Assembly: GCF_001194135.2 (NCBI RefSeq)
Contig: NC_069000.1
Location: forward strand, 44,980,756 to 45,044,755
From: Octopus bimaculoides
Lineage: Eukaryota
Direction of reading: 5' to 3'
Length of the DNA stretch: 64,000 nucleotides
Part shown: in pieces, positions 1 to 64,000 of the stretch
Layout: each line of letters opens with the position of its first letter
How positions within the stretch are numbered: the stretch's first letter is position 1
Notes under the pieces: generated by a model
What the model was told of the DNA's origin: nothing
The model's input: the letters and a program-made list of their open reading frames with translations, nothing else
Database searches by the model: none
Made by a program: the position numbers and the translations under genes

Positions 1-1624
1 ACACACATATGCACTCATGAACTTAATAGCTTCATTATAATGGCTTCGAGGAATTTAGTAATTTATAAATAAAGTCAAGGCAATATATAATTTAAGTACA
101 AGCTACATATGAGGTGGGGGTGGGGGTCTAGATGCTAAGTTGATTGAATCAATGGACTCCCTACACACCCCCATCGCCCTCCCCCAGTTATTGATCAGTG
201 ATGTATTTTATTATCCCAGCAATGATGACCTTGATGGGATCTTGACTGATAGGTCTGCTGGGTCAGGGTTAACCTGGGGTTAAAGAGCAACATCTAGATG
301 TATCCTATAATGTATGTATGTGTGTGTGTGTGTGTGCGTATGTGTATTATACATACACACTATCATCGTTATCATCACCAACGTTTAACATCCATAAACC
401 TTGTGAGTCACTTCTGTAGACAGGAAGTGAAAACAAACCCTGTGTGTGTGTCCTCATTTCTCTATCAAGCACTAATCGTAATTAATTATAAGTGCTACAA
501 TAAATTTTGTATGGCCCATGCAAGAAAAAGGAAACTAAACATTAAAGCCATGATGAGGATAATGCTGATGACGATGACGATGATGGTGTGTGTGAGCGTT
601 AAGGAGTTTTCTTTCTGACAGTGTGCCATGCGGTGGATCTGAAGTTCCACTGCATGACACTTTAGACAAGTGTCTTCCACTTCTGCTATAGCCTTGGGCT
701 GAACAACACCCTGAGAGAGTTTGGTTGATGGAAACTATGTTGAAGCCATTTCAGTTATTCACTTATTCAATACTAGAATATGTTGGCTGGAACTTATCCG
801 AAGCAAGAATTTATATTGGGATGCTCTTGCTACTGCCAACCCTTAGCTATTTTTCAAGTGAGGTGTGTGTGTGTGTGTACATTCACATTTATATATGTTT
901 ATATGTGCATATGTTAGTACATGTCTGTTTCTATGTTTGTCTAATAAAAAAAAAAACATCAGTGACTGAAATGCATGTCCCTGGAACTTAGTACTGCAAT
1001 AAATATAAATTGGTAAACGTAGACAACAGGCTGACAAAATACTGGGTTTGATAGGATTAAAAAAGGAAAGAAAGAAAACCTGTCTATGGTGTTCTAGCAT
1101 GGACTAAAGACAAATGATTGAAACAAAAGCAAAATTGTAATCCTATTCAATAGCTTACAGTTGTTTCTGCTGTAAGCAGCATTGCACTCAAACCATCATC
1201 ACCATCATTTAACATCTGTTTTCCCTGCTAGCATGGGTCGAACGGTTTGACAGGAGCTGGCCAGGTTCCAATGGTCAGTGTTGGCATGGTTTCTACAGCT
1301 GGATACCATTCCTAATGCCAACCACTTTACAGAGTGCACTGGGTGCTGTTTACATGGCACCAGCACAGGTGATTTTTATGAGGTGCTGGCAGAAAGCATT
1401 TAAATCTATGGAGTTGATTACATACAGAACCATGTATTAAATCTGATACAGTCTGAGGTGAAAAAAACCTCCACATTAATTGATAATAAATTCTAACATC
1501 ACCTGATGCTTTAAAGCAGAACTATACTAAGTTCTAACTACTGGTCAATAGTATGGGTATACCTAGGAGGGATCATAATGTATGTACACACGTGATATGA
1601 AAATTAAATGCCGGTGAAACAAAC

Positions 1625-1765
1625 CTGCACATCGTATATCCGAAAGTAGTAAGAACGTCTGCTGTTGTCTTTGACAAAGCAGACAGCTCCAGAATGTTTC
1701 TTGTTCCATTGCTGTATGTTGGGTCGTTCTGCAAGAAACAGCTGGCAAAGGGCTGATGCTAAAGT
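1625..1765 (-). CDS. WASL: N-WASP (WASL) coding exon 2, WH1/EVH1 domain
   Basis: ttttgcag|...|gtttgt; 141 nt, phase 0/0; TLASALCQLFLAERPNIQQWNKKHSGAVCFVKDNSRRSYYFRIYDVQ matches the WH1 motif (S)GVACLVKDNPQRSYFLRIFD of N-WASP; joins in frame to the exon at 14999-15106. Confidence 0.95.
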
Positions 1766-2089
1766 CTGCAAAAGAGTAAATTAATAATAATAATAATAAT
1801 CCAGCATTAGAAGCTGTGCAAAGACAATATAATAATAACTATAATAATAATAATGATGATGATGATGATTTCAAATTTTTGCCACAAGGGCAGCTTGTTG
1901 GGAGGGGATTAAGTAGATTACATTGACCCCAGCGTTTCACTGGTAGTTAATTTATTGACCTCAAAAGAATGAAAGGCAAAATCGACCTCGGTGGAATTTG
2001 AAGGATGAGGGGGGCAATACAAAGACACACATAAANNNNNNNNNNTTTACATGTAATGAAAAAAAAAGAAAAAAGTATACATTAAAAGA

Positions 2090-3400
2090 AGGGAAGTATA
2101 CATAGAATGTGGCACTAGCCATCAGACACCCTGTTCATCACCTCTTCCCAATTCTTATCCACCCGAAGGTCGGGACTAAACCAGACCTTGAGCAGTTTAA
2201 CTGGTCCGTCAGTCTAACGTCTAGTAGAGGTGGAGGTTGTCATGGATGGAACTGCTCGGGATAGCAGCACGTTTCTGCCTCCCCGACCAGACTCCCAGCA
2301 ACAAGCGCAAACTTTTGTGCTAACACCTTGGCCAGAATTGTAAACTGTATTTAGCAGAGTTATGGGCCAAAAATTCCCTAGCATGTCCCCATTGCTGGCA
2401 TCCTTTCTCAGCAGTGTTACACACCCTGGCTAACAGCACTAGGAACTCTCCCATTCTGCTGCCAGTTATTGTAGACATCTGCCAAGAAGCTACCAAACAA
2501 ATCTGGCATGAACAAACTGGGTAATTTGCAACTTGTGCAATTGCTCATTGCCTTCTGTATTTCAGTGGCTGTAATCAGCCTGATGCAGAACCTTGCGTCC
2601 ATTACTAAGAGCCATGGTAGGTCGTCCAGATATGAAGTAAACTCTGCTACTGTTGCCAACCCATCACCCTCCCTAAAAATCCCAGCAAAGTGCTGCTGAA
2701 AAGCCACGCATATCTGCTCCGAACCAAGTAGTACGTGCCTGTCCTGATCCATTAAATCTTCATGTTTTTGTTTTCATGTTTTGTCACTACCATTCAGGCC
2801 CATTGGATGGCTTCAGATCTTTCGCGTTTTAGTGCACAGGCCTGAGCTCTGACAACGCACCCTTCATGTTTCACCTTAAAGAAATGGTCAAGGGCCATTC
2901 TCACTGCTAACACATCGGTTGCCATTCCTTTACTAACAACCTCTTCCAGTTTGCTAACAAGTTCTCCTTCTAATCTATTTCTTTCTATTGCTAAATCTTT
3001 GCTAAACACTATTGATTCTACTCTAATTGCTCTCTTCACCAGTTGTTGATGATTGCCCCTGTCAACTACCACTTAACTACTTCACTAATCCAGTCGCTGT
3101 AGTCTTTGTGAGCCGGTAAGGACGCATTCAACTTCCAGTAACTGGGTCTCTGTCTACGGGTCCTATGTAAATCAACTGTGCCTATCACAAATTTGTGATC
3201 TGAGTAGCTGACCAATTTAAATTGTGAATAACCTATGCTATCCCTATCCTCTGACCTAACAAATAGTCTACCTTAATATGATCTGGATGACCCATTACCG
3301 TTGCTCCTTGTCCACATCGGGACATCAGGGAAATCCAGTCGGTACCTGACAGAAAGCTGGAAAGTCCAAAGGAGCCTGGGATCTAGGTTAGAAACCGGTT
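2090..3400 (-). mobile_element. Degenerate Tx1/L1-clade LINE ORF2 fragment (end of endonuclease, linker, start of RT)
   Basis: Minus-strand remnants SYSDHKFV, HFFKVKHEGCVVRA, ITATEIQKAM, LADVYNNWQQNGRVP..V and NFWPITLLN, with stops and frameshifts. Confidence 0.8.
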
Positions 3401-4387
3401 CTTTCTTTATTGGCAAGAAATCTTGAAAAACTGAATAATGACAGACATACATACATACAAATAGTGAAGCTTCATGTAGCAAACATGTGCAGCAGAATAG
3501 GGTGTAGCAAACGTGTGTAGTGGTGCTTAATGTAGTGACCATGGGCAAGGGAGCTGAATGTGGTAAACATATGCATTTGAGCTGGGTGTAGTGAAAATGT
3601 GCATTTGAGCTTGATTCTGTGAACATGGGTAGCATAGCTGAATGTAATGACTATATGTCAATGCAGATAACTTCCTGATGTTATTTAACAATTAGTTGTA
3701 GGAGGAGGAGGAGGAGGAGATGATGACTAACAACAACAGACTGGATAAGCATTTTGCAACACAAATCATTTCATCCAAGTGTCATCTCCGGTTTAAGTGA
3801 CAATCTTTTTTGTCCTACTTAGAACCACTGCGACATGTTCAGAAAGACACACACAAGCTCACCTACACAATCCCCTTCTTGCAACCAAAATATAGATTAC
3901 ATATCTCCTGGTCGTTCTCCCATTTGTTTCATATCACGATTTTCAGTATCTAAAGCTCAGCATTAGGATTAACACTAGGAACCTTTTACACAATCTCGTT
4001 GTTCTCAATTTAAAGAACACTTAGACCACTATGAAGTACTCTAAAGTACACATATCCAAACACAATCCTATTTAAGGTACATTTAAATCATCATATAACA
4101 CCCTACTTAAAAGTGAATACTTATAGATACATGTGTCCCCCCAACTGTGCTCAATTAATGAATATCCATTCCACTCCCCTGTTTCTTATTTAAATTCTAT
4201 TTACATCACATCATGTCTTTCCTTCCATTATCTCCAACTGAAATCATAATTTATACCATCCCTGTTTCCAATTTGAAGCAAACACATAACAGCATTCTTC
4301 TGTTTCCAATTCAAAGCATACTCTTACCGCTTCCTCTATTCCCAGTTAAAAATAGGTTTGTGTGTACATGCAATTATCTCATTCCAG

Positions 4388-4740
4388 GGTGAAAAACTAG
4401 AGGTAGTCGATAGCTTCCGCTATCTGGGTGACCAAGTTAGTAGTGGGGGTGGGTGCGCTGAAAGTGTAGCTGCTAGAATAAGAATAGCCTGGCCAAAGTT
4501 TAGAGAGCTCTTACCCCTGCTGGCGACAAAGGGACTCTCACTCAGAGTAAAAGGCAGACTGTATGACGCATGCGTACGAACAACCATGCTACATGGCAGT
4601 GAAACATGGGCTGTAACTGCTGAGGACATACGTAAGCTCGCAAGGAATGAAGCCAGTATGCTCCGTTGGATGTGTAATGTCAATGTGAATACCCGTCAGA
4701 GTGTAAGTATCTTGAGAGAAAAGCTGAACATTAGAAGCAT
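4388..4740 (+). mobile_element. RTE-clade LINE RT C-terminal fragment (cut by gap)
   Basis: LEVVDSFRYLGDQVSSGGGC..IRIAWPKFRELLPLL..KGRLYDACVRTTMLHGSETW, typical of RTE. Confidence 0.9.
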
Positions 4741-5649
4741 NNNNNNNNNNNNNNNNNNNNNNNNNNNNNNNNNNNNNNNNNNNNNNNNNNNNNNNNNNNN
4801 NNNNNNNNNNNNNNNNNNNNNNNNNNNNNNNNNNNNNNNNNNNNNNNNNNNNNNNNNNNNNNNNNNNNNNNNNNNNNNNNNNNNNNNNNNNNNNNNNNNN
4901 NNNNNNNNNNNNNNNNNNNNNNNNNNNNNNNNNNNNNNNNNNNNNNNNNNNNNNNNNNNNNNNNNNNNNNNNNNNNNNNNNNNNNNNNNNNNNNNNNNNN
5001 NNNNNNNNNNNNNNNNNNNNNNNNNNNNNNNNNNNNNNNNNNNNNNNNNNNNNNNNNNNNNNNNNNNNNNNNNNNNNNNNNNNNNNNNNNNNNNNNNNNN
5101 NNNNNNNNNNNNNNNNNNNNNNNNNNNNNNNNNNNNNNNNNNNNNNNNNNNNNNNNNNNNNNNNNNNNNNNNNNNNNNNNNNNNNNNNNNNNNNNNNNNN
5201 NNNNNNNNNNNNNNNNNNNNNNNNNNNNNNNNNNNNNNNNNNNNNNNNNNNNNNNNNNNNNNNNNNNNNNNNNNNNNNNNNNNNNNNNNNNNNNNNNNNN
5301 NNNNNNNNNNNNNNNNNNNNNNNNNNNNNNNNNNNNNNNNNNNNNNNNNNNNNNNNNNNNNNNNNNNNNNNNNNNNNNNNNNNNNNNNNNNNNNNNNNNN
5401 NNNNNNNNNNNNNNNNNNNNNNNNNNNNNNNNNNNNNNNNNNNNNNNNNNNNNNNNNNNNNNNNNNNNNNNNNNNNNNNNNNNNNNGAAACTCTGCCAAA
5501 TCAGACTGGAGCCTGGTGTTGCCATCCGGTTTCACCAGTCCTCAGTCAAATCGTCCAACCCATGCTAGCATGGAAAGCGGACGTTAAACGATGATGATGA
5601 TGATGATGATGATGATGATATATATATATATATATATACATACACACAT

Positions 5650-5965
5650 ACGAGGGGAAGTCAAAAAGTAAATTACCAACACAGGAACATGTATCATACA
5701 TCAAAATGAAGCTGGTCCTCTGTGGATCACATCCCTACTTCTCAACATTGTCACCGTTTCTCTCAATAGCAATGTTCCACCTTCGAATCAGAGCATGTAT
5801 CCCTGCCCCATAAAATTCTGTTGACTGTTCTTTGAGCCACTTCTTCACTACAATTTTCACTTCCTCGTCACTGGAATAATGTTTGCCTCTCAAACCCTCT
5901 TTCATGAGGCCGAAGAGATGATAGTCCAGTGACGAGGAAGTGAAAACTGTAGTGAAGTAATTTGG
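5650..5965 (-). mobile_element. Mariner transposase 3' fragment with TIR
   Basis: tacgagggg TIR at ~5649; minus strand reads LFGLMKEGLRGKHYSSDEEVK..VKKWLKEQSTEFY..GIHALIRRWNIAIERNGD. Confidence 0.85.
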
Positions 5966-7687
5966 TAGATTTTAATTCAAAACTTATGAAAACAAAACAT
6001 TTGTACTCAGAGCCGGTTTCAGCCAGGCTGGTAATGAAAGGGTTAAATATCTATCTGTGTGTGAGTGTATGTGTATGTACACACATACATACATACATAT
6101 TTGTATGAAACAGTAATATAGATGTACGGCTGCCACCGATATGTTTAGAGCTCTTTGTAGATTACAATCAAATAGTCTGCTTCCTGTATAAGTTATTACA
6201 TAACTTCTATACTGAGTAATGTCACTACATATAAACTACAATGCAAATGTAGGAAAAATAAGGATAGTCACAAGTTTATCTTAATCTTGTGTTCAATCCT
6301 TATTTCTAATGTATTAAACACACACACACCCAAACAAACATATATGAAGCTTCTTTCAATTTCTGTTTACCAAACCCACTCACAAAGCTTCAGTCAGCCT
6401 GGAGTTATAGTAGAAGACATTTGCCAAAGTTGCCATACTCAATACCTACAAGATTATAATTCACACTATTAATAATCTCCAAATTCTACGAGGGGAGTTG
6501 TTTTCAGTTATTTCTCTATGAAATTAACACGAAACCTCCAAGACATTTGAGCAGGATTGAGGGGTTGAGGAAACAAGCTGTCATACCGTTCTCAAAGACA
6601 TTAGAAATGTAAAAGGAATAATAAACATTAGAAGTTACGAGAGTATTGTAGTTTGTTTGAAGCATTGTGTATTGCTTGTAAAGAATAAAATATTTTGAAT
6701 GGTACAACAATGCACTATATTACAAACAATGGGCTATATACCTGTTGTAATTTAGCCATCCATAGTCTGATGGTATTTTGGAATAAGATTCCTTCTTCAG
6801 ACATCCCTAGGAATTGATGGAGTCGCTCCATCAATTAGTGCATTGTTGTATCATTCAAAACATTTTATTCTTTATTAGAAGTTAAACTAGGATAGAAGAA
6901 CAAATTCTTAGAAGTCTTACTTTCTTACAGTGCAATGGTCACCGTCAAGGGGTCTGTCACTATCCTGGAAGGCCCACATCTTCAATGTAACCCAAACCAT
7001 ATTGATGCTACTGGATTTTGTTTCCAGAGTTTTTGTGCACTTCCAAATATGGTATGCAGGTAATGCTACAACTGATTGCAATGGTGTGTTTCTTACAACC
7101 AATAAGAGACGATAATATACAGACACAGGCATCGCTGTGTGGCAAGGAATTTCGGGTTCAGTCCCATTGCATGGCACCTTGAGTAAGTGTCTTCTATTAT
7201 AGCCATAGGCTGATCAAAGTTTTGTCAGTGAATTTGGTAAATGGAAACTGAAAGAAGCCCATTGTGTGTGCGTATGTGTACTTGTGTGTTACTGTCTCTT
7301 TGCCTTGATTCTGCATGACAGTCGTAAATGAGGGTCACCATCATACAATGCCTGAAAACAACAACAAACTAGATGGTCACATCTGGAACACCTTTGGTCA
7401 TAAATCTGCCAGACATGACAACAATCTTTGTACTGAGAATGTCTTTTATAATAAAAGAAAGATGTTCTCTGCCGTAATGTTTTAGTAAATGGCAGAGAGC
7501 CAAAGTCTGAAAAAGTGTACTAAATACTAATTACTGCAATGAGACTTAATTAATTATACTAATTTGCAGTTTGGCCGTTTCTGACAAAGAATCTCTATTT
7601 AATAATAGTCAATATAAATGTTGGCTGGTTGATTCTCCAGTCATGCTTGTTGAGAGAGAAAGGGAGAGAGAGAGAGAGAGAGAGAGA

Positions 7688-7722
<35 letters not shown>

Positions 7723-7928
7723 AATAAAGGTTAATAAACTAATTCATATGTGTAACACAGATAAATCTACAGTTATTTAGTTGAAAACCCTTAAACCCAT
7801 GATGATTGCAGAAGATCTGAAGACATCCTATTGTTCTCTTAAATAAATAGAAAAAAAATAACTGGGAATCCTTTTACAGACCTGATAAGGGATGATTGAT
7901 CCCTCCTCTGACAAGATGAACTTCAGAA

Positions 7929-8035
7929 ATTGAAAAAGTCAGACATACCTGTATCACTGTGATTTCAAACTCTTAGGATGGTATTTTGTGAAAGTTTGAA
8001 ATCACAGTGATACAGGTATGTCTGACTTTTTCAAT
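7929..8035. repeat. Perfect 43-bp inverted repeat with 21-nt spacer
   Basis: 7929-7971 ATTGAAAAAGTCAGACATACCTGTATCACTGTGATTTCAAACT is the exact reverse complement of 7993-8035. Confidence 0.95.
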
Positions 8036-8230
8036 CATTTTTATCATTGGTTCGGAGTCTTAAGGATTTGGTTCATCTGTCCACCTTCACCTTTATGCTT
8101 AAGTGAAAACTTGTGGTCATTTTGACTGTTATTTTAGCAATTAAGGGTACTGCCTGTAGTACCCTTAATTATTAATTGATAATTTTACCTTTATGGTTTT
8201 TTACATATGCTAAGCCACTGATATTATTAG

Positions 8231-8400
8231 GTGCAAGAGTGGCTGAGTGGTAAGAAGCTTGCTTCCCAACCACATGGTTCCAGATTCAGTCTCACTGCGT
8301 GGCACCTTGAGCAAGTGACTTCTACTATAGGCTCAGGCCTTGTGAGTGGATTTGGTAGACAGAAACTGAAAGAAGCCTGTTGTATATATGTATGTGCGTG
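8231..8400 (+). mobile_element. tRNA-derived CORE-like SINE family A (other copies ~7130-7270, 20790-20930, 22880-23210, 39490-39640, 52650-52805)
   Basis: A box (tggctgagtggtaag), B box (ggttccagattcagtc), CORE-like ggcaccttgagcaagtgacttct; repeated many times in the window. Confidence 0.8.
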
Positions 8401-11400
8401 TGTGTTTGTCCCCCCAACATCGCTTGACAACCGATGCTGGTGTGTTCACGTCCCTGTAACTTAGTAGCTTGGCAAAAAAAACCGATAGAATAAGTACTAG
8501 GGTCGATTTGCTTGACTAAAGGTGGTGCTCCAGCATGGCCACAGTCAAAAATGACTGAAACAATATATATATATATATCACTCACACATAGACACATACA
8601 TGCAGTCAATAAAATACATATTTTTAAAGACACAAACACATGTATAAACACACAGAGAAGTTGGTGTTTAGTTTGTTTACACTATTTACAATGTAAACAG
8701 ATTCCAGAGTAATGTTTATCTAATGAGGTGTAGAGGGTGAATGATGAACAACAAAAGACAACCCTTCAGGGGCACCACCACTGCCTAAATCCTTCCCTAA
8801 TAAACCAGATTCAATTACTTGCTGAAACCAGTTCACTTCACACCACAGATCTTAATACTATTATGGAACGGCATGAATGTCATACATTCTTATTACTGTA
8901 GTCCTGTATTAGTTTGTGACCTCAAAGCTAATTAAGAATATATTTTATTTTTACCTTTTAGAGGTCAAAGGTCAGAGTGTACGACCCATTTTCAAGATCT
9001 TCTGACAAAGGCAGGAGCAAAGGAGTAAGATAGCTTCTAATTAGAGATCTGGCTTGTAGGTTTGCCATGGAATGAACTCTGCCAAAGTCATTGAAGAATT
9101 CAAGAATCAGTGGTGGTGGTGGTGTATTGGATTTAGTTTCTCACCAAAGAACTGGGGACAGATTCTAAGACAGGCTTCCACAGTTTCTGTGTGCCATCTC
9201 TTTTTGTTTTTCACTTGTAGTTGCCATCTACCAAATCAACTTACGAACCTTTGGTTGGCTCCAAGGCAATAGTCACACAGTGGGACTGAACCTGGAACCA
9301 TGTGGTTGCAAAATAAAGCTACTTACCACACAGCCATGCCTGCACCTTGCTCTAAGATACATACAAACATTAAAATTATTAAAAAATTCGTCTACAAAGC
9401 TCATATTATCTAGTTGGTACAAGGATCGTACACAGCTTTTGAAGCAATTGACTGAAGGGGTGGGGGTGGGGTTGGAGGTCTGCATCAGTTTACTTGAGTA
9501 CCTGCAGGTGCTGTAAATGGTATGGCCATGTTTTAGCTAGTCACCATCGTAGTTTTAACATCTACTTCTCTACATTTGCATGGCTCAGAAGGAGTTCATT
9601 GGGTCAGATTTTCTACAGCTATAATGTTTTTCCTGTTGCCAACTTTTACCTATTTCCAAGTAAAAATATTTCCCAGTGGCCAGACATGTTTTCGTGGAAG
9701 ACTGAAAACAAAGATCATTGCCTGGATGATGGTGACGCTCGTTTACAACTATCACATGATGTCAAAATCAGGAGACACTGACATCCACCCACCACACACA
9801 TTCTTTTACTTGTTTCAGTCATTTTACTGTGGTCATGCTGGAGCACCACCTTAAAGGGTTTTAGTCAAAGAAATCAACCCTGGGACTTATTCTTTGTAAA
9901 CCTAGTACATATTCTATCAGTCTCTCTCGCCAAACCGCTACGTTACAGGGACGTAAACACACCAACATAGGTTGTCAAGGCAGCTCCATTTAATTGAACA
10001 ATGCAATCATTACATCAATTTATTGGAAGAAAATACTGGTTACAAAGTGTCGCATAGTGGGACTGAACCCTAATCCACAAGCAATATTCTTACCCCCCCC
10101 CCACACACACACCTGCACATATACCTTCTTGCACAATGTCGCAAAAGGAGCTCTGAGAAAATGAGAACAATTTCTGTCGAAGCATTTATTTATTTATTTA
10201 AGATGACAGATCAAAATCTGTTTCATTTAATGATAAAAAGGGAATTATAAAAATAAAAAAAAATTATTAAATCCTACACTGGAGGACAACACTCCTTCCA
10301 CCACTCTTTCTCATATTATATAAACATGGCTCGGAGAAGCTTTCAGCTTTCTGTCACGAATTTGTTACTACTACTACTACCGCTTCAACAGCTATAAATT
10401 TAGAATTACAAACAGCATCCCTTAGTTCACACTAGTATAAAGAAGAGTTCTTCGTAGACTATCAGCACCAATTACCATATCTGTAAATAACATTAAACCA
10501 TACTATCATCGCCCGAAACCTATTTCTATGCTAAAAAGACGACCACTCGTCGATTTGAACACTCGTCAACAGGCTTGAAAGTACTTCCTGCTCCTCGTTC
10601 CAATATATAAACCAACCGACTTAACCTGACCAATTTTCTCGTGACACTACGACTCCTGCTACAAACTGCCTCATTCATTTCTTCTCTCTCTTTTCTGAAT
10701 GCCAGTTGTTTATTCATTCAGACAGGAGGAAGGAGGCTCCTTCGTTTCTACTGAAGATGAAAAAATTCTCAAGCAGGCTATGAGATTTCTACAAGCCGTA
10801 AGATTCCATATAATCCTTTAAGGGGAGCTGCGGTGTGTAAGTTACAGCAGGATTATCTGGAAGCAATTACAGTAAAGAAATCATTTCGTAATAGATCAGG
10901 TTACTGAATACTTGAACATGCACATAATGTGTGTGAGCTCCAGGAAAGGCTCTTCTCATTTCACAGAAGAAAGCTCCGACCAGATCAACACTCCCTTTGG
11001 CGTATCTGTGTCATCATATACGTAAATGGAATCGTTAATGGAACATGCAAAACTTCTAGAGAATGATTTAAATTACGTTCACGCCAGGCAAGGAAGAGAC
11101 CGAGCCCCTTGCGGACGCGACAGACGTCAAAGTATGTCTATCATTGACGACTTTTAGACAATCCAAAAGGAAGCAATAAATTACATCAGCTGTCGACCAG
11201 AGTAAAGAACGTCAGAGATAGAAACGATAGGATTTCCGTTGATATTTCTACCCCTTCATCCGGCAACCTTAACTGTACCGTAGAAACTCTCCAATGCCCG
11301 ACACTTTCTTAATCAACAAGCACTTGTTAAACTATCGTGTTTAAATTTGTAAATTCTATTTCTATTAAATTATAATCAACCTCCCAGTTAAGCCGTGCGC

Positions 11401-12031
11401 TTATGTGAGCGCATGTTTTACAACTCATACACAAATGGGAGAAAATTAAATGTACGCACACGAAGTTTTCAACATGAAATCGAATATTTTTTTTTTAATT
11501 AAGGATGGCTAATAACATCCATGCAAAGACAAAATTTACATTGATTAGCTGAAAAACCCCCCCCTCATTTATAATTAACCGAAGTGAAGTTGGCTAATTT
11601 TGTAATTGTTTAGCATCAAAATAAACGAATTATGCTTAATGTGTAAATATTAATAATGATAAAGTTGTGATAGGATGCATGTATCAAACCTATACGGGTC
11701 ACACCAATTACAGTAGAAATATAGACGTAATTAGGGTTAATTAATTAACTGGACGGGTACGTGTTAGTTGAAGAGTGGCATTATCAGTTACGTCCCTTAC
11801 ATCGACTTCCGGTACCACCCTAACTACGGCTCGTGACGATGTATTTCTCACTATGAAATTGATTAAAACCATTAATAAAGGCATCTTAACCACAACACGC
11901 ACTATATATATATGTGTATGTGTGTGTGTAGTTGTTTAGTGTTAACTGTCGAAAAAAAACACATACCATGCTAGATCCTGTGCACAAACAGGCGAAACTC
12001 AGAGTAGCAAGAGACTGACTCAACTAAAATT

Positions 12032-12086
<55 letters not shown>

Positions 12087-13987
12087 CGAAGGTAAAGAAT
12101 ACGCACACCCGTTTTTAGCGTTTAGGGTTAAGGTTATGCCGAAAACGGGTGGTGTGTGTATTCTGTATCCTCCGCCAATATATATAAAATGTGTGTATGA
12201 ATAGTTGATGTCATAAGAATAAATACGTTTTCGAGAGAATGTGAAATGACTTCTAACCCAATATTTGTGTGCTTCGAGATCCAGTTACAAAGGAAAAAGG
12301 ACACACAAGTATGCGCGCTTGTATATACTGTTTCATCTCAGTTCAAACTTGACCGAACACACCATGAACTAAGGAAGGCATATTACAGATACGATCATCC
12401 AGTCTCTAGTGATACGAAGGACTACATTACCTGATATGCCTTAATCTCATTTTTTAAAGGTAGCACAGGGTGGACTGAGGGAGGTTTAAGAGCTATTTTA
12501 AACAGGTCGAGCAACAACGTAGAGGCTTTCTCATTGTCTTCATCGGGAATCTGTTTGTATTTCAAGTATTATAATGTTTGAAAACATGGGAAGTAAATAA
12601 TGTTATTCTTGTAGCCATTTACAATTAATTATACAGGGAAGAATTAGAAAGCCAAGTGTCACTTCACAGCTGATAGAGAATAGAATAAGATGCTGAATAT
12701 AGAGGGAAGAATTAGAAAGGGTTCGCCCGCAACGTAAAGGAGTAGAATCAGCTGTAAATTTGCAGCTTATATGGTACAATTTGGAAAGCATCATAGAATT
12801 CTAAATCGGCATTTTCCGGACGATTGAAGTCCCTCTTAGTGTAAGACAGGAACTTTAATCGTCCGAAAAGGCCGATCGAGAATGGGATCTGACGATACGC
12901 CATAAAGCTAAACCTTTTATGGACGGGAAACCTAAGGTAATCTCATAAACCGGCCTTCCCCATTTTTAAGATATAATATATATGTGTGTGTGTGTAAATG
13001 AGTGTCACTGTCATACATGCAATGTCGTTCATTTCTTATCCTGAGAGAACATATATCAGGCTATGGGGGGGGGGGGGGNNNNNNNNNNNNNNNNNNNNNN
13101 NNNNNNNNNNNNNGGGGGGGGGGTGAAATACTACTTTGGAAACAGGTGAGGGTTGGTAACAGGAAAGATATCCAACCGTAGATACCAAGACAGTCTACAC
13201 AGCGAGACACGGTCTATGGTAATAGAACTAAAGGAAAGTAAGAACTTAAAACAAACAACGCGTTGATTCTACACAAATACATAGGCATGTGTGTATATCG
13301 TGTATGTATGAAAATTCACACACACACATAGGTGTCTAATATGTAATATTTACATACACACATGCACGACTATATACATATATGTATATAACAGCCGTGC
13401 ATGTGAATATATATATCCCAATTGTGGCGGCTACTAAAACGGAAAAGTTTGTTGTTTATGGTTAAATTCCACGCCTGTTAACTTCGTCACGCTCAACATG
13501 TCCCAGAATGGATAACTCGGCCAAAATACTCACGTGACGAGGTGTATGGGGCTGAAAAACCCTCGAATAAAAAGACAGGATGGTCGCAAATGGAATCCCT
13601 TCGATCATAAGTTGACTCGATAACCAGTTGAACTGGATCTGAACAACATGTTGGTTTAGTTCTTATTCATTTATTTGTCTTTTTTTGTTTTGCTAATATA
13701 TCAAATTTCTGTCTGTAGTAGTTCGGCAGAGGAAACGAACGTCAATCGGAATAGACGGGACTAAGATTATTGAGGAGGAAAGCAAAATGATGGTTTGTCT
13801 TGTGATGTTGTTTATAATGAAGATGACAATCGGTGGGAGGGGGGAAATAATTGACAAGCAGATACACAGACGATGGTTACAGACTAATAGGAATGACTAT
13901 ACATACACAAACATATATAAATACAAAATACACACACATATATATATATATACATACATTTATGTGTGTACTATATAAATATAAATC

Positions 13988-14154
13988 TTTATTTGTGTAT
14001 TAAAGTCACCATTGGTTTCATGTAGAGATAAATATCTCAATTTTTCAAACCGATCACATGGAGGAATGGTGTTCGTTTCCATTTCGTGAACTGTTAAGAT
14101 ATTAAGATATTTATCTTAACATGAAACCAATGGTAGCCTTGATACACAAATAAA
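13988..14154. mobile_element. MITE-like fold-back element, ~50-bp imperfect TIRs
   Basis: tttatttgtgtat..ccattggtttcatgt..agataaatatct pairs with agatatttatct..acatgaaaccaatgg..atacacaaataaa. Confidence 0.7.
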
Positions 14155-14211
14155 AAATTTTTACCCATCAATGCGGTGTTGAGCACTCATTCTCGTTGTT
14201 CGACATTTACG

Positions 14212-14253
<42 letters not shown>

Positions 14254-14255
14254 TA

Positions 14256-14414
14256 CTTTGTTAAAAAGCAGCAAAAATATCACAAAAATCTATTACTCAG
14301 AGTTTCCCGTTTCTGTTCGTCGAACAGTTTTTCTAAACAAAACTGTCCGACGAACGGGAACGTGAAACTCTGAGTAACAGTTTTTGTAACATTTTTGCTG
14401 CTTTTTAAATAAAG
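14256..14414. mobile_element. MITE-like fold-back element, ~75-bp imperfect arms
   Basis: aaaaagcagcaaaaat..ttactcagagtttc..gttcgtcg.acagtttt pairs with aaaactgt.cgacgaac..gaaactctgagtaa..atttttgctgcttttt. Confidence 0.75.
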
Positions 14415-14490
14415 CATATTACTCTACCTCTGGTATTCGAGTACTATTTTTTCCACCTTATTTTGGATTTACGTGCTTACTCCGATATAC

Positions 14491-14541
<51 letters not shown>

Positions 14542-14998
14542 TACTTTGTTAAAAAGCAGCAAAAATATCACAAAAATCTATTACTCAGAGTTTCCCGTTT
14601 CTGTTCGTCGAACAGTNNNNNNNNNNATATGTATGTACGTATATATTCACATATATACACACATATAGACAAGCATATAAAATACTTATACACATATGCC
14701 CAATTGAACATACATAAGCACACATACATATACACACGTATGTAAGTACGTATGGTTCTTTGGGATTTCAGTTTTTTTTTTTTTGTATGTATGACTATAA
14801 TAGTGGAAAACCTTCAAATTAATTAGAGCACCTGTCGTGGTGTGACAGGCTTTGAATTAAAAACTATAAAGATGTTATAAGAATGAAAATGCCAATAGAA
14901 GAGACGATAATGTCCCAGCGACTAAGGCTGTTGTACGAACGGTGAACAGATTACGAAAAAAAGGTGTTGCTTCGGAATGGTAATTATTTCTTACTTAC

Positions 14999-15106
14999 CA
15001 CACATCCTTTGCCAAGACAACTGAACAGCATGTCATTTTCCTGCGAACTTAATAACAAACAGCCGACGTTTGTCGCCTTTTTCGACACATTATTGTTTTG
15101 ACTCAT
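14999..15106 (-). CDS. WASL: N-WASP (WASL) coding exon 1
   Basis: ATG at 15106, MSQNNNVSKKATNVGCLLLSSQENDMLFSCLGKGCV|gtaagt; matches the N-WASP N-terminus TNVGSLLLTPQENESLFTFLGKKCV. Confidence 0.95.
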
Positions 15107-15253
15107 GTTAAAGCCGATCAATTTTGCTGTCAACACTTTACGTCATCATTTTTCTCAAGGAAATATCTCCCCGGAGAAAATTTTTCATTTAACTAAAAGC
15201 AAATTAAAGGAACTCCACCATCGACGTGCCACTACAACGACGACTACTACACG

Positions 15254-15261
15254 ACTTCCGG
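15254..15261 (-). promoter_or_regulatory. ETS/GABP-type motif (CCGGAAGT) ~150 bp upstream of the WASL ATG
   Basis: acttccgg on + strand in a CpG-containing unique region upstream of exon 1. Confidence 0.4.
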
Positions 15262-15993
15262 CTAATCACTAAACATCAATCAACGAGTGAAATGAACAAA
15301 TATAAACCGAATCACCGCAACTGACAGATATTAATCCGCACGAGCAGTTGATATAAAATAAAAAGAACACACACACACACACTTGCAAATTAGAGAAAAA
15401 TAATCCATGGAAATTTTCCAATTTACGACTTATAATAAATATTATTTTATCATATAATAAATTCTGTTAATTCCTAACATTTCTTAAAGGCAACTGAAAG
15501 AAAAATATTTCGATTTAACTTTTTACTTAATGTTTGCAATGTGGATTTCTATCTATACTTAAGTGTTGGCATTTGGTTTAAGTTCATGGACGTGGGCAAT
15601 CCCGAATTAATTTAGTGTCTCTTGTTTTTAAAGATATTGCAATTTCTTAACAATGTGGTGACTGTTTATTGAGTTTATCGATTATAATATTATATTTTAG
15701 CTGCGTAAAATCTTCAGTGTCATCTTTCATGCTTTAGTTTGTTGTTCCTAAGTCAAAGGGGCGTATTAAAAGAGAAAGAGAGAGAGTATGAAAACACTGG
15801 TGACAAGAAAGACGGACAGAAAGAAATGTCTGAATGGAGATGGTGCTATACCAATCGGTTCCAAGGAGTAGAGGCAACGGAGGTTGCAATAGGAAAGGGC
15901 AGAAAAGGAGACTACACCAGTAGGGGCCACGAAAGTTACAATAAAAACGGACAGGAAAGGAGACTGCACCTGTATGGGATAAAGGGGTCGGAG

Positions 15994-16089
15994 TGCACAG
16001 TTATGCTCAGTCGGTAGAGCATGAAACTTTTAAGAGTTAACCCCTCAAAGATGATGTAAGGGTCACGGGTTCATGTTCCTCTGCGGGCG
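15994..16089 (+). pseudogene. tRNA-Lys-derived pseudogene with ~23-nt insertion in the anticodon arm
   Basis: gctcagtcggtagagcatgaaacttttaa ... agggtcacgggttcatgttcc..gggcg matches the tRNA-Lys D-arm, anticodon loop and T-arm; acceptor and anticodon stems pair poorly. Confidence 0.7.
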
Positions 16090-16406
16090 CATCTTTCGTT
16101 TGTTGTAGTGTACCTGAGCACTATACACAATAATTTCATTATTATTATTATTAGTCTGTCGGTGTAGGATATCTGAGGGAGTTTCTCTCCAGTGTGGGTG
16201 TCAGTTAATGGAGCTGTTCTTTTTCTTGTTTCATTCATGGGCTGCGGCCATGATGGAGCACTGCCGTGAAGGGTTAAGTCAGGAAAAAAAGTCTGCCCCA
16301 GGTCTAATGATTAAGTCTGATACTTATTTCTTATTTATTTTCTTCTTATGTAGAAGAACTGCCAGGGACTTAAACCCTCGCCAGTTTCTAAGCGAGAGGA
16401 ACGAAC

Positions 16407-16465
<59 letters not shown>

Positions 16466-16608
16466 CAAAAGTATAAAAAGGCAATTGGTGCAACAGCTGA
16501 AGCCACTAGATTGCAATTTGGAGTCAGACTTTGAGACTTGACCCACCATATGTATGTGCATGTGCAAATAAATATATACACACATAAGTATTTATATATA
16601 AATAAATG

Positions 16609-16642
<34 letters not shown>

Positions 16643-16734
16643 GTGCACATAAATACATTAGACACACACGCACATAACTATGTTATGTATGTATATAATG
16701 ACCTCTGTAATTACCTCTGGGAGATGACTGCTCT

Positions 16735-16915
16735 CTGTTCAGGGTATGTAGTGTAAATGGGGGATGACAGCTACATAAGCAAATGCCAAGAGTTCAAAAT
16801 GAATGGTACCTGTAGGAGAGGGAGGCCAGGAAGACTTGGGATGAGGTGGTGAAAAATGATCTCAAGATGTAACGGCTGACAATGTAGATGATTAAAGATT
16901 GTGTTGACTAATGAT
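16735..16915 (+). mobile_element. RTE LINE 3' coding remnant
   Basis: Reads ..GTCRRGRPGR/KTWDEVVKNDL, the typical RTE C-terminal GRGRPRKTW motif with a frameshift. Confidence 0.65.
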
Positions 16916-19318
16916 ACATGGTGTTACACAAGATCTGACCTTCATTAGCTTAGCACATCCACCCAGGTACACATCCTTATGCATCTCCACTCACCTGTTG
17001 TCGGTCTTGTACTCTTTCATTCCATGACCATCTATTCTAACCCCTGTGCCCTGTCATCCAGGGCCAGATTAAGACCCAGAGAGGCCCTAAGCACTTAAAA
17101 GATCTCAATGCTCCCGTATATATATATATAATTCAAAATATAAACAATAATGAACCATAAAATAAATTTTATTTTTCAAAATGAAACAAAACAGAAAAAT
17201 GGAAAATATTGTTTATTTTTGTATACTTCCATTTTATTTATATTTGAAAAGGTTTCTCCTATTTTTTTTTCTAATTGCAATGTCTTCAATTAGATTCCCA
17301 CTATGACACCACAAACACTTTGAAATTATATTTCCAATTATATAAAGCACATTCAATATTATTTTAGCAAGTGTAAAGAGATTTCTTTTGTGCTGTAAAC
17401 CATTTACCATTTCTGTGGTGCCTCTCTTCTCTTGACACCCTTTATAATGTAGTTTCTGCATATGTCACGTCAGTGTTGTGCACTTATAACAGTGTGATAT
17501 ACATTACCACAGAAGAGGGTAAAGTACCAACTGCCTCCACTTTATGTGTTCCAAAATACTCTGCCAACGACTGTAACCAATCATCTCTTACTCTCAGTCA
17601 AATACGCTGCTGCTATTTATGCAAGCTCAGTGAGTCCATTCTCACCAGCTTTATCTATCTCTTGTACTTGACACAATACCCAACCCCTGTGCCTATTCTG
17701 TAGCCTTTGGGTACACGTCCCCGCATATTCCCATCTACTTGTTATCCATTCCATACTCTGTCATTCGACGATCATCTTTCCTGACCTCTGTTCCCATTCT
17801 ATCCCCTCTTATATTCTCTGATCCCTATTACTGATTGGAAGGAAGGAAGGATTGGTTGCAGGATATAGGCAGAGGTGTAGCTAGGTTCTAAAGTCAGGGG
17901 GAGCGAGCTCATTAAAAAAAAAAAAAGGCACTGGACACATACCGAACAGTTTCTGTCAAATATTTTATTAATTACAATATACTTAATTGTATTCTGCATT
18001 CATTAATTCCATGTTTCAGCAACAATGTTATTATGTATGAAACTTGTAATTACTGATAGAGGTGTAATGTGGAAAAGATGAAACTCCAAAGGATTGTCCA
18101 GTGTCAAGAGGTCAAGTACCGGGCTTAAAAAAAAAAAGCCCTGGGTTGAGTCTTACAACTAAAATCCTTCAATGCAGTGCTCCAGCATGGCCACGGTTTA
18201 ATGACTGAAACAAGTAAAAGATAAAAGATACACACACACATATATATATAGTATTACACACATGCACTCATATATATTGTATTATACCTATATATAAGTA
18301 TACATGTGTGCGTAGACATTGACATTATTTGTATGAATACATATATATATTTTAAATGAAATAAATATACAAATGTATGTGTGTGTGTACATTCTTCTTC
18401 TCCAGATACATTCATGAATTCAACAAGCTGACACAATGTCCTTTTGAGTGGATGCAGTCGTGATAACAGAGGAAGAACGAAAGCTTCACCTACTTCAAAC
18501 AACTAGAATCATCCACGCACACACACACACACACATACAAAGAGAGAGAGAGAGAAGAGTGAGTGGGGAGTGTTGTCTTGTGGTTAAGAACTGTGGTCTG
18601 CCTCTTTTCCTCCCACCGCCACTTCGCCTCTGTTTTCAACTTGAACATGTTCCACTAACAGCTGCTAGCTATTGTCTGTCGTCTCCCTTTCAAATTGTTG
18701 CTATTTTCAAATGACGCCAAATTTGTGCCAAAAAATACGAAGACAAATAAGTAGATAAATGAATAAATAAATAGTAATAATAATAATAATCTAGTCTAAA
18801 CTAGAACGATTGTCTTGGATAAATAACAAAACAACATGCCATCTACCACATGTTGGTTTTGGTGGACGTGGACGAATGTAAGCTGAAAAAGTGGGTCTGG
18901 CTGTTTGATGTTTTAAACTACTTCAAGAAACATTTGATAATAAAGTTATAGTGGTTGTTGTTGTTAATCTGTTTCATTATTGTTCTGAGCGTTCTCTCTG
19001 GTTGGAATGGTAGGCGGGGCAATGGTGGTTAGGGTTAGGGTTATGGCGACAGAGGTGGACGGTGTTTCGGTGGATATGAATGAATTTATTCCAGGGCAAA
19101 CGGTTTTCTTTTTCCGTCCAAGTGCTCAGTGTTGAGTGCTCCCTCATTTATTTATTCCTCAGTACCAGAGGGGAAAGGCAGCAGAACGAGGTGGTGAGAG
19201 AGTAAAGGGAGAGAGAGAGGGATAGATAGAGAGATAAATAGACAGACAGACAGACAGATATATATAGAGAGAGATAGATAGATAGATGGATAGATAGGTA
19301 AATAGATTGGATAATTGA

Positions 19319-19395
<77 letters not shown>

Positions 19396-19670
19396 GTCTA
19401 TCTCTCTCTATATACATCTGTCTGTCTGTCTATTTATCTCTCAATCTACCTATCTATCTGTCTGTCTGTCTATTTGTCTCTCAATCTACCTATCTATCTG
19501 TCTGTCTGTCTGTCTATTTATCTCTCAATCTACCTATCTATCTGTCTGTCTGTCTGTCCGTCCATCTGTCTATCTATATATGGGAGAATTTACGAAAAAA
19601 ACAACAGACGAAGACAGGTGGTGTAAACGACAAATGGATGTATTAGTTTAACGCTCGGGAATAGAGAAAG

Positions 19671-19707
19671 TCTTTGACGTTTCGAGCTACGCTCTTCAAC
19701 AGAAAGA
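19671..19707 (-). ncRNA. Degenerate minimal hammerhead-ribozyme motif (Penelope-type); duplicate at 19915-19951
   Basis: Minus strand: TCTTT-CTGTTGA-A-GAGC GTA GCTC-GAAA-CGTC-AAAGA (stem I TCTTT/AAAGA, stem II GAGC/GCTC); core A6 replaced by T. Confidence 0.55.
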
Positions 19708-19779
19708 AACAAGGAGAGAAACAAGGAGAAAAAAAATACAAATGTAGTGGTCAGCGATCTATCATTATATATCTGTCTG

Positions 19780-19819
<40 letters not shown>

Positions 19820-20023
19820 CATTTTATCTAGTTTCAGCTCATGAGCTGTGGCCATGCTAGGGCACCNNNNNNNNNNAATGGATGTATTAGTTTAACGCTC
19901 GGGAATAGAGAAAGTCTTTGACGTTTCGAGCTACGCTCTTCAACAGAAAGAAACAAGGAGAGAAACAAGGAGAAAAAAAATACAAATGTAGTGGTCAGCG
20001 ATCTATCATTATATATCTGTCTG

Positions 20024-20065
<42 letters not shown>

Positions 20066-21579
20066 CATTTTATCTAGTTTCAGCTCATGAGCTGTGGCCA
20101 TGCTAGGGCACCACCATTTGGTGTTGCTACATAATTTTACTTCATGAATTTTACTTCAGGAATTGACATTTGGTGTATATATATTTATATTTATATTTGG
20201 TGCAAGAAAAAAAAACGAACAAAAAACAAAACATATAAACAACAATAAAAGAGCTCTGATTTATTAGAATATCAAGCATGATGAAAAATATTTAACACCT
20301 TGTATGCATACATACAGGTTGCAACGAGAAAGAAAAGACGTCCTGCATTTTACACATTTACAAATGTTTCAGTAGAATACACGCAATATGCATTAATTCA
20401 AATCAAGATGGCAAATGAAAAAGAATAGTAAGACATCAGCTCCCTAAGGATACCATTATCATCAACGGAACTTCACTAGTGTCAAACCAATGCCCATCTA
20501 AAATGCAGGAGGTTTTTCTGCTGCACCCAGTATATCCCATTTCATGACTAGAATTCTTAATAAAATATGCACAATGTTTCAATTTTGAAAATAATTACAA
20601 ATTTAGAGAGATTTCTTAAAATAACAAACTTTATCAATTATAAGTTTGGTGCTTGGAACATATCGAAAGTTTCCTATTTTTGAAATTAAATGTAAATGAT
20701 TTATAATTGGATGTTTTGTGATGTGGAATTAGAGATAGTTCTCAGGTGAATTGGTATCAAAAAGAAATACAAACATACATGTAGGCACAAGTGTGGCTGT
20801 GTGGTTAAGAAGTTTGCTTTGTAACCACAAGGTTTCAAGATCAATCTTACTGTGCGGCACCTTGGGAAAGTGTTTTCTACTTATAACCTTAGGCTGATCA
20901 ATGTGCCTTGTGAGTGAATTTAATAGACAAAAACATATATATTTGTATCTTTCTATCTATCTATCTATTTATGTGACCATCTATCTGACTCTCTCTCTAT
21001 CTCTCTATCTACACACACACACACACGTATTCAGACACACATATATTCAGACACACATATATACTATTCAGTCATTGGTCAGTGCTCCAACATGGGCACC
21101 ATATTGAAAAGTTTAATTAAATGAATTGACCCCCAGCATTTATTATTTTTTTAATGGTTAGCAGCAGGAAAGGCATTGGCAGCTTTTTGCCATTACTTTT
21201 GTTTTTATTCAGCCTGATGAATATGCTTGAAGGAAACAGAGCTTGTTTATTTCAAACACTAGAAGTTTTTGTACAAACATGAAACTTGAGTTGCTGCAAA
21301 AATGTCATTAACATACTATATAAGGATTTAACTAAACTCTCACGTGATCTGAGTGCTCTCCCTTGTTGAAAGTTATTCAACAATAACAACATACATAATA
21401 CATACATACACACGCATACACATACACACATACATACATACAAATACGTGTACATGCATTCTATTCAAACTGCTTCAGTCTATCTACTGCTGATATATAC
21501 ATACATAGACATAGATGCACACACACACACACACACATATACATATACACATTCACAGATATACAAATATACACATACA

Positions 21580-21639
<60 letters not shown>

Positions 21640-21960
21640 AATATGCATATTTATGTATATATGTGATTATTTATGCATGTGTGTGTGTGTGTAGACACGC
21701 CTGTACTCTAAAATAGTGGTCTACTCAATATGCAAACCAAATATTGATGTGAAAGAAATAAAGTGTTTTGATTATAGATGTTTTTGCATAATGATACACC
21801 ATGTGTAACTTGAAAATATATATTCTGGGAGAACACTACATTAAAATCTCTAACGAGAAAACCAAATTTGTCAAATGTGAATCAGAGTCAGGGCTTATGA
21901 CTAACATTCCCTGTGTGATCAATTAGTCTTTATACATTTTCAGTCATTCATATTAATCAT

Positions 21961-22763
21961 TTAACTATGGTGTGAATTCCATGACTGTATGTCACTATTC
22001 AAATCGACAATTTCCCTGCTTTTAGGATTCTCTTCCTCACTATTTTCAGAACTGTCTTTCACACTATTTTCAGAGCTGTCTTCCAGGAGTCTTTCAGAAT
22101 TGTCCTCCTCACTTATATCAGAACTGTCCTCAACTTTAATATCAGAACTGTCAACAAGTTTGTTCTCAAGAATGTTCTCCAAACTATCTTCCAGTCTACT
22201 TTCAAAAGTGTCATCTGATTTTCTCTCAGAACTGTCTTCCAATTTGCTTTCAGAGCTATCCTCCAATATGCTCTCAAAATTGTCCTTCAGTTGACTCTCA
22301 AAACTGTCCTCTAACCTGTTCTCAAAACTGTCCTTCAGGTGACTCTCAAAACTGTCCTCTATTTGACTCTCAGAACTTTCTTCAAATATTCTTTCAAAAC
22401 TGTCCTCCATTTGACTCTCAAAACTGTCCTCCATTTGACTCTCAGAACTATCTTCCATTTGACTCTCAGAACTATTTTCCATTTGACTCTCAGAACTGTC
22501 ATCCAATCTGTTCTCAGAACTATCCTCCAGTTGGATATCATTGCTGTTCTCCATTCCAATATCAAAACTGTTCATTTTGTCTTCTGTCTGTCTGGAATCC
22601 AAAGCATTTCCAATTTTCAAAGACCCATTTTCGTCTTGTTTTGGATCTTCCTCCAAAATTTCAGTAAGGTTAATGTTTGATATATTGGCGTTTACCAATA
22701 TTTCAGAAACATTCAAGGTCCAAGGTGCTCCTTGGAATTCTTCAGGACTTATTTTTCCATCTC
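21961..22763 (-). CDS. Secreted EF-hand/acidic-repeat protein, last coding exon (end of EF-hand 2 plus Asp/Glu/Ser-rich repeats)
   Basis: tcatacctag|GA GAT GGA AAA; phase 1 matches the upstream exon, giving DADKNGDGKISPEEF; 803 nt open to TAA at 21961. Confidence 0.9.
22042..22533 (-). repeat. Coding 24-nt tandem repeat (~20 octapeptides plus one half unit)
   Basis: QLEDSSEN/RLDDSSES/QMENSSES/QMEDSSES/QMEDSFES/.../SVKDSSEN. Confidence 0.95.
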
Positions 22764-23114
22764 CTAGGTATGACAAAAAAAAAGAAAAGAGAAAAAAATT
22801 AATTTTGTTACAATCAAGGGTCACAGCAACATGTAATGTTTTAGTTAAGGGTCACAACAACAGGATTTTCAATGAATTGATATGTGTGGTTGTGTGATTG
22901 AGAAGCTGGCTTCCCAACCATATGGTACCTGGTTCAGTCTCACTACATGGCACCTTGGGCAAGTGTGTTCTATAGGTGCAGGAGTGGCTGTGTGGTTGAG
23001 AAACTTGCTTCTCAGGTTCAATCCCACAGTCCAGCATCTCAGGTGAATATTCTCTACTATAACCCCAGGCCAACCAAATCCTGTGAGTGGATTTGATAGG
23101 TGGAAAAAGAAGCC

Positions 23115-23161
<47 letters not shown>

Positions 23162-23326
23162 TGCGGGAGTGGCTGTAAAGTAAAAAGTTTGCTTCCCAAC
23201 CACATGGTTCCTAGATTTCAGGGGTCAGCCCGCAGAACCTGCAACAAATAGAAGCCCTACTTTTAGGGTCCACATGGTCACAAATTAAGGTCCACTTGTT
23301 TGGGAAAATACCTGACAAGAACTTAC

Positions 23327-23537
23327 CATTTTTATCTGCATCTTTAAAAGCTTCCTTAGCGTTCCGTCTTGCACCAGTTGTTTTGATTAATTCCTGCAGA
23401 CTGATGAAGTTATCGTTAATATTGTTGTCATAGCGTGAGAAGTTCTTTGGAAGAGGCACCGGTCTAAATTCTTCACTGTCCTTTTTGGGGTTGACCAGGA
23501 ACTGTTCTACAGCTTTGGGGTCCTTTATTGTTTCAAT
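23327..23537 (-). CDS. Secreted EF-hand/acidic-repeat protein, middle exon (EF-hand pair)
   Basis: ttcttacag|ATT..AAT G|gtaagt; 211 nt; IETIKDPKAVEQFLVNPKKDSEEFRPVPLPKNFSRYDNNINDNFISLQELIKTTGARRNAKEAFKDADKN. Confidence 0.9.
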
Positions 23538-23679
23538 CTGTAAGAAACCAAAACAAGAAATAAGTACTTTTTTTCTATTTTAATATAAAATCAGAGAGGA
23601 GGGGAGGGTGGGGCAATGCTATTAATCTTTGAAGATGTTAAATGATTAACATGACTGATGATTGATGTTAATACTAATG

Positions 23680-23735
<56 letters not shown>

Positions 23736-23964
23736 TCTTTTACTTGTTTCAGTCATTTGACTGCGGCCATGCTGGAGCACCGCCTTTAGTCAAGCAAATC
23801 GAGCCCAGGACTTATTCTTTGTAAGCCTAGTACTTATTCTATTGGTCTCTTTTGCTGAAACGCTAAGTTACAGGGATGTAAACACAGCAACATTGGTTGT
23901 CAAGCGATGTATTAATATTTATACAACAGTAGGAACTACTACTACTGCTGCTGCTGCTGCTTCA

Positions 23965-24021
<57 letters not shown>

Positions 24022-24136
24022 TCTTCTTCTTCTTCTTCTTCTTCAATGGTAGCACAACCTCCCCCATCCCCAGTCTTCCCAAGAGAGTCTCCAGTTAAAG
24101 GAAAACAGAATCCATTCTTGAAAACTCATTACCGAC

Positions 24137-24256
24137 CTTTACAGATTCAGCTTTGTGATCTCTCTTGAAACGTGGAACTTTGACGGGTTGCTGCCATGAT
24201 AGACATATCCATATTAGACAAAAGAAGCACACCAGGCCTGAGTGATGTTTTACCAT
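24137..24256 (-). CDS. Secreted EF-hand/acidic-repeat protein, first coding exon (signal peptide and RFKR site)
   Basis: catttcag|TAAAAA ATG..AAG|gtcggt; MVKHHSGLVCFFCLIWICLSWQQPVKVPRFKRDHKAESVK; phase 0 matches the next exon. Confidence 0.8.
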
Positions 24257-24919
24257 TTTTTACTGAAATGAACAGAACATTCAAGAGAACATAAGTGGAT
24301 TTCTTGTGGGAACTGTGGGGTGTGTGTGCGCGTTGTGTATGTGTGTGTGTGTTTGTTGTGAGTTTTGTGTATGTGTGTTTGTTTCAGTGAGTGTGTTTGT
24401 GAATGTGTGAGCATGTGCATGTGTGAGTATTTATGTGTATGTGAATGTGTGTGTGTATGTGTATGTGTTTGTGCATGAGTGTGTGTTTGTGTGTTTCTGT
24501 GTGTGCTTGTGTGTGTTTGTGTGTGCATGCGTATGTGTGTGTTCCTAATATATAAAAAAAAGTGGGATATTCATGGTGTGAGATATCTTTCATTATAACA
24601 CAGGTCTGCTTGATTGAGATGAGACTAAAGAGCTACAGCAGCAGCAGCAGCAGCAGCAGGTGCAGCAACAACATCAGCAGGTGCAGCAAGAGAAGGCTGC
24701 AACAGTAATAACAACATAAACAACAACATCACCATCAACAGCAAGCACAGTAACAACAACAAGATGCCAACACCGATTCCATGATTCCATCAGACACGAC
24801 AAGATGTCAAACAGCCAGAATTTCTTTATTCCATGAGGGAAAAAAATCCCCAAAACATGGCAGATCTCCAAGCGTTCCTTCAAATTTTTAATGAAAATAT
24901 TAAAAAGAATGTTACGTAT

Positions 24920-24987
<68 letters not shown>

Positions 24988-25960
24988 CACACATACATAA
25001 TACATATATATATGCATGTATATATGTATGTATGTATAAATCTATATATATGCACATATTTTGTCTTGATTCAAAGCACATAATGTATGTGTGTATATGT
25101 ATAAATATATATATACATATATATATGCACACACACACATAAATGTATGTATATATGCATATATATATGTGTATATATATATATACGTACATATTTCCTC
25201 ATGACACAAGACATACATATGCACACAATAGCTACAACATCAGTACATGTGAACCTGGCCACATTATGATAATTGTTGGCATGTATTTACTGTTTTCTTA
25301 GATAATAAATTAACCTAGAGCAACAAACTGTTGTCTAGGCCAGCAGTTCCCAGACTTATTTTGGCACAGGAACCATTATATGGTTTTCCAAAAATCACAG
25401 ACCCCATATCTGTACTGGGCGTAGTTATTTTTCATGGTATCTGTACTGTACCTTCAAATCTTTGTACAGGAACTGACAGTGCTGTGTGTAGACAAGCAGT
25501 GGAATCACTGACATGTTTGGAAATTGGTAGCATAGTGAGACAGATAGAGATATGGTCCAGGCCATGACAGGTAGCCTATTCAGTTAGGATGTGAAAGTAA
25601 AGGTAAAGATCTCCCTTTGGTCATGAATGATCATGGAACTGCACCTAGAAAGTTCCCCTAAGTCCAGGCAAGATTGTTTATGGAAGACCAGCAGTTGCCC
25701 ATGCACGCCACCCGCAGTTGCCCTGTCCATGCCACCAGTGCTATCCAAGGGAAAGGCAAAGGGGCCGATACAGCTTGGCACCTGTGACATCGCAACTCAT
25801 TTCTACAGCTGAGTGGATTGGAGCAATGTGAAATAAAGTGTCTTGCTCAAGAACACAACATGCAGCTTGGTCTCAGAATCAAACGAACTCATTACCACAA
25901 GATTGTGAGTCGGCGGCTCTAACCACTGAGCTATGTGCCTTGGCAAAAACTTAACAGAAG

Positions 25961-26065
25961 AAATGACAGATGGTTATGTGCAGACCCTTCTGAAGTTCCA
26001 AGTGTTATGCATAAAAAATTTCCTGCAACTGTCATGGTTTTAGGAGTTGTTAGCAATAGAAATGG
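25961..26065 (+). mobile_element. Tc1/mariner-superfamily transposase fragment
   Basis: NDRWLCADPSEVPSVMHKKFPATVMVLGVVSN resembles the region after the first catalytic D (K.P.xVMVxGxV). Confidence 0.6.
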
Positions 26066-26084
26066 TCTCCAAGAATGACAAAAC

Positions 26085-26410
26085 AATCATACTGTGTGTT
26101 ATATACTAATGCACACAGGCAGGAAAAATAAGACTAACAAACCAGATATTGTTGTCAGAGACTGTCAGAAAAGGGAAAAACCTCCTAATTGACATTGCAG
26201 TCCCACCAGATAATAATTGAGGAATTATCTAAATATAAAGATCTGAAAATAGAGATAAATGAAATGTGGGGCCTGAAAAGAGAAACAATCTCTATAATAA
26301 TTAGGGCTTTGGGAATGATAAAATTAAAAGCACACAGATAAATACATAAACCAAACAAACCCCTGGGCTTACAAATATGTATATATATGTATATATAAAA
26401 CACTGAAACT
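26085..26410 (+). mobile_element. R4/Dong-like non-LTR element, restriction-like endonuclease fragment
   Basis: NKPDIVVRD..LLIDIAVPPD..LSKYKDLKIEINEMWGLKRETISIIIRALG (PD..D..K motif) with frameshifts. Confidence 0.75.
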
Positions 26411-26807
26411 AGCATTACTAGATGCTTGCAAATGTATTAATGTAGGGTACTTTTAATTCAGTAGGAAAAAAAAAAAAATAACAAAGACCAAAACAAAACA
26501 TTGCACATACCCAGGGTGAACAAAACTGGGCTTGGTATTGCAGCGAAAGCATGAAGTGTAAATAAGATAAGTGAATAATGATGATAATAATAATAATAAT
26601 AATCATAATAATAATAATAATAATAATGATGGTGATGGTGGTGATGATGATGATGGTGATGATGACGACGATGATGATGATGGGTTCTAATCTATGCACA
26701 AGGACATTACTACCATCACACCACCACCACCACCACCACCACCACCACCACCACTGCCGCCGCCATTATCATATCATCAGCATCATTTCAACATGTCATG
26801 CCATCAT

Positions 26808-26844
<37 letters not shown>

Positions 26845-27040
26845 GCTATTACTACTACTACTACTAGCCTCACCTCCCTATCATTCCCACATGCCTTCAA
26901 CTACCAACATTGCCAATCCACTTCTCCCGTCAATCATCATATTGCTACTGCTGTGTAACTAGTACCACCACCACCACCACCGCCACCACAACAACAACAA
27001 CAACAACAACAGCAACAGCAGCAGCAGCAGCAGCGACGAG

Positions 27041-27118
<78 letters not shown>

Positions 27119-27448
27119 AACAACAACAACAACACTATACAAGGAAGCAGAATGTAGAACAAACTCAAATGTTTGTTTATCAGAATAAAATTTCTTAAAG
27201 TTTTGGAAAGAGAAAAATTCCCCACCTCCCCACCTCCTCTCTTTCACCATAACTATGTCTGTCTGTCTGTCTGTCTGTCTGCATTTATGTGTCATTCTCT
27301 CTGTTTGTCTGTTTTTCTCTTTTGTGCATGGCCCCTATGCATAACACTCCCCACTAACACCTGTTGGAAACTCTAAAAATGGATTTAATTGATTTTCACC
27401 ATCCTTTTTTGATTGTGTGTGTGTGTGTGTGTGCATGTATGTATGAGT

Positions 27449-27481
<33 letters not shown>

Positions 27482-28490
27482 TATCTATTTGTCTATGTAT
27501 CTGTCTTATTATTATTATTATTATTATTATTATCATTATTAAGGTGGCGTGTTGGCAGAATCGTTAGCACTCTGGATGAAAAGCTTAGCAGTTTTTCGTC
27601 TGTCTTTATGTTCTGAGTTCAAATTCCACTGAGGTAGACTTTGCCTTTCATCCTTTCAGGGTCAACAAATTAAGTACCAAATCAAGTACCAGGGGTCGAT
27701 GTAATCGACTATCCTCCTCCCCCAAATTTCAGGCCTTGTGCCTATAATAGAAAGGATTATTATTATCATTAATCTAAACCACACAAAAAGCCTAGTGAAA
27801 TTCAATTACCCAAGGTTTCCTGGCTGGATTATTAAATTTATTCTGCTATACCTCAAGCTGGTAATGTCAACACGGTGGTGCTGCGTTAGCAGCACCGTAT
27901 GAGTCAAACATCTCTTAACTACCACAGGAAACCCCGGGGAGCTGAATTCCTCAGGGTTTTTGTCTGGCTTTTATTAATAACATCTTTACTCTCTCAACTG
28001 ACTGACCGAGTGCCCTACTTGAACTTCACACCACAGGAGGAGAAATTGTGAGTACAAAAGTAGATGTGTGACTGCTACAGCTATGTGTAGAGCTCTACAT
28101 AGATTATCATAATCCAGTCTGCTTTCTGCATTGTTGTTATTTAGTTTTGATACAGATTAGCACAAGAGAGAGAATGTATGAGAAATAAGGATAAACACTG
28201 GTTTATGTAATTACAACAGAAGACTTGTGTTTATCCTTATTTCTCATATATATATATATATATCATCATCATCATCATCATCATCATCGTCGTTTAACAT
28301 CCGCTTTCCATGCTAGCATGGGTTGGACGATTTGACTGAGGACTGGTGGACCAGGAGGTGACACCAGGCTCCAATCTGATTTGGCAGAGTTTCTACAGCT
28401 GGATGCCCTTCCTAATGTCAACCACTCCGAGAGTGTAGTGGGTGCTTATATATATATATATATAATTCCTCATCTCTTAAATATAGAACT

Positions 28491-28810
28491 GAATGACTCC
28501 CTTTGGTCATGACTGACCCTGGGATTGCACCTAGGCACAAGTCTGGGCAAGGTTGTCTATGGAAGACCAGCAGTCGCCCATGCATACCAGCCTCCGCTCT
28601 CCACGCCACCGATGTTATCCAAAGGAAAGGCAAAGGCCGATACAGCTTGGCACCAGTGATGTCGCAACTCATTTCTACAGCTGAGTTAACTAGAATAACG
28701 TGAAATAAAGTGTCTTGCTCAAGAATACAACACACAGCCCAGTCAATAAATTGAACTCACTGCTTTAGGAATGTGAGTTCAACACCCTAACCATTGAGCC
28801 ACGAGCCTTC
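28491..28810 (-). mobile_element. tRNA-derived CORE-like SINE family E (other copy 25590-25942)
   Basis: Minus strand: gaaggctcgtggctcaatggttaggg..gagttcaa head, then gtgttgtattcttgagcaagacactttatttcac core; two homologous copies. Confidence 0.8.
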
Positions 28811-29388
28811 ACTATCAAAAAATATACACCAGAGAAATGTTATAGTATAAAATCAGCTGAGGAATTTTTATAGATTTTAGAAGAAAATTGGTACAATAGG
28901 TACCAATTCCACATTAGATGTAGGAGGTTTGTTCTAAAAATGGCACAATCTATCAGCAACCTTTTTTTAATTGTCTGGCCACGCCTGGATAAGAAGTTTG
29001 GAATGGTCCACAACTGCTGTCAGAATGACCAGCAGTAGAACAGGTTAGATATCACTGTATCCCTTGTCTGTGGAAGTGAACAGAATATCTGAGGGTGGGG
29101 AAGGGGGTTAACGAATGCAGTGGGGGAGGTGGGTGAAGTGTATGACGAGTGGGGGGAGGTGGGAAGTCTTAGATGAGAGAGAGAGAGAGAGAGAAGGACA
29201 GGAATAAGATGAGTCAGAAAAGATTAACTGATGTTGGTTAACTGGTTTATAATTTTAAAGGGGCTACTGAAAAATTGTGTGCATATATATATATATGTAT
29301 GTATATAAACACACATACACATAGATATACATATACACGCATCCACATGTAGATGTGTGTGTGTGTGGGTGTATGTATATATATATGC

Positions 29389-29666
29389 ATATATGGGTAC
29401 AGGACATCACTAACAGTAAACAACATGAAATACGAAAACAAATAAGTTAAATATGCAAATAACGAGAAGGAAAAAAAGGACAAGGAATACAAAGAATGAC
29501 CCCTCATCAGTTGTTGACTGTCTATCTACTCCCCAGCTGACAACGGACGAAGGGTCATTCCTTGTATTCCTTGTCTTTTTTTTCTCTCTTGTTATTTGCG
29601 TATATAACTCATTTGTTTTCGTATTTCATGTTATTTACTGTTGGTGATGTCCTCTACCCATATATG
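29389..29666. repeat. Long inverted duplication (~125-bp arms, ~20-nt spacer) of a dispersed repeat also seen at ~61830-61960
   Basis: atatgggtacaggacatcac..aaagaatgacccctcatcagttg pairs with caacggacgaagggtcattcc..gtgatgtcctctacccatat. Confidence 0.9.
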
Positions 29667-29733
29667 CATATATATATATATATATTTATTATTTATATTA
29701 TTATTTAATTGAATGCTACACATCTATTTCCAA

Positions 29734-29772
<39 letters not shown>

Positions 29773-30329
29773 TACATACATATATGCATACTTATGTGTA
29801 TATATATACACATTATACACAGACACACACACACTCATACACACATATATTTACCCACACACACATATATACATTCATACAAACAAACATACACACAGAC
29901 ACATGTACATATACACATATACAACAGCATATCTAAAGTCTTTATCAGTTTTGATGGACAACATTGAGAAAAAACAAGACAAAACACCAGTGACATGGAA
30001 TGACCATTATAATAGATCTCACATCTGGTAGCATCATTGAATATTCACAAAACTTCCATGACAAATTCTTCGTGTGGCATACCATTAACTTTCTGCGTTG
30101 ATAAATTTTGCCCAAAAGCGTTAATTAAATTTATTTATCTGACTGGCTTCCACAGATTTTCCCTATCAAATTCTGCTCCTAAGGCATTGGTCCAGGTGCT
30201 GTGCAGTGAGATTGAACCTAGAACCATGTGGAGTGTGAAATGATCATCTTTACTGCATGATCATGTTTGTGCTTCATGTGAAGCATCTACATGTATTTTA
30301 TGCGTATGTAAAGGTATGTATGTATATGA

Positions 30330-30368
<39 letters not shown>

Positions 30369-30409
30369 AAGAGAATGAGATAGCTAGATGTAAGTGTATA
30401 TAAATATAA

Positions 30410-30500
<91 letters not shown>

Positions 30501-30811
30501 TACACATATACATATATGAATGTATATACGCAACAATGTATGCATATGCATACATTTTTGTGTGTGTGTGTGTGCGTGTGTGTGTGTGTGTGTGCATGCA
30601 TGCATATATATATATGTATATATACTTACATTTTGTATGAAATGGTAAAAAGTTAAAAACCAAATTCTCTTACCGTCTCAGAGTGGCAGGAACCAACTGA
30701 CTTATGTAAGTCTCCAAGACATGCAGATATATTATGTACACATAGAACTGTATACAACTGTTTGTGTGTGGGTGTTGATATACATACACGCATACATACA
30801 CATGTGCATAC

Positions 30812-30914
<103 letters not shown>

Positions 30915-31274
30915 TATATATAAAATGTATGAATGTATGTATTTATGTGTGTATGTATGTATATATATGTGTGTGTATGTTTGCAAATGAAATGTATAAA
31001 TATTTACAAAACATTTAATAATCCAAAATATAAAGAAAAGGGAAAAAATTAAACACGAATAGAGACGTATAAAGAGAGATAGATAGAGAGGGAGGGAGAA
31101 AGAGAAGGACAATGAAAGAGAGAGAGAGAGAGAGAGAGGGGGAGAGAGTGAGGTGGGGTGGTTAGAGAAAGTGTGAAAGGAGAATAAGGAGTTATATGAT
31201 GATAAGTAAATCTACAGCATGTGTGGCTATATATATACATACATATATATATATATATATATACATATATATAC

Positions 31275-31323
<49 letters not shown>

Positions 31324-31444
31324 CACAGTATATATCTCTCAACAAATGCCCCCACCTATGAAGCAACTTTTATTTAAAGTCCCATTGCTTCCAGTCTTTA
31401 TATATGTATATATATNNNNNNNNNNNNNNNNNNNNNNNNNNNNN

Positions 31445-31503
<59 letters not shown>

Positions 31504-31679
31504 TCATACATAAAGACATACAGATGTTAGATCAGTATTTCCACTGATGCAATTGTTGTAGTTGTTGTTGTTACTCATACTGTTATGTTACTATTGTTGT
31601 TGTTGTTATTATTATTGTTGCTACTGTGAAGCTACTGCTGCTGTAATTGTTGTTGCTTTCAAGCCGCTGCTGTTTTTGT

Positions 31680-31712
<33 letters not shown>

Positions 31713-31975
31713 TTAATAATGGTTTCAGATTTTGGCACAAGGCCAGTAATTTCGGGGAGGAAGGTAAGTCAATTGCATCGACCCCCATTACTCAGCTGGT
31801 ATTTATTTTATCGACCCCCTGAAAAGGATGAAAGGCAGAGACGACTTTGGCAGAATTTGAACTCAAAATGTGAAGACAGATGAAATACTGCAAAGCATTT
31901 CATCCAGCGTACTAATGATTCTGCTTGTTCACCACCTTTTATAACATAATAATAATAATAATAATATTAAATAGC

Positions 31976-32015
<40 letters not shown>

Positions 32016-32063
32016 TTAAATAGCAATAATAGCAATAATAATAATAATAATAATAATAATAAG

Positions 32064-32272
32064 CCGTTGCCAGTACTGCCTGAGTGGCCTTCGTGCTGGT
32101 GGCACGTAAAAAACGCCAGCTACACTCTTGGAGTGGTTGGCGTTAGGAAGCGCATCCAGCTGTAGAAACTCTGCCAAATCAGATTGGAGCCTGGTGTAGC
32201 CATCTGGTTCACCAGTCCTCAGTCAAATCGTCCAACCCATGCTAGCGTGGAAAGCGGACGTTAAACGATGAT
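32064..32272 (+). mobile_element. Dispersed retroposon family D with (GAT)n tail (copies ~1195-1390, 5487-5620, 28265-28450, 41190-41430, 41750-42105, 47750-47900, 53765-53900)
   Basis: Shared ggagtggttggcgttaggaagggcatccagctgtagaaac..ccaacccatgctagcatggaaagcggacgttaaacgatgat; one copy follows the RTE fragment across the gap at 4741-5486. Confidence 0.85.
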
Positions 32273-32931
32273 CATGAATGATTAAGATGAAGAAGAAGAA
32301 GGCAGCTAGCTGGCAGAGACGTTAGCACACTGGGTGAAATTCTTAGCGTTATTTCGTCTATCTTTACGTTCTGAGTTCAAATTCTGCCAAGGTCGACTTT
32401 GCCTTGTATTTTTTCCCCACACAGCTTCACTACATGTATTGGTCAGTGGTGTGGCAAACATCTCCAGCAGAATAAATACCAGATTCAAAAAAAAAATAGT
32501 AATAAGAGAAAAAGTACTGAGGTTGATTTGTTCATCTAAATTCTTCAAAGCAGTACTCCAGCATGGCCACAGTCAATTGACTGAAACAAGTAAAAGACTA
32601 ACAGACCAAACAAATAAGTATTTGAAGATCAGTTAATGTGTAACTACCAAGAGCACATGTGACACTTCTTGCCCAGTATGTGCCTCTGACATGATTATGA
32701 GACTCCCTCCTGTGCGTATTATTTCCCAGGGATGGCATATAGCCAGTGTTGTGAGGTACCCGGGTGCAATCTCACTGGAGAGTTTTCACCTCTGTATGGG
32801 TATCTGACCCAAATTTCTGCTCCAAGTTGTTTTTATATCTTGCTTTAATTAATGTGTGTCCTTACACTATCATGTATTTATGGTCCCTTTTAATAAAGTA
32901 CCACCAGAACACTGGCACTGAAGGTACTGCC

Positions 32932-33160
32932 TTAACCCTTTTGTTACTGGTATTTATTTTGAGATGCTCTGTGCTTCTTTCAATTAATTTTAAATATAAC
33001 AAAGAATTTAGTAAAATAACTTCGTTATCATTCAGCAAACTTTAGGAACATAAATTGTGACTAAGGTTTGGTGGAAGATTTTAATTCAAAACTTATGAAA
33101 ACAAGACATTTGTACTAGAGCCAGAGGTGGTTTCAGCCAGGTTGGTAACGAAAGGGTTAA
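32932..33160. mobile_element. piggyBac-like MITE with TTAA ends (partial copy ~5970-6047)
   Basis: ttaa-cccttttgttac ... gtaacgaaaggg-ttaa. Confidence 0.75.
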
Positions 33161-33173
33161 TCTCTTCTCCACA

Positions 33174-33995
33174 AAATTGCTAACCTTGTGTAGTGGCATT
33201 TGTTCCAACTCTTTACATTGTGAGTTCAAATCATGCCACGGACAGCTTTCATTTTGTCCCTCTGGAGTCAACAGAAATATGGTACAGGCTGAGGACTGGG
33301 GTCAAGTATTATCTACTATGTTCCTTTCTCTCAAAATTGCAGGCCTTGTGCCTAAATCCAGAAACCATTGCCATCATTATTATTATTAAGGTGGTGAGAT
33401 GGCAGAGTCGTTAGTGAGTTGGACAAATTAACAGGATTTCTCTCAGTTCTTTATGTGCTGAGTTCAAATACCACCACAGTTGACTTTGCCTTTCATCCTT
33501 TCAGGGTCATTGACATAAGTACCAGTTGCATACTAGGGTTGACTGACTGAATCGTTAGCACACTGGATGAAATGCTTCGAGGTATTTCACTTGCCGCAAT
33601 GTTCTGAGTTCAAATTCTGCCGAAGTTGACTTCGCTTTTCATCCTTTTGGACTCGATAAATTAAGTACCAGTTGCATACTGGGGGTCGATCTGACTGCCC
33701 GCCCCCAAATTTCGGGCCTTGTGCCTAGAGTAGAAAAGATTATTATTATTATTATTAAAGTGGTGAGTTGGCAGAATCGTTAGCACATTGGGCAAAATGC
33801 ATAGCAGCATTTTGCTGTCTTTATGTTCTGAGTTCAAATTCCACCAAGGTCAACTTTGCCTTTCATCCTTTTAGTGGTCAATGAAATAAGTATCAGTTGA
33901 ACACTGGGGGTCGATGTAATCGCCTTATCCCCTCCCCACCACCCCAAATTTCAGGTCTTGTGCCAAAATTTGAAATCATCATTATTATTATTATT
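33174..33995 (+). mobile_element. Head-to-tail cluster of four tRNA-derived SINE family C copies
   Basis: Repeated gagttcaaat..gactttgcctttcatcctttc..aagtaccagttg..ggccttgtgcc..(att)n; more copies at ~1860-2000, 27540-27770, 31720-31940, 39680-39850, 49660-49875, 56778-56996, 57988-58130. Confidence 0.85.
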
Positions 33996-34500
33996 ATGTA
34001 AGAAATCAACATGTTGATGGTGAGTCTCAGGACTTATCGTGATTGTGACCACCAATACAACCATGACCACCACCACCATCATCATTGTTATTACTGCTTT
34101 TACTATAAGCTACAAACGTCTGTAGTATTAAATACTTTCTAAGTTATGCCAGATCAGAATCCACAAAGAGTTTACTAGCAGCAGCAGCAGCAGTAGCAGC
34201 AGTGTTCCAGTTAGAATGATACTTCATTAGACAGGTTGGGGAAGAGGAGTGATGGTGGTGGTGGTGGGGGGAGGAGAAAATAATGAAGCAGAATGTATTT
34301 GTGGATGGGTTTGTGTGTGTGGTTCCATAAGCAGATGTGTATGTGCACGTGTGTGAGTGTATGTAACTTTATGTGTATGTGTGTCTGTGCATAGTATGTA
34401 TATTTCTGTATGTATGTATATATATATACACACACACACACAATATTATATAGTGTCAAATCAAAAGAATGGAAGTAATTTTAGTTAGTCTGTGAAAGCA

Positions 34501-34539
<39 letters not shown>

Positions 34540-34605
34540 GTGTGTCTATATGTCTATATATATATATATATGTGTCTATATATATATATATGTATATATA
34601 TGTAT

Positions 34606-34637
<32 letters not shown>

Positions 34638-34674
34638 GTATGCATGTATATATGTATATATATCTATATGTATG

Positions 34675-34708
<34 letters not shown>

Positions 34709-34783
34709 CACACACACATGCATACATAGACATAAACATGTTTATAAATACATATATGTTTACATGCAGAGAGATACATGTGT

Positions 34784-34822
<39 letters not shown>

Positions 34823-34846
34823 CACAGTATACACACACATATACAA

Positions 34847-34890
<44 letters not shown>

Positions 34891-37800
34891 ATACAGTAAA
34901 ACTGAAAAGAATGGAAGCAATTTCGGTCGGTCTGCTGCGAAAGTAGGAACCGAATATGACTCACAGAAAGAAGAAAGAAGGAGGAGGAGGAGGAAAAGAA
35001 GAGAGAAGAAAATAAGAAAAAAAAGAAAAAGAGACGTGGATGGGGGGAAGAAGGGGAGGGGGNNNNNNNNNNNNNNNNNNNNNNNNNNNNNNNNNNNNNN
35101 NNNNNNNNNNNNNNNNNNNNNNNNNNNNNNNNNNNNNNNNNNNNNNNNNNNNNNNNNNNNNNNNNNNNNNNNNNNNNNNNNNNNNNNNNNNNNNNNNNNN
35201 NNNNNNNNNNNNNNNNNNNNNNNNNNNNNNNNNNNNNNNNNNNNNNNNNNNNNNNNNNNNNNNNNNNNNNNNNNNNNNNNNNNNNNNNNNNNNNNNNNNN
35301 NNNNNNNNNNNNNNNNNNNNNNNNNNNNNNNNNATCATCATCATCATCATCATTATTATTATTATTATTTACTTTTTTCCGTATGGTTTGGGCATGGGTA
35401 TGTGGGATATTTGCGGGTGGGGGGGGGGATATATGGTGTGTGTGCTGTTGGTCTAAGTTCAGCCCAATATTTTTAATTGTAGTGGTGGTGGTCACAGTGA
35501 TGGTGTTGGTAGTAGTATTAGTAATGGTAGTTGTGGTGGTGGTAGTGTGATAGTAGTAGTAGTAGTAGTAAAGGGGATGGTTGTGGTAGTTGTGATTGTA
35601 GTAGTAGTAGTAATAGCAACAGTTGCAGTGAGTGATGGTAGTAGTAGTAGTGGTGGTAGTAATACACACAAGACTTGTGTGTCTGTGTTCGTCCCTCCAC
35701 CATCACTTGACAACCGATGTTGGTGTGTTTACGTCCCCGAAACTTAGCGCTTTGGCAAAAAGAGACCTAAGTCTACAAAGAATAAGTCTTGGTGTCAATT
35801 TGTTCAACTAAAAGTGGTGCTCCAGCATGGCTGCAATCAAAATGCCTGAAACAAATAAAAGAACATAATATAGCAAATGACAGCTCCTCAAGGTGCCATA
35901 CAGTGGGACTGAACCTGAAACCATATGGCTGCAAATTGAGTTTCTTAAGTACAAACCCATGCCTTCGAATATTTACAAAAAATAACACCCCTATCAAAAA
36001 AAACAAAAAACAAAAAAAAACAACAACAGAGAACAAAGCGTGAAATGTTTCTTTAATAATTTATTATCATTTAAATAAAAAAAAAGAAAGAAACACAACA
36101 AAACATCCACAGGTAGTTAGTGTCAATAACAACAACAACATGAATGTTCCTAACAAAAGTGTGAGATAGGTCGTCATCCAAATATTCTATGTTGAAGTGC
36201 TGATATTGCACTCAAGCGGCATCGAATAAAGACCCTCTCTTCTGCATGAAGGGTCATTATGATGTCTTGTGTATAAGTTTAGAATCTAGATATGGTGGGA
36301 ATGGTGAGAGAGAAGAGGTTATTAGATAGGTGTATAGCTATTTGCATACATACACACATATATAAATATACATATGTATAGGTATATACACATGTATGTT
36401 TATGTGTGTGTGTGTGTGTGAGTATATCAAAGTAGCACAATTTTCATGAAACACTACCTGGTATATATGTTTTAAATATTTTTTCAATAATGTTTTTGGT
36501 TTAAAAAAAATATTAAACCATTTATATATGAATATATATATATATATATATATACACACAGATATATGCACACACATATATATATATATGTATGTGTGTG
36601 TGTATATATATACACACACACATACACACATTTCACTCTGGGTAAGATTTGAAAGCACAGCACAACCAAATTTTTCAGCAATATGAGAGTATTAAGGATG
36701 ACTTCTAAGACAGACTCAGAGATTAGAAATCTGGAGGTGGGTGGAGAAACAGCAGACTACATCGACCCCCCCACCCCTGTACTTAACAACAAGTATCATA
36801 TCCCCCCCCCCGGCTGGACAAAACGAGATGTAAACTAAAACAACAAAAAGGAAAAGTTTCATTAAAAACAGCAAAATATTGGTTCTGGAAGTGGGTAGGA
36901 GGTAGTCAGACGAGTAACCCAACCTCCTCGTTATCAGCTAAGAAACGAAACCTTTCCACCATAGAGAGGATTTCACTAACAACATACCTCTGGTGAAATC
37001 ATTATCATTTTAATATCCCCCTTTCCATGCTTGCTTGGGTCAGGTGGAATCTGTTGAGGCAGATTTTCCATGGCTGGATGTCTTTCCTGTCACCAACCCT
37101 CACCTGTTTCCTCAGCAAGGTGATATCTCCCCCCCCCCACCTAGGCCTAATGTGTTTTTTGTGGAAGATTTGAAATGAACAGCATTGCTTTTATGATGAT
37201 GATGATGATGGTGCTTAATTACAAACATCATCTAATGTCAAGACATGGGTACACATACACATGATGGGCTTCTTTCAGTTTCCATTCACAAGGCTCTGGT
37301 TGGTCTGGGGCGCATAGTGGGACTGAACCTGTAGCCACATGGCTGGAAAGCAAGCTGCCTAAACCACTCAGCCGCGTTTACACTTTCAAGCAATAACTAT
37401 TTACTAACAAACCTTACAGGATATCTTTACTACAGGGATTAAGGAAATAATACTTGTTCTGTGACGTGGTTTTCATAGAGATTAAAGATTAAGGATTATT
37501 TATGATACGTCATCTCCATCAGTTAATTAACTAACTTGAGTTGAGATTCAAAGTAACAGCAACAGTAAATATCTTGGACAACTGTGATAAATAATGGTTT
37601 TGGAGGTTTCTCCTGGTTTTGCTGGTTCTGGAAAAAAGACAAAACAAAACAAAACAGATAAACATAAATATAAACATTTCATTGCAATAATGATGATGAC
37701 GATAATGATAATAATAATAATAATAATAATAATGACGATGACGATGATGATGATAATTTCAATAGTAAAACTAATTGATGTTGTATATTTTCTGTATAAA

Positions 37801-38296
37801 ATCTCACCCAACACGTGTTTTGCGCAATCACCACACATACAACATATACCTGACGCCAGTCCTAAGCAAACTGTGGCCAGTGGGAGCTTCTGAATGGCAT
37901 GCCTAAAGAAAAAATTACCATCACTTTTATTTTTAGTAGCGTGGCTTGTCTGATGATGAGCCATGTCTCAGGTGCACGCAGCCACTTTGTAAAGGCATTG
38001 CCCGCACACCCACGTGTCCTTGCACCCTACCCAGTCACCACACTGACAATAAGGTGCCATTTGTAATTAACAGCTGATTGGTTAGAGCCATAATTAGGTC
38101 AATAGGATCGTCGGAAGCTGTGGAATTAATTGATTTAAAAGATTAAAGCAGGCATCTACAACAACATCAACGACAATGACAACAACAACAATGCCCTCTT
38201 ATCTTCGGCAACAGGCAAGTATGCATGCAGTAACAACGCAAATTACATACACAGGCAATTATACAACGCAGATGTATTTATGCGCACAAACTAATA

Positions 38297-39196
38297 TATG
38301 AAGGGGTACCCTAAAGTAATGGGAAAAGTTTTCTGTGGGACAAGCCCATTGTAGTTCAGGCTTCTGTTGCTAGAAACCACTTGATGCAAACCTCAGGCAT
38401 CAGTCTGCAGACCAGCATTGTCAAGTGCTGTTGTATTGGCACATGGTGCGTATTTGTTTTGTGTGGCTTCTTCTCCGTTTGTTGAGTTTTGTGACGACTG
38501 AAATGAAGACACAGTGTGCTTCTGTGAAATTCTGTTTTCTACTGGGCAAAATAGCAGCTGAAACAGTTGTCATGCTTCTAACAAGGATGATGCCATGATC
38601 AAAACATAAGTTTATGAGTGGCTTCCATGCTTTAGGAATGGTCACTTGTCGCTTGAAGATCAACCTCATTCAGGGTGACCATCAGTCTCCCTAAAGGAAT
38701 GAAAACAGGAAAATTCATGAAGTGATCTTGGAGGACCATCACCGAATTGACAAACTTGTTGATATGACTGGTGTGTCCTGGTGCTCCTGCCAACGAATTT
38801 TGAGTGAGGAATTAGGAATGGAAACAGTTGCAGTAAAATTTGTGCCTCGCTTGGTCATGGAATATCAAAAGCAGTCAGGACTGAATGTGTGTTGTGGACT
38901 GAAAGAACAGTTGGAAGATGATCCAGACTCTTATTTCGAAGGTCATCACTGGTGATGAAGGCTGTGTGCTATGGAATTTGCAGGTGTGAAAGAGGTGAAG
39001 GAAAAAACGATGGAGGTGTTAAAAGGCATCACATTGCAAGAGTTCCTGCACTGCTTCAAACAGTGGAGAACGCGTCTGGACCAATGCATTGCTTCAAATG
39101 GAGAATAGTTTGAAAGTAATAAAAGTGTAAACATGTAAAACTAAGGGAATAAAATAATATTGCAAAATTCCAGTTTCTTTCGGGTACCCCCTCGTA
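38297..39196 (+). mobile_element. Internally deleted mariner element with both TIRs
   Basis: ta-tgaaggggtaccc ... gggtaccccctcg-ta; remnants VKFCFLLGK.AAET, FVPRL, and C-terminal LQEFLHCFKQWRTRLDQCIASNGE. Confidence 0.9.
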
Positions 39197-40198
39197 TACA
39201 TACATACATACACACACACACAGACATTTATTCACTTACATACATATATACATGCTTTGTAAATTCTCACTATCTATCTATCTATCTATCTATATATATA
39301 TATATATATATACACGAACAGACAACACAGAAATCAAATATAAAGGCATTGAGAAATATCTTTTATCTTTTCTTTGCTGCAGTCATGAGACTGCGACCAT
39401 ACTGGGGCATGCCCTGAGGAACTTTAACTGAATGCATTGATCTCAGTATTTATATTGAAGTGTTTGACAAAACACTTACTCAAACACACACACAGTTTCA
39501 GCCTACCAAATCCACTCACAAGGCTTTGGTCAGCCCAAAGCTACAGAAGAAGACACTTGCCCAAGGTACCATGCAGTGGGATTGAACCTGGAACCAAGTG
39601 GTCAGGAAGCAAACTTCTAACCACACAGCCTTGTCTGTGCCTATATATATATATATATATATATAAGTAGTAATAACATTCTTTTCTACTCTAGGCACAA
39701 GGCCCGAATTAGATCGACCCCAGTATGCAACTGGTACTTAATTTATTGACTCCGAAAGGATGAAAGGCAAAGTTGACCTCGGTGGAATTTGAACTCACCA
39801 CTAAGCATTTCGCCTGGCGTGCTAACAATTCTGCCAGCTCCACTGCCTTTATAAGTAGTAATAATAGAAAAAAAAAACAGTGTGCCTTCTCTGTCCTGGG
39901 CTCTGGCAACCCCATTACACTGTAGAATTTGGATACACCACTTAACTTTCAGGTAAACTTCAGTGTTAATTATAGCTGATGATGTGTCTGCAGAGATCAA
40001 TAGTTCTCACCCAATTTGACTTATTGCAAATCAAACTAAAAAATTATTGGTGCATTTTGCATGGACAGATAAAAAAAAAAATCCTTTTAAAAATTAAAAA
40101 CTAAAAAAAATACCAAAAATCTATTGCTTACCTTGTTTAATTAGTAACACCTGTATATAATAAAATTATGGTAACGGTTTTTTTTAATAAAAGCTCAA

Positions 40199-40421
40199 CC
40201 CTTTAGCATTCAGATTATTCTGTCAAATGTAATGCTTATTTATCCATTCTGTTTGAATTAATCATGGATCATCTTGGTAGCTTCCAGATTTTGATGGAGT
40301 GATTTTTTTACTTTTTAGAATGACATTGTAGGGTAGATGTGAGAGGCATGATCTGGTCAGTTTCGATGTAAAAGCAGGTAGAATATTCGAGTCGGTTATT
40401 GCTGGTTTAAATGCTAAAGGG
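40199..40421. mobile_element. piggyBac-like MITE
   Basis: ccctttagcatt ... aatgctaaaggg TIRs with degenerate TTAA flanks (tcaa/ttca). Confidence 0.7.
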
Positions 40422-43400
40422 TTCAGCATTAAATAAGGGGGGTTTTGATGCTTTAGAGGCCTTAAATATAAAATACTGAAAATGGAAAGCCTCATACAAT
40501 GTGAAAGGAAAAAAATTTAATAACCTTTATATTTCAAGCACAACAGCCCATCATCAGGAACAAATGAATTAAAGAAATGTGAGTCTACATAGTAAATTAG
40601 CGATGTTTGGTCAGTACTCTATAGACTTAGTACTTCTGATGACAGGCCTTTGTGCCTGAAATATATAAAGGATATTAAACTTGTATTGTAAGATGCTCTC
40701 CATCTTCCTTATTTTGCTATTTTACTTCCGTATCACAATGGTTCAAGCAAGCTGCAATTCTCTTTTTAAAAGTGCATGGTGCACCACAGCACTCTGGTGT
40801 ACATGTGTGAGAGTCACTGGCAACAAGATACATACCCTGTATGATATCCTAGTCATACCCTCCTATCATTTCTCAGACACAGTCGTCTAATTACTCCAAG
40901 TTGGCATCAACAAAGAGACCATCTAGCAACCTGATAATTCTAGGCAAACAGACTTAAAGTGGCACCTACCAAAACCCACTGTGCCCCTTCTTACCAGTGC
41001 TAACAGAGAACATCAAAGACAACTGATTCTCACATTAAACAACATGGAACATAAACACAAAATAATAAAGTATTAGGAATTAGATGCAACATTTTTACAT
41101 TAACAGAACATGTGGTAAGGAAAGTAAAACAACACATAAACATACTTTGAACACTTGCAGGAACCATATTTGGTCAAATTCAAAGAATCAACAACAATGT
41201 TATACAAACAAACATATTAAATCCATTATAAAAAGCACCTGTGCTGGTTCCACATAAAAAGCACCCTGTACACTCTGTAAAGTGGTTGGTATTAGGAAGG
41301 GCATCCAGCTGTAGAAACCATGCCAAAACAGACAACTGGAGCCGGGTACACCTCTCTGGCTTGTTAGCTCTTCTGTCAAACCGTCCAACCCATGCCAGCA
41401 TGGTAAACAGACATTAAATGATGATGATGATTATGCTGGTCCTGCTTGGGTTGTTTTGCGAGGGTCACAGTTTGATGCCACAGCAAGCTCCAAGCTTCCC
41501 AATCTCAGTCACAGCATGTACACTGACCACCACACCACACCACACACATCTGCAACATCCCAAGACTCTTCCAAAATGCCTTCCTCAGACCATTCTCCTC
41601 TCCTATCAGATCTTACCCACACTTAAACAGCTGCAGTAACATCAATAACTGTCACAACTGCGACATGCACAATCACTGCCAAACGCATCTGTAACATTTC
41701 CTGTAACATCAAATATCAAGTCACAATCAAATGGAATTTGTAGTTGTGGCCATGCCAGTGCTGCCTGACTGGCTCCTGTGATGGTGGCACACAATAAGCA
41801 CCATTCATGCATGATTCGTTACCAGTACCGCTAGACTGGCTCCCTGTGCCAGAGGCATGTAAAAAGCACCATCCGAATGTGGTTGATGCCAGGGCCACCT
41901 GACTGGTTCCCGTGCCAGTGGCACGTAAAAAGCACCCCCTACACTCTTGGAGTGGTTGGCATTAGGAAGGGCATCCAGATATAGAAACCTTACCAGATCA
42001 GATTGGAGCCTGGTGCGGCCTCCTGGCTTGCCAATCCCCAGTCAAACTGTTCAACCCATGCCAGCATGGGAAACGGACGTTAAACGATGATGATGATGAT
42101 GATGATCCCAGGAAATTCCTGCAACATCTTTCTCAGATCACCCTGTCTCTCCAACCAGATCCTAATCACACATAAATAACTGCAGTAACATTGGTAACCT
42201 TCCCAACTACCAATGATAAGTGGAAACGTACAGTAATGGCTGGCAGCAAACAAGTGGCAGAAGCATTAGAGTGCTGGTTAGAATGGCTTGCAGTAGTTGT
42301 TCCAACTGTCCGCATGTGAGTTCAAATCCTGGCAAGGTTGTTTTCTGCCTTTTATCTTCTCTGGGTCAAAAAAAAAATGTTATGTCAGAATGTGTAGCAT
42401 GGTCAGCAAATGGGAGCTGACAGGATGTAACTGGGAAGAGGGACTTAGGGGTCTGTCATAAGATTTAGGACTTTTCAATTAGGGGCCGATGTGGGGTTTA
42501 TGACAACCACTACCAACACATACTACGACTGTTTACTATACTGTGGCATTAACATACTATATATATATAACTGTTATCCATCACAACACTACTACAACCA
42601 CATATACCACCACAGTACTATGTCACAAACACATGGCACTAGCATTCATGACCACCTCAACACTACAACACCAACACATACTACTCACCGTTGGACATAA
42701 ATTAACTCAAGACTCAATTTTGGAAACATGCAGTTAATGATAATTAATGATAAAATATGATAATTAAGGGTTGTATATTTGACGAAAGGAGGGAGGGGAT
42801 GAGGTAGATGTAATAATGAGAGGGGGAGTGAGACGGGAGGGCGAAGGGTACATGAAAAGCTGTTGGGGCTGGATTGTAAGCTGGGAAAAAAAACTGGAAA
42901 AGAGCGTGGAGAATAGCAAATGTTTATTAATTATTATGAGGTTAACGAGGGAGTAACTGCAATGAAAATACATTTAAAATGGACATGAGCAAGTGAGGAT
43001 GAAGAGGAGGAGTCATGCTGCAGAGATATACGAGAAAAAGAATATTAAAGGACCATGGATAATATTTCAAAGAAAAAAGTGAAAAAAAGTAAAGAAAAAT
43101 TTTTAAAAAATAAATAAAAACAAAAAAAAAGGAGCTTGTTTCGTTCTCAAAGCCATTTCACTCACCAATCAGGATTAGAATAACCTGCAGAAAGAGAAGT
43201 TTGTGGGGTGTGAGCTAGCATAGAGTGAAACAAAGTGAACAGGTAGATGAAAGATAGAAACCTCCACAGGTGGCAAGACAGGGTTTGGTATCTGTCCCCT
43301 CGCTGAGGTGTTAGGTCCTTTTCCTTTCATTGTAATATAAACACATAAAAGAAGTTTGTTTGGTAAACTTAGCTGGAAAAAAAAAAACACACATAAAAGA

Positions 43401-43784
43401 TGTTCTTGTGCAGTGAGAGAGAGAGAGAGAGAGAGATGTGTTATGTAAATGTTGTTGATGTTACTGTTGTTTAGACCAGTCCCACAGCTGTGAGGGCAGC
43501 CCTCATCCAACAGGCTTCTGTAGAAGTCATTGCTGTTGTTTAAGGACCCACCACATCTGTGAGGGCAGCCCACATCCAGCTGATTTGAACTCAGAGTACC
43601 ACAGACAACCAGGAGGAATACTATGAACTATTCTATCAGACACTTTACAATAATTTCACCAATTTGTGCCACCATTAATTAATTCAGTTGGTTAACATAT
43701 TCAATGTAGGAAAAACATGCTTGGTAGTATGTCAGATAACACATATTGCTCATTGTTTCCTAAACTTTTTGCCCAAAACATAAT

Positions 43785-43990
43785 TTACATTTGATGGATA
43801 TTTGTCCTCATCTTGTTTATTGTTAACACAACGTTTCGGCTGGTATACCCTCCAGCCTTCATCAGGTGTCTTGGGGAAATTTCGAACCTGGGTTCTCATT
43901 CCTAAGGTATTTTTTGATGTTTACTGCCTGGAATCGAACTCAGAATCTTGGGGTTAGTAGCCCGTGCTCTTAACTACTATGCCATATGCC
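43785..43990 (-). mobile_element. tRNA-headed SINE containing a minimal hammerhead ribozyme
   Basis: A/B boxes (tggcatagtagttaag / gagttcgattcc), then GACAC-CTGATGA-A-GGCTGG..CCAGCC-GAAA-CGTT-GTGTT, then an atgtaaat tail; homologous copy at 51027-51260. Confidence 0.8.
43825..43870 (-). ncRNA. Minimal type I hammerhead ribozyme motif
   Basis: Intact CUGAUGA and GAAA cores, 6-bp stem II, 5-bp stem I (GACAC/GUGUU), palindromic ACGU in place of stem III, GUU cleavage triplet. Confidence 0.75.
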
Positions 43991-44422
43991 CTAAAATGGG
44001 AGAAGCCATGTAACCCCTTCACAAAAAAAAATTAAAAAAACCTGTTCTGCACTGGTCCCTTTTTTCATAGTTTAGCTCCCTGATCTCCGAGCATAAATCT
44101 ACCCTTCTCAGGGTCTGTAGTCTTGCAAGGGGCACGGGGAGCCCACATGGATTGATGAAACTGTAAGTGTATCTGTAAGATGCTTTGAAGTGTGAGTTAT
44201 GACATTGTATTCCAAGTTCAAATCCTACCATGGCCTACATGGGAGACAGACTTAATCCATCATCAGGTTTAACACAATCACCTGATCACTTTGTGGGTAT
44301 TAATAGACTTCAAACTATTCCAAGCATTTGGGTTCAGCTCCCTCGTTTGAGGTTATCTTATTCCCTCCCTCCCACTAACCTTGCAGGTGCTATAGAGGTT
44401 CCACATCACTGCCTGTCTATAG

Positions 44423-44686
44423 TACAGGGTGTTCAAAAAGTCTCTCCGCAGTAAGTATTTTATTATACAATAAATATTTTATAAGATGGTATAAGACTAC
44501 AGAAGAATATATTAGACTTTACAAGACTTTAAAAAACTTTAAGAGGTGTTGAAAATGTCATCCTTCATTTTCAATACACAAGTTGACTCTTCTACACATG
44601 TTTTGAAATATATCTTGGAGAGTCTGACTCTTGGAGAGTCAGGATGAAAAAAATTCACTGCGGAGAGACTTTTTGAATACCCTATA
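44423..44686. mobile_element. Tc1/mariner-type MITE, 30-bp TIRs with TA ends
   Basis: tacagggtgttcaaaaagtctctccgcagt ... actgcggagagactttttgaataccctata. Confidence 0.9.
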
Positions 44687-46172
44687 TAAAAAAAAAGGGA
44701 AAATAAAAATCCCATTAAGTCTGTGGTGAAGATTACCCCACTAAACAGGGTTTTGTTGTACCAAGATGTAATGTACAGTTGTGGCTGTCATCACAGTACC
44801 ATGCTGTGGACAGTGAAGTGGTTTGAAACGGTTAGTTCCGCAATGAAAAGCAGCGTGAAGAAGAAGAACCAAAAGACTTGCAATGGTTTATGTGCAACAG
44901 CAGCAGATGTAGAATGCATTATGCAGTGAAACCAGCCTCTGTAGACTTGCAAATGCTTGTTATTAATGAAAGAATGATGTGGAAGAATTCAGCAACACCA
45001 TGCCATGAATGAATTTAGTGAGGTTTTTTAATCAGTGAAAGCTGCTCAATGTGGCTAAAACAAGCACAACATGAACATGGTAGCTGCAAGAAAGAAATGA
45101 AGTCACACAAAAATGGTGTTAAGGAGGAGGGATTAGGACATAGGCAACTATAGAATGCTCATGGAAACATTACTGAAGATGTTGATCTAAGCGGGCGAAA
45201 AACAAACAGCAAAAAAAAAAAAACCACACACATACACAAAAAAAAGAATGTCTTTGAGGAAGGAGTAAATATTTGGGTTTAGTTGTCTTTCAGCTTCTGG
45301 TTCTGATTGAAGATGACATAGGCTGAGACTCAGCTTAGGGATTGAACTTGCAGATTTATGGTCAAAGGTGTTTCTGTAGTGACTGTATTGGGTGGTAGAT
45401 AGAAATGGATTGCAATGAAGGGCCTTCTTTTTAAGACATTCACAGTGTAATTTGAGGGAGATTTGGCTGCTATATTATTTACTGTCATGATGGATGATCA
45501 CATAGAAATGCCTTCTTTGCTTTGTATATCCAGTATATATATATATATATATATATAGAAAATAGTAACTCAAGCATTCACTGATGTTGCAAATAACCAC
45601 TTGGCTGAATAAAAATTCACTATTTGCAACACCGGTGAATGCTTTACTGACTGTTTCCTCTATCAGAGTCAATGAATTCTCATCTAAGCATGTGATTGCT
45701 TGCGAACACACAGCATTGAAGAGGCCCAAACAAGATGAAATGCATCTGGTGGTCTTGCTGGCTGCTGCTGCTAGGATGATCTTTGTCTCCTTCTTGCATT
45801 TGCTATGTTCTAATGCAGCACATTTATAAGACATGTTATCTCAGCACAAATACCACAGTAACTGGACTATCAATGGTACACACACACATTTTGTCTGTGT
45901 TTGTGTGTGTGTGTAGATGTTTGACCAAATGGTTAGGCAACTGGGATCTTGATCATAAGAGTGTATATTCAAATCCTGGTGCAGGAAGTGTGTTGTGTTC
46001 TTAGACAAGACACTTCACTTCATATTTTGGTCCAAAACTACATCCTCAACAACTCTCACTCCTCTTACAAGATGGAAAGTTCTGATTTGAGGGAGATTTG
46101 ACTGCTATTTTTAGGAGACTGTGTGACTGCATAGAGGCTCCCTTGTCAGGTTGGTTAGGTAACTTCATATAC

Positions 46173-46265
46173 TTACCAACTGCTGGCTTTTGGTCGGAGA
46201 TCGTCAAGGATGGCCTCAATCACATCAGTGGTGGTGGAGGTTCCGCCAACATCTGGTGTGTGGAT
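46173..46265 (-). CDS. IDH3G: IDH3 gamma exon 12 (terminal)
   Basis: gatttcag|IHTPDVGGTSTTTDVIEAILDDLRPKASSW-TAA. Confidence 0.9.
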   Translation of the reverse strand: MHTPDVGGTSTTTDVIEAILDDLRPKASSW

Positions 46266-46297
46266 CTGAAATCAAGGAGACAGCGATATTGGTAAGG

Positions 46298-46500
46298 GAA
46301 TGAAGGTTCTTAATTCCCATCTACAGGTGGACAAACTGCAGCTGGGTGGTGGTAGGAATCATAATATGTATTGATAAGAGAATGAAGGCCTTTAACTCAC
46401 ATCTACAGGTAGATAGAAAATAACTGAGCATGTGGAAATCACAATACATAGTGGCGAAGGAATGAAGGCCCTTAATTCCCATCTACAAGTGGACAGACTG
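46298..46500. repeat. Degenerate ~81-bp minisatellite, 3 copies, in IDH3G intron 11
   Basis: gaatgaagg..ttaa.tc.catctaca.gt.ga.a starts at 46298, 46380 and 46460. Confidence 0.8.
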
Positions 46501-46997
46501 TAGCAGTGTGTGGAACAAATACTAACCCACATCACATTTAATACGATGCTCTTGTCACTTGTTAACCTTTAACAGTGGGAAACAGTTTATTATACATCAG
46601 TCCATCTTTTGTTGAGAAATGTCATGTTTGAAACTATTTTCTGTTGAGATATACTAATCTTATTCAAATCAACATAACTTGCAGAAAACAAGTTTATTTT
46701 TTGGTAGCTCTTTCGGAACTGATAAAACAAATACCGGTTGGGCGCTGGAGTTGATGTAATCAGCTTACCTGCTCCCCGCAAAATGCAGGCCTTGTGCCAA
46801 AATTTGAAACCAATATTCTACAAACACATGTCTAGTCATGGAAACTGTTATCTTGCTTGGAAACAGGTGAGGGTTGGTGACAGGGAGGGCATCTAGCCAT
46901 AGAAAAAAATTTGCCTCCATAAACACCATCCGACCCATGCAGGCATGGAAATGTGGATGTTAAAACAACAACAAAGTTTCAAAGAACCAGTTCTTAC

Positions 46998-47058
46998 CTT
47001 CTTAGTAATCAACACATTCATGACTGACTCTCGAATCATCGTGGCGTATCTGTAGCAG
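46998..47058 (-). CDS. IDH3G: IDH3 gamma exon 11
   Basis: ttccag|C-CYRYATMIRESVMNVLITKK|gtaag; 61 nt, phase 2/0. Confidence 0.9.
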
Positions 47059-47581
47059 CTGGAATGGTAAGAAATCAAGAATTTTCAGCAGACATTCTCT
47101 CACACGATGTAAAACGTTTCTCTATTGGAATTATCACAACTTGGCAGAGTTCCCTTTAAGCTGTGCACTTGTGAGCATTCTTTTATTCTTGTACTTATTT
47201 CAGTCATTTGACTCTGGCCATACTGGAGCATCACCTTGAAGGGTTCTAGTCGAACAGATCGACCCAAGGACTTATTTTTTAAGCCTATACTTATTCTGTC
47301 AGTTTCTTTTGCTCAACTGCTAAGTTACAGGGATGTAAACACACCAACACCAGTTGTCAAGTGGTGGTGGTGGTGACAAACAGACACAAACACACAAAAC
47401 ATATATATTATACACATATAATACCTCTATCTATCTATAACTATATTTATCTGTGTGTATATGCATGCAAGCACATTAACAAACTATAGACAGAAAATTG
47501 TAGACTAAGATAAGCACAGAGAGGAGGAGTAGGAAGAGAGAGGTGGTAGTGTAAGTAAAATGAAGAAACACAGATACATAC

Positions 47582-47676
47582 CCGAGGTAATCTAGCATGT
47601 CACAGCTGGCTAATAACATACCCGTTGGGTTGGCAATGTTCTTTCCTTGGATTGAGCGACCTGAGTTTCGAGTACC
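47582..47676 (-). CDS. IDH3G: IDH3 gamma exon 10
   Basis: aacag|[33 protein letters not shown]|gtatgt; 95 nt. Confidence 0.95.
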
Positions 47677-48730
47677 CTGTTATAACACAGAAATCAGAAG
47701 GTAAATACATACCCATGTGTGAGTGAATGCATGCTTACACACATGTCTACATACATCATCATCATCATCATCGTTTAACGTCCGTTTCCATGCTGGCATG
47801 GGTTAGATGGTCTGCATCAGGCTCCCAATCCGATTTGGCAGAGTTTCTACAGCTGGATGCCCATCCTATTGCCAACCACTCCGAGAGTGTAGTGGGATCT
47901 TTTTACAGTGTTATTTTCTATCAATCATGATATGTGCTATTATGTTGGGGGCAGGCGTCTTTTCAACAGGTGATTTCTATAATCCCATATTTAGTTTCAG
48001 TGTGTTACTAGTGGAAACATTTTGCTAAATATTTGCTTTTAAGGGGAAATAACTCTATATTCTGGAAATTGCATGCAACTCCTTTTGCTCTTGGTTTGGT
48101 TGCACGCATTGTGGTACTTAATGATACTCTGACATGTTTTGCAAACAGCTTTAGCTAACCTTTATGTTGTTCCTGTTAAATAGTAAGTGAAGTTTGGGGT
48201 TATTCAGAAAGTATTTTCTGATCAAGGACAGAAAATGTTTTGAAACATTGCTTTTTCCACATCAAAGTTATCTGGCTGATTAAACTATTTCAACGTATCT
48301 CATCCCAATATCTGTTGGGGATGCTGGTTATTTCGATTTTTATTTAGTTCTCGTCTGGTATCAGCTGTGTGTTACTGTACCATTGGACTACCATACTGTT
48401 AAAAGGTAGCTTAATCAACACTCACAAAGCTTTGGTCAGCTGAGGGCTATTGCAGAAAACACTTACCTAAGTTGTCACATAGCTGGACCTTGGTCAAGTG
48501 TTTTCTTTTTAATCTAACAGCCAAGACTGACTCAATTTGCTTTAGTTTGCCTGACAGACACCCCACTCAAAAAGGAGCCCTCATTCATGTTCAATAAGTT
48601 ATTAAAAAAAAACATTAAAAAATAAATTAAAAAATTAAAATAAACAAGAGAAAGGAAAAGTTAATTAAAATTTAAATTGTTGATAGACATGGAAATATAG
48701 AAATTTGATTTGGTTTGAATTTTGACTCAC

Positions 48731-48877
48731 AGTTTCAAAAATGGCATAAGAATCTCCTATATTCCGGCCAGGTACAACACCAGCACCTCCGACCATTCCA
48801 GTGGCAACGTTGCTTAGAATATTGCCATAAAGATTTGGCAATACTAAAACATCAAATTGTTGAGGATAGGAGACCAT
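48731..48877 (-). CDS. IDH3G: IDH3 gamma exon 9
   Basis: ttttcag|[49 protein letters not shown]|gtgagt. Confidence 0.97.
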
Positions 48878-50108
48878 CTGAAAATAGAATCGAAATAGAT
48901 TAAGTCTTTTATTGATTTCAGTGCAATTGTGGTCAGGCTGGAGCACTGAAAATAAATTAGATTACAGCCACCCCTACATACCTCTGACACTCATCTCCGT
49001 CACTGTACATCTCTCTCTCTCCCCCACAACTTTATCATACAACTACTGCACACCACCCTTCCAGTATGGCCACTTACCCTCTCCGAGCCATTCCTGTATC
49101 TTTTAATCCCTCTTCCACCTCATTAATCTTTACCATTCACCACATCTCCCTCTTTGTTCATCATTCACCTCCACCCCCATCTCTAAACATTTGTCCCTTT
49201 CCTCTCACTCAAATGGACTTATCCATCCACCCACCCACCTCCCCTTGCAAATCCTTTATCCTTATTCTCTCTTATACTCATCTTGTATTTTGAGAGTACA
49301 CTCTCACGCCACATTACTGTCATCTTTCCACCCACCCTTATATAATGTGGGGTAGCAATGTATCTCCTTTATAGCAAGACACCTTTGTGTGTCCCTTTAT
49401 TATACTTCATCTCAATACCTGGCATAAAGTCACCTCTCTACTAACCCCCATTCAGCTGAAGGGTGTTTATCTTGTGAGTTACTTAGTGACTTCACAGGTG
49501 CTGGTGTCATGAAAAAAGCACCCAGGGTACACTATAAGGTGGTTGGCATCAAGAAGGGTATCCAGCAGACACAGGAACTTGATGTAGCCCCATGGCTTGC
49601 CAGATCCGACCCATGCCATCATGGCAATTGGATGATAAATGATGACAAAGATAATCTTTTCTACTTTAGACATAAGGCCTGAAATTTTTGGGGAGGTGGG
49701 GGCAGTCGATTAGATCGACCACTGGTATGCAACTGGTACTTAATTTATTGACCCCAAAAGGATGAAAGGCAAAGTCGACCTTGGCAGAATTTGAACTCAG
49801 AATATAAAGACAGATGAAATACCGCCAAGCATTTTGCCCAGCGTGCTAACGTTTCTGGCAGCTTGCCGTCTTAAATGATGAAGATAATGTCAGAAAGGAA
49901 TGGCAGTGCTTGTGACCCTAAGACAGAGAAAGGAAGGAAGGAAGGAAGGAGTATCCTTAATCTGGAAACCTCAGTACCAATGTCTGCAACAGCTAAAGTA
50001 ATCGCAGGTGCCACATGGTGGTGTTACACAGGGTAATAGATTAAGTCTATCACTGAAGCAGAAGAAAGAAAAAGAGGATGAGGAAAAGATGGAGACAAGA
50101 ACCCTTAC

Positions 50109-50211
50109 CTGCATGCAAGCGTTATCAACAATCATATTATTGAATTCAATTTGTGGATATTCTTCTGCAACATTTTTGCAACATTCTAGAAACAGTCCAT
50201 CACCAAGTTTC
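50109..50211 (-). CDS. IDH3G: IDH3 gamma exon 8
   Basis: tttgtag|[35 protein letters not shown]|gtaagg. Confidence 0.97.
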
Positions 50212-50567
50212 CTACAAAGAAATAAAAAGCAAATTATTATAATGTGATACACGAAAACAGGACTCTTTATCTGCCCACTACTGTCATTTCCCTCTAGCCA
50301 CATCCCACACAACTCCCTAGCAAATTTAGGGTCACACTGTCACATGTAAAAAGCACCGTTCGAATGTGGCCGATGCCAATACCCCCTGACTGGCTCTCGT
50401 GCTGGTAGCACATAAAAAGCACCATCCGAACGAAGAAAACAATTAAATGCTGCGGTCAATTTGTTTGACTTAATACCTTTCAGGGCAGTGCCCCAGCATG
50501 GCTGCAGTCCAATGACTGAAACAAGCAAGCAAACATACAAACTAAAATAATAACACCAACAAGGAGC

Positions 50568-50602
<35 letters not shown>

Positions 50603-50626
50603 CCACACGTACAAACAACTCCTTAC

Positions 50627-50760
50627 ATTATGTTCGCCTTGTGAATAGCCGTGACCTTCTTGCGTCCATATTTCACAGCGTAATCAAATGCGTACTTTGC
50701 AATATTCATACATCGTTTCCTGGTGATGATTTTCAAACTTTCAACAACTCCATTCACATT
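50627..50760 (-). CDS. IDH3G: IDH3 gamma exon 7
   Basis: tttgtag|[46 protein letters not shown]|gtaagg. Confidence 0.97.
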
Positions 50761-51026
50761 CTACAAAATATAAAACACAAAAACAAATAATAAACAACAA
50801 TATATATATATATANNNNNNNNNNNNNNNNNNNNNNNNNNNNNNNNNNNNNNNNNNNNNNNATATATATAAAAACCATCATCACTGTGTGCCCCTCTCTT
50901 GCAACCCCACCACCATCATCTCAAACACCTCACCTGATTTCCTTATTTCCCATCAACAGTTCTATTACTATGTTGTTCTCCATCATCACCCCCGCCTTAC
51001 ATCCTGCCACCCATCATGTTATTATT

Positions 51027-64000: not shown

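What the first reader, a model, noticed from the sequence alone, without database searches (positions are those of the whole stretch)
21961..24262. Unnamed secreted EF-hand protein with propeptide and long acidic tail: candidate cephalopod biomineral or extracellular Ca2+-binding matrix protein
Seen: three phase-compatible GT-AG exons (120+211+803 nt) give 377 aa. There is a hydrophobic/Cys-rich N-terminus, RFKR at residues 29-32, a non-canonical EF loop (DNNINDNFISLQE), a canonical EF loop split by an intron (DKNG|DGKISPEE), four N-glycosylation sequons (NVS, NIS, NLT, NGS) and ~200 D/E/S-rich residues with no TM segment or ER-retention motif. Established: RxKR is a furin consensus, and secreted EF-hand proteins and D/E/S-rich proteins are recurrent mollusc CaCO3 matrix components. 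Inference: a processed, secreted Ca2+ binder, e.g. for statolith/statoconia or gland secretions; I do not recognise an existing name. The ORF track shows only the last exon.
Basis: partly seen in the sequence, partly recalled or inferred. Interest (0 to 1): 0.85.

Follow-up and report, generated by a model that had tools for sequence, protein, structure and literature searches.

The report
Octopus secreted acidic EF-hand protein gene
This is a real, already-annotated but unstudied Octopus bimaculoides gene for a probably secreted, very acidic calcium-binding protein; it belongs to an unnamed protein family found across many invertebrate phyla, and nothing yet ties it to biomineral formation.

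Summary
The three-exon, minus-strand model is correct. Its 377-aa product is identical to RefSeq XP_014771710.1, "dentin sialophosphoprotein-like", from Octopus bimaculoides. The same exons, GT-AG sites and open frame occur in O. vulgaris, with dN/dS 0.29. A Sepia esculenta mRNA aligns without gaps across both junctions.

The protein has four parts:
- a signal-peptide-like N-terminus;
- a confidently folded EF-hand pair (pLDDT above 90), with one 13-residue variant loop and one canonical loop;
- a cluster of N-glycosylation sequons;
- a tail of 21 tandem 8-residue units, E-D-S-[S/F]-E-S-Q-[L/M], carrying 20 S-x-E motifs.

New here: the EF-hand domain (FxPVxxPxxFxxYD…TGAxEN…DxNGDG…EFxxAPW) defines an unnamed family of secreted, mostly acidic proteins. 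Members occur in molluscs, a brachiopod, nemerteans, an annelid, a horseshoe crab, a hemichordate and a sea cucumber. All nine genomes examined share a phase-1 intron in codon 4 of the second EF loop.

The RFKR site is RFKG in O. vulgaris, so propeptide processing is doubtful. The family occurs in phyla that do not mineralise. No proteomic or expression evidence links the protein to statoliths or shell. The best reading is a secreted, high-capacity Ca2+-binding glycoprotein, probably phosphorylated, whose tissue role is unknown.

The parts
24137..24262 (-). First coding exon. It has 6 nt of 5' leader after the acceptor AG (24264-24263), containing an in-frame TAA at 24262-24260. The ATG at 24256 follows, then codons 1-40: the signal-peptide-like MVKHHSGLVCFFCLIWICLS and RFKR at residues 29-32.
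   Evidence: O. vulgaris has the same acceptor 6 nt before the homologous ATG. AF2 predicts a helix at residues 5-20.
23538..24136 (-). Intron 1 (phase 0, GT...AG, 599 nt). It is filled with (TAA)n, (ACT)n and (CTT)n microsatellites.
   Evidence: The homologous O. vulgaris intron is 1378 nt.
23327..23537 (-). Coding exon 2 (codons 41-110 plus the first base of codon 111). It holds a conserved pre-domain segment, the FRPVPLPKNF motif, the 13-residue EF loop 1 (23429..23391) and the first four positions of EF loop 2 (from 23336).
   Evidence: It is 95% identical to O. vulgaris, the most conserved exon.
22764..23326 (-). Intron 2 (phase 1, GT...AG, 563 nt). It splits codon 4 (Gly111) of EF loop 2. 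It contains a (TA)20 run and several copies of a short interspersed-repeat-like motif.
   Evidence: The same intron position and phase occur in 7 of 7 distant relatives examined and in O. vulgaris.
21961..22763 (-). Coding exon 3 (the rest of codon 111 through codon 377, plus TAA at 21963..21961). It holds the rest of EF loop 2 (to 22738), the APW cap (W125 at 22722..22720), the sequon cluster N128/N137/N142/N156, the octad-repeat tail and a conserved C-terminal 23 residues.
22720..23468 (-). Family-defining EF-hand-pair domain, F64-W125, interrupted by intron 2.
   Evidence: AF2 gives pLDDT 90-97 for residues 70-125, with a beta-bridge between position 8 of the two loops. Foldseek finds about 2 A rmsd to troponin C and calmodulin C-lobes. 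hhalign to calmodulin gives 97% probability. Alignment A2 shows invariant D77, E89, D108 and E119, and F64, P66, P70, F73, Y76 and W125 in at least 90% of sequences.
22024..22527 (-). Tandem array of about 21 units of 24 nt / 8 aa (residues 190-357), consensus E-D-S-[S/F]-E-S-Q-[L/M]. The first 15 units are regular and the last 6 are degenerate.
   Evidence: TRF finds period 24/48/72 over 22019..22571. The register is shown. There are 20 S-x-E motifs against 8.9 +/- 2.5 in shuffles. dN/dS is 0.31 against O. vulgaris, with in-frame indels of 24 and 12 nt.
37532..37627 (-). Putative non-coding 5' exon, inferred only from homology to an exon of the O. vulgaris gene model.
   Evidence: It is 87% identical to L007:15706-15811, with the acceptor CAG and donor GT kept. 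A 1-nt and a 9-nt indel break the reading frame used by the O. vulgaris model, so it is read as UTR. No transcript evidence from this species was available.
41617..41702 (-). Putative first (non-coding) exon region, inferred only from homology to the first annotated exon of the O. vulgaris model. The donor GT is at 41616-41615 and the 5' end is unknown.
   Evidence: 89% identity, donor kept. This is inference, not shown.

Best explanation
This is an expressed protein-coding gene of Octopus bimaculoides (chromosome CM046620.1). Its product enters the secretory pathway and works as an extracellular, or secretory-compartment, calcium-binding glycoprotein.

Proposed mechanism, step by step:
1. Inferred: the N-terminal signal peptide is cut after about Ser20.
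2. Shown by fold prediction and homology: residues 64-125 fold as one compact EF-hand pair. Loop 2 (DKNGDGKISPEE) has every canonical ligand. Loop 1 (DNNINDNFISLQE) is a 13-residue variant with one inserted residue, yet D, N, D and E still sit at the ligand positions.
3. Inferred: at the millimolar Ca2+ outside cells this pair would be permanently loaded. It would then act as a Ca2+-stabilised structural or docking module rather than a switch.
4. Inferred: the four sequons just after the domain are glycosylated.
5. Inferred: the roughly 170-residue octad tail gives low-affinity, high-capacity cation or mineral-surface binding. The tail region as a whole (residues 187-377) has 63 D/E against 15 K/R, and the protein carries 20 S-x-E sites, concentrated in the octad units, that fit the Golgi casein kinase (Fam20C-type) consensus.

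The EF domain is inherited from an old, unnamed bilaterian family of secreted acidic EF-hand proteins. The octad tail is an octopod-lineage elaboration. Which tissue or secretion uses the protein is not known.
For: Gene reality:
- Exact identity to four RefSeq XP records.
- Locus placed on GCA_001194135.2.
- O. vulgaris keeps the exons, splice sites and frame, with dN/dS 0.29 overall, 0.19 in the EF domain and 0.31 in the tail.
- The Sepia esculenta orthologue P0005 was assembled from several larval RNA-seq runs and aligns gap-free across both junctions.

Secretion:
- The hydrophobic 10-mer score is 3.05 at residues 8-17, with no later hydrophobic segment and no KDEL.
- 27 of 32 relatives have the same N-terminal hydrophobic start.

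EF pair:
- Pfam EF-hand_1 scores 35.2 bits against a cut-off of 25.4.
- AF2 pLDDT is above 90.
- Foldseek and hhalign match calmodulin and troponin C lobes.

Family:
- A full HMMER scan of 1.84 billion representatives gave about 30 single-domain relatives at E from 1e-18 to 1e-7.
- Their taxa were named.
- The domain motif is shared.
- The phase-1 intron is shared in 9 of 9 genomes.
- Most relatives are acidic, with pI 4.0-4.8.

Tail.
Against: - No signal-peptide predictor, no transcript data from this species and no protein-level data were available. Secretion, glycosylation, phosphorylation and Ca2+ binding are all inferred.
- Loop 1 is non-canonical and may not bind Ca2+.
- The tail is predicted mostly disordered (pLDDT below 50). 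Helices of modest confidence (60-78) cover residues 220-280, so its state is unknown.
- The octopus proteins are singletons in the 15-billion-protein collection. I found no assembled octopus transcript, so I cannot say where or how strongly the gene is expressed.
- Lack of KDEL does not exclude residence in the ER or Golgi; MCFD2 and Cab45 also lack it (from my own knowledge).
Confidence: 0.65

Rival explanations
1. One reading: the protein is a matrix component of a cephalopod CaCO3 biomineral (statolith or statoconia, or stylet or shell-sac product). The acidic phosphorylated tail would bind crystal faces or stabilise amorphous precursor, and the EF pair would anchor it.
For: - pI is 4.1-4.3, D+E is 25% and there are 20 S-x-E motifs.
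- Acidic secreted proteins with two EF-hands were found in larval shell matrices of Pinctada and Crassostrea (PMC6231486).
- EF-hand domains recur in all lophotrochozoan shell proteomes compared in PMC13425148.
- Haliotis SMP5, a small secreted EF-hand protein, is mantle- and veliger-enriched and is induced on shell repair (PMC10741955).
- The Sepia orthologue is readily assembled from whole-larva RNA-seq, a stage that builds cuttlebone and statoliths. This is only suggestive.
Against: - The conserved family is present in nemerteans, a hemichordate, a horseshoe crab and Owenia, which make no such minerals.
- No paper in the searchable library lists this protein or its accessions.
- The argonaut eggcase matrix study has no EF-hand entry in its main text.
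- S-x-E enrichment is confined to Octopus, the cephalopod lineage with the least mineral, and is absent from Sepia.
Confidence: 0.2
2. The protein acts inside the secretory pathway rather than outside the cell. It would be a luminal Ca2+ store or a cargo-condensing or sorting factor of gland or neurosecretory cells, by analogy with Cab45, MCFD2, granins and calsequestrin. Ca2+-dependent self-association of the acidic tail would pack secretory content.
For: - The signal peptide plus EF pair plus polyacidic region is the same parts list as those proteins.
- The small family members (112-144 aa: signal, short linker, EF pair) have the MCFD2-like layout.
- A dibasic site is present in O. bimaculoides and Sepia.
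- The wide phyletic spread fits a basic cell-biological role.
Against: - No sequence relationship closer than generic EF-hand was found. MCFD2 and CREC proteins were not among the best 60 PDB sequence matches or the best 50 fold matches.
- There is only one dibasic site, and it is lost in O. vulgaris.
- The family was not found in vertebrates or insects among the best 150 hits, which would be odd for a core trafficking factor.
Confidence: 0.15
3. The protein is an intracellular calmodulin-like Ca2+ sensor with a mis-called start, so the hydrophobic N-terminus is not a signal peptide.
For: The best sequence and fold matches for the domain are calmodulin, troponin C and CaBP1.
Against: - Only one EF pair is present, with a linker 6 residues shorter.
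- An in-frame TAA sits two codons before the ATG.
- The hydrophobic start is conserved across phyla.
- N-x-S/T sequons cluster after the domain.
- The O. vulgaris N-terminal extension is not conserved. It is broken by a 1-nt indel and the TAA in O. bimaculoides.
Confidence: 0.03
4. It is not a functional gene. On this view it is a chance ORF through a coding-looking minisatellite, or a decaying pseudogene.
For: - The last exon is largely a 24-nt tandem repeat, which by itself keeps frames open. Antisense ORFs of 101-118 aa also run through it.
- Flanking non-coding DNA is also 80-90% identical between the two octopus species, so nucleotide identity alone proves little.
Against: - dN/dS is 0.19-0.31.
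- Indels are in-frame only.
- Splice sites are conserved.
- The orthologous mRNA is expressed in Sepia.
- The domain and intron position are conserved across Bilateria.
- The protein is identical to a RefSeq model.
Confidence: 0.02

Closest known systems
Calmodulin / troponin C-type EF-hand pair (Pfam EF-hand_1 PF00036, EF-hand_7 PF13499)
   Same: - A helix-loop-helix pair with a canonical second loop and a short beta-bridge between the loops.
- hhalign gives 97% probability to the calmodulin C-lobe.
- Foldseek gives about 2 A rmsd over 54-58 residues.
   Different: - There is a single pair only.
- The inter-loop linker is 6 residues shorter.
- The entering helix of EF1 is replaced by a Pro-rich FxPVxxPxxF segment, and the pair is followed by a conserved APW.
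- The protein is secreted rather than cytosolic.
- EF1 has 13 residues.
SPARC/BM-40/osteonectin extracellular calcium-binding (EC) domain, Pfam PF10591
   Same: - It is an extracellular EF-hand pair.
- From my own knowledge of the SPARC structure, its first loop carries a one-residue insertion, as in the D-x-x-P-x-D-G-[FY]-[IL]-S form of many relatives here.
- It combines a low-affinity acidic region with a high-affinity EF pair.
- 10 of 31 relatives hit PF10591 over profile positions 58-112, which cover both EF-hands, at 18.9-21.4 bits.
   Different: - All those scores are below the gathering cut-off of 22, and the octopus protein itself gives no hit.
- There is no follistatin or Kazal module and there are no cysteines after the signal peptide, so the EF2 disulfide is absent.
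- SPARC is not among the top 50 fold matches.
Mollusc shell-associated secreted EF-hand proteins: Pinctada EFCBP (Huang et al. 2007, cited), the acidic two-EF-hand larval shell proteins of Pinctada and Crassostrea (PMC6231486), and Haliotis SMP5 (PMC10741955)
   Same: Each is described as having a signal peptide, EF-hand motifs and D/E richness with low pI (4.3-4.4 for the larval proteins).
   Different: - Homology is untested, because none of those sequences was available to me.
- The reported EF positions of SMP5 (36-48, 56-68, 112-124) do not match the 31-residue loop spacing here.
- Those proteins have shell or mantle evidence; this one has none.
Dentin sialophosphoprotein and other vertebrate SIBLING/SCPP phosphoproteins (the source of the RefSeq name)
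   Same: - A secreted, highly acidic, Ser-rich repetitive region.
- It is dense in S-x-E/S-x-pS kinase motifs (20 S-x-E).
- It is presumably disordered.
   Different: - There is no sequence homology.
- The repeat is an 8-residue EDS[S/F]ESQ[L/M] unit, not (DSS)n.
- Pfam finds only EF-hand families.
- From my own knowledge, DSPP has no EF-hand and belongs to a vertebrate-specific gene cluster. The name reflects composition only.
Luminal EF-hand proteins MCFD2, Cab45 and the CREC family
   Same: A signal peptide plus EF-hands plus acidic stretches. The small relatives (112-144 aa) share the MCFD2 layout.
   Different: - No specific similarity was detected.
- CREC proteins have six EF-hands and often HDEL; this protein has one pair and no retention signal.

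Membership tests
EF-hand superfamily (Pfam clan EF_hand) | A 12-residue loop with D/N/S ligands at positions 1, 3 and 5, Gly at 6, a hydrophobic residue at 8 and Glu at 12 | tested here: met
   DKNGDGKISPEE (residues 108-119). EF-hand_1 scores 35.2 bits against a cut-off of 25.4, and EF-hand_5 and EF-hand_6 are also above their cut-offs.
EF-hand superfamily (Pfam clan EF_hand) | Two helix-loop-helix units packed as a pair | tested here: met
   AF2 pLDDT is 90-97 over residues 70-125, with an inter-loop beta-bridge at residues 85 and 115. Foldseek matches troponin C and calmodulin lobes. hhalign gives 97%. The Pfam pair model EF-hand_7 is below its cut-off for this protein alone (23.7 against 30).
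EF-hand superfamily (Pfam clan EF_hand) | Measured Ca2+ binding | not testable with these tools
   This needs recombinant protein and ITC, 45Ca overlay or NMR.
Unnamed bilaterian secreted EF-hand-pair family (defined in this report) | Domain signature F-x-P-[VIL]-x-x-P-x-x-F-x-x-Y-D ... T-G-A-x-E-N ... D-x-[ND]-G-D-G ... E-F-x-x-A-P-W | tested here: met
   The octopus protein has FRPVPLPKNFSRYD...TGARRN...DKNGDG...EFQGAPW. It is 40-59% identical to 26 relatives over 69 residues. E-values run from 1e-18 to 1e-7 against 1.84 billion proteins.
Unnamed bilaterian secreted EF-hand-pair family (defined in this report) | Phase-1 intron in codon 4 of the second EF loop | tested here: met
   Seen in O. 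bimaculoides, O. vulgaris, Mizuhopecten, Lingula, Lineus and Glandiceps, and Tachypleus, Apostichopus and Littorina. I did not check whether unrelated EF-hand genes share this position.
Unnamed bilaterian secreted EF-hand-pair family (defined in this report) | An N-terminal signal peptide, no membrane anchor, and an acidic low-complexity flank | tested here: met
   Hydropathy heuristic only. 27 of 32 members have a hydrophobic 10-mer scoring at least 2.0 within the first 45 residues. All but one doubtful model (P0136) have no later hydrophobic 19-mer above 1.3. Most have pI 4.0-4.8. SignalP was not available.
SPARC / BM-40 family (EC domain PF10591) | A match to the SPARC_Ca_bdg model above its gathering score | tested here: not met
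   The octopus protein gives no hit at E <= 1. Relatives reach 18.9-21.4 bits against a cut-off of 22.
SPARC / BM-40 family (EC domain PF10591) | A follistatin-like/Kazal module and disulfide-bonded EF-hand 2 | tested here: not met
   No such Pfam hit was found. All three cysteines lie in the signal peptide at residues 10, 13 and 18.
SPARC / BM-40 family (EC domain PF10591) | A first EF loop lengthened by one residue | tested here: met
   Octopus, Sepia and about a third of relatives have 13-residue loop 1, and many have the D-x-x-P-x-D-G form. This is a resemblance, not membership.
Dentin sialophosphoprotein / SIBLING | Sequence homology to DSP/DPP, with (DSS)n repeats | tested here: not met
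   Pfam returns only EF-hand families plus a non-significant DUF7874 hit (E = 0.47). The repeat unit is EDS[S/F]ESQ[L/M].
Mollusc shell-matrix proteins | Physical detection in a biomineral extract | not tested
   No proteome data could be searched with the sequence. Accession and name searches of the paper library found nothing.
Proprotein-convertase substrates | A conserved R-x-K/R-R or K-R site at the propeptide boundary | tested here: inconclusive
   The site is RFKR in O. bimaculoides, RFKG in O. vulgaris and RYKKR in Sepia.

The most novel reading that the evidence does not exclude
The EF-hand domain marks a previously unnamed, ancient bilaterian family of secreted acidic calcium-binding proteins. 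The family is recognisable by its motif and by a conserved phase-1 intron inside the second Ca2+ loop. It may be distantly allied to the SPARC EC domain, and it was not detected in vertebrates or insects here. In octopods the family would have acquired a 21-unit S-x-E octad tail, making it an invertebrate functional analogue of the vertebrate Fam20C-phosphorylated mineral-regulating phosphoproteins, used in the statocyst or stylet.
Probability: 0.15. Interest if true: 0.6.

Novelty: new member of a known kind. Interest (0 to 1): 0.35.

Why it matters
For this gene alone the result is modest. An automatic and misleading RefSeq name ("dentin sialophosphoprotein-like") can be replaced by an accurate description, and the claim of a biomineral protein with a furin-processed propeptide is scaled back.

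The more useful product is at the family level. A compact, easily recognised secreted EF-hand-pair domain occurs from sea cucumbers and acorn worms to horseshoe crabs, nemerteans, brachiopods and molluscs. It has a shared intron position and has no curated family and no studied member. If some of the "acidic EF-hand" proteins reported in larval shell proteomes belong to it, they would gain an evolutionary context. Cephalopods, with their statoliths, cuttlebone and available genome editing, would be a practical place to test what such proteins do.

Tried and rejected
1. The word-indexed protein search with residues 1-188 found nothing, and with the domain profile found only 5 proteins. This was a sensitivity limit of the tool, not absence. 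The exhaustive HMMER scan found the family.
2. I recalled a SPARC EC relationship from the 13-residue loop. hhalign to a from-memory human sequence gave 14%. Foldseek showed no SPARC in the top 50. Pfam PF10591 hits in relatives are sub-threshold. I kept this as a resemblance only.
3. I checked for tandem paralogues in the window. tblastn with 27 family domains hit only this gene's own exons.
4. Literature look-ups by accession, by the RefSeq name plus octopus, by statolith/EF-hand and by cuttlebone/EF-hand found nothing about this protein. Supplementary tables of the two most relevant shell-proteome papers are not held, so I could not test identity with pfu_aug2.0_3796.1_22455 or CGI_10012241.
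5. The N-terminal extension in the O. vulgaris model and the different first exon in the O. sinensis model were rejected as annotation artefacts. In O. bimaculoides the frame is closed by a TAA and a 1-nt indel.
6. I considered a coiled-coil reading of the octad tail. Hydrophobic residues at i and i+4 with period 8 do not fit a 3.5-3.67 residue periodicity, and AF2 confidence is low.
7. The antisense ORFs through the repeat (101-118 aa) were dismissed as repeat artefacts.


Full report
**1. The observation**

Reading the minus strand of 21700-24500 and splicing 24256..24137, 23537..23327 and 22763..21961 gives 1134 nt, or 377 codons plus TAA. Both introns begin GT and end AG behind pyrimidine tracts.

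- the hydrophobic Cys-containing start;
- RFKR at residues 29-32;
- DNNINDNFISLQE at 77-89;
- DKNG|DGKISPEE at 108-119, split after the first base of the Gly111 codon;
- the sequons, of which there are six rather than four;
- a C-terminal half that is 58% D/E/S, with no hydrophobic segment and no KDEL.

The mechanical ORF list shows only the last exon, as 21961..22824. That ORF is the longest in the window that is not an N run or a microsatellite.

**2. Is it a gene?**

An exact-sequence look-up finds the 377-aa protein in NCBI as XP_014771710.1, XP_014771719.1, XP_014771728.1 and XP_014771734.1. The name given is "dentin sialophosphoprotein(-like) [Octopus bimaculoides]", and UniRef calls it "EF-hand domain-containing protein". 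The locus lies on GCA_001194135.2, chromosome CM046620.1, near 45.0 Mb.

Orthologues exist in O. vulgaris (P0166) and O. sinensis (P0167). In the O. vulgaris genome (L007) the same three exons are found with the same GT/AG boundaries and an intact frame of 373 codons, but the introns are 1378 and 3358 nt instead of 599 and 563.

Flanking and intronic DNA is itself 80-90% identical between the species, so identity alone is weak evidence. The informative points come from the Nei-Gojobori dN/dS values:

| Region | dN/dS |
|---|---|
| Whole protein | 0.29 |
| EF domain | 0.19 |
| Repeat tail | 0.31 |
| Signal/pro region | 0.51 |

In addition, the only indels are in-frame (24 nt and 12 nt).

A 421-aa orthologue, P0005, is assembled from several Logan RNA-seq runs. 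Two of those runs are cited in Sepia esculenta larval transcriptome papers. P0005 aligns without gaps from residue 25 to 127 of the octopus protein, which spans both exon junctions. I could not examine octopus RNA-seq reads directly.

**3. Gene limits**

The first coding exon begins at an acceptor (AG at 24264-24263) 6 nt before the ATG. The first three bases after the acceptor are TAA, in frame. O. vulgaris has the same acceptor, but its model reads through into two upstream exons, adding 46 residues.

The homologous segments lie in the window at about 41642-41617 and 37627-37532 with their splice sites preserved. A 1-nt indel and the TAA close that frame in O. bimaculoides. I read them as non-coding 5' exons and read the O. 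vulgaris extension as an artefact. The O. sinensis model has an unrelated first part. This is inference from homology only.

**4. Anatomy of the protein**

*Residues 1-20.* A short basic n-region (MVKHH), a 14-residue hydrophobic core, and C-L-S|W, which obeys the -3/-1 rule. AF2 draws a helix at residues 5-20.

*Residues 21-63.* This stretch includes RFKR and a segment conserved with Sepia (VKIETIKDP against KVETITDP).

*Residues 64-125.* This is the only confidently folded part, with pLDDT 90-97. It has the short beta-bridge between position 8 of the two loops (residues 85 and 115) that is typical of paired EF-hands.
- Pfam calls EF-hand_1, EF-hand_5 and EF-hand_6 on loop 2 above their cut-offs. 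The pair model is below its cut-off.
- The family profile aligns to the calmodulin C-lobe at 97% probability with a 6-residue shorter linker.
- Foldseek gives troponin C, calmodulin and CaBP1 lobes at about 2 A over 54-58 residues, with modest E-values because the domain is small.
- Loop 1 has 13 residues. The bridge position implies that the extra residue lies in the first half of the loop, leaving D77, N79, D82 and E89 at ligand positions (inference).

*Residues 126-186.* These carry four of the sequons.

*Residues 190-357.* These are 21 tandem units of 8 residues (24 nt; TRF periods 24/48/72) with consensus E-D-S-[S/F]-E-S-Q-[L/M]. The protein holds 20 S-x-E motifs against 8.9 +/- 2.5 in composition-preserving shuffles. 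The excess comes from the repeat itself, so the motifs are not independent events. AF2 gives mostly pLDDT below 50 here, with helices of modest confidence at residues 220-280.

*The last 23 residues.* These are identical in the three Octopus species.

**5. Relatives**

The word-indexed search missed them. The exhaustive HMMER scan of 1.84 billion representatives returned 501 hits. Most are multi-EF-hand proteins matching only the loops.

About 30 proteins match as a single stretch covering residues 30-60 to 125-135. They share a clear signature: F-x-P-[VIL]-x-x-P-x-x-F-x-x-Y-D, loop 1, E-L-x-x-x-T-G-A-x-E-N-x-x-x-A-F, loop 2, E-F-x-x-A-P-W.

Named sources:

| Group | Species |
|---|---|
| Cephalopod | Sepia |
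| Gastropod | Littorina saxatilis |
| Bivalves | Mytilus coruscus, Mizuhopecten yessoensis |
| Brachiopod | Lingula anatina (mis-named calcineurin B) |
| Nemerteans | Lineus longissimus, Tubulanus polymorphus |
| Annelid | Owenia fusiformis |
| Chelicerate | Tachypleus tridentatus |
| Hemichordate | Glandiceps talaboti |
| Holothurian | Apostichopus japonicus |

All are "uncharacterized" or carry composition-derived names.

Family-wide features:
- 27 of 32 start with a hydrophobic signal-like segment, and none has a retention motif.
- Only one doubtful model (P0136) has a later membrane-like segment.
- Most have pI 4.0-4.8, with D/E-rich low-complexity regions before or after the domain.
- No Pfam family other than the generic EF-hand models covers them.

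Mapping seven of these proteins onto their genomes shows an intron at the same place and phase as octopus intron 2: after the first base of the codon at position 4 of loop 2. This holds for Mizuhopecten, Lingula, Lineus, Glandiceps, Tachypleus, Apostichopus and Littorina. Together with the signature, this argues for one gene family dating to the bilaterian ancestor. I did not run the control of checking how common that intron position is in unrelated EF-hand genes.

**6. Lineage-specific and doubtful features**

The octad tail is shared by the three Octopus species, with single-unit indels. It is absent from Sepia, whose tail is E/D/K/G-rich without the repeat and without S-x-E excess. Other phyla also lack the excess, apart from a small one in Mytilus.

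The RFKR site is RFKG in O. vulgaris and RYKKR in Sepia. A convertase cut is possible in O. bimaculoides but is not a conserved feature.

**7. Mechanism**

Shown here:
- the gene structure, conservation and purifying selection;
- the EF-pair fold prediction;
- the canonical second loop;
- the acidic repeat.

Inferred from established knowledge:
- Sec-dependent export.
- N-glycosylation.
- Phosphorylation of S-x-E by a Fam20C-type Golgi kinase. The consensus comes from work on vertebrate Fam20C, cited from my own knowledge.
- A constitutively Ca2+-loaded EF pair in high-Ca2+ extracellular fluid.
- Low-affinity, high-capacity cation or mineral binding by the tail.

I commit to [quoted passage not shown], with confidence 0.65.

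**8. The biomineral proposal**

Points in favour:
- the protein's composition;
- acidic two-EF-hand proteins in larval shell matrices (PMC6231486);
- EF-hand domains in all lophotrochozoan shell proteomes compared (PMC13425148);
- mantle- and veliger-enriched SMP5 in abalone (PMC10741955);
- ready assembly of the Sepia orthologue from larval RNA-seq.

Points against:
- the family's presence in phyla without such minerals;
- the S-x-E tail being specific to the least mineralised cephalopods;
- no mention of this protein, its accessions or an EF-hand entry in the cephalopod matrix literature I could search.

I rate this reading at 0.2. An intracellular-lumen role (Cab45-, MCFD2- or granin-like) gets 0.15, a cytosolic sensor 0.03 and a non-gene 0.02.

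**9. Comparison with known families**

It is a member of the EF-hand superfamily: the loop and pair tests were met, and Ca2+ binding was not testable.

It resembles the SPARC EC domain in being extracellular, in the lengthened first loop and in loop spacing. Ten of 31 relatives touch PF10591 across both EF-hands at 18.9-21.4 bits. Membership nevertheless fails, for these reasons:
- the scores are below the cut-off, and the octopus protein gives no hit;
- there is no follistatin module and there are no cysteines;
- hhalign gives 14% to a from-memory SPARC sequence;
- no SPARC appears in the fold hits.

It is not a DSPP relative. The RefSeq name is compositional. Homology to EFCBP, SMP5 or the larval shell EF-hand proteins could not be tested.

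**10. Verdict**

The sequence is already in databases but is uncharacterised.

The added value is the recognition of an unnamed, widely distributed invertebrate family with a conserved intron, and of the octad S-x-E tail as an octopod elaboration. Novelty: new member of a known kind (secreted acidic EF-hand proteins). Interest: 0.35.

Noticed in passing
window 22764-23326 and 23538-24136 (introns of this gene); also 20701-20900: Intron 2 holds a (TA)20 run and at least three copies of a roughly 55-nt motif (…GGTTGGGAAGC…CACACAGCCACTCC…) that recurs just downstream of the gene, so it looks like a short interspersed element. Intron 1 is largely (TAA)22, (ACT)28 and (CTT)9 microsatellites.
   Followed up: no
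window ~41750-42106 and ~8234-8563: Two interspersed repeats of about 350 nt each match many separate places (at least 8 and 5) in the 56-kb O. vulgaris locus at 75-83% identity. They are probably abundant octopus SINE- or MITE-like elements.
   Followed up: no
window 49971-50312 (minus strand); possibly also 53059-53484: An ORF fragment (…[25 protein letters not shown]…) gives a weak Pfam Iso_dh hit (19.7 bits, E = 5e-4). The upstream neighbour on the same strand is probably an isocitrate dehydrogenase (NAD-type) gene. The second fragment gave no Pfam hit.
   Followed up: partly
window 2417-2752 and 4358-4740: ORF fragments here look like retrotransposon (reverse-transcriptase C-terminal) remnants by eye, but they gave no Pfam hit. 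One abuts an assembly gap.
   Followed up: partly
window ~4740-5480, ~35040-35350, ~57330-57560, ~61170-61860, ~62400-63400: Runs of N (assembly gaps) produce long artefactual ORFs of X in the ORF list.
   Followed up: no
L007 (O. vulgaris OX597833.1) 10001-10027 and 15707-15811; P0167 (O. sinensis): The O. vulgaris model adds 46 N-terminal residues from two upstream exons that are not open in O. bimaculoides. The O. sinensis model replaces the signal-peptide exon with an unrelated, retroelement-like segment. Both look like annotation errors that hide the signal peptide.
   Followed up: yes
P0005 cluster (Sepia esculenta) compared with P0001, P0166 and P0167: The cuttlefish orthologue appears as 10 near-identical sequences on more than 30 RNA-seq-derived contigs. 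Each octopus protein is known only from its genome annotation. This may reflect higher expression in cuttlefish larvae, or only sampling and assembly problems with the repeat.
   Followed up: partly
L010 (Lineus longissimus OU342998.1): The nemertean family member lies between a CLCA/VWA gene and an astacin metalloprotease gene, both secreted or extracellular. The scallop member sits next to an F-box gene. No conserved synteny is evident.
   Followed up: no
window 21989-22294 (+), 22339-22680 (+), 22541-22897 (+): Antisense ORFs of 101-118 aa run through the 24-nt repeat array (…LSELSS… and …LTLRT… periodic peptides). They are by-products of the repeat, not genes.
   Followed up: yes

What the first reader, a model, noticed from the sequence alone, without database searches (positions are those of the whole stretch)
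22042..22533. 24-nt coding repeat keeps an S-x-E phosphorylation motif while the middle residue toggles
Seen: ~20 octapeptides. Position 6 switches S/F/L (TCT/TTT), but S at position 5 with E at position 7 is kept in 15 of 20 units, plus two S-x-D units and one T-x-E unit; all changes preserve frame. Established: S-x-E is the Fam20C Golgi casein-kinase consensus used in secreted mineral-binding phosphoproteins. Inference: a regularly spaced poly-phosphoserine array analogous to, but independent of, vertebrate acidic matrix proteins.
Basis: partly seen in the sequence, partly recalled or inferred. Interest (0 to 1): 0.7.

Follow-up and report, generated by a model that had tools for sequence, protein, structure and literature searches.

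The report
Acidic serine-rich tail of octopus EF-hand protein
The repeat is real and encodes the strongly acidic, serine-rich tail of a small, probably secreted calcium-binding protein of Octopus; it could well be phosphorylated, but relatives show that evolution keeps the tail's acidity, not the individual S-x-E sites, and nothing links it to mineral.

Summary
Observation confirmed.

The repeat lies in the last of three coding exons of an Octopus bimaculoides gene. NCBI auto-names it "dentin sialophosphoprotein". The product has 377 aa: a signal-peptide-like N-terminus, one EF-hand pair, a linker with three conserved N-glycosylation sequons, the repeat, and a 26-aa end identical in three Octopus species.

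The EF-hand domain defines an uncharacterised invertebrate family of signal-peptide proteins. Most members have acidic flanks, and some come from animals I know of as non-mineralising.

Interpretation partly supported. The protein looks secreted, and S-x-E in an acidic, probably disordered tail suits a Fam20C-type kinase. However:
- D4 is kept at least as well as S5 and E7, and S5 and E7 are not coupled.
- O. vulgaris and O. sinensis keep only 11 of 20 S-x-E.
- Ser5 changes at the average rate.
- The cuttlefish counterpart has an acidic, serine-poor, non-repetitive tail.

The conserved property is polyanionic charge. A role in mineral binding is unsupported, and expression and phosphorylation are untested. 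This is a new member of a known kind, of modest interest.

The parts
24137..24256 (-). Coding exon 1 (aa 1-40). It begins MVKHHSGLVCFFCLIWICLSWQQP..., a signal-peptide-like N-terminus. The RFKR dibasic site is not conserved (RFKG in O. vulgaris).
   Evidence: tblastn with P0001. The only GT-AG junction set that reproduces the 377-aa protein. Mean Kyte-Doolittle hydropathy of residues 7-21 is 2.3, and all three Cys lie here. Ortholog comparison.
23327..23537 (-). Coding exon 2 (aa 41-110 plus the first base of the G111 codon). It holds the family signature F-R-P-V-P-L-P-x-x-F-S-R-Y-D, EF-hand 1 with a 13-residue loop, and the start of EF-hand 2.
   Evidence: Pfam EF-hand_7 pair at aa 73-121, 23.7 bits, below the 30-bit cut-off. 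omega 0.07-0.10 between Octopus species. Family alignment A1.
21961..22763 (-). Coding exon 3 (rest of the G111 codon to S377, plus the stop codon at 21963-21961). It holds the canonical EF-hand 2 loop, the linker, the repeat array and the conserved C-terminal end.
   Evidence: 100% identical to P0001 of Octopus bimaculoides. Pfam EF-hand_1 at aa 101-122, 35.2 bits against a 25.4-bit cut-off.
22663..22713 (-). Linker segment with three N-x-S/T sequons (N128 NVS, N137 NIS, N142 NLT), kept in all three Octopus species.
   Evidence: Sequon scan; ortholog alignment.
22534..22557 (-). Degenerate leading repeat unit GMENSNDI.
22042..22533 (-). The repeat array: 20 full 24-nt units plus one 12-nt half unit, consensus x-(L/M)-E-D-S-(S/F)-E-S (aa 188-351).
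   Evidence: Units match their positional orthologs at 92.5% nt identity against 69% between units of the same array, so the array predates the O. bimaculoides / O. vulgaris split. omega 0.34-0.44.
22162..22173 (-). Half unit ILEN. O. vulgaris and O. sinensis have a full unit here (RLESIFET), so the species differ by a 12-nt in-frame indel.
21964..22041 (-). Last 26 aa, SEEENPKSREIVDLNSDIQSWNSHHS: a degenerate final unit plus a unique C-terminal end. Identical in three Octopus species. There is no KDEL-type retention signal.
   Evidence: 0 nonsynonymous and 2 synonymous differences; alignment.

Best explanation
The repeat encodes the polyanionic, probably disordered C-terminal tail of a small, probably secreted, N-glycosylated EF-hand calcium-binding protein.

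The protein belongs to an uncharacterised invertebrate family with three parts:
- a signal peptide;
- one EF-hand pair with the signature F-x-P-V-x-x-P-x-x-F-x-x-Y-D ... T-G-A ... A-F ... D-x-[DN]-G-D-G ... E-F-x-x-A-P-W;
- a fast-evolving acidic low-complexity flank.

In the Octopus lineage, before O. bimaculoides and O. vulgaris split, that flank was rebuilt by tandem amplification of a 24-nt unit. Since then it has changed by point substitutions, whole-unit and half-unit indels, and exchange among the most similar units. That exchange moves the single C/T difference (TCT Ser / TTT Phe) at position 6 from unit to unit.

Inferred mechanism: the tail acts by bulk negative charge, binding Ca2+ or other cations or a cationic surface with low affinity and high capacity, next to the higher-affinity EF-hand site. 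It passes through the secretory pathway and carries S-x-E in an acidic context. Many of its serines are therefore probably phosphorylated by a Fam20C-type Golgi kinase, which would deepen the charge.

Selection appears to act on the acidic and Ser-rich composition (E3, D4, S5, E7 together), not on each S-x-E site. No link to mineral is shown.

Shown: gene structure, reading frame, repeat anatomy, family membership, ortholog turnover. Inferred: secretion, disorder, phosphorylation, cation binding.
For: Identity and structure:
- 100% match to the O. bimaculoides 377-aa protein.
- Three exons with GT-AG junctions.
- EF-hand Pfam hits. The AlphaFold model of the domain (pLDDT 80) superposes on troponin C / calmodulin lobes at TM about 0.6.

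Secretion:
- Hydrophobic N-terminus, a Cys-free mature chain, and three conserved sequons.
- Most of the full-length family members retrieved start with a similar hydrophobic leader.

Family:
- Exhaustive HMMER found single-domain relatives. The sources name them only as uncharacterised proteins in Haliotis, Mercenaria, Mytilus, Babylonia, Batillaria, Lingula, Lineus, Tubulanus, Owenia, Tachypleus and Glandiceps.
- The alignment has invariant Y, D, E, F, D, E columns.
- Most long members have flanks of 22-37% D+E with net charge -14 to -85, but only 3-13% Ser. S-x-E is mostly at shuffle level; modest excesses occur in a few members such as Mytilus P0064 (4 vs 0.9). Octopus is the clear outlier, with 19% Ser and 18 S-x-E against 9.5.

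Cuttlefish counterpart:
- The closest relative is P0010, assigned to Sepia esculenta larval RNA-seq. Run SRR20545813 is listed in PMC10466719.
- It and the Octopus proteins are each other's best hits among the proteins retrieved, and they are collinear over aa 25-132.
- Its tail is 31% D+E and 5% Ser and has no periodicity.

Constraint:
- omega is 0.34-0.44 in the repeat against 0.07-0.10 in exon 2.
- Within the array, first and second codon positions of E3, D4, S5 and E7 are 17-20 of 20 conserved. Their two-fold third positions are mixed: GAG 8 / GAA 6, GAC 14 / GAT 4, GAG 12 / GAA 6.

Array age: positional orthologs are 92.5% identical against 69% for paralogous units. Units 3-5 are reshuffled between species.

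Kinase plausibility from the literature:
- About one third of Lottia shell phosphosites fit S-x-E or related motifs (PMC4094399).
- Pinctada has fam20C (PMC5824888).
- A FAM20C-like transcript is annotated in O. sinensis (PMC12621633).
Against: - No experimental or expression data could be reached. The exact protein is found only in the genome assembly, so secretion, tissue, phosphorylation and Ca2+ binding are all inferred.
- No signal-peptide predictor was available; the call rests on hydropathy and family comparison.
- The full-length AlphaFold model is uninformative (pLDDT 37.5, three-sequence alignment). Disorder is therefore inferred from composition, not shown.
- Within the array S5 and E7 are clearly under purifying selection. 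Ten units keep S-x-E in all three Octopus species, so site-level selection for phosphorylation cannot be excluded.
- The between-species test has little power: 3 Ser5 changes, one species pair of useful divergence.
- Orthology of the Sepia protein rests on a best-hit check among retrieved proteins only.
Confidence: 0.6

Rival explanations
1. The array is a regularly spaced poly-phosphoserine track, written by a Fam20C-type kinase. It works as a mineral-binding acidic matrix protein, for example in statolith or another CaCO3 structure. It arose convergently with vertebrate SIBLING/SCPP proteins.
For: - The protein looks secreted.
- 15 of 20 units carry S-x-E in an acidic context, and 10 units keep it in all three Octopus species.
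- Within the array S5 and E7 show purifying selection.
- Precedents exist. [quoted passage not shown] Mollusc shell phosphoproteomes also use S-x-E.
- The adjacent EF-hand domain fits a calcium-related role.
Against: - S-x-E falls to 11 of 20 in O. vulgaris and O. sinensis, and Ser5 turns over at the average rate.
- D4 is as conserved as S5 and E7, and S5 and E7 are not coupled.
- The cuttlefish counterpart, from an animal with a large mineralised cuttlebone (my own knowledge), has a Ser-poor tail with S-x-E at chance level.
- The family occurs in nemerteans, an annelid and an acorn worm, which I know of as non-mineralising.
- Octopus has no mineralised shell (my own knowledge).
- No expression or proteomic link to any mineral was found. 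Literature searches returned nothing on this gene.
Confidence: 0.15
2. The octapeptide is a structural repeat. Hydrophobic residues at positions 2 (L/M/I) and 6 (F/L) give a period-4 stripe on a long helix. The tail would then be an amphipathic helical rod that binds a partner protein, a lipid or a surface, and serine phosphorylation would be incidental.
For: - Position 2 is hydrophobic in 18 of 20 units, and position 6 is F or L in 8 of 20.
- The full-length AlphaFold model draws helices over aa 217-280 and 297-313, the F-rich units.
- The hydrophobic moment peaks at 90 degrees (1.18).
Against: - Those helices have pLDDT of 58 or less in a model with mean 37.5, so they are not reliable.
- The moment at the alpha-helical angle of 100 degrees is only 0.34. 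The 90 and 180 degree peaks are harmonics of the 8-residue period.
- Position 6 is Ser in 12 of 20 units and swaps S/F between close species. That is odd for a packed hydrophobic face.
- A net charge of -48 over 180 residues disfavours a stable helix without counter-ions.
Confidence: 0.1
3. The array is a neutral low-complexity expansion, produced by replication slippage or unequal crossing-over in a tolerant C-terminal region. It has no function of its own beyond not being harmful.
For: - Unit number and content vary between species: a whole-unit indel, a half-unit indel, and reshuffled units 3-5.
- The cuttlefish tail is unrelated in sequence.
- The repeat evolves three to four times faster than the EF-hand exon.
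Against: - omega is 0.34-0.44, clearly below 1.
- Third codon positions vary more than first and second positions, with consensus frequencies of 0.71 against 0.83 and 0.82.
- Twenty full units are kept in each of the three species, and 17 of 20 units still pair best with their positional ortholog.
- Acidic flanks recur across most long members of the family.
Confidence: 0.1

Closest known systems
Phosphodontin (Strongylocentrotus purpuratus tooth matrix; PMC2830187)
   Same: A signal peptide followed by a long array of short, very acidic tandem repeats. Each repeat carries a Ser-Ser pair, and the data favour the second Ser as the phosphorylated one; it sits in an S-x-E (EISSGEGEQPK). It is an invertebrate protein unrelated in sequence to vertebrate dentin phosphoproteins.
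   Different: Phosphodontin has 11-12-aa units, no EF-hand domain and an Asp-rich C-terminus. Its phosphorylation and its presence in mineral were shown by mass spectrometry. For the octopus protein neither has been shown.
Dentin sialophosphoprotein / phosphophoryn and other vertebrate SIBLING/SCPP proteins (the NCBI automatic name of this gene)
   Same: Secreted, acidic, Ser-rich repetitive tails. The vertebrate proteins are Fam20C substrates (established knowledge; PMC5824888 introduction).
   Different: There is no sequence homology: Pfam finds only EF-hand. The unit is an octapeptide, not a DSS repeat; there is no RGD; and an EF-hand domain is present. The name reflects composition only.
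SPARC/osteonectin-type architecture (secreted protein with an acidic low-affinity Ca2+-binding region plus an EF-hand pair); from my own knowledge, not tested here
   Same: A secreted glycoprotein that combines a polyanionic segment with a high-affinity EF-hand pair.
   Different: SPARC has the acidic region at the N-terminus, a follistatin-like domain and disulfides. The mature octopus protein has no Cys. The best structural matches of the domain model in the PDB were troponin C and calmodulin lobes.
Uncharacterised invertebrate secreted EF-hand family found here (examples: Lineus XP_064632684.1, Lingula XP_013404774.1, Haliotis XP_046578364.1, Tachypleus XP_076336408.1, Glandiceps XP_077985290.1)
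   Same: The same 65-aa EF-hand-pair domain with invariant Y, D, E, F, D, E columns and the F-x-P-V...A-P-W frame. A signal-peptide-like leader. Acidic flanks in most long members.
   Different: Only the Octopus proteins have the Ser-rich octapeptide array. Elsewhere the flank may lie on the N- or C-terminal side and is Ser-poor. No member with a described function was found.
Polyphosphoserine cement proteins of sabellariid tubeworms (Pc-3/Sa-3; PMC12621633)
   Same: Secreted Ser-rich invertebrate proteins proposed to be phosphorylated by FAM20C-type kinases. They show that such arrays can serve non-mineral roles such as adhesion and coacervation.
   Different: The cement proteins are mostly poly-Ser stretches, without the acidic octapeptide or an EF-hand domain. 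No adhesive-gland expression is known for the octopus gene.

Membership tests
EF-hand calcium-binding domain (Pfam PF00036 / PF13499) | Helix-loop-helix with a 12-residue D-x-[DNS]-x-[DNS]-G-x-[ILV]-x-x-x-E loop, scoring above the Pfam gathering threshold | tested here: met
   The second loop, DKNGDGKISPEE, scores 35.2 bits against a 25.4-bit cut-off. The first loop has 13 residues (DNNINDNFISLQE) and is found only as part of the pair model, at 23.7 bits, below the 30-bit cut-off.
EF-hand calcium-binding domain (Pfam PF00036 / PF13499) | Paired four-helix lobe fold | tested here: met
   AlphaFold on the 18-sequence family alignment gives pLDDT 80.4. The best Foldseek PDB matches are troponin C and calmodulin lobes: TMq 0.6-0.66, E 1.6e-3, none at E <= 0.001.
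Uncharacterised secreted EF-hand family (F-x-P-V ... Y-D ... A-P-W) | Conserved 65-aa domain with invariant Y14, D15, E27, F42, D46, E57 and near-invariant F2, P4, P8, F11, W63 | tested here: met
   Alignment A1, in which the octopus sequence is the first row. Single-stretch HMMER hits with E from 1e-18 to 1e-7.
Uncharacterised secreted EF-hand family (F-x-P-V ... Y-D ... A-P-W) | N-terminal signal peptide | tested here: inconclusive
   A hydrophobic leader is present in the octopus protein (KD 2.3 over residues 7-21) and in most full-length relatives read. No dedicated signal-peptide predictor was available.
Fam20C-type secretory-pathway phosphoprotein | Entry into the secretory pathway | tested here: inconclusive
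   A signal-peptide-like leader and three conserved N-x-S/T sequons. This is a prediction only.
Fam20C-type secretory-pathway phosphoprotein | S-x-E/pS motifs in an acidic, disordered context | tested here: met
   15 S-x-E in the 20 full units and 16 across the array. The tail is 25% Ser and 34% D+E, with pI 4.05.
Fam20C-type secretory-pathway phosphoprotein | A Fam20C kinase in the same organism | not tested
The only evidence is from the literature: a FAM20C-like transcript XM_029780782.2 of Octopus sinensis and a Sepia pharaonis FAM20C entry are cited in PMC12621633.
Fam20C-type secretory-pathway phosphoprotein | Serines actually phosphorylated | not testable with these tools
   This needs phosphoproteomics or a kinase assay.
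Biomineral acidic matrix protein | Present in a mineral, or expressed by mineral-secreting cells | not testable with these tools
   No expression data could be reached. The exact protein is on record only in the genome assembly. Literature searches found nothing on this gene.
   S-x-E is 15/20 in O. bimaculoides and 11/20 in O. vulgaris and O. sinensis. Ser5 against the other positions gives odds ratio 1.02, p = 1.0. The Sepia tail is 5% Ser, with 3 S-x-E against 3.6 expected.
Dentin sialophosphoprotein / SIBLING | Sequence homology, DSS-type repeats, RGD motif | tested here: not met
   Pfam finds no domain other than EF-hand. The unit is x-L-E-D-S-S/F-E-S and there is no RGD. Direct alignment to a vertebrate DSPP was not run.

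The most novel reading that the evidence does not exclude
In the Octopus lineage, a member of an old, uncharacterised family of secreted EF-hand proteins replaced its generic acidic flank with a periodic array. In that array one serine every eight residues would be phosphorylated by a Fam20C-type kinase. This would make a lineage-specific calcium or mineral regulator (statolith, endolymph or another secretion). It would be a second invertebrate case of a periodic S-x-E phospho-array, here fused to a folded Ca2+ sensor.
Probability: 0.15. Interest if true: 0.55.

Novelty: new member of a known kind. Interest (0 to 1): 0.3.

Why it matters
The result corrects a misleading database name. This "dentin sialophosphoprotein" is an EF-hand protein with a compositionally similar tail.

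It is also a clean example of a general pattern in secreted acidic low-complexity tails. Charge is conserved while sequence is replaced outright. A young tandem repeat can look like a protected kinase motif only because every spacing in the unit is repeated.

A by-product is an unnamed secreted EF-hand family, present in molluscs, brachiopods, nemerteans, annelids, a horseshoe crab and a hemichordate. No member with a described function was found, and it may deserve a first characterisation.

If the array were shown to be phosphorylated and tied to statolith or another calcium-handling secretion, it would be a useful convergent counterpart to phosphodontin and the vertebrate SCPP proteins.

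Tried and rejected
- **Plus-strand and antisense ORFs** across the repeat (21989-22294, 22339-22680). Rejected: they are by-products of a stop-free repeat. The minus frame is the one with splice sites, orthologs and the third-position variation pattern.
- **Word-indexed protein searches** with the N-terminal 187 aa and with the family alignment. They returned only unrelated short EF-hand proteins. The exhaustive HMMER search was what found the family.
- **RFKR as a conserved proprotein-convertase site.** Rejected: it is RFKG in O. vulgaris.
- **Full-length AlphaFold model.** pLDDT is 37.5, so it is unusable for the tail.
- **Link to the abalone secreted EF-hand shell protein Hdh-SMP5** (PMC10741955). 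Its reported EF-loop positions (36-48, 56-68, 112-124) do not fit this family's spacing of about 30 residues. No sequence was available to test, so it is kept as an analogy only.
- **Expression evidence** by looking for transcript assemblies that carry the exact protein. Only the genome record was found.
- **Literature on the gene.** Searches for dentin sialophosphoprotein + octopus, statolith matrix, argonaut eggcase + EF-hand, and cephalopod EF-hand shell matrix found nothing on it.
- **S-x-E enrichment over composition shuffles.** Real (16 against 8.9) but not informative, because other fixed spacings are equally enriched.
- **Zero synonymous variation at the four-fold third position of codon 6.** I considered this as a sign of nucleotide-level constraint. 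I now think AT-biased mutation (window GC 36%) keeping T-ending codons explains it. AGT/AGC at S5 is likewise 15:2.
Full report
**1. What is in the sequence**

The window is eukaryotic: 36% GC, dense microsatellites and assembly gaps. The repeat reads through only on the minus strand. There, 22763..21961 is one open exon, entered through a polypyrimidine tract and an AG.

Its translation is 100% identical to residues 111-377 of a 377-aa Octopus bimaculoides protein. NCBI auto-names it "dentin sialophosphoprotein" and UniProt calls it "EF-hand domain-containing protein".

tblastn, plus a brute-force search for junctions that rebuild the protein, gives three coding exons with canonical GT-AG borders:
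- exon 1: 24256-24137
- exon 2: 23537-23327
- exon 3: 22763-21961

The gene spans 2.3 kb in assembly GCA_001194135.2, chromosome record CM046620.1.

**2. Check of the observation**

Positions 22533..22042 hold 20 full 24-nt units and one 12-nt half unit (ILEN), with a degenerate unit on each side.

- S-x-E in 15 of 20 units, S-x-D in 2, T-x-E in 1.
- Position 6 is TCT in 12 units, TTT in 7 and TTG in 1.

Periodicity is strong: TRF score 278 at period 24, and amino-acid self-identity of 0.56 at lag 8.

Two points change the emphasis:
- S5 (17/20) and E7 (18/20) are no better kept than D4 (18/20). With E3 (14/20) they form one conserved acidic/Ser core.
- S5 and E7 co-occur 15 times against 15.3 expected from their separate frequencies, so they do not behave as a coupled motif.

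S.E exceeds composition shuffles, but [ED].S and E.S do so too. This is expected for any spacing that is part of a repeated unit.

**3. The protein**

- Residues 1-21 (MVKHHSGLVCFFCLIWICLSW) look like a signal peptide. Mean hydropathy over residues 7-21 is 2.3, and all three cysteines of the protein lie there.
- Residues 62-125 are one EF-hand pair. The second loop is canonical and passes Pfam thresholds. The first has a 13-residue loop.
- An AlphaFold model built on the family alignment (pLDDT 80) superposes on troponin C and calmodulin lobes.
- A linker follows with three N-x-S/T sequons conserved in all three Octopus species.
- Then comes the repeat. Across residues 180-359 the tail is 25% Ser and 34% D+E, with net charge -48 and pI 4.05.
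- The last 26 residues are identical in the three species despite two synonymous changes.
- There is no KDEL-type end and no RGD.

**4. Relatives**

Word-indexed searches found only the O. vulgaris and O. sinensis orthologs and nothing further.

The exhaustive HMMER search with the non-repetitive N-terminal 187 aa found many generic EF-hand proteins. It also found a distinct set of single-stretch hits that cover the region around the EF hands.

These share the frame F-x-P-V-x-x-P-x-x-F-x-x-Y-D ... T-G-A ... A-F ... E-F-x-x-A-P-W, with six invariant columns. Most of the full-length ones start with a hydrophobic leader.

They come from gastropods, bivalves, a brachiopod, two nemerteans, an annelid, a horseshoe crab and an acorn worm. 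The sources name them only as uncharacterised or by generic automatic names.

Most long members carry acidic flanks: 22-37% D+E, net charge -14 to -85. Ser is only 3-13%, and S-x-E is mostly at the level expected from composition, with modest excesses in a few members such as Mytilus P0064 (4 vs 0.9). Octopus is the clear outlier.

**5. The cuttlefish counterpart**

The best single-domain hit is P0010 (421 aa, 44% identity, collinear over aa 25-132). It comes from transcript assemblies of runs that include SRR20545813. PMC10466719 lists that run as Sepia esculenta larval RNA-seq. Two further runs are numbered next to runs listed for two Sepia esculenta projects, SRR19578100 (PMC10466719) and SRR23936180 (PMC10571815), but are not themselves listed.

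P0010 and the Octopus proteins are each other's best hits among all proteins retrieved.

It has the same architecture, but its 290-aa tail is rich in E, D and K and is only 5% Ser. The tail has no internal periodicity and 3 S-x-E against 3.6 expected. The acidic tail is therefore older than the octapeptide array, which is an Octopus-lineage rebuild.

**6. Evolution of the array**

I fetched the orthologous DNA for O. vulgaris and O. sinensis.

- Units pair with their positional orthologs at 92.5% nucleotide identity, against 69% between units of one array. In 17 of 20 units the positional ortholog is the best match.
- The array therefore predates the species split, and most units now evolve independently.
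- The exceptions are units 3-5, the near-identical QMEDS(S/F)ES block, which are reshuffled between species. This includes a difference between the very close O. vulgaris and O. sinensis. That is where the S/F toggle moves.
- There is also one whole-unit indel and one half-unit indel.

Nei-Gojobori omega between O. bimaculoides and O. vulgaris or O. sinensis:

| Segment | omega |
|---|---|
| Exon 2 (EF-hand) | 0.07-0.10 |
| Repeat | 0.34-0.44 |
| Last 26 codons | 0 (no nonsynonymous change) |

Within the array, first and second codon positions of E3, D4, S5 and E7 are 17-20 of 20 conserved, while their two-fold third positions are mixed. The acidic/Ser core is therefore under purifying selection. 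The array is not neutral.

**7.

The finding said it would be refuted if orthologs lose S-x-E as often as other positions.

- S-x-E is 15/20 in O. bimaculoides but 11/20 in both other species.
- Ten units keep it in all three species.
- Amino-acid differences between O. bimaculoides and O. vulgaris by unit position 1-8 are 1, 5, 4, 3, 3, 4, 1, 2.
- Ser5 against all other positions gives an odds ratio of 1.02 (p = 1.0). S5 plus E7 against the rest gives 0.57 (p = 0.44).
- Ser5 is replaced by N or G.

Power is low, but there is no sign that the phospho-acceptor is better protected than its neighbours. E7 may be. Together with the Ser-poor Sepia tail, this argues that selection keeps charge and composition rather than individual kinase sites.

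**8. Mechanism**

The best-supported reading has three parts. Only the first is shown; the other two are inferred.
- The protein is a secreted glycoprotein whose folded EF-hand pair binds Ca2+ specifically.
- Its polyanionic tail binds cations or a cationic partner with low affinity and high capacity.
- Because the tail traverses the Golgi and carries S-x-E in an acidic setting, phosphorylation by a Fam20C-type kinase is likely.

Support for the third part comes from the literature:
- About one third of Lottia shell phosphosites fit S-x-E or related motifs (PMC4094399).
- Pinctada has fam20C (PMC5824888).
- A FAM20C-like transcript is annotated in O. sinensis (PMC12621633).

Phosphate would add to the charge. 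Secretion, disorder, phosphorylation and cation binding remain untested.

The mineral-matrix reading is not excluded, but I found no positive evidence for it. The family extends to animals I know of as non-mineralising.

The amphipathic-helix alternative rests on low-confidence helices and on a hydrophobic-moment peak at 90 degrees rather than 100 degrees.

**9. Comparison with what is known**

- The closest functional analogue is sea-urchin phosphodontin. It has a signal peptide and 35 short acidic repeats whose favoured phosphosite sits in an S-x-E, and it is unrelated to vertebrate dentin proteins (PMC2830187).
- Vertebrate DSPP and the SIBLINGs share composition only.
- Sabellariid cement proteins show that FAM20C-type poly-phosphoserine proteins also serve non-mineral roles.
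- The combination with an EF-hand pair recalls SPARC in outline (my own knowledge, not tested).

The gene itself is already predicted in public annotation. What is new here is its correct description, the family it belongs to, and the origin of the repeat.

**10. Verdict**

The repeat is real and correctly counted. Its S-x-E periodicity is a property of the repeated unit, not evidence of motif-level selection. It is a new member of a known kind: a secreted acidic Ser-rich tandem-repeat tail that is a plausible Fam20C substrate. Interest is modest.

Noticed in passing
window 53062-53196 (-): The end of an ORF (…PRFAGAPIDFEEITINAKTSEQADMENALLAVKRNGVALKGE) matches residues 39-77 of human mitochondrial NAD-isocitrate dehydrogenase subunit gamma (E 4.5e-6). 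It is probably an exon of a neighbouring IDH3 gene.
   Followed up: partly
window 4358-4740 (+): An ORF fragment (…FRYLGDQVSSGGG…LHGSETWAVT…) runs into an assembly gap. From memory it looks like the region after the reverse-transcriptase domain of a non-LTR retrotransposon. There was no Pfam hit.
   Followed up: partly
L002 (O. sinensis CM016876.1), protein P0003 aa 1-124: The O. sinensis gene model has a 124-aa N-terminus with no counterpart in the other two species. It looks retroelement-like from memory, and the signal-peptide exon was not found in the locus. The model is probably chimeric. There was no Pfam hit.
   Followed up: partly
window 37535-37600 (-): This stretch matches aa 19-43 of the longer O. 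vulgaris model P0002 (72% identity, E 5.5e-6), 13 kb upstream of the ATG used in O. bimaculoides. It may be a conserved far-upstream 5' exon. The ATG at 24256 is itself preceded by an AG acceptor-like site.
   Followed up: no
window 21964-22041 (-): The last 26 residues (SEEENPKSREIVDLNSDIQSWNSHHS) are identical in three Octopus species, with two synonymous changes. They are absent from the Sepia counterpart. This is an unexplained, strongly constrained C-terminal motif.
   Followed up: partly
proteins P0013, P0031, P0035, P0044, P0046, P0055, P0064, P0089, P0114, P0124, P0139 and others: An unnamed family of signal-peptide proteins with one EF-hand pair (F-x-P-V…Y-D…A-P-W). It occurs in molluscs, a brachiopod, nemerteans, an annelid, a horseshoe crab and a hemichordate, and most members have acidic flanks. 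The sources name them only as uncharacterised or by generic automatic names.
   Followed up: partly
window 19633-20113: A 244-bp unit is present in two tandem copies at 95% identity, and each copy contains an (AT)n run.
   Followed up: no
L001 (O. vulgaris) 37981-41335 vs window 22764-23326: The intron before the repeat exon is about 3.4 kb in O. vulgaris and about 3.1 kb in O. sinensis, but only 563 bp in O. bimaculoides.
   Followed up: no
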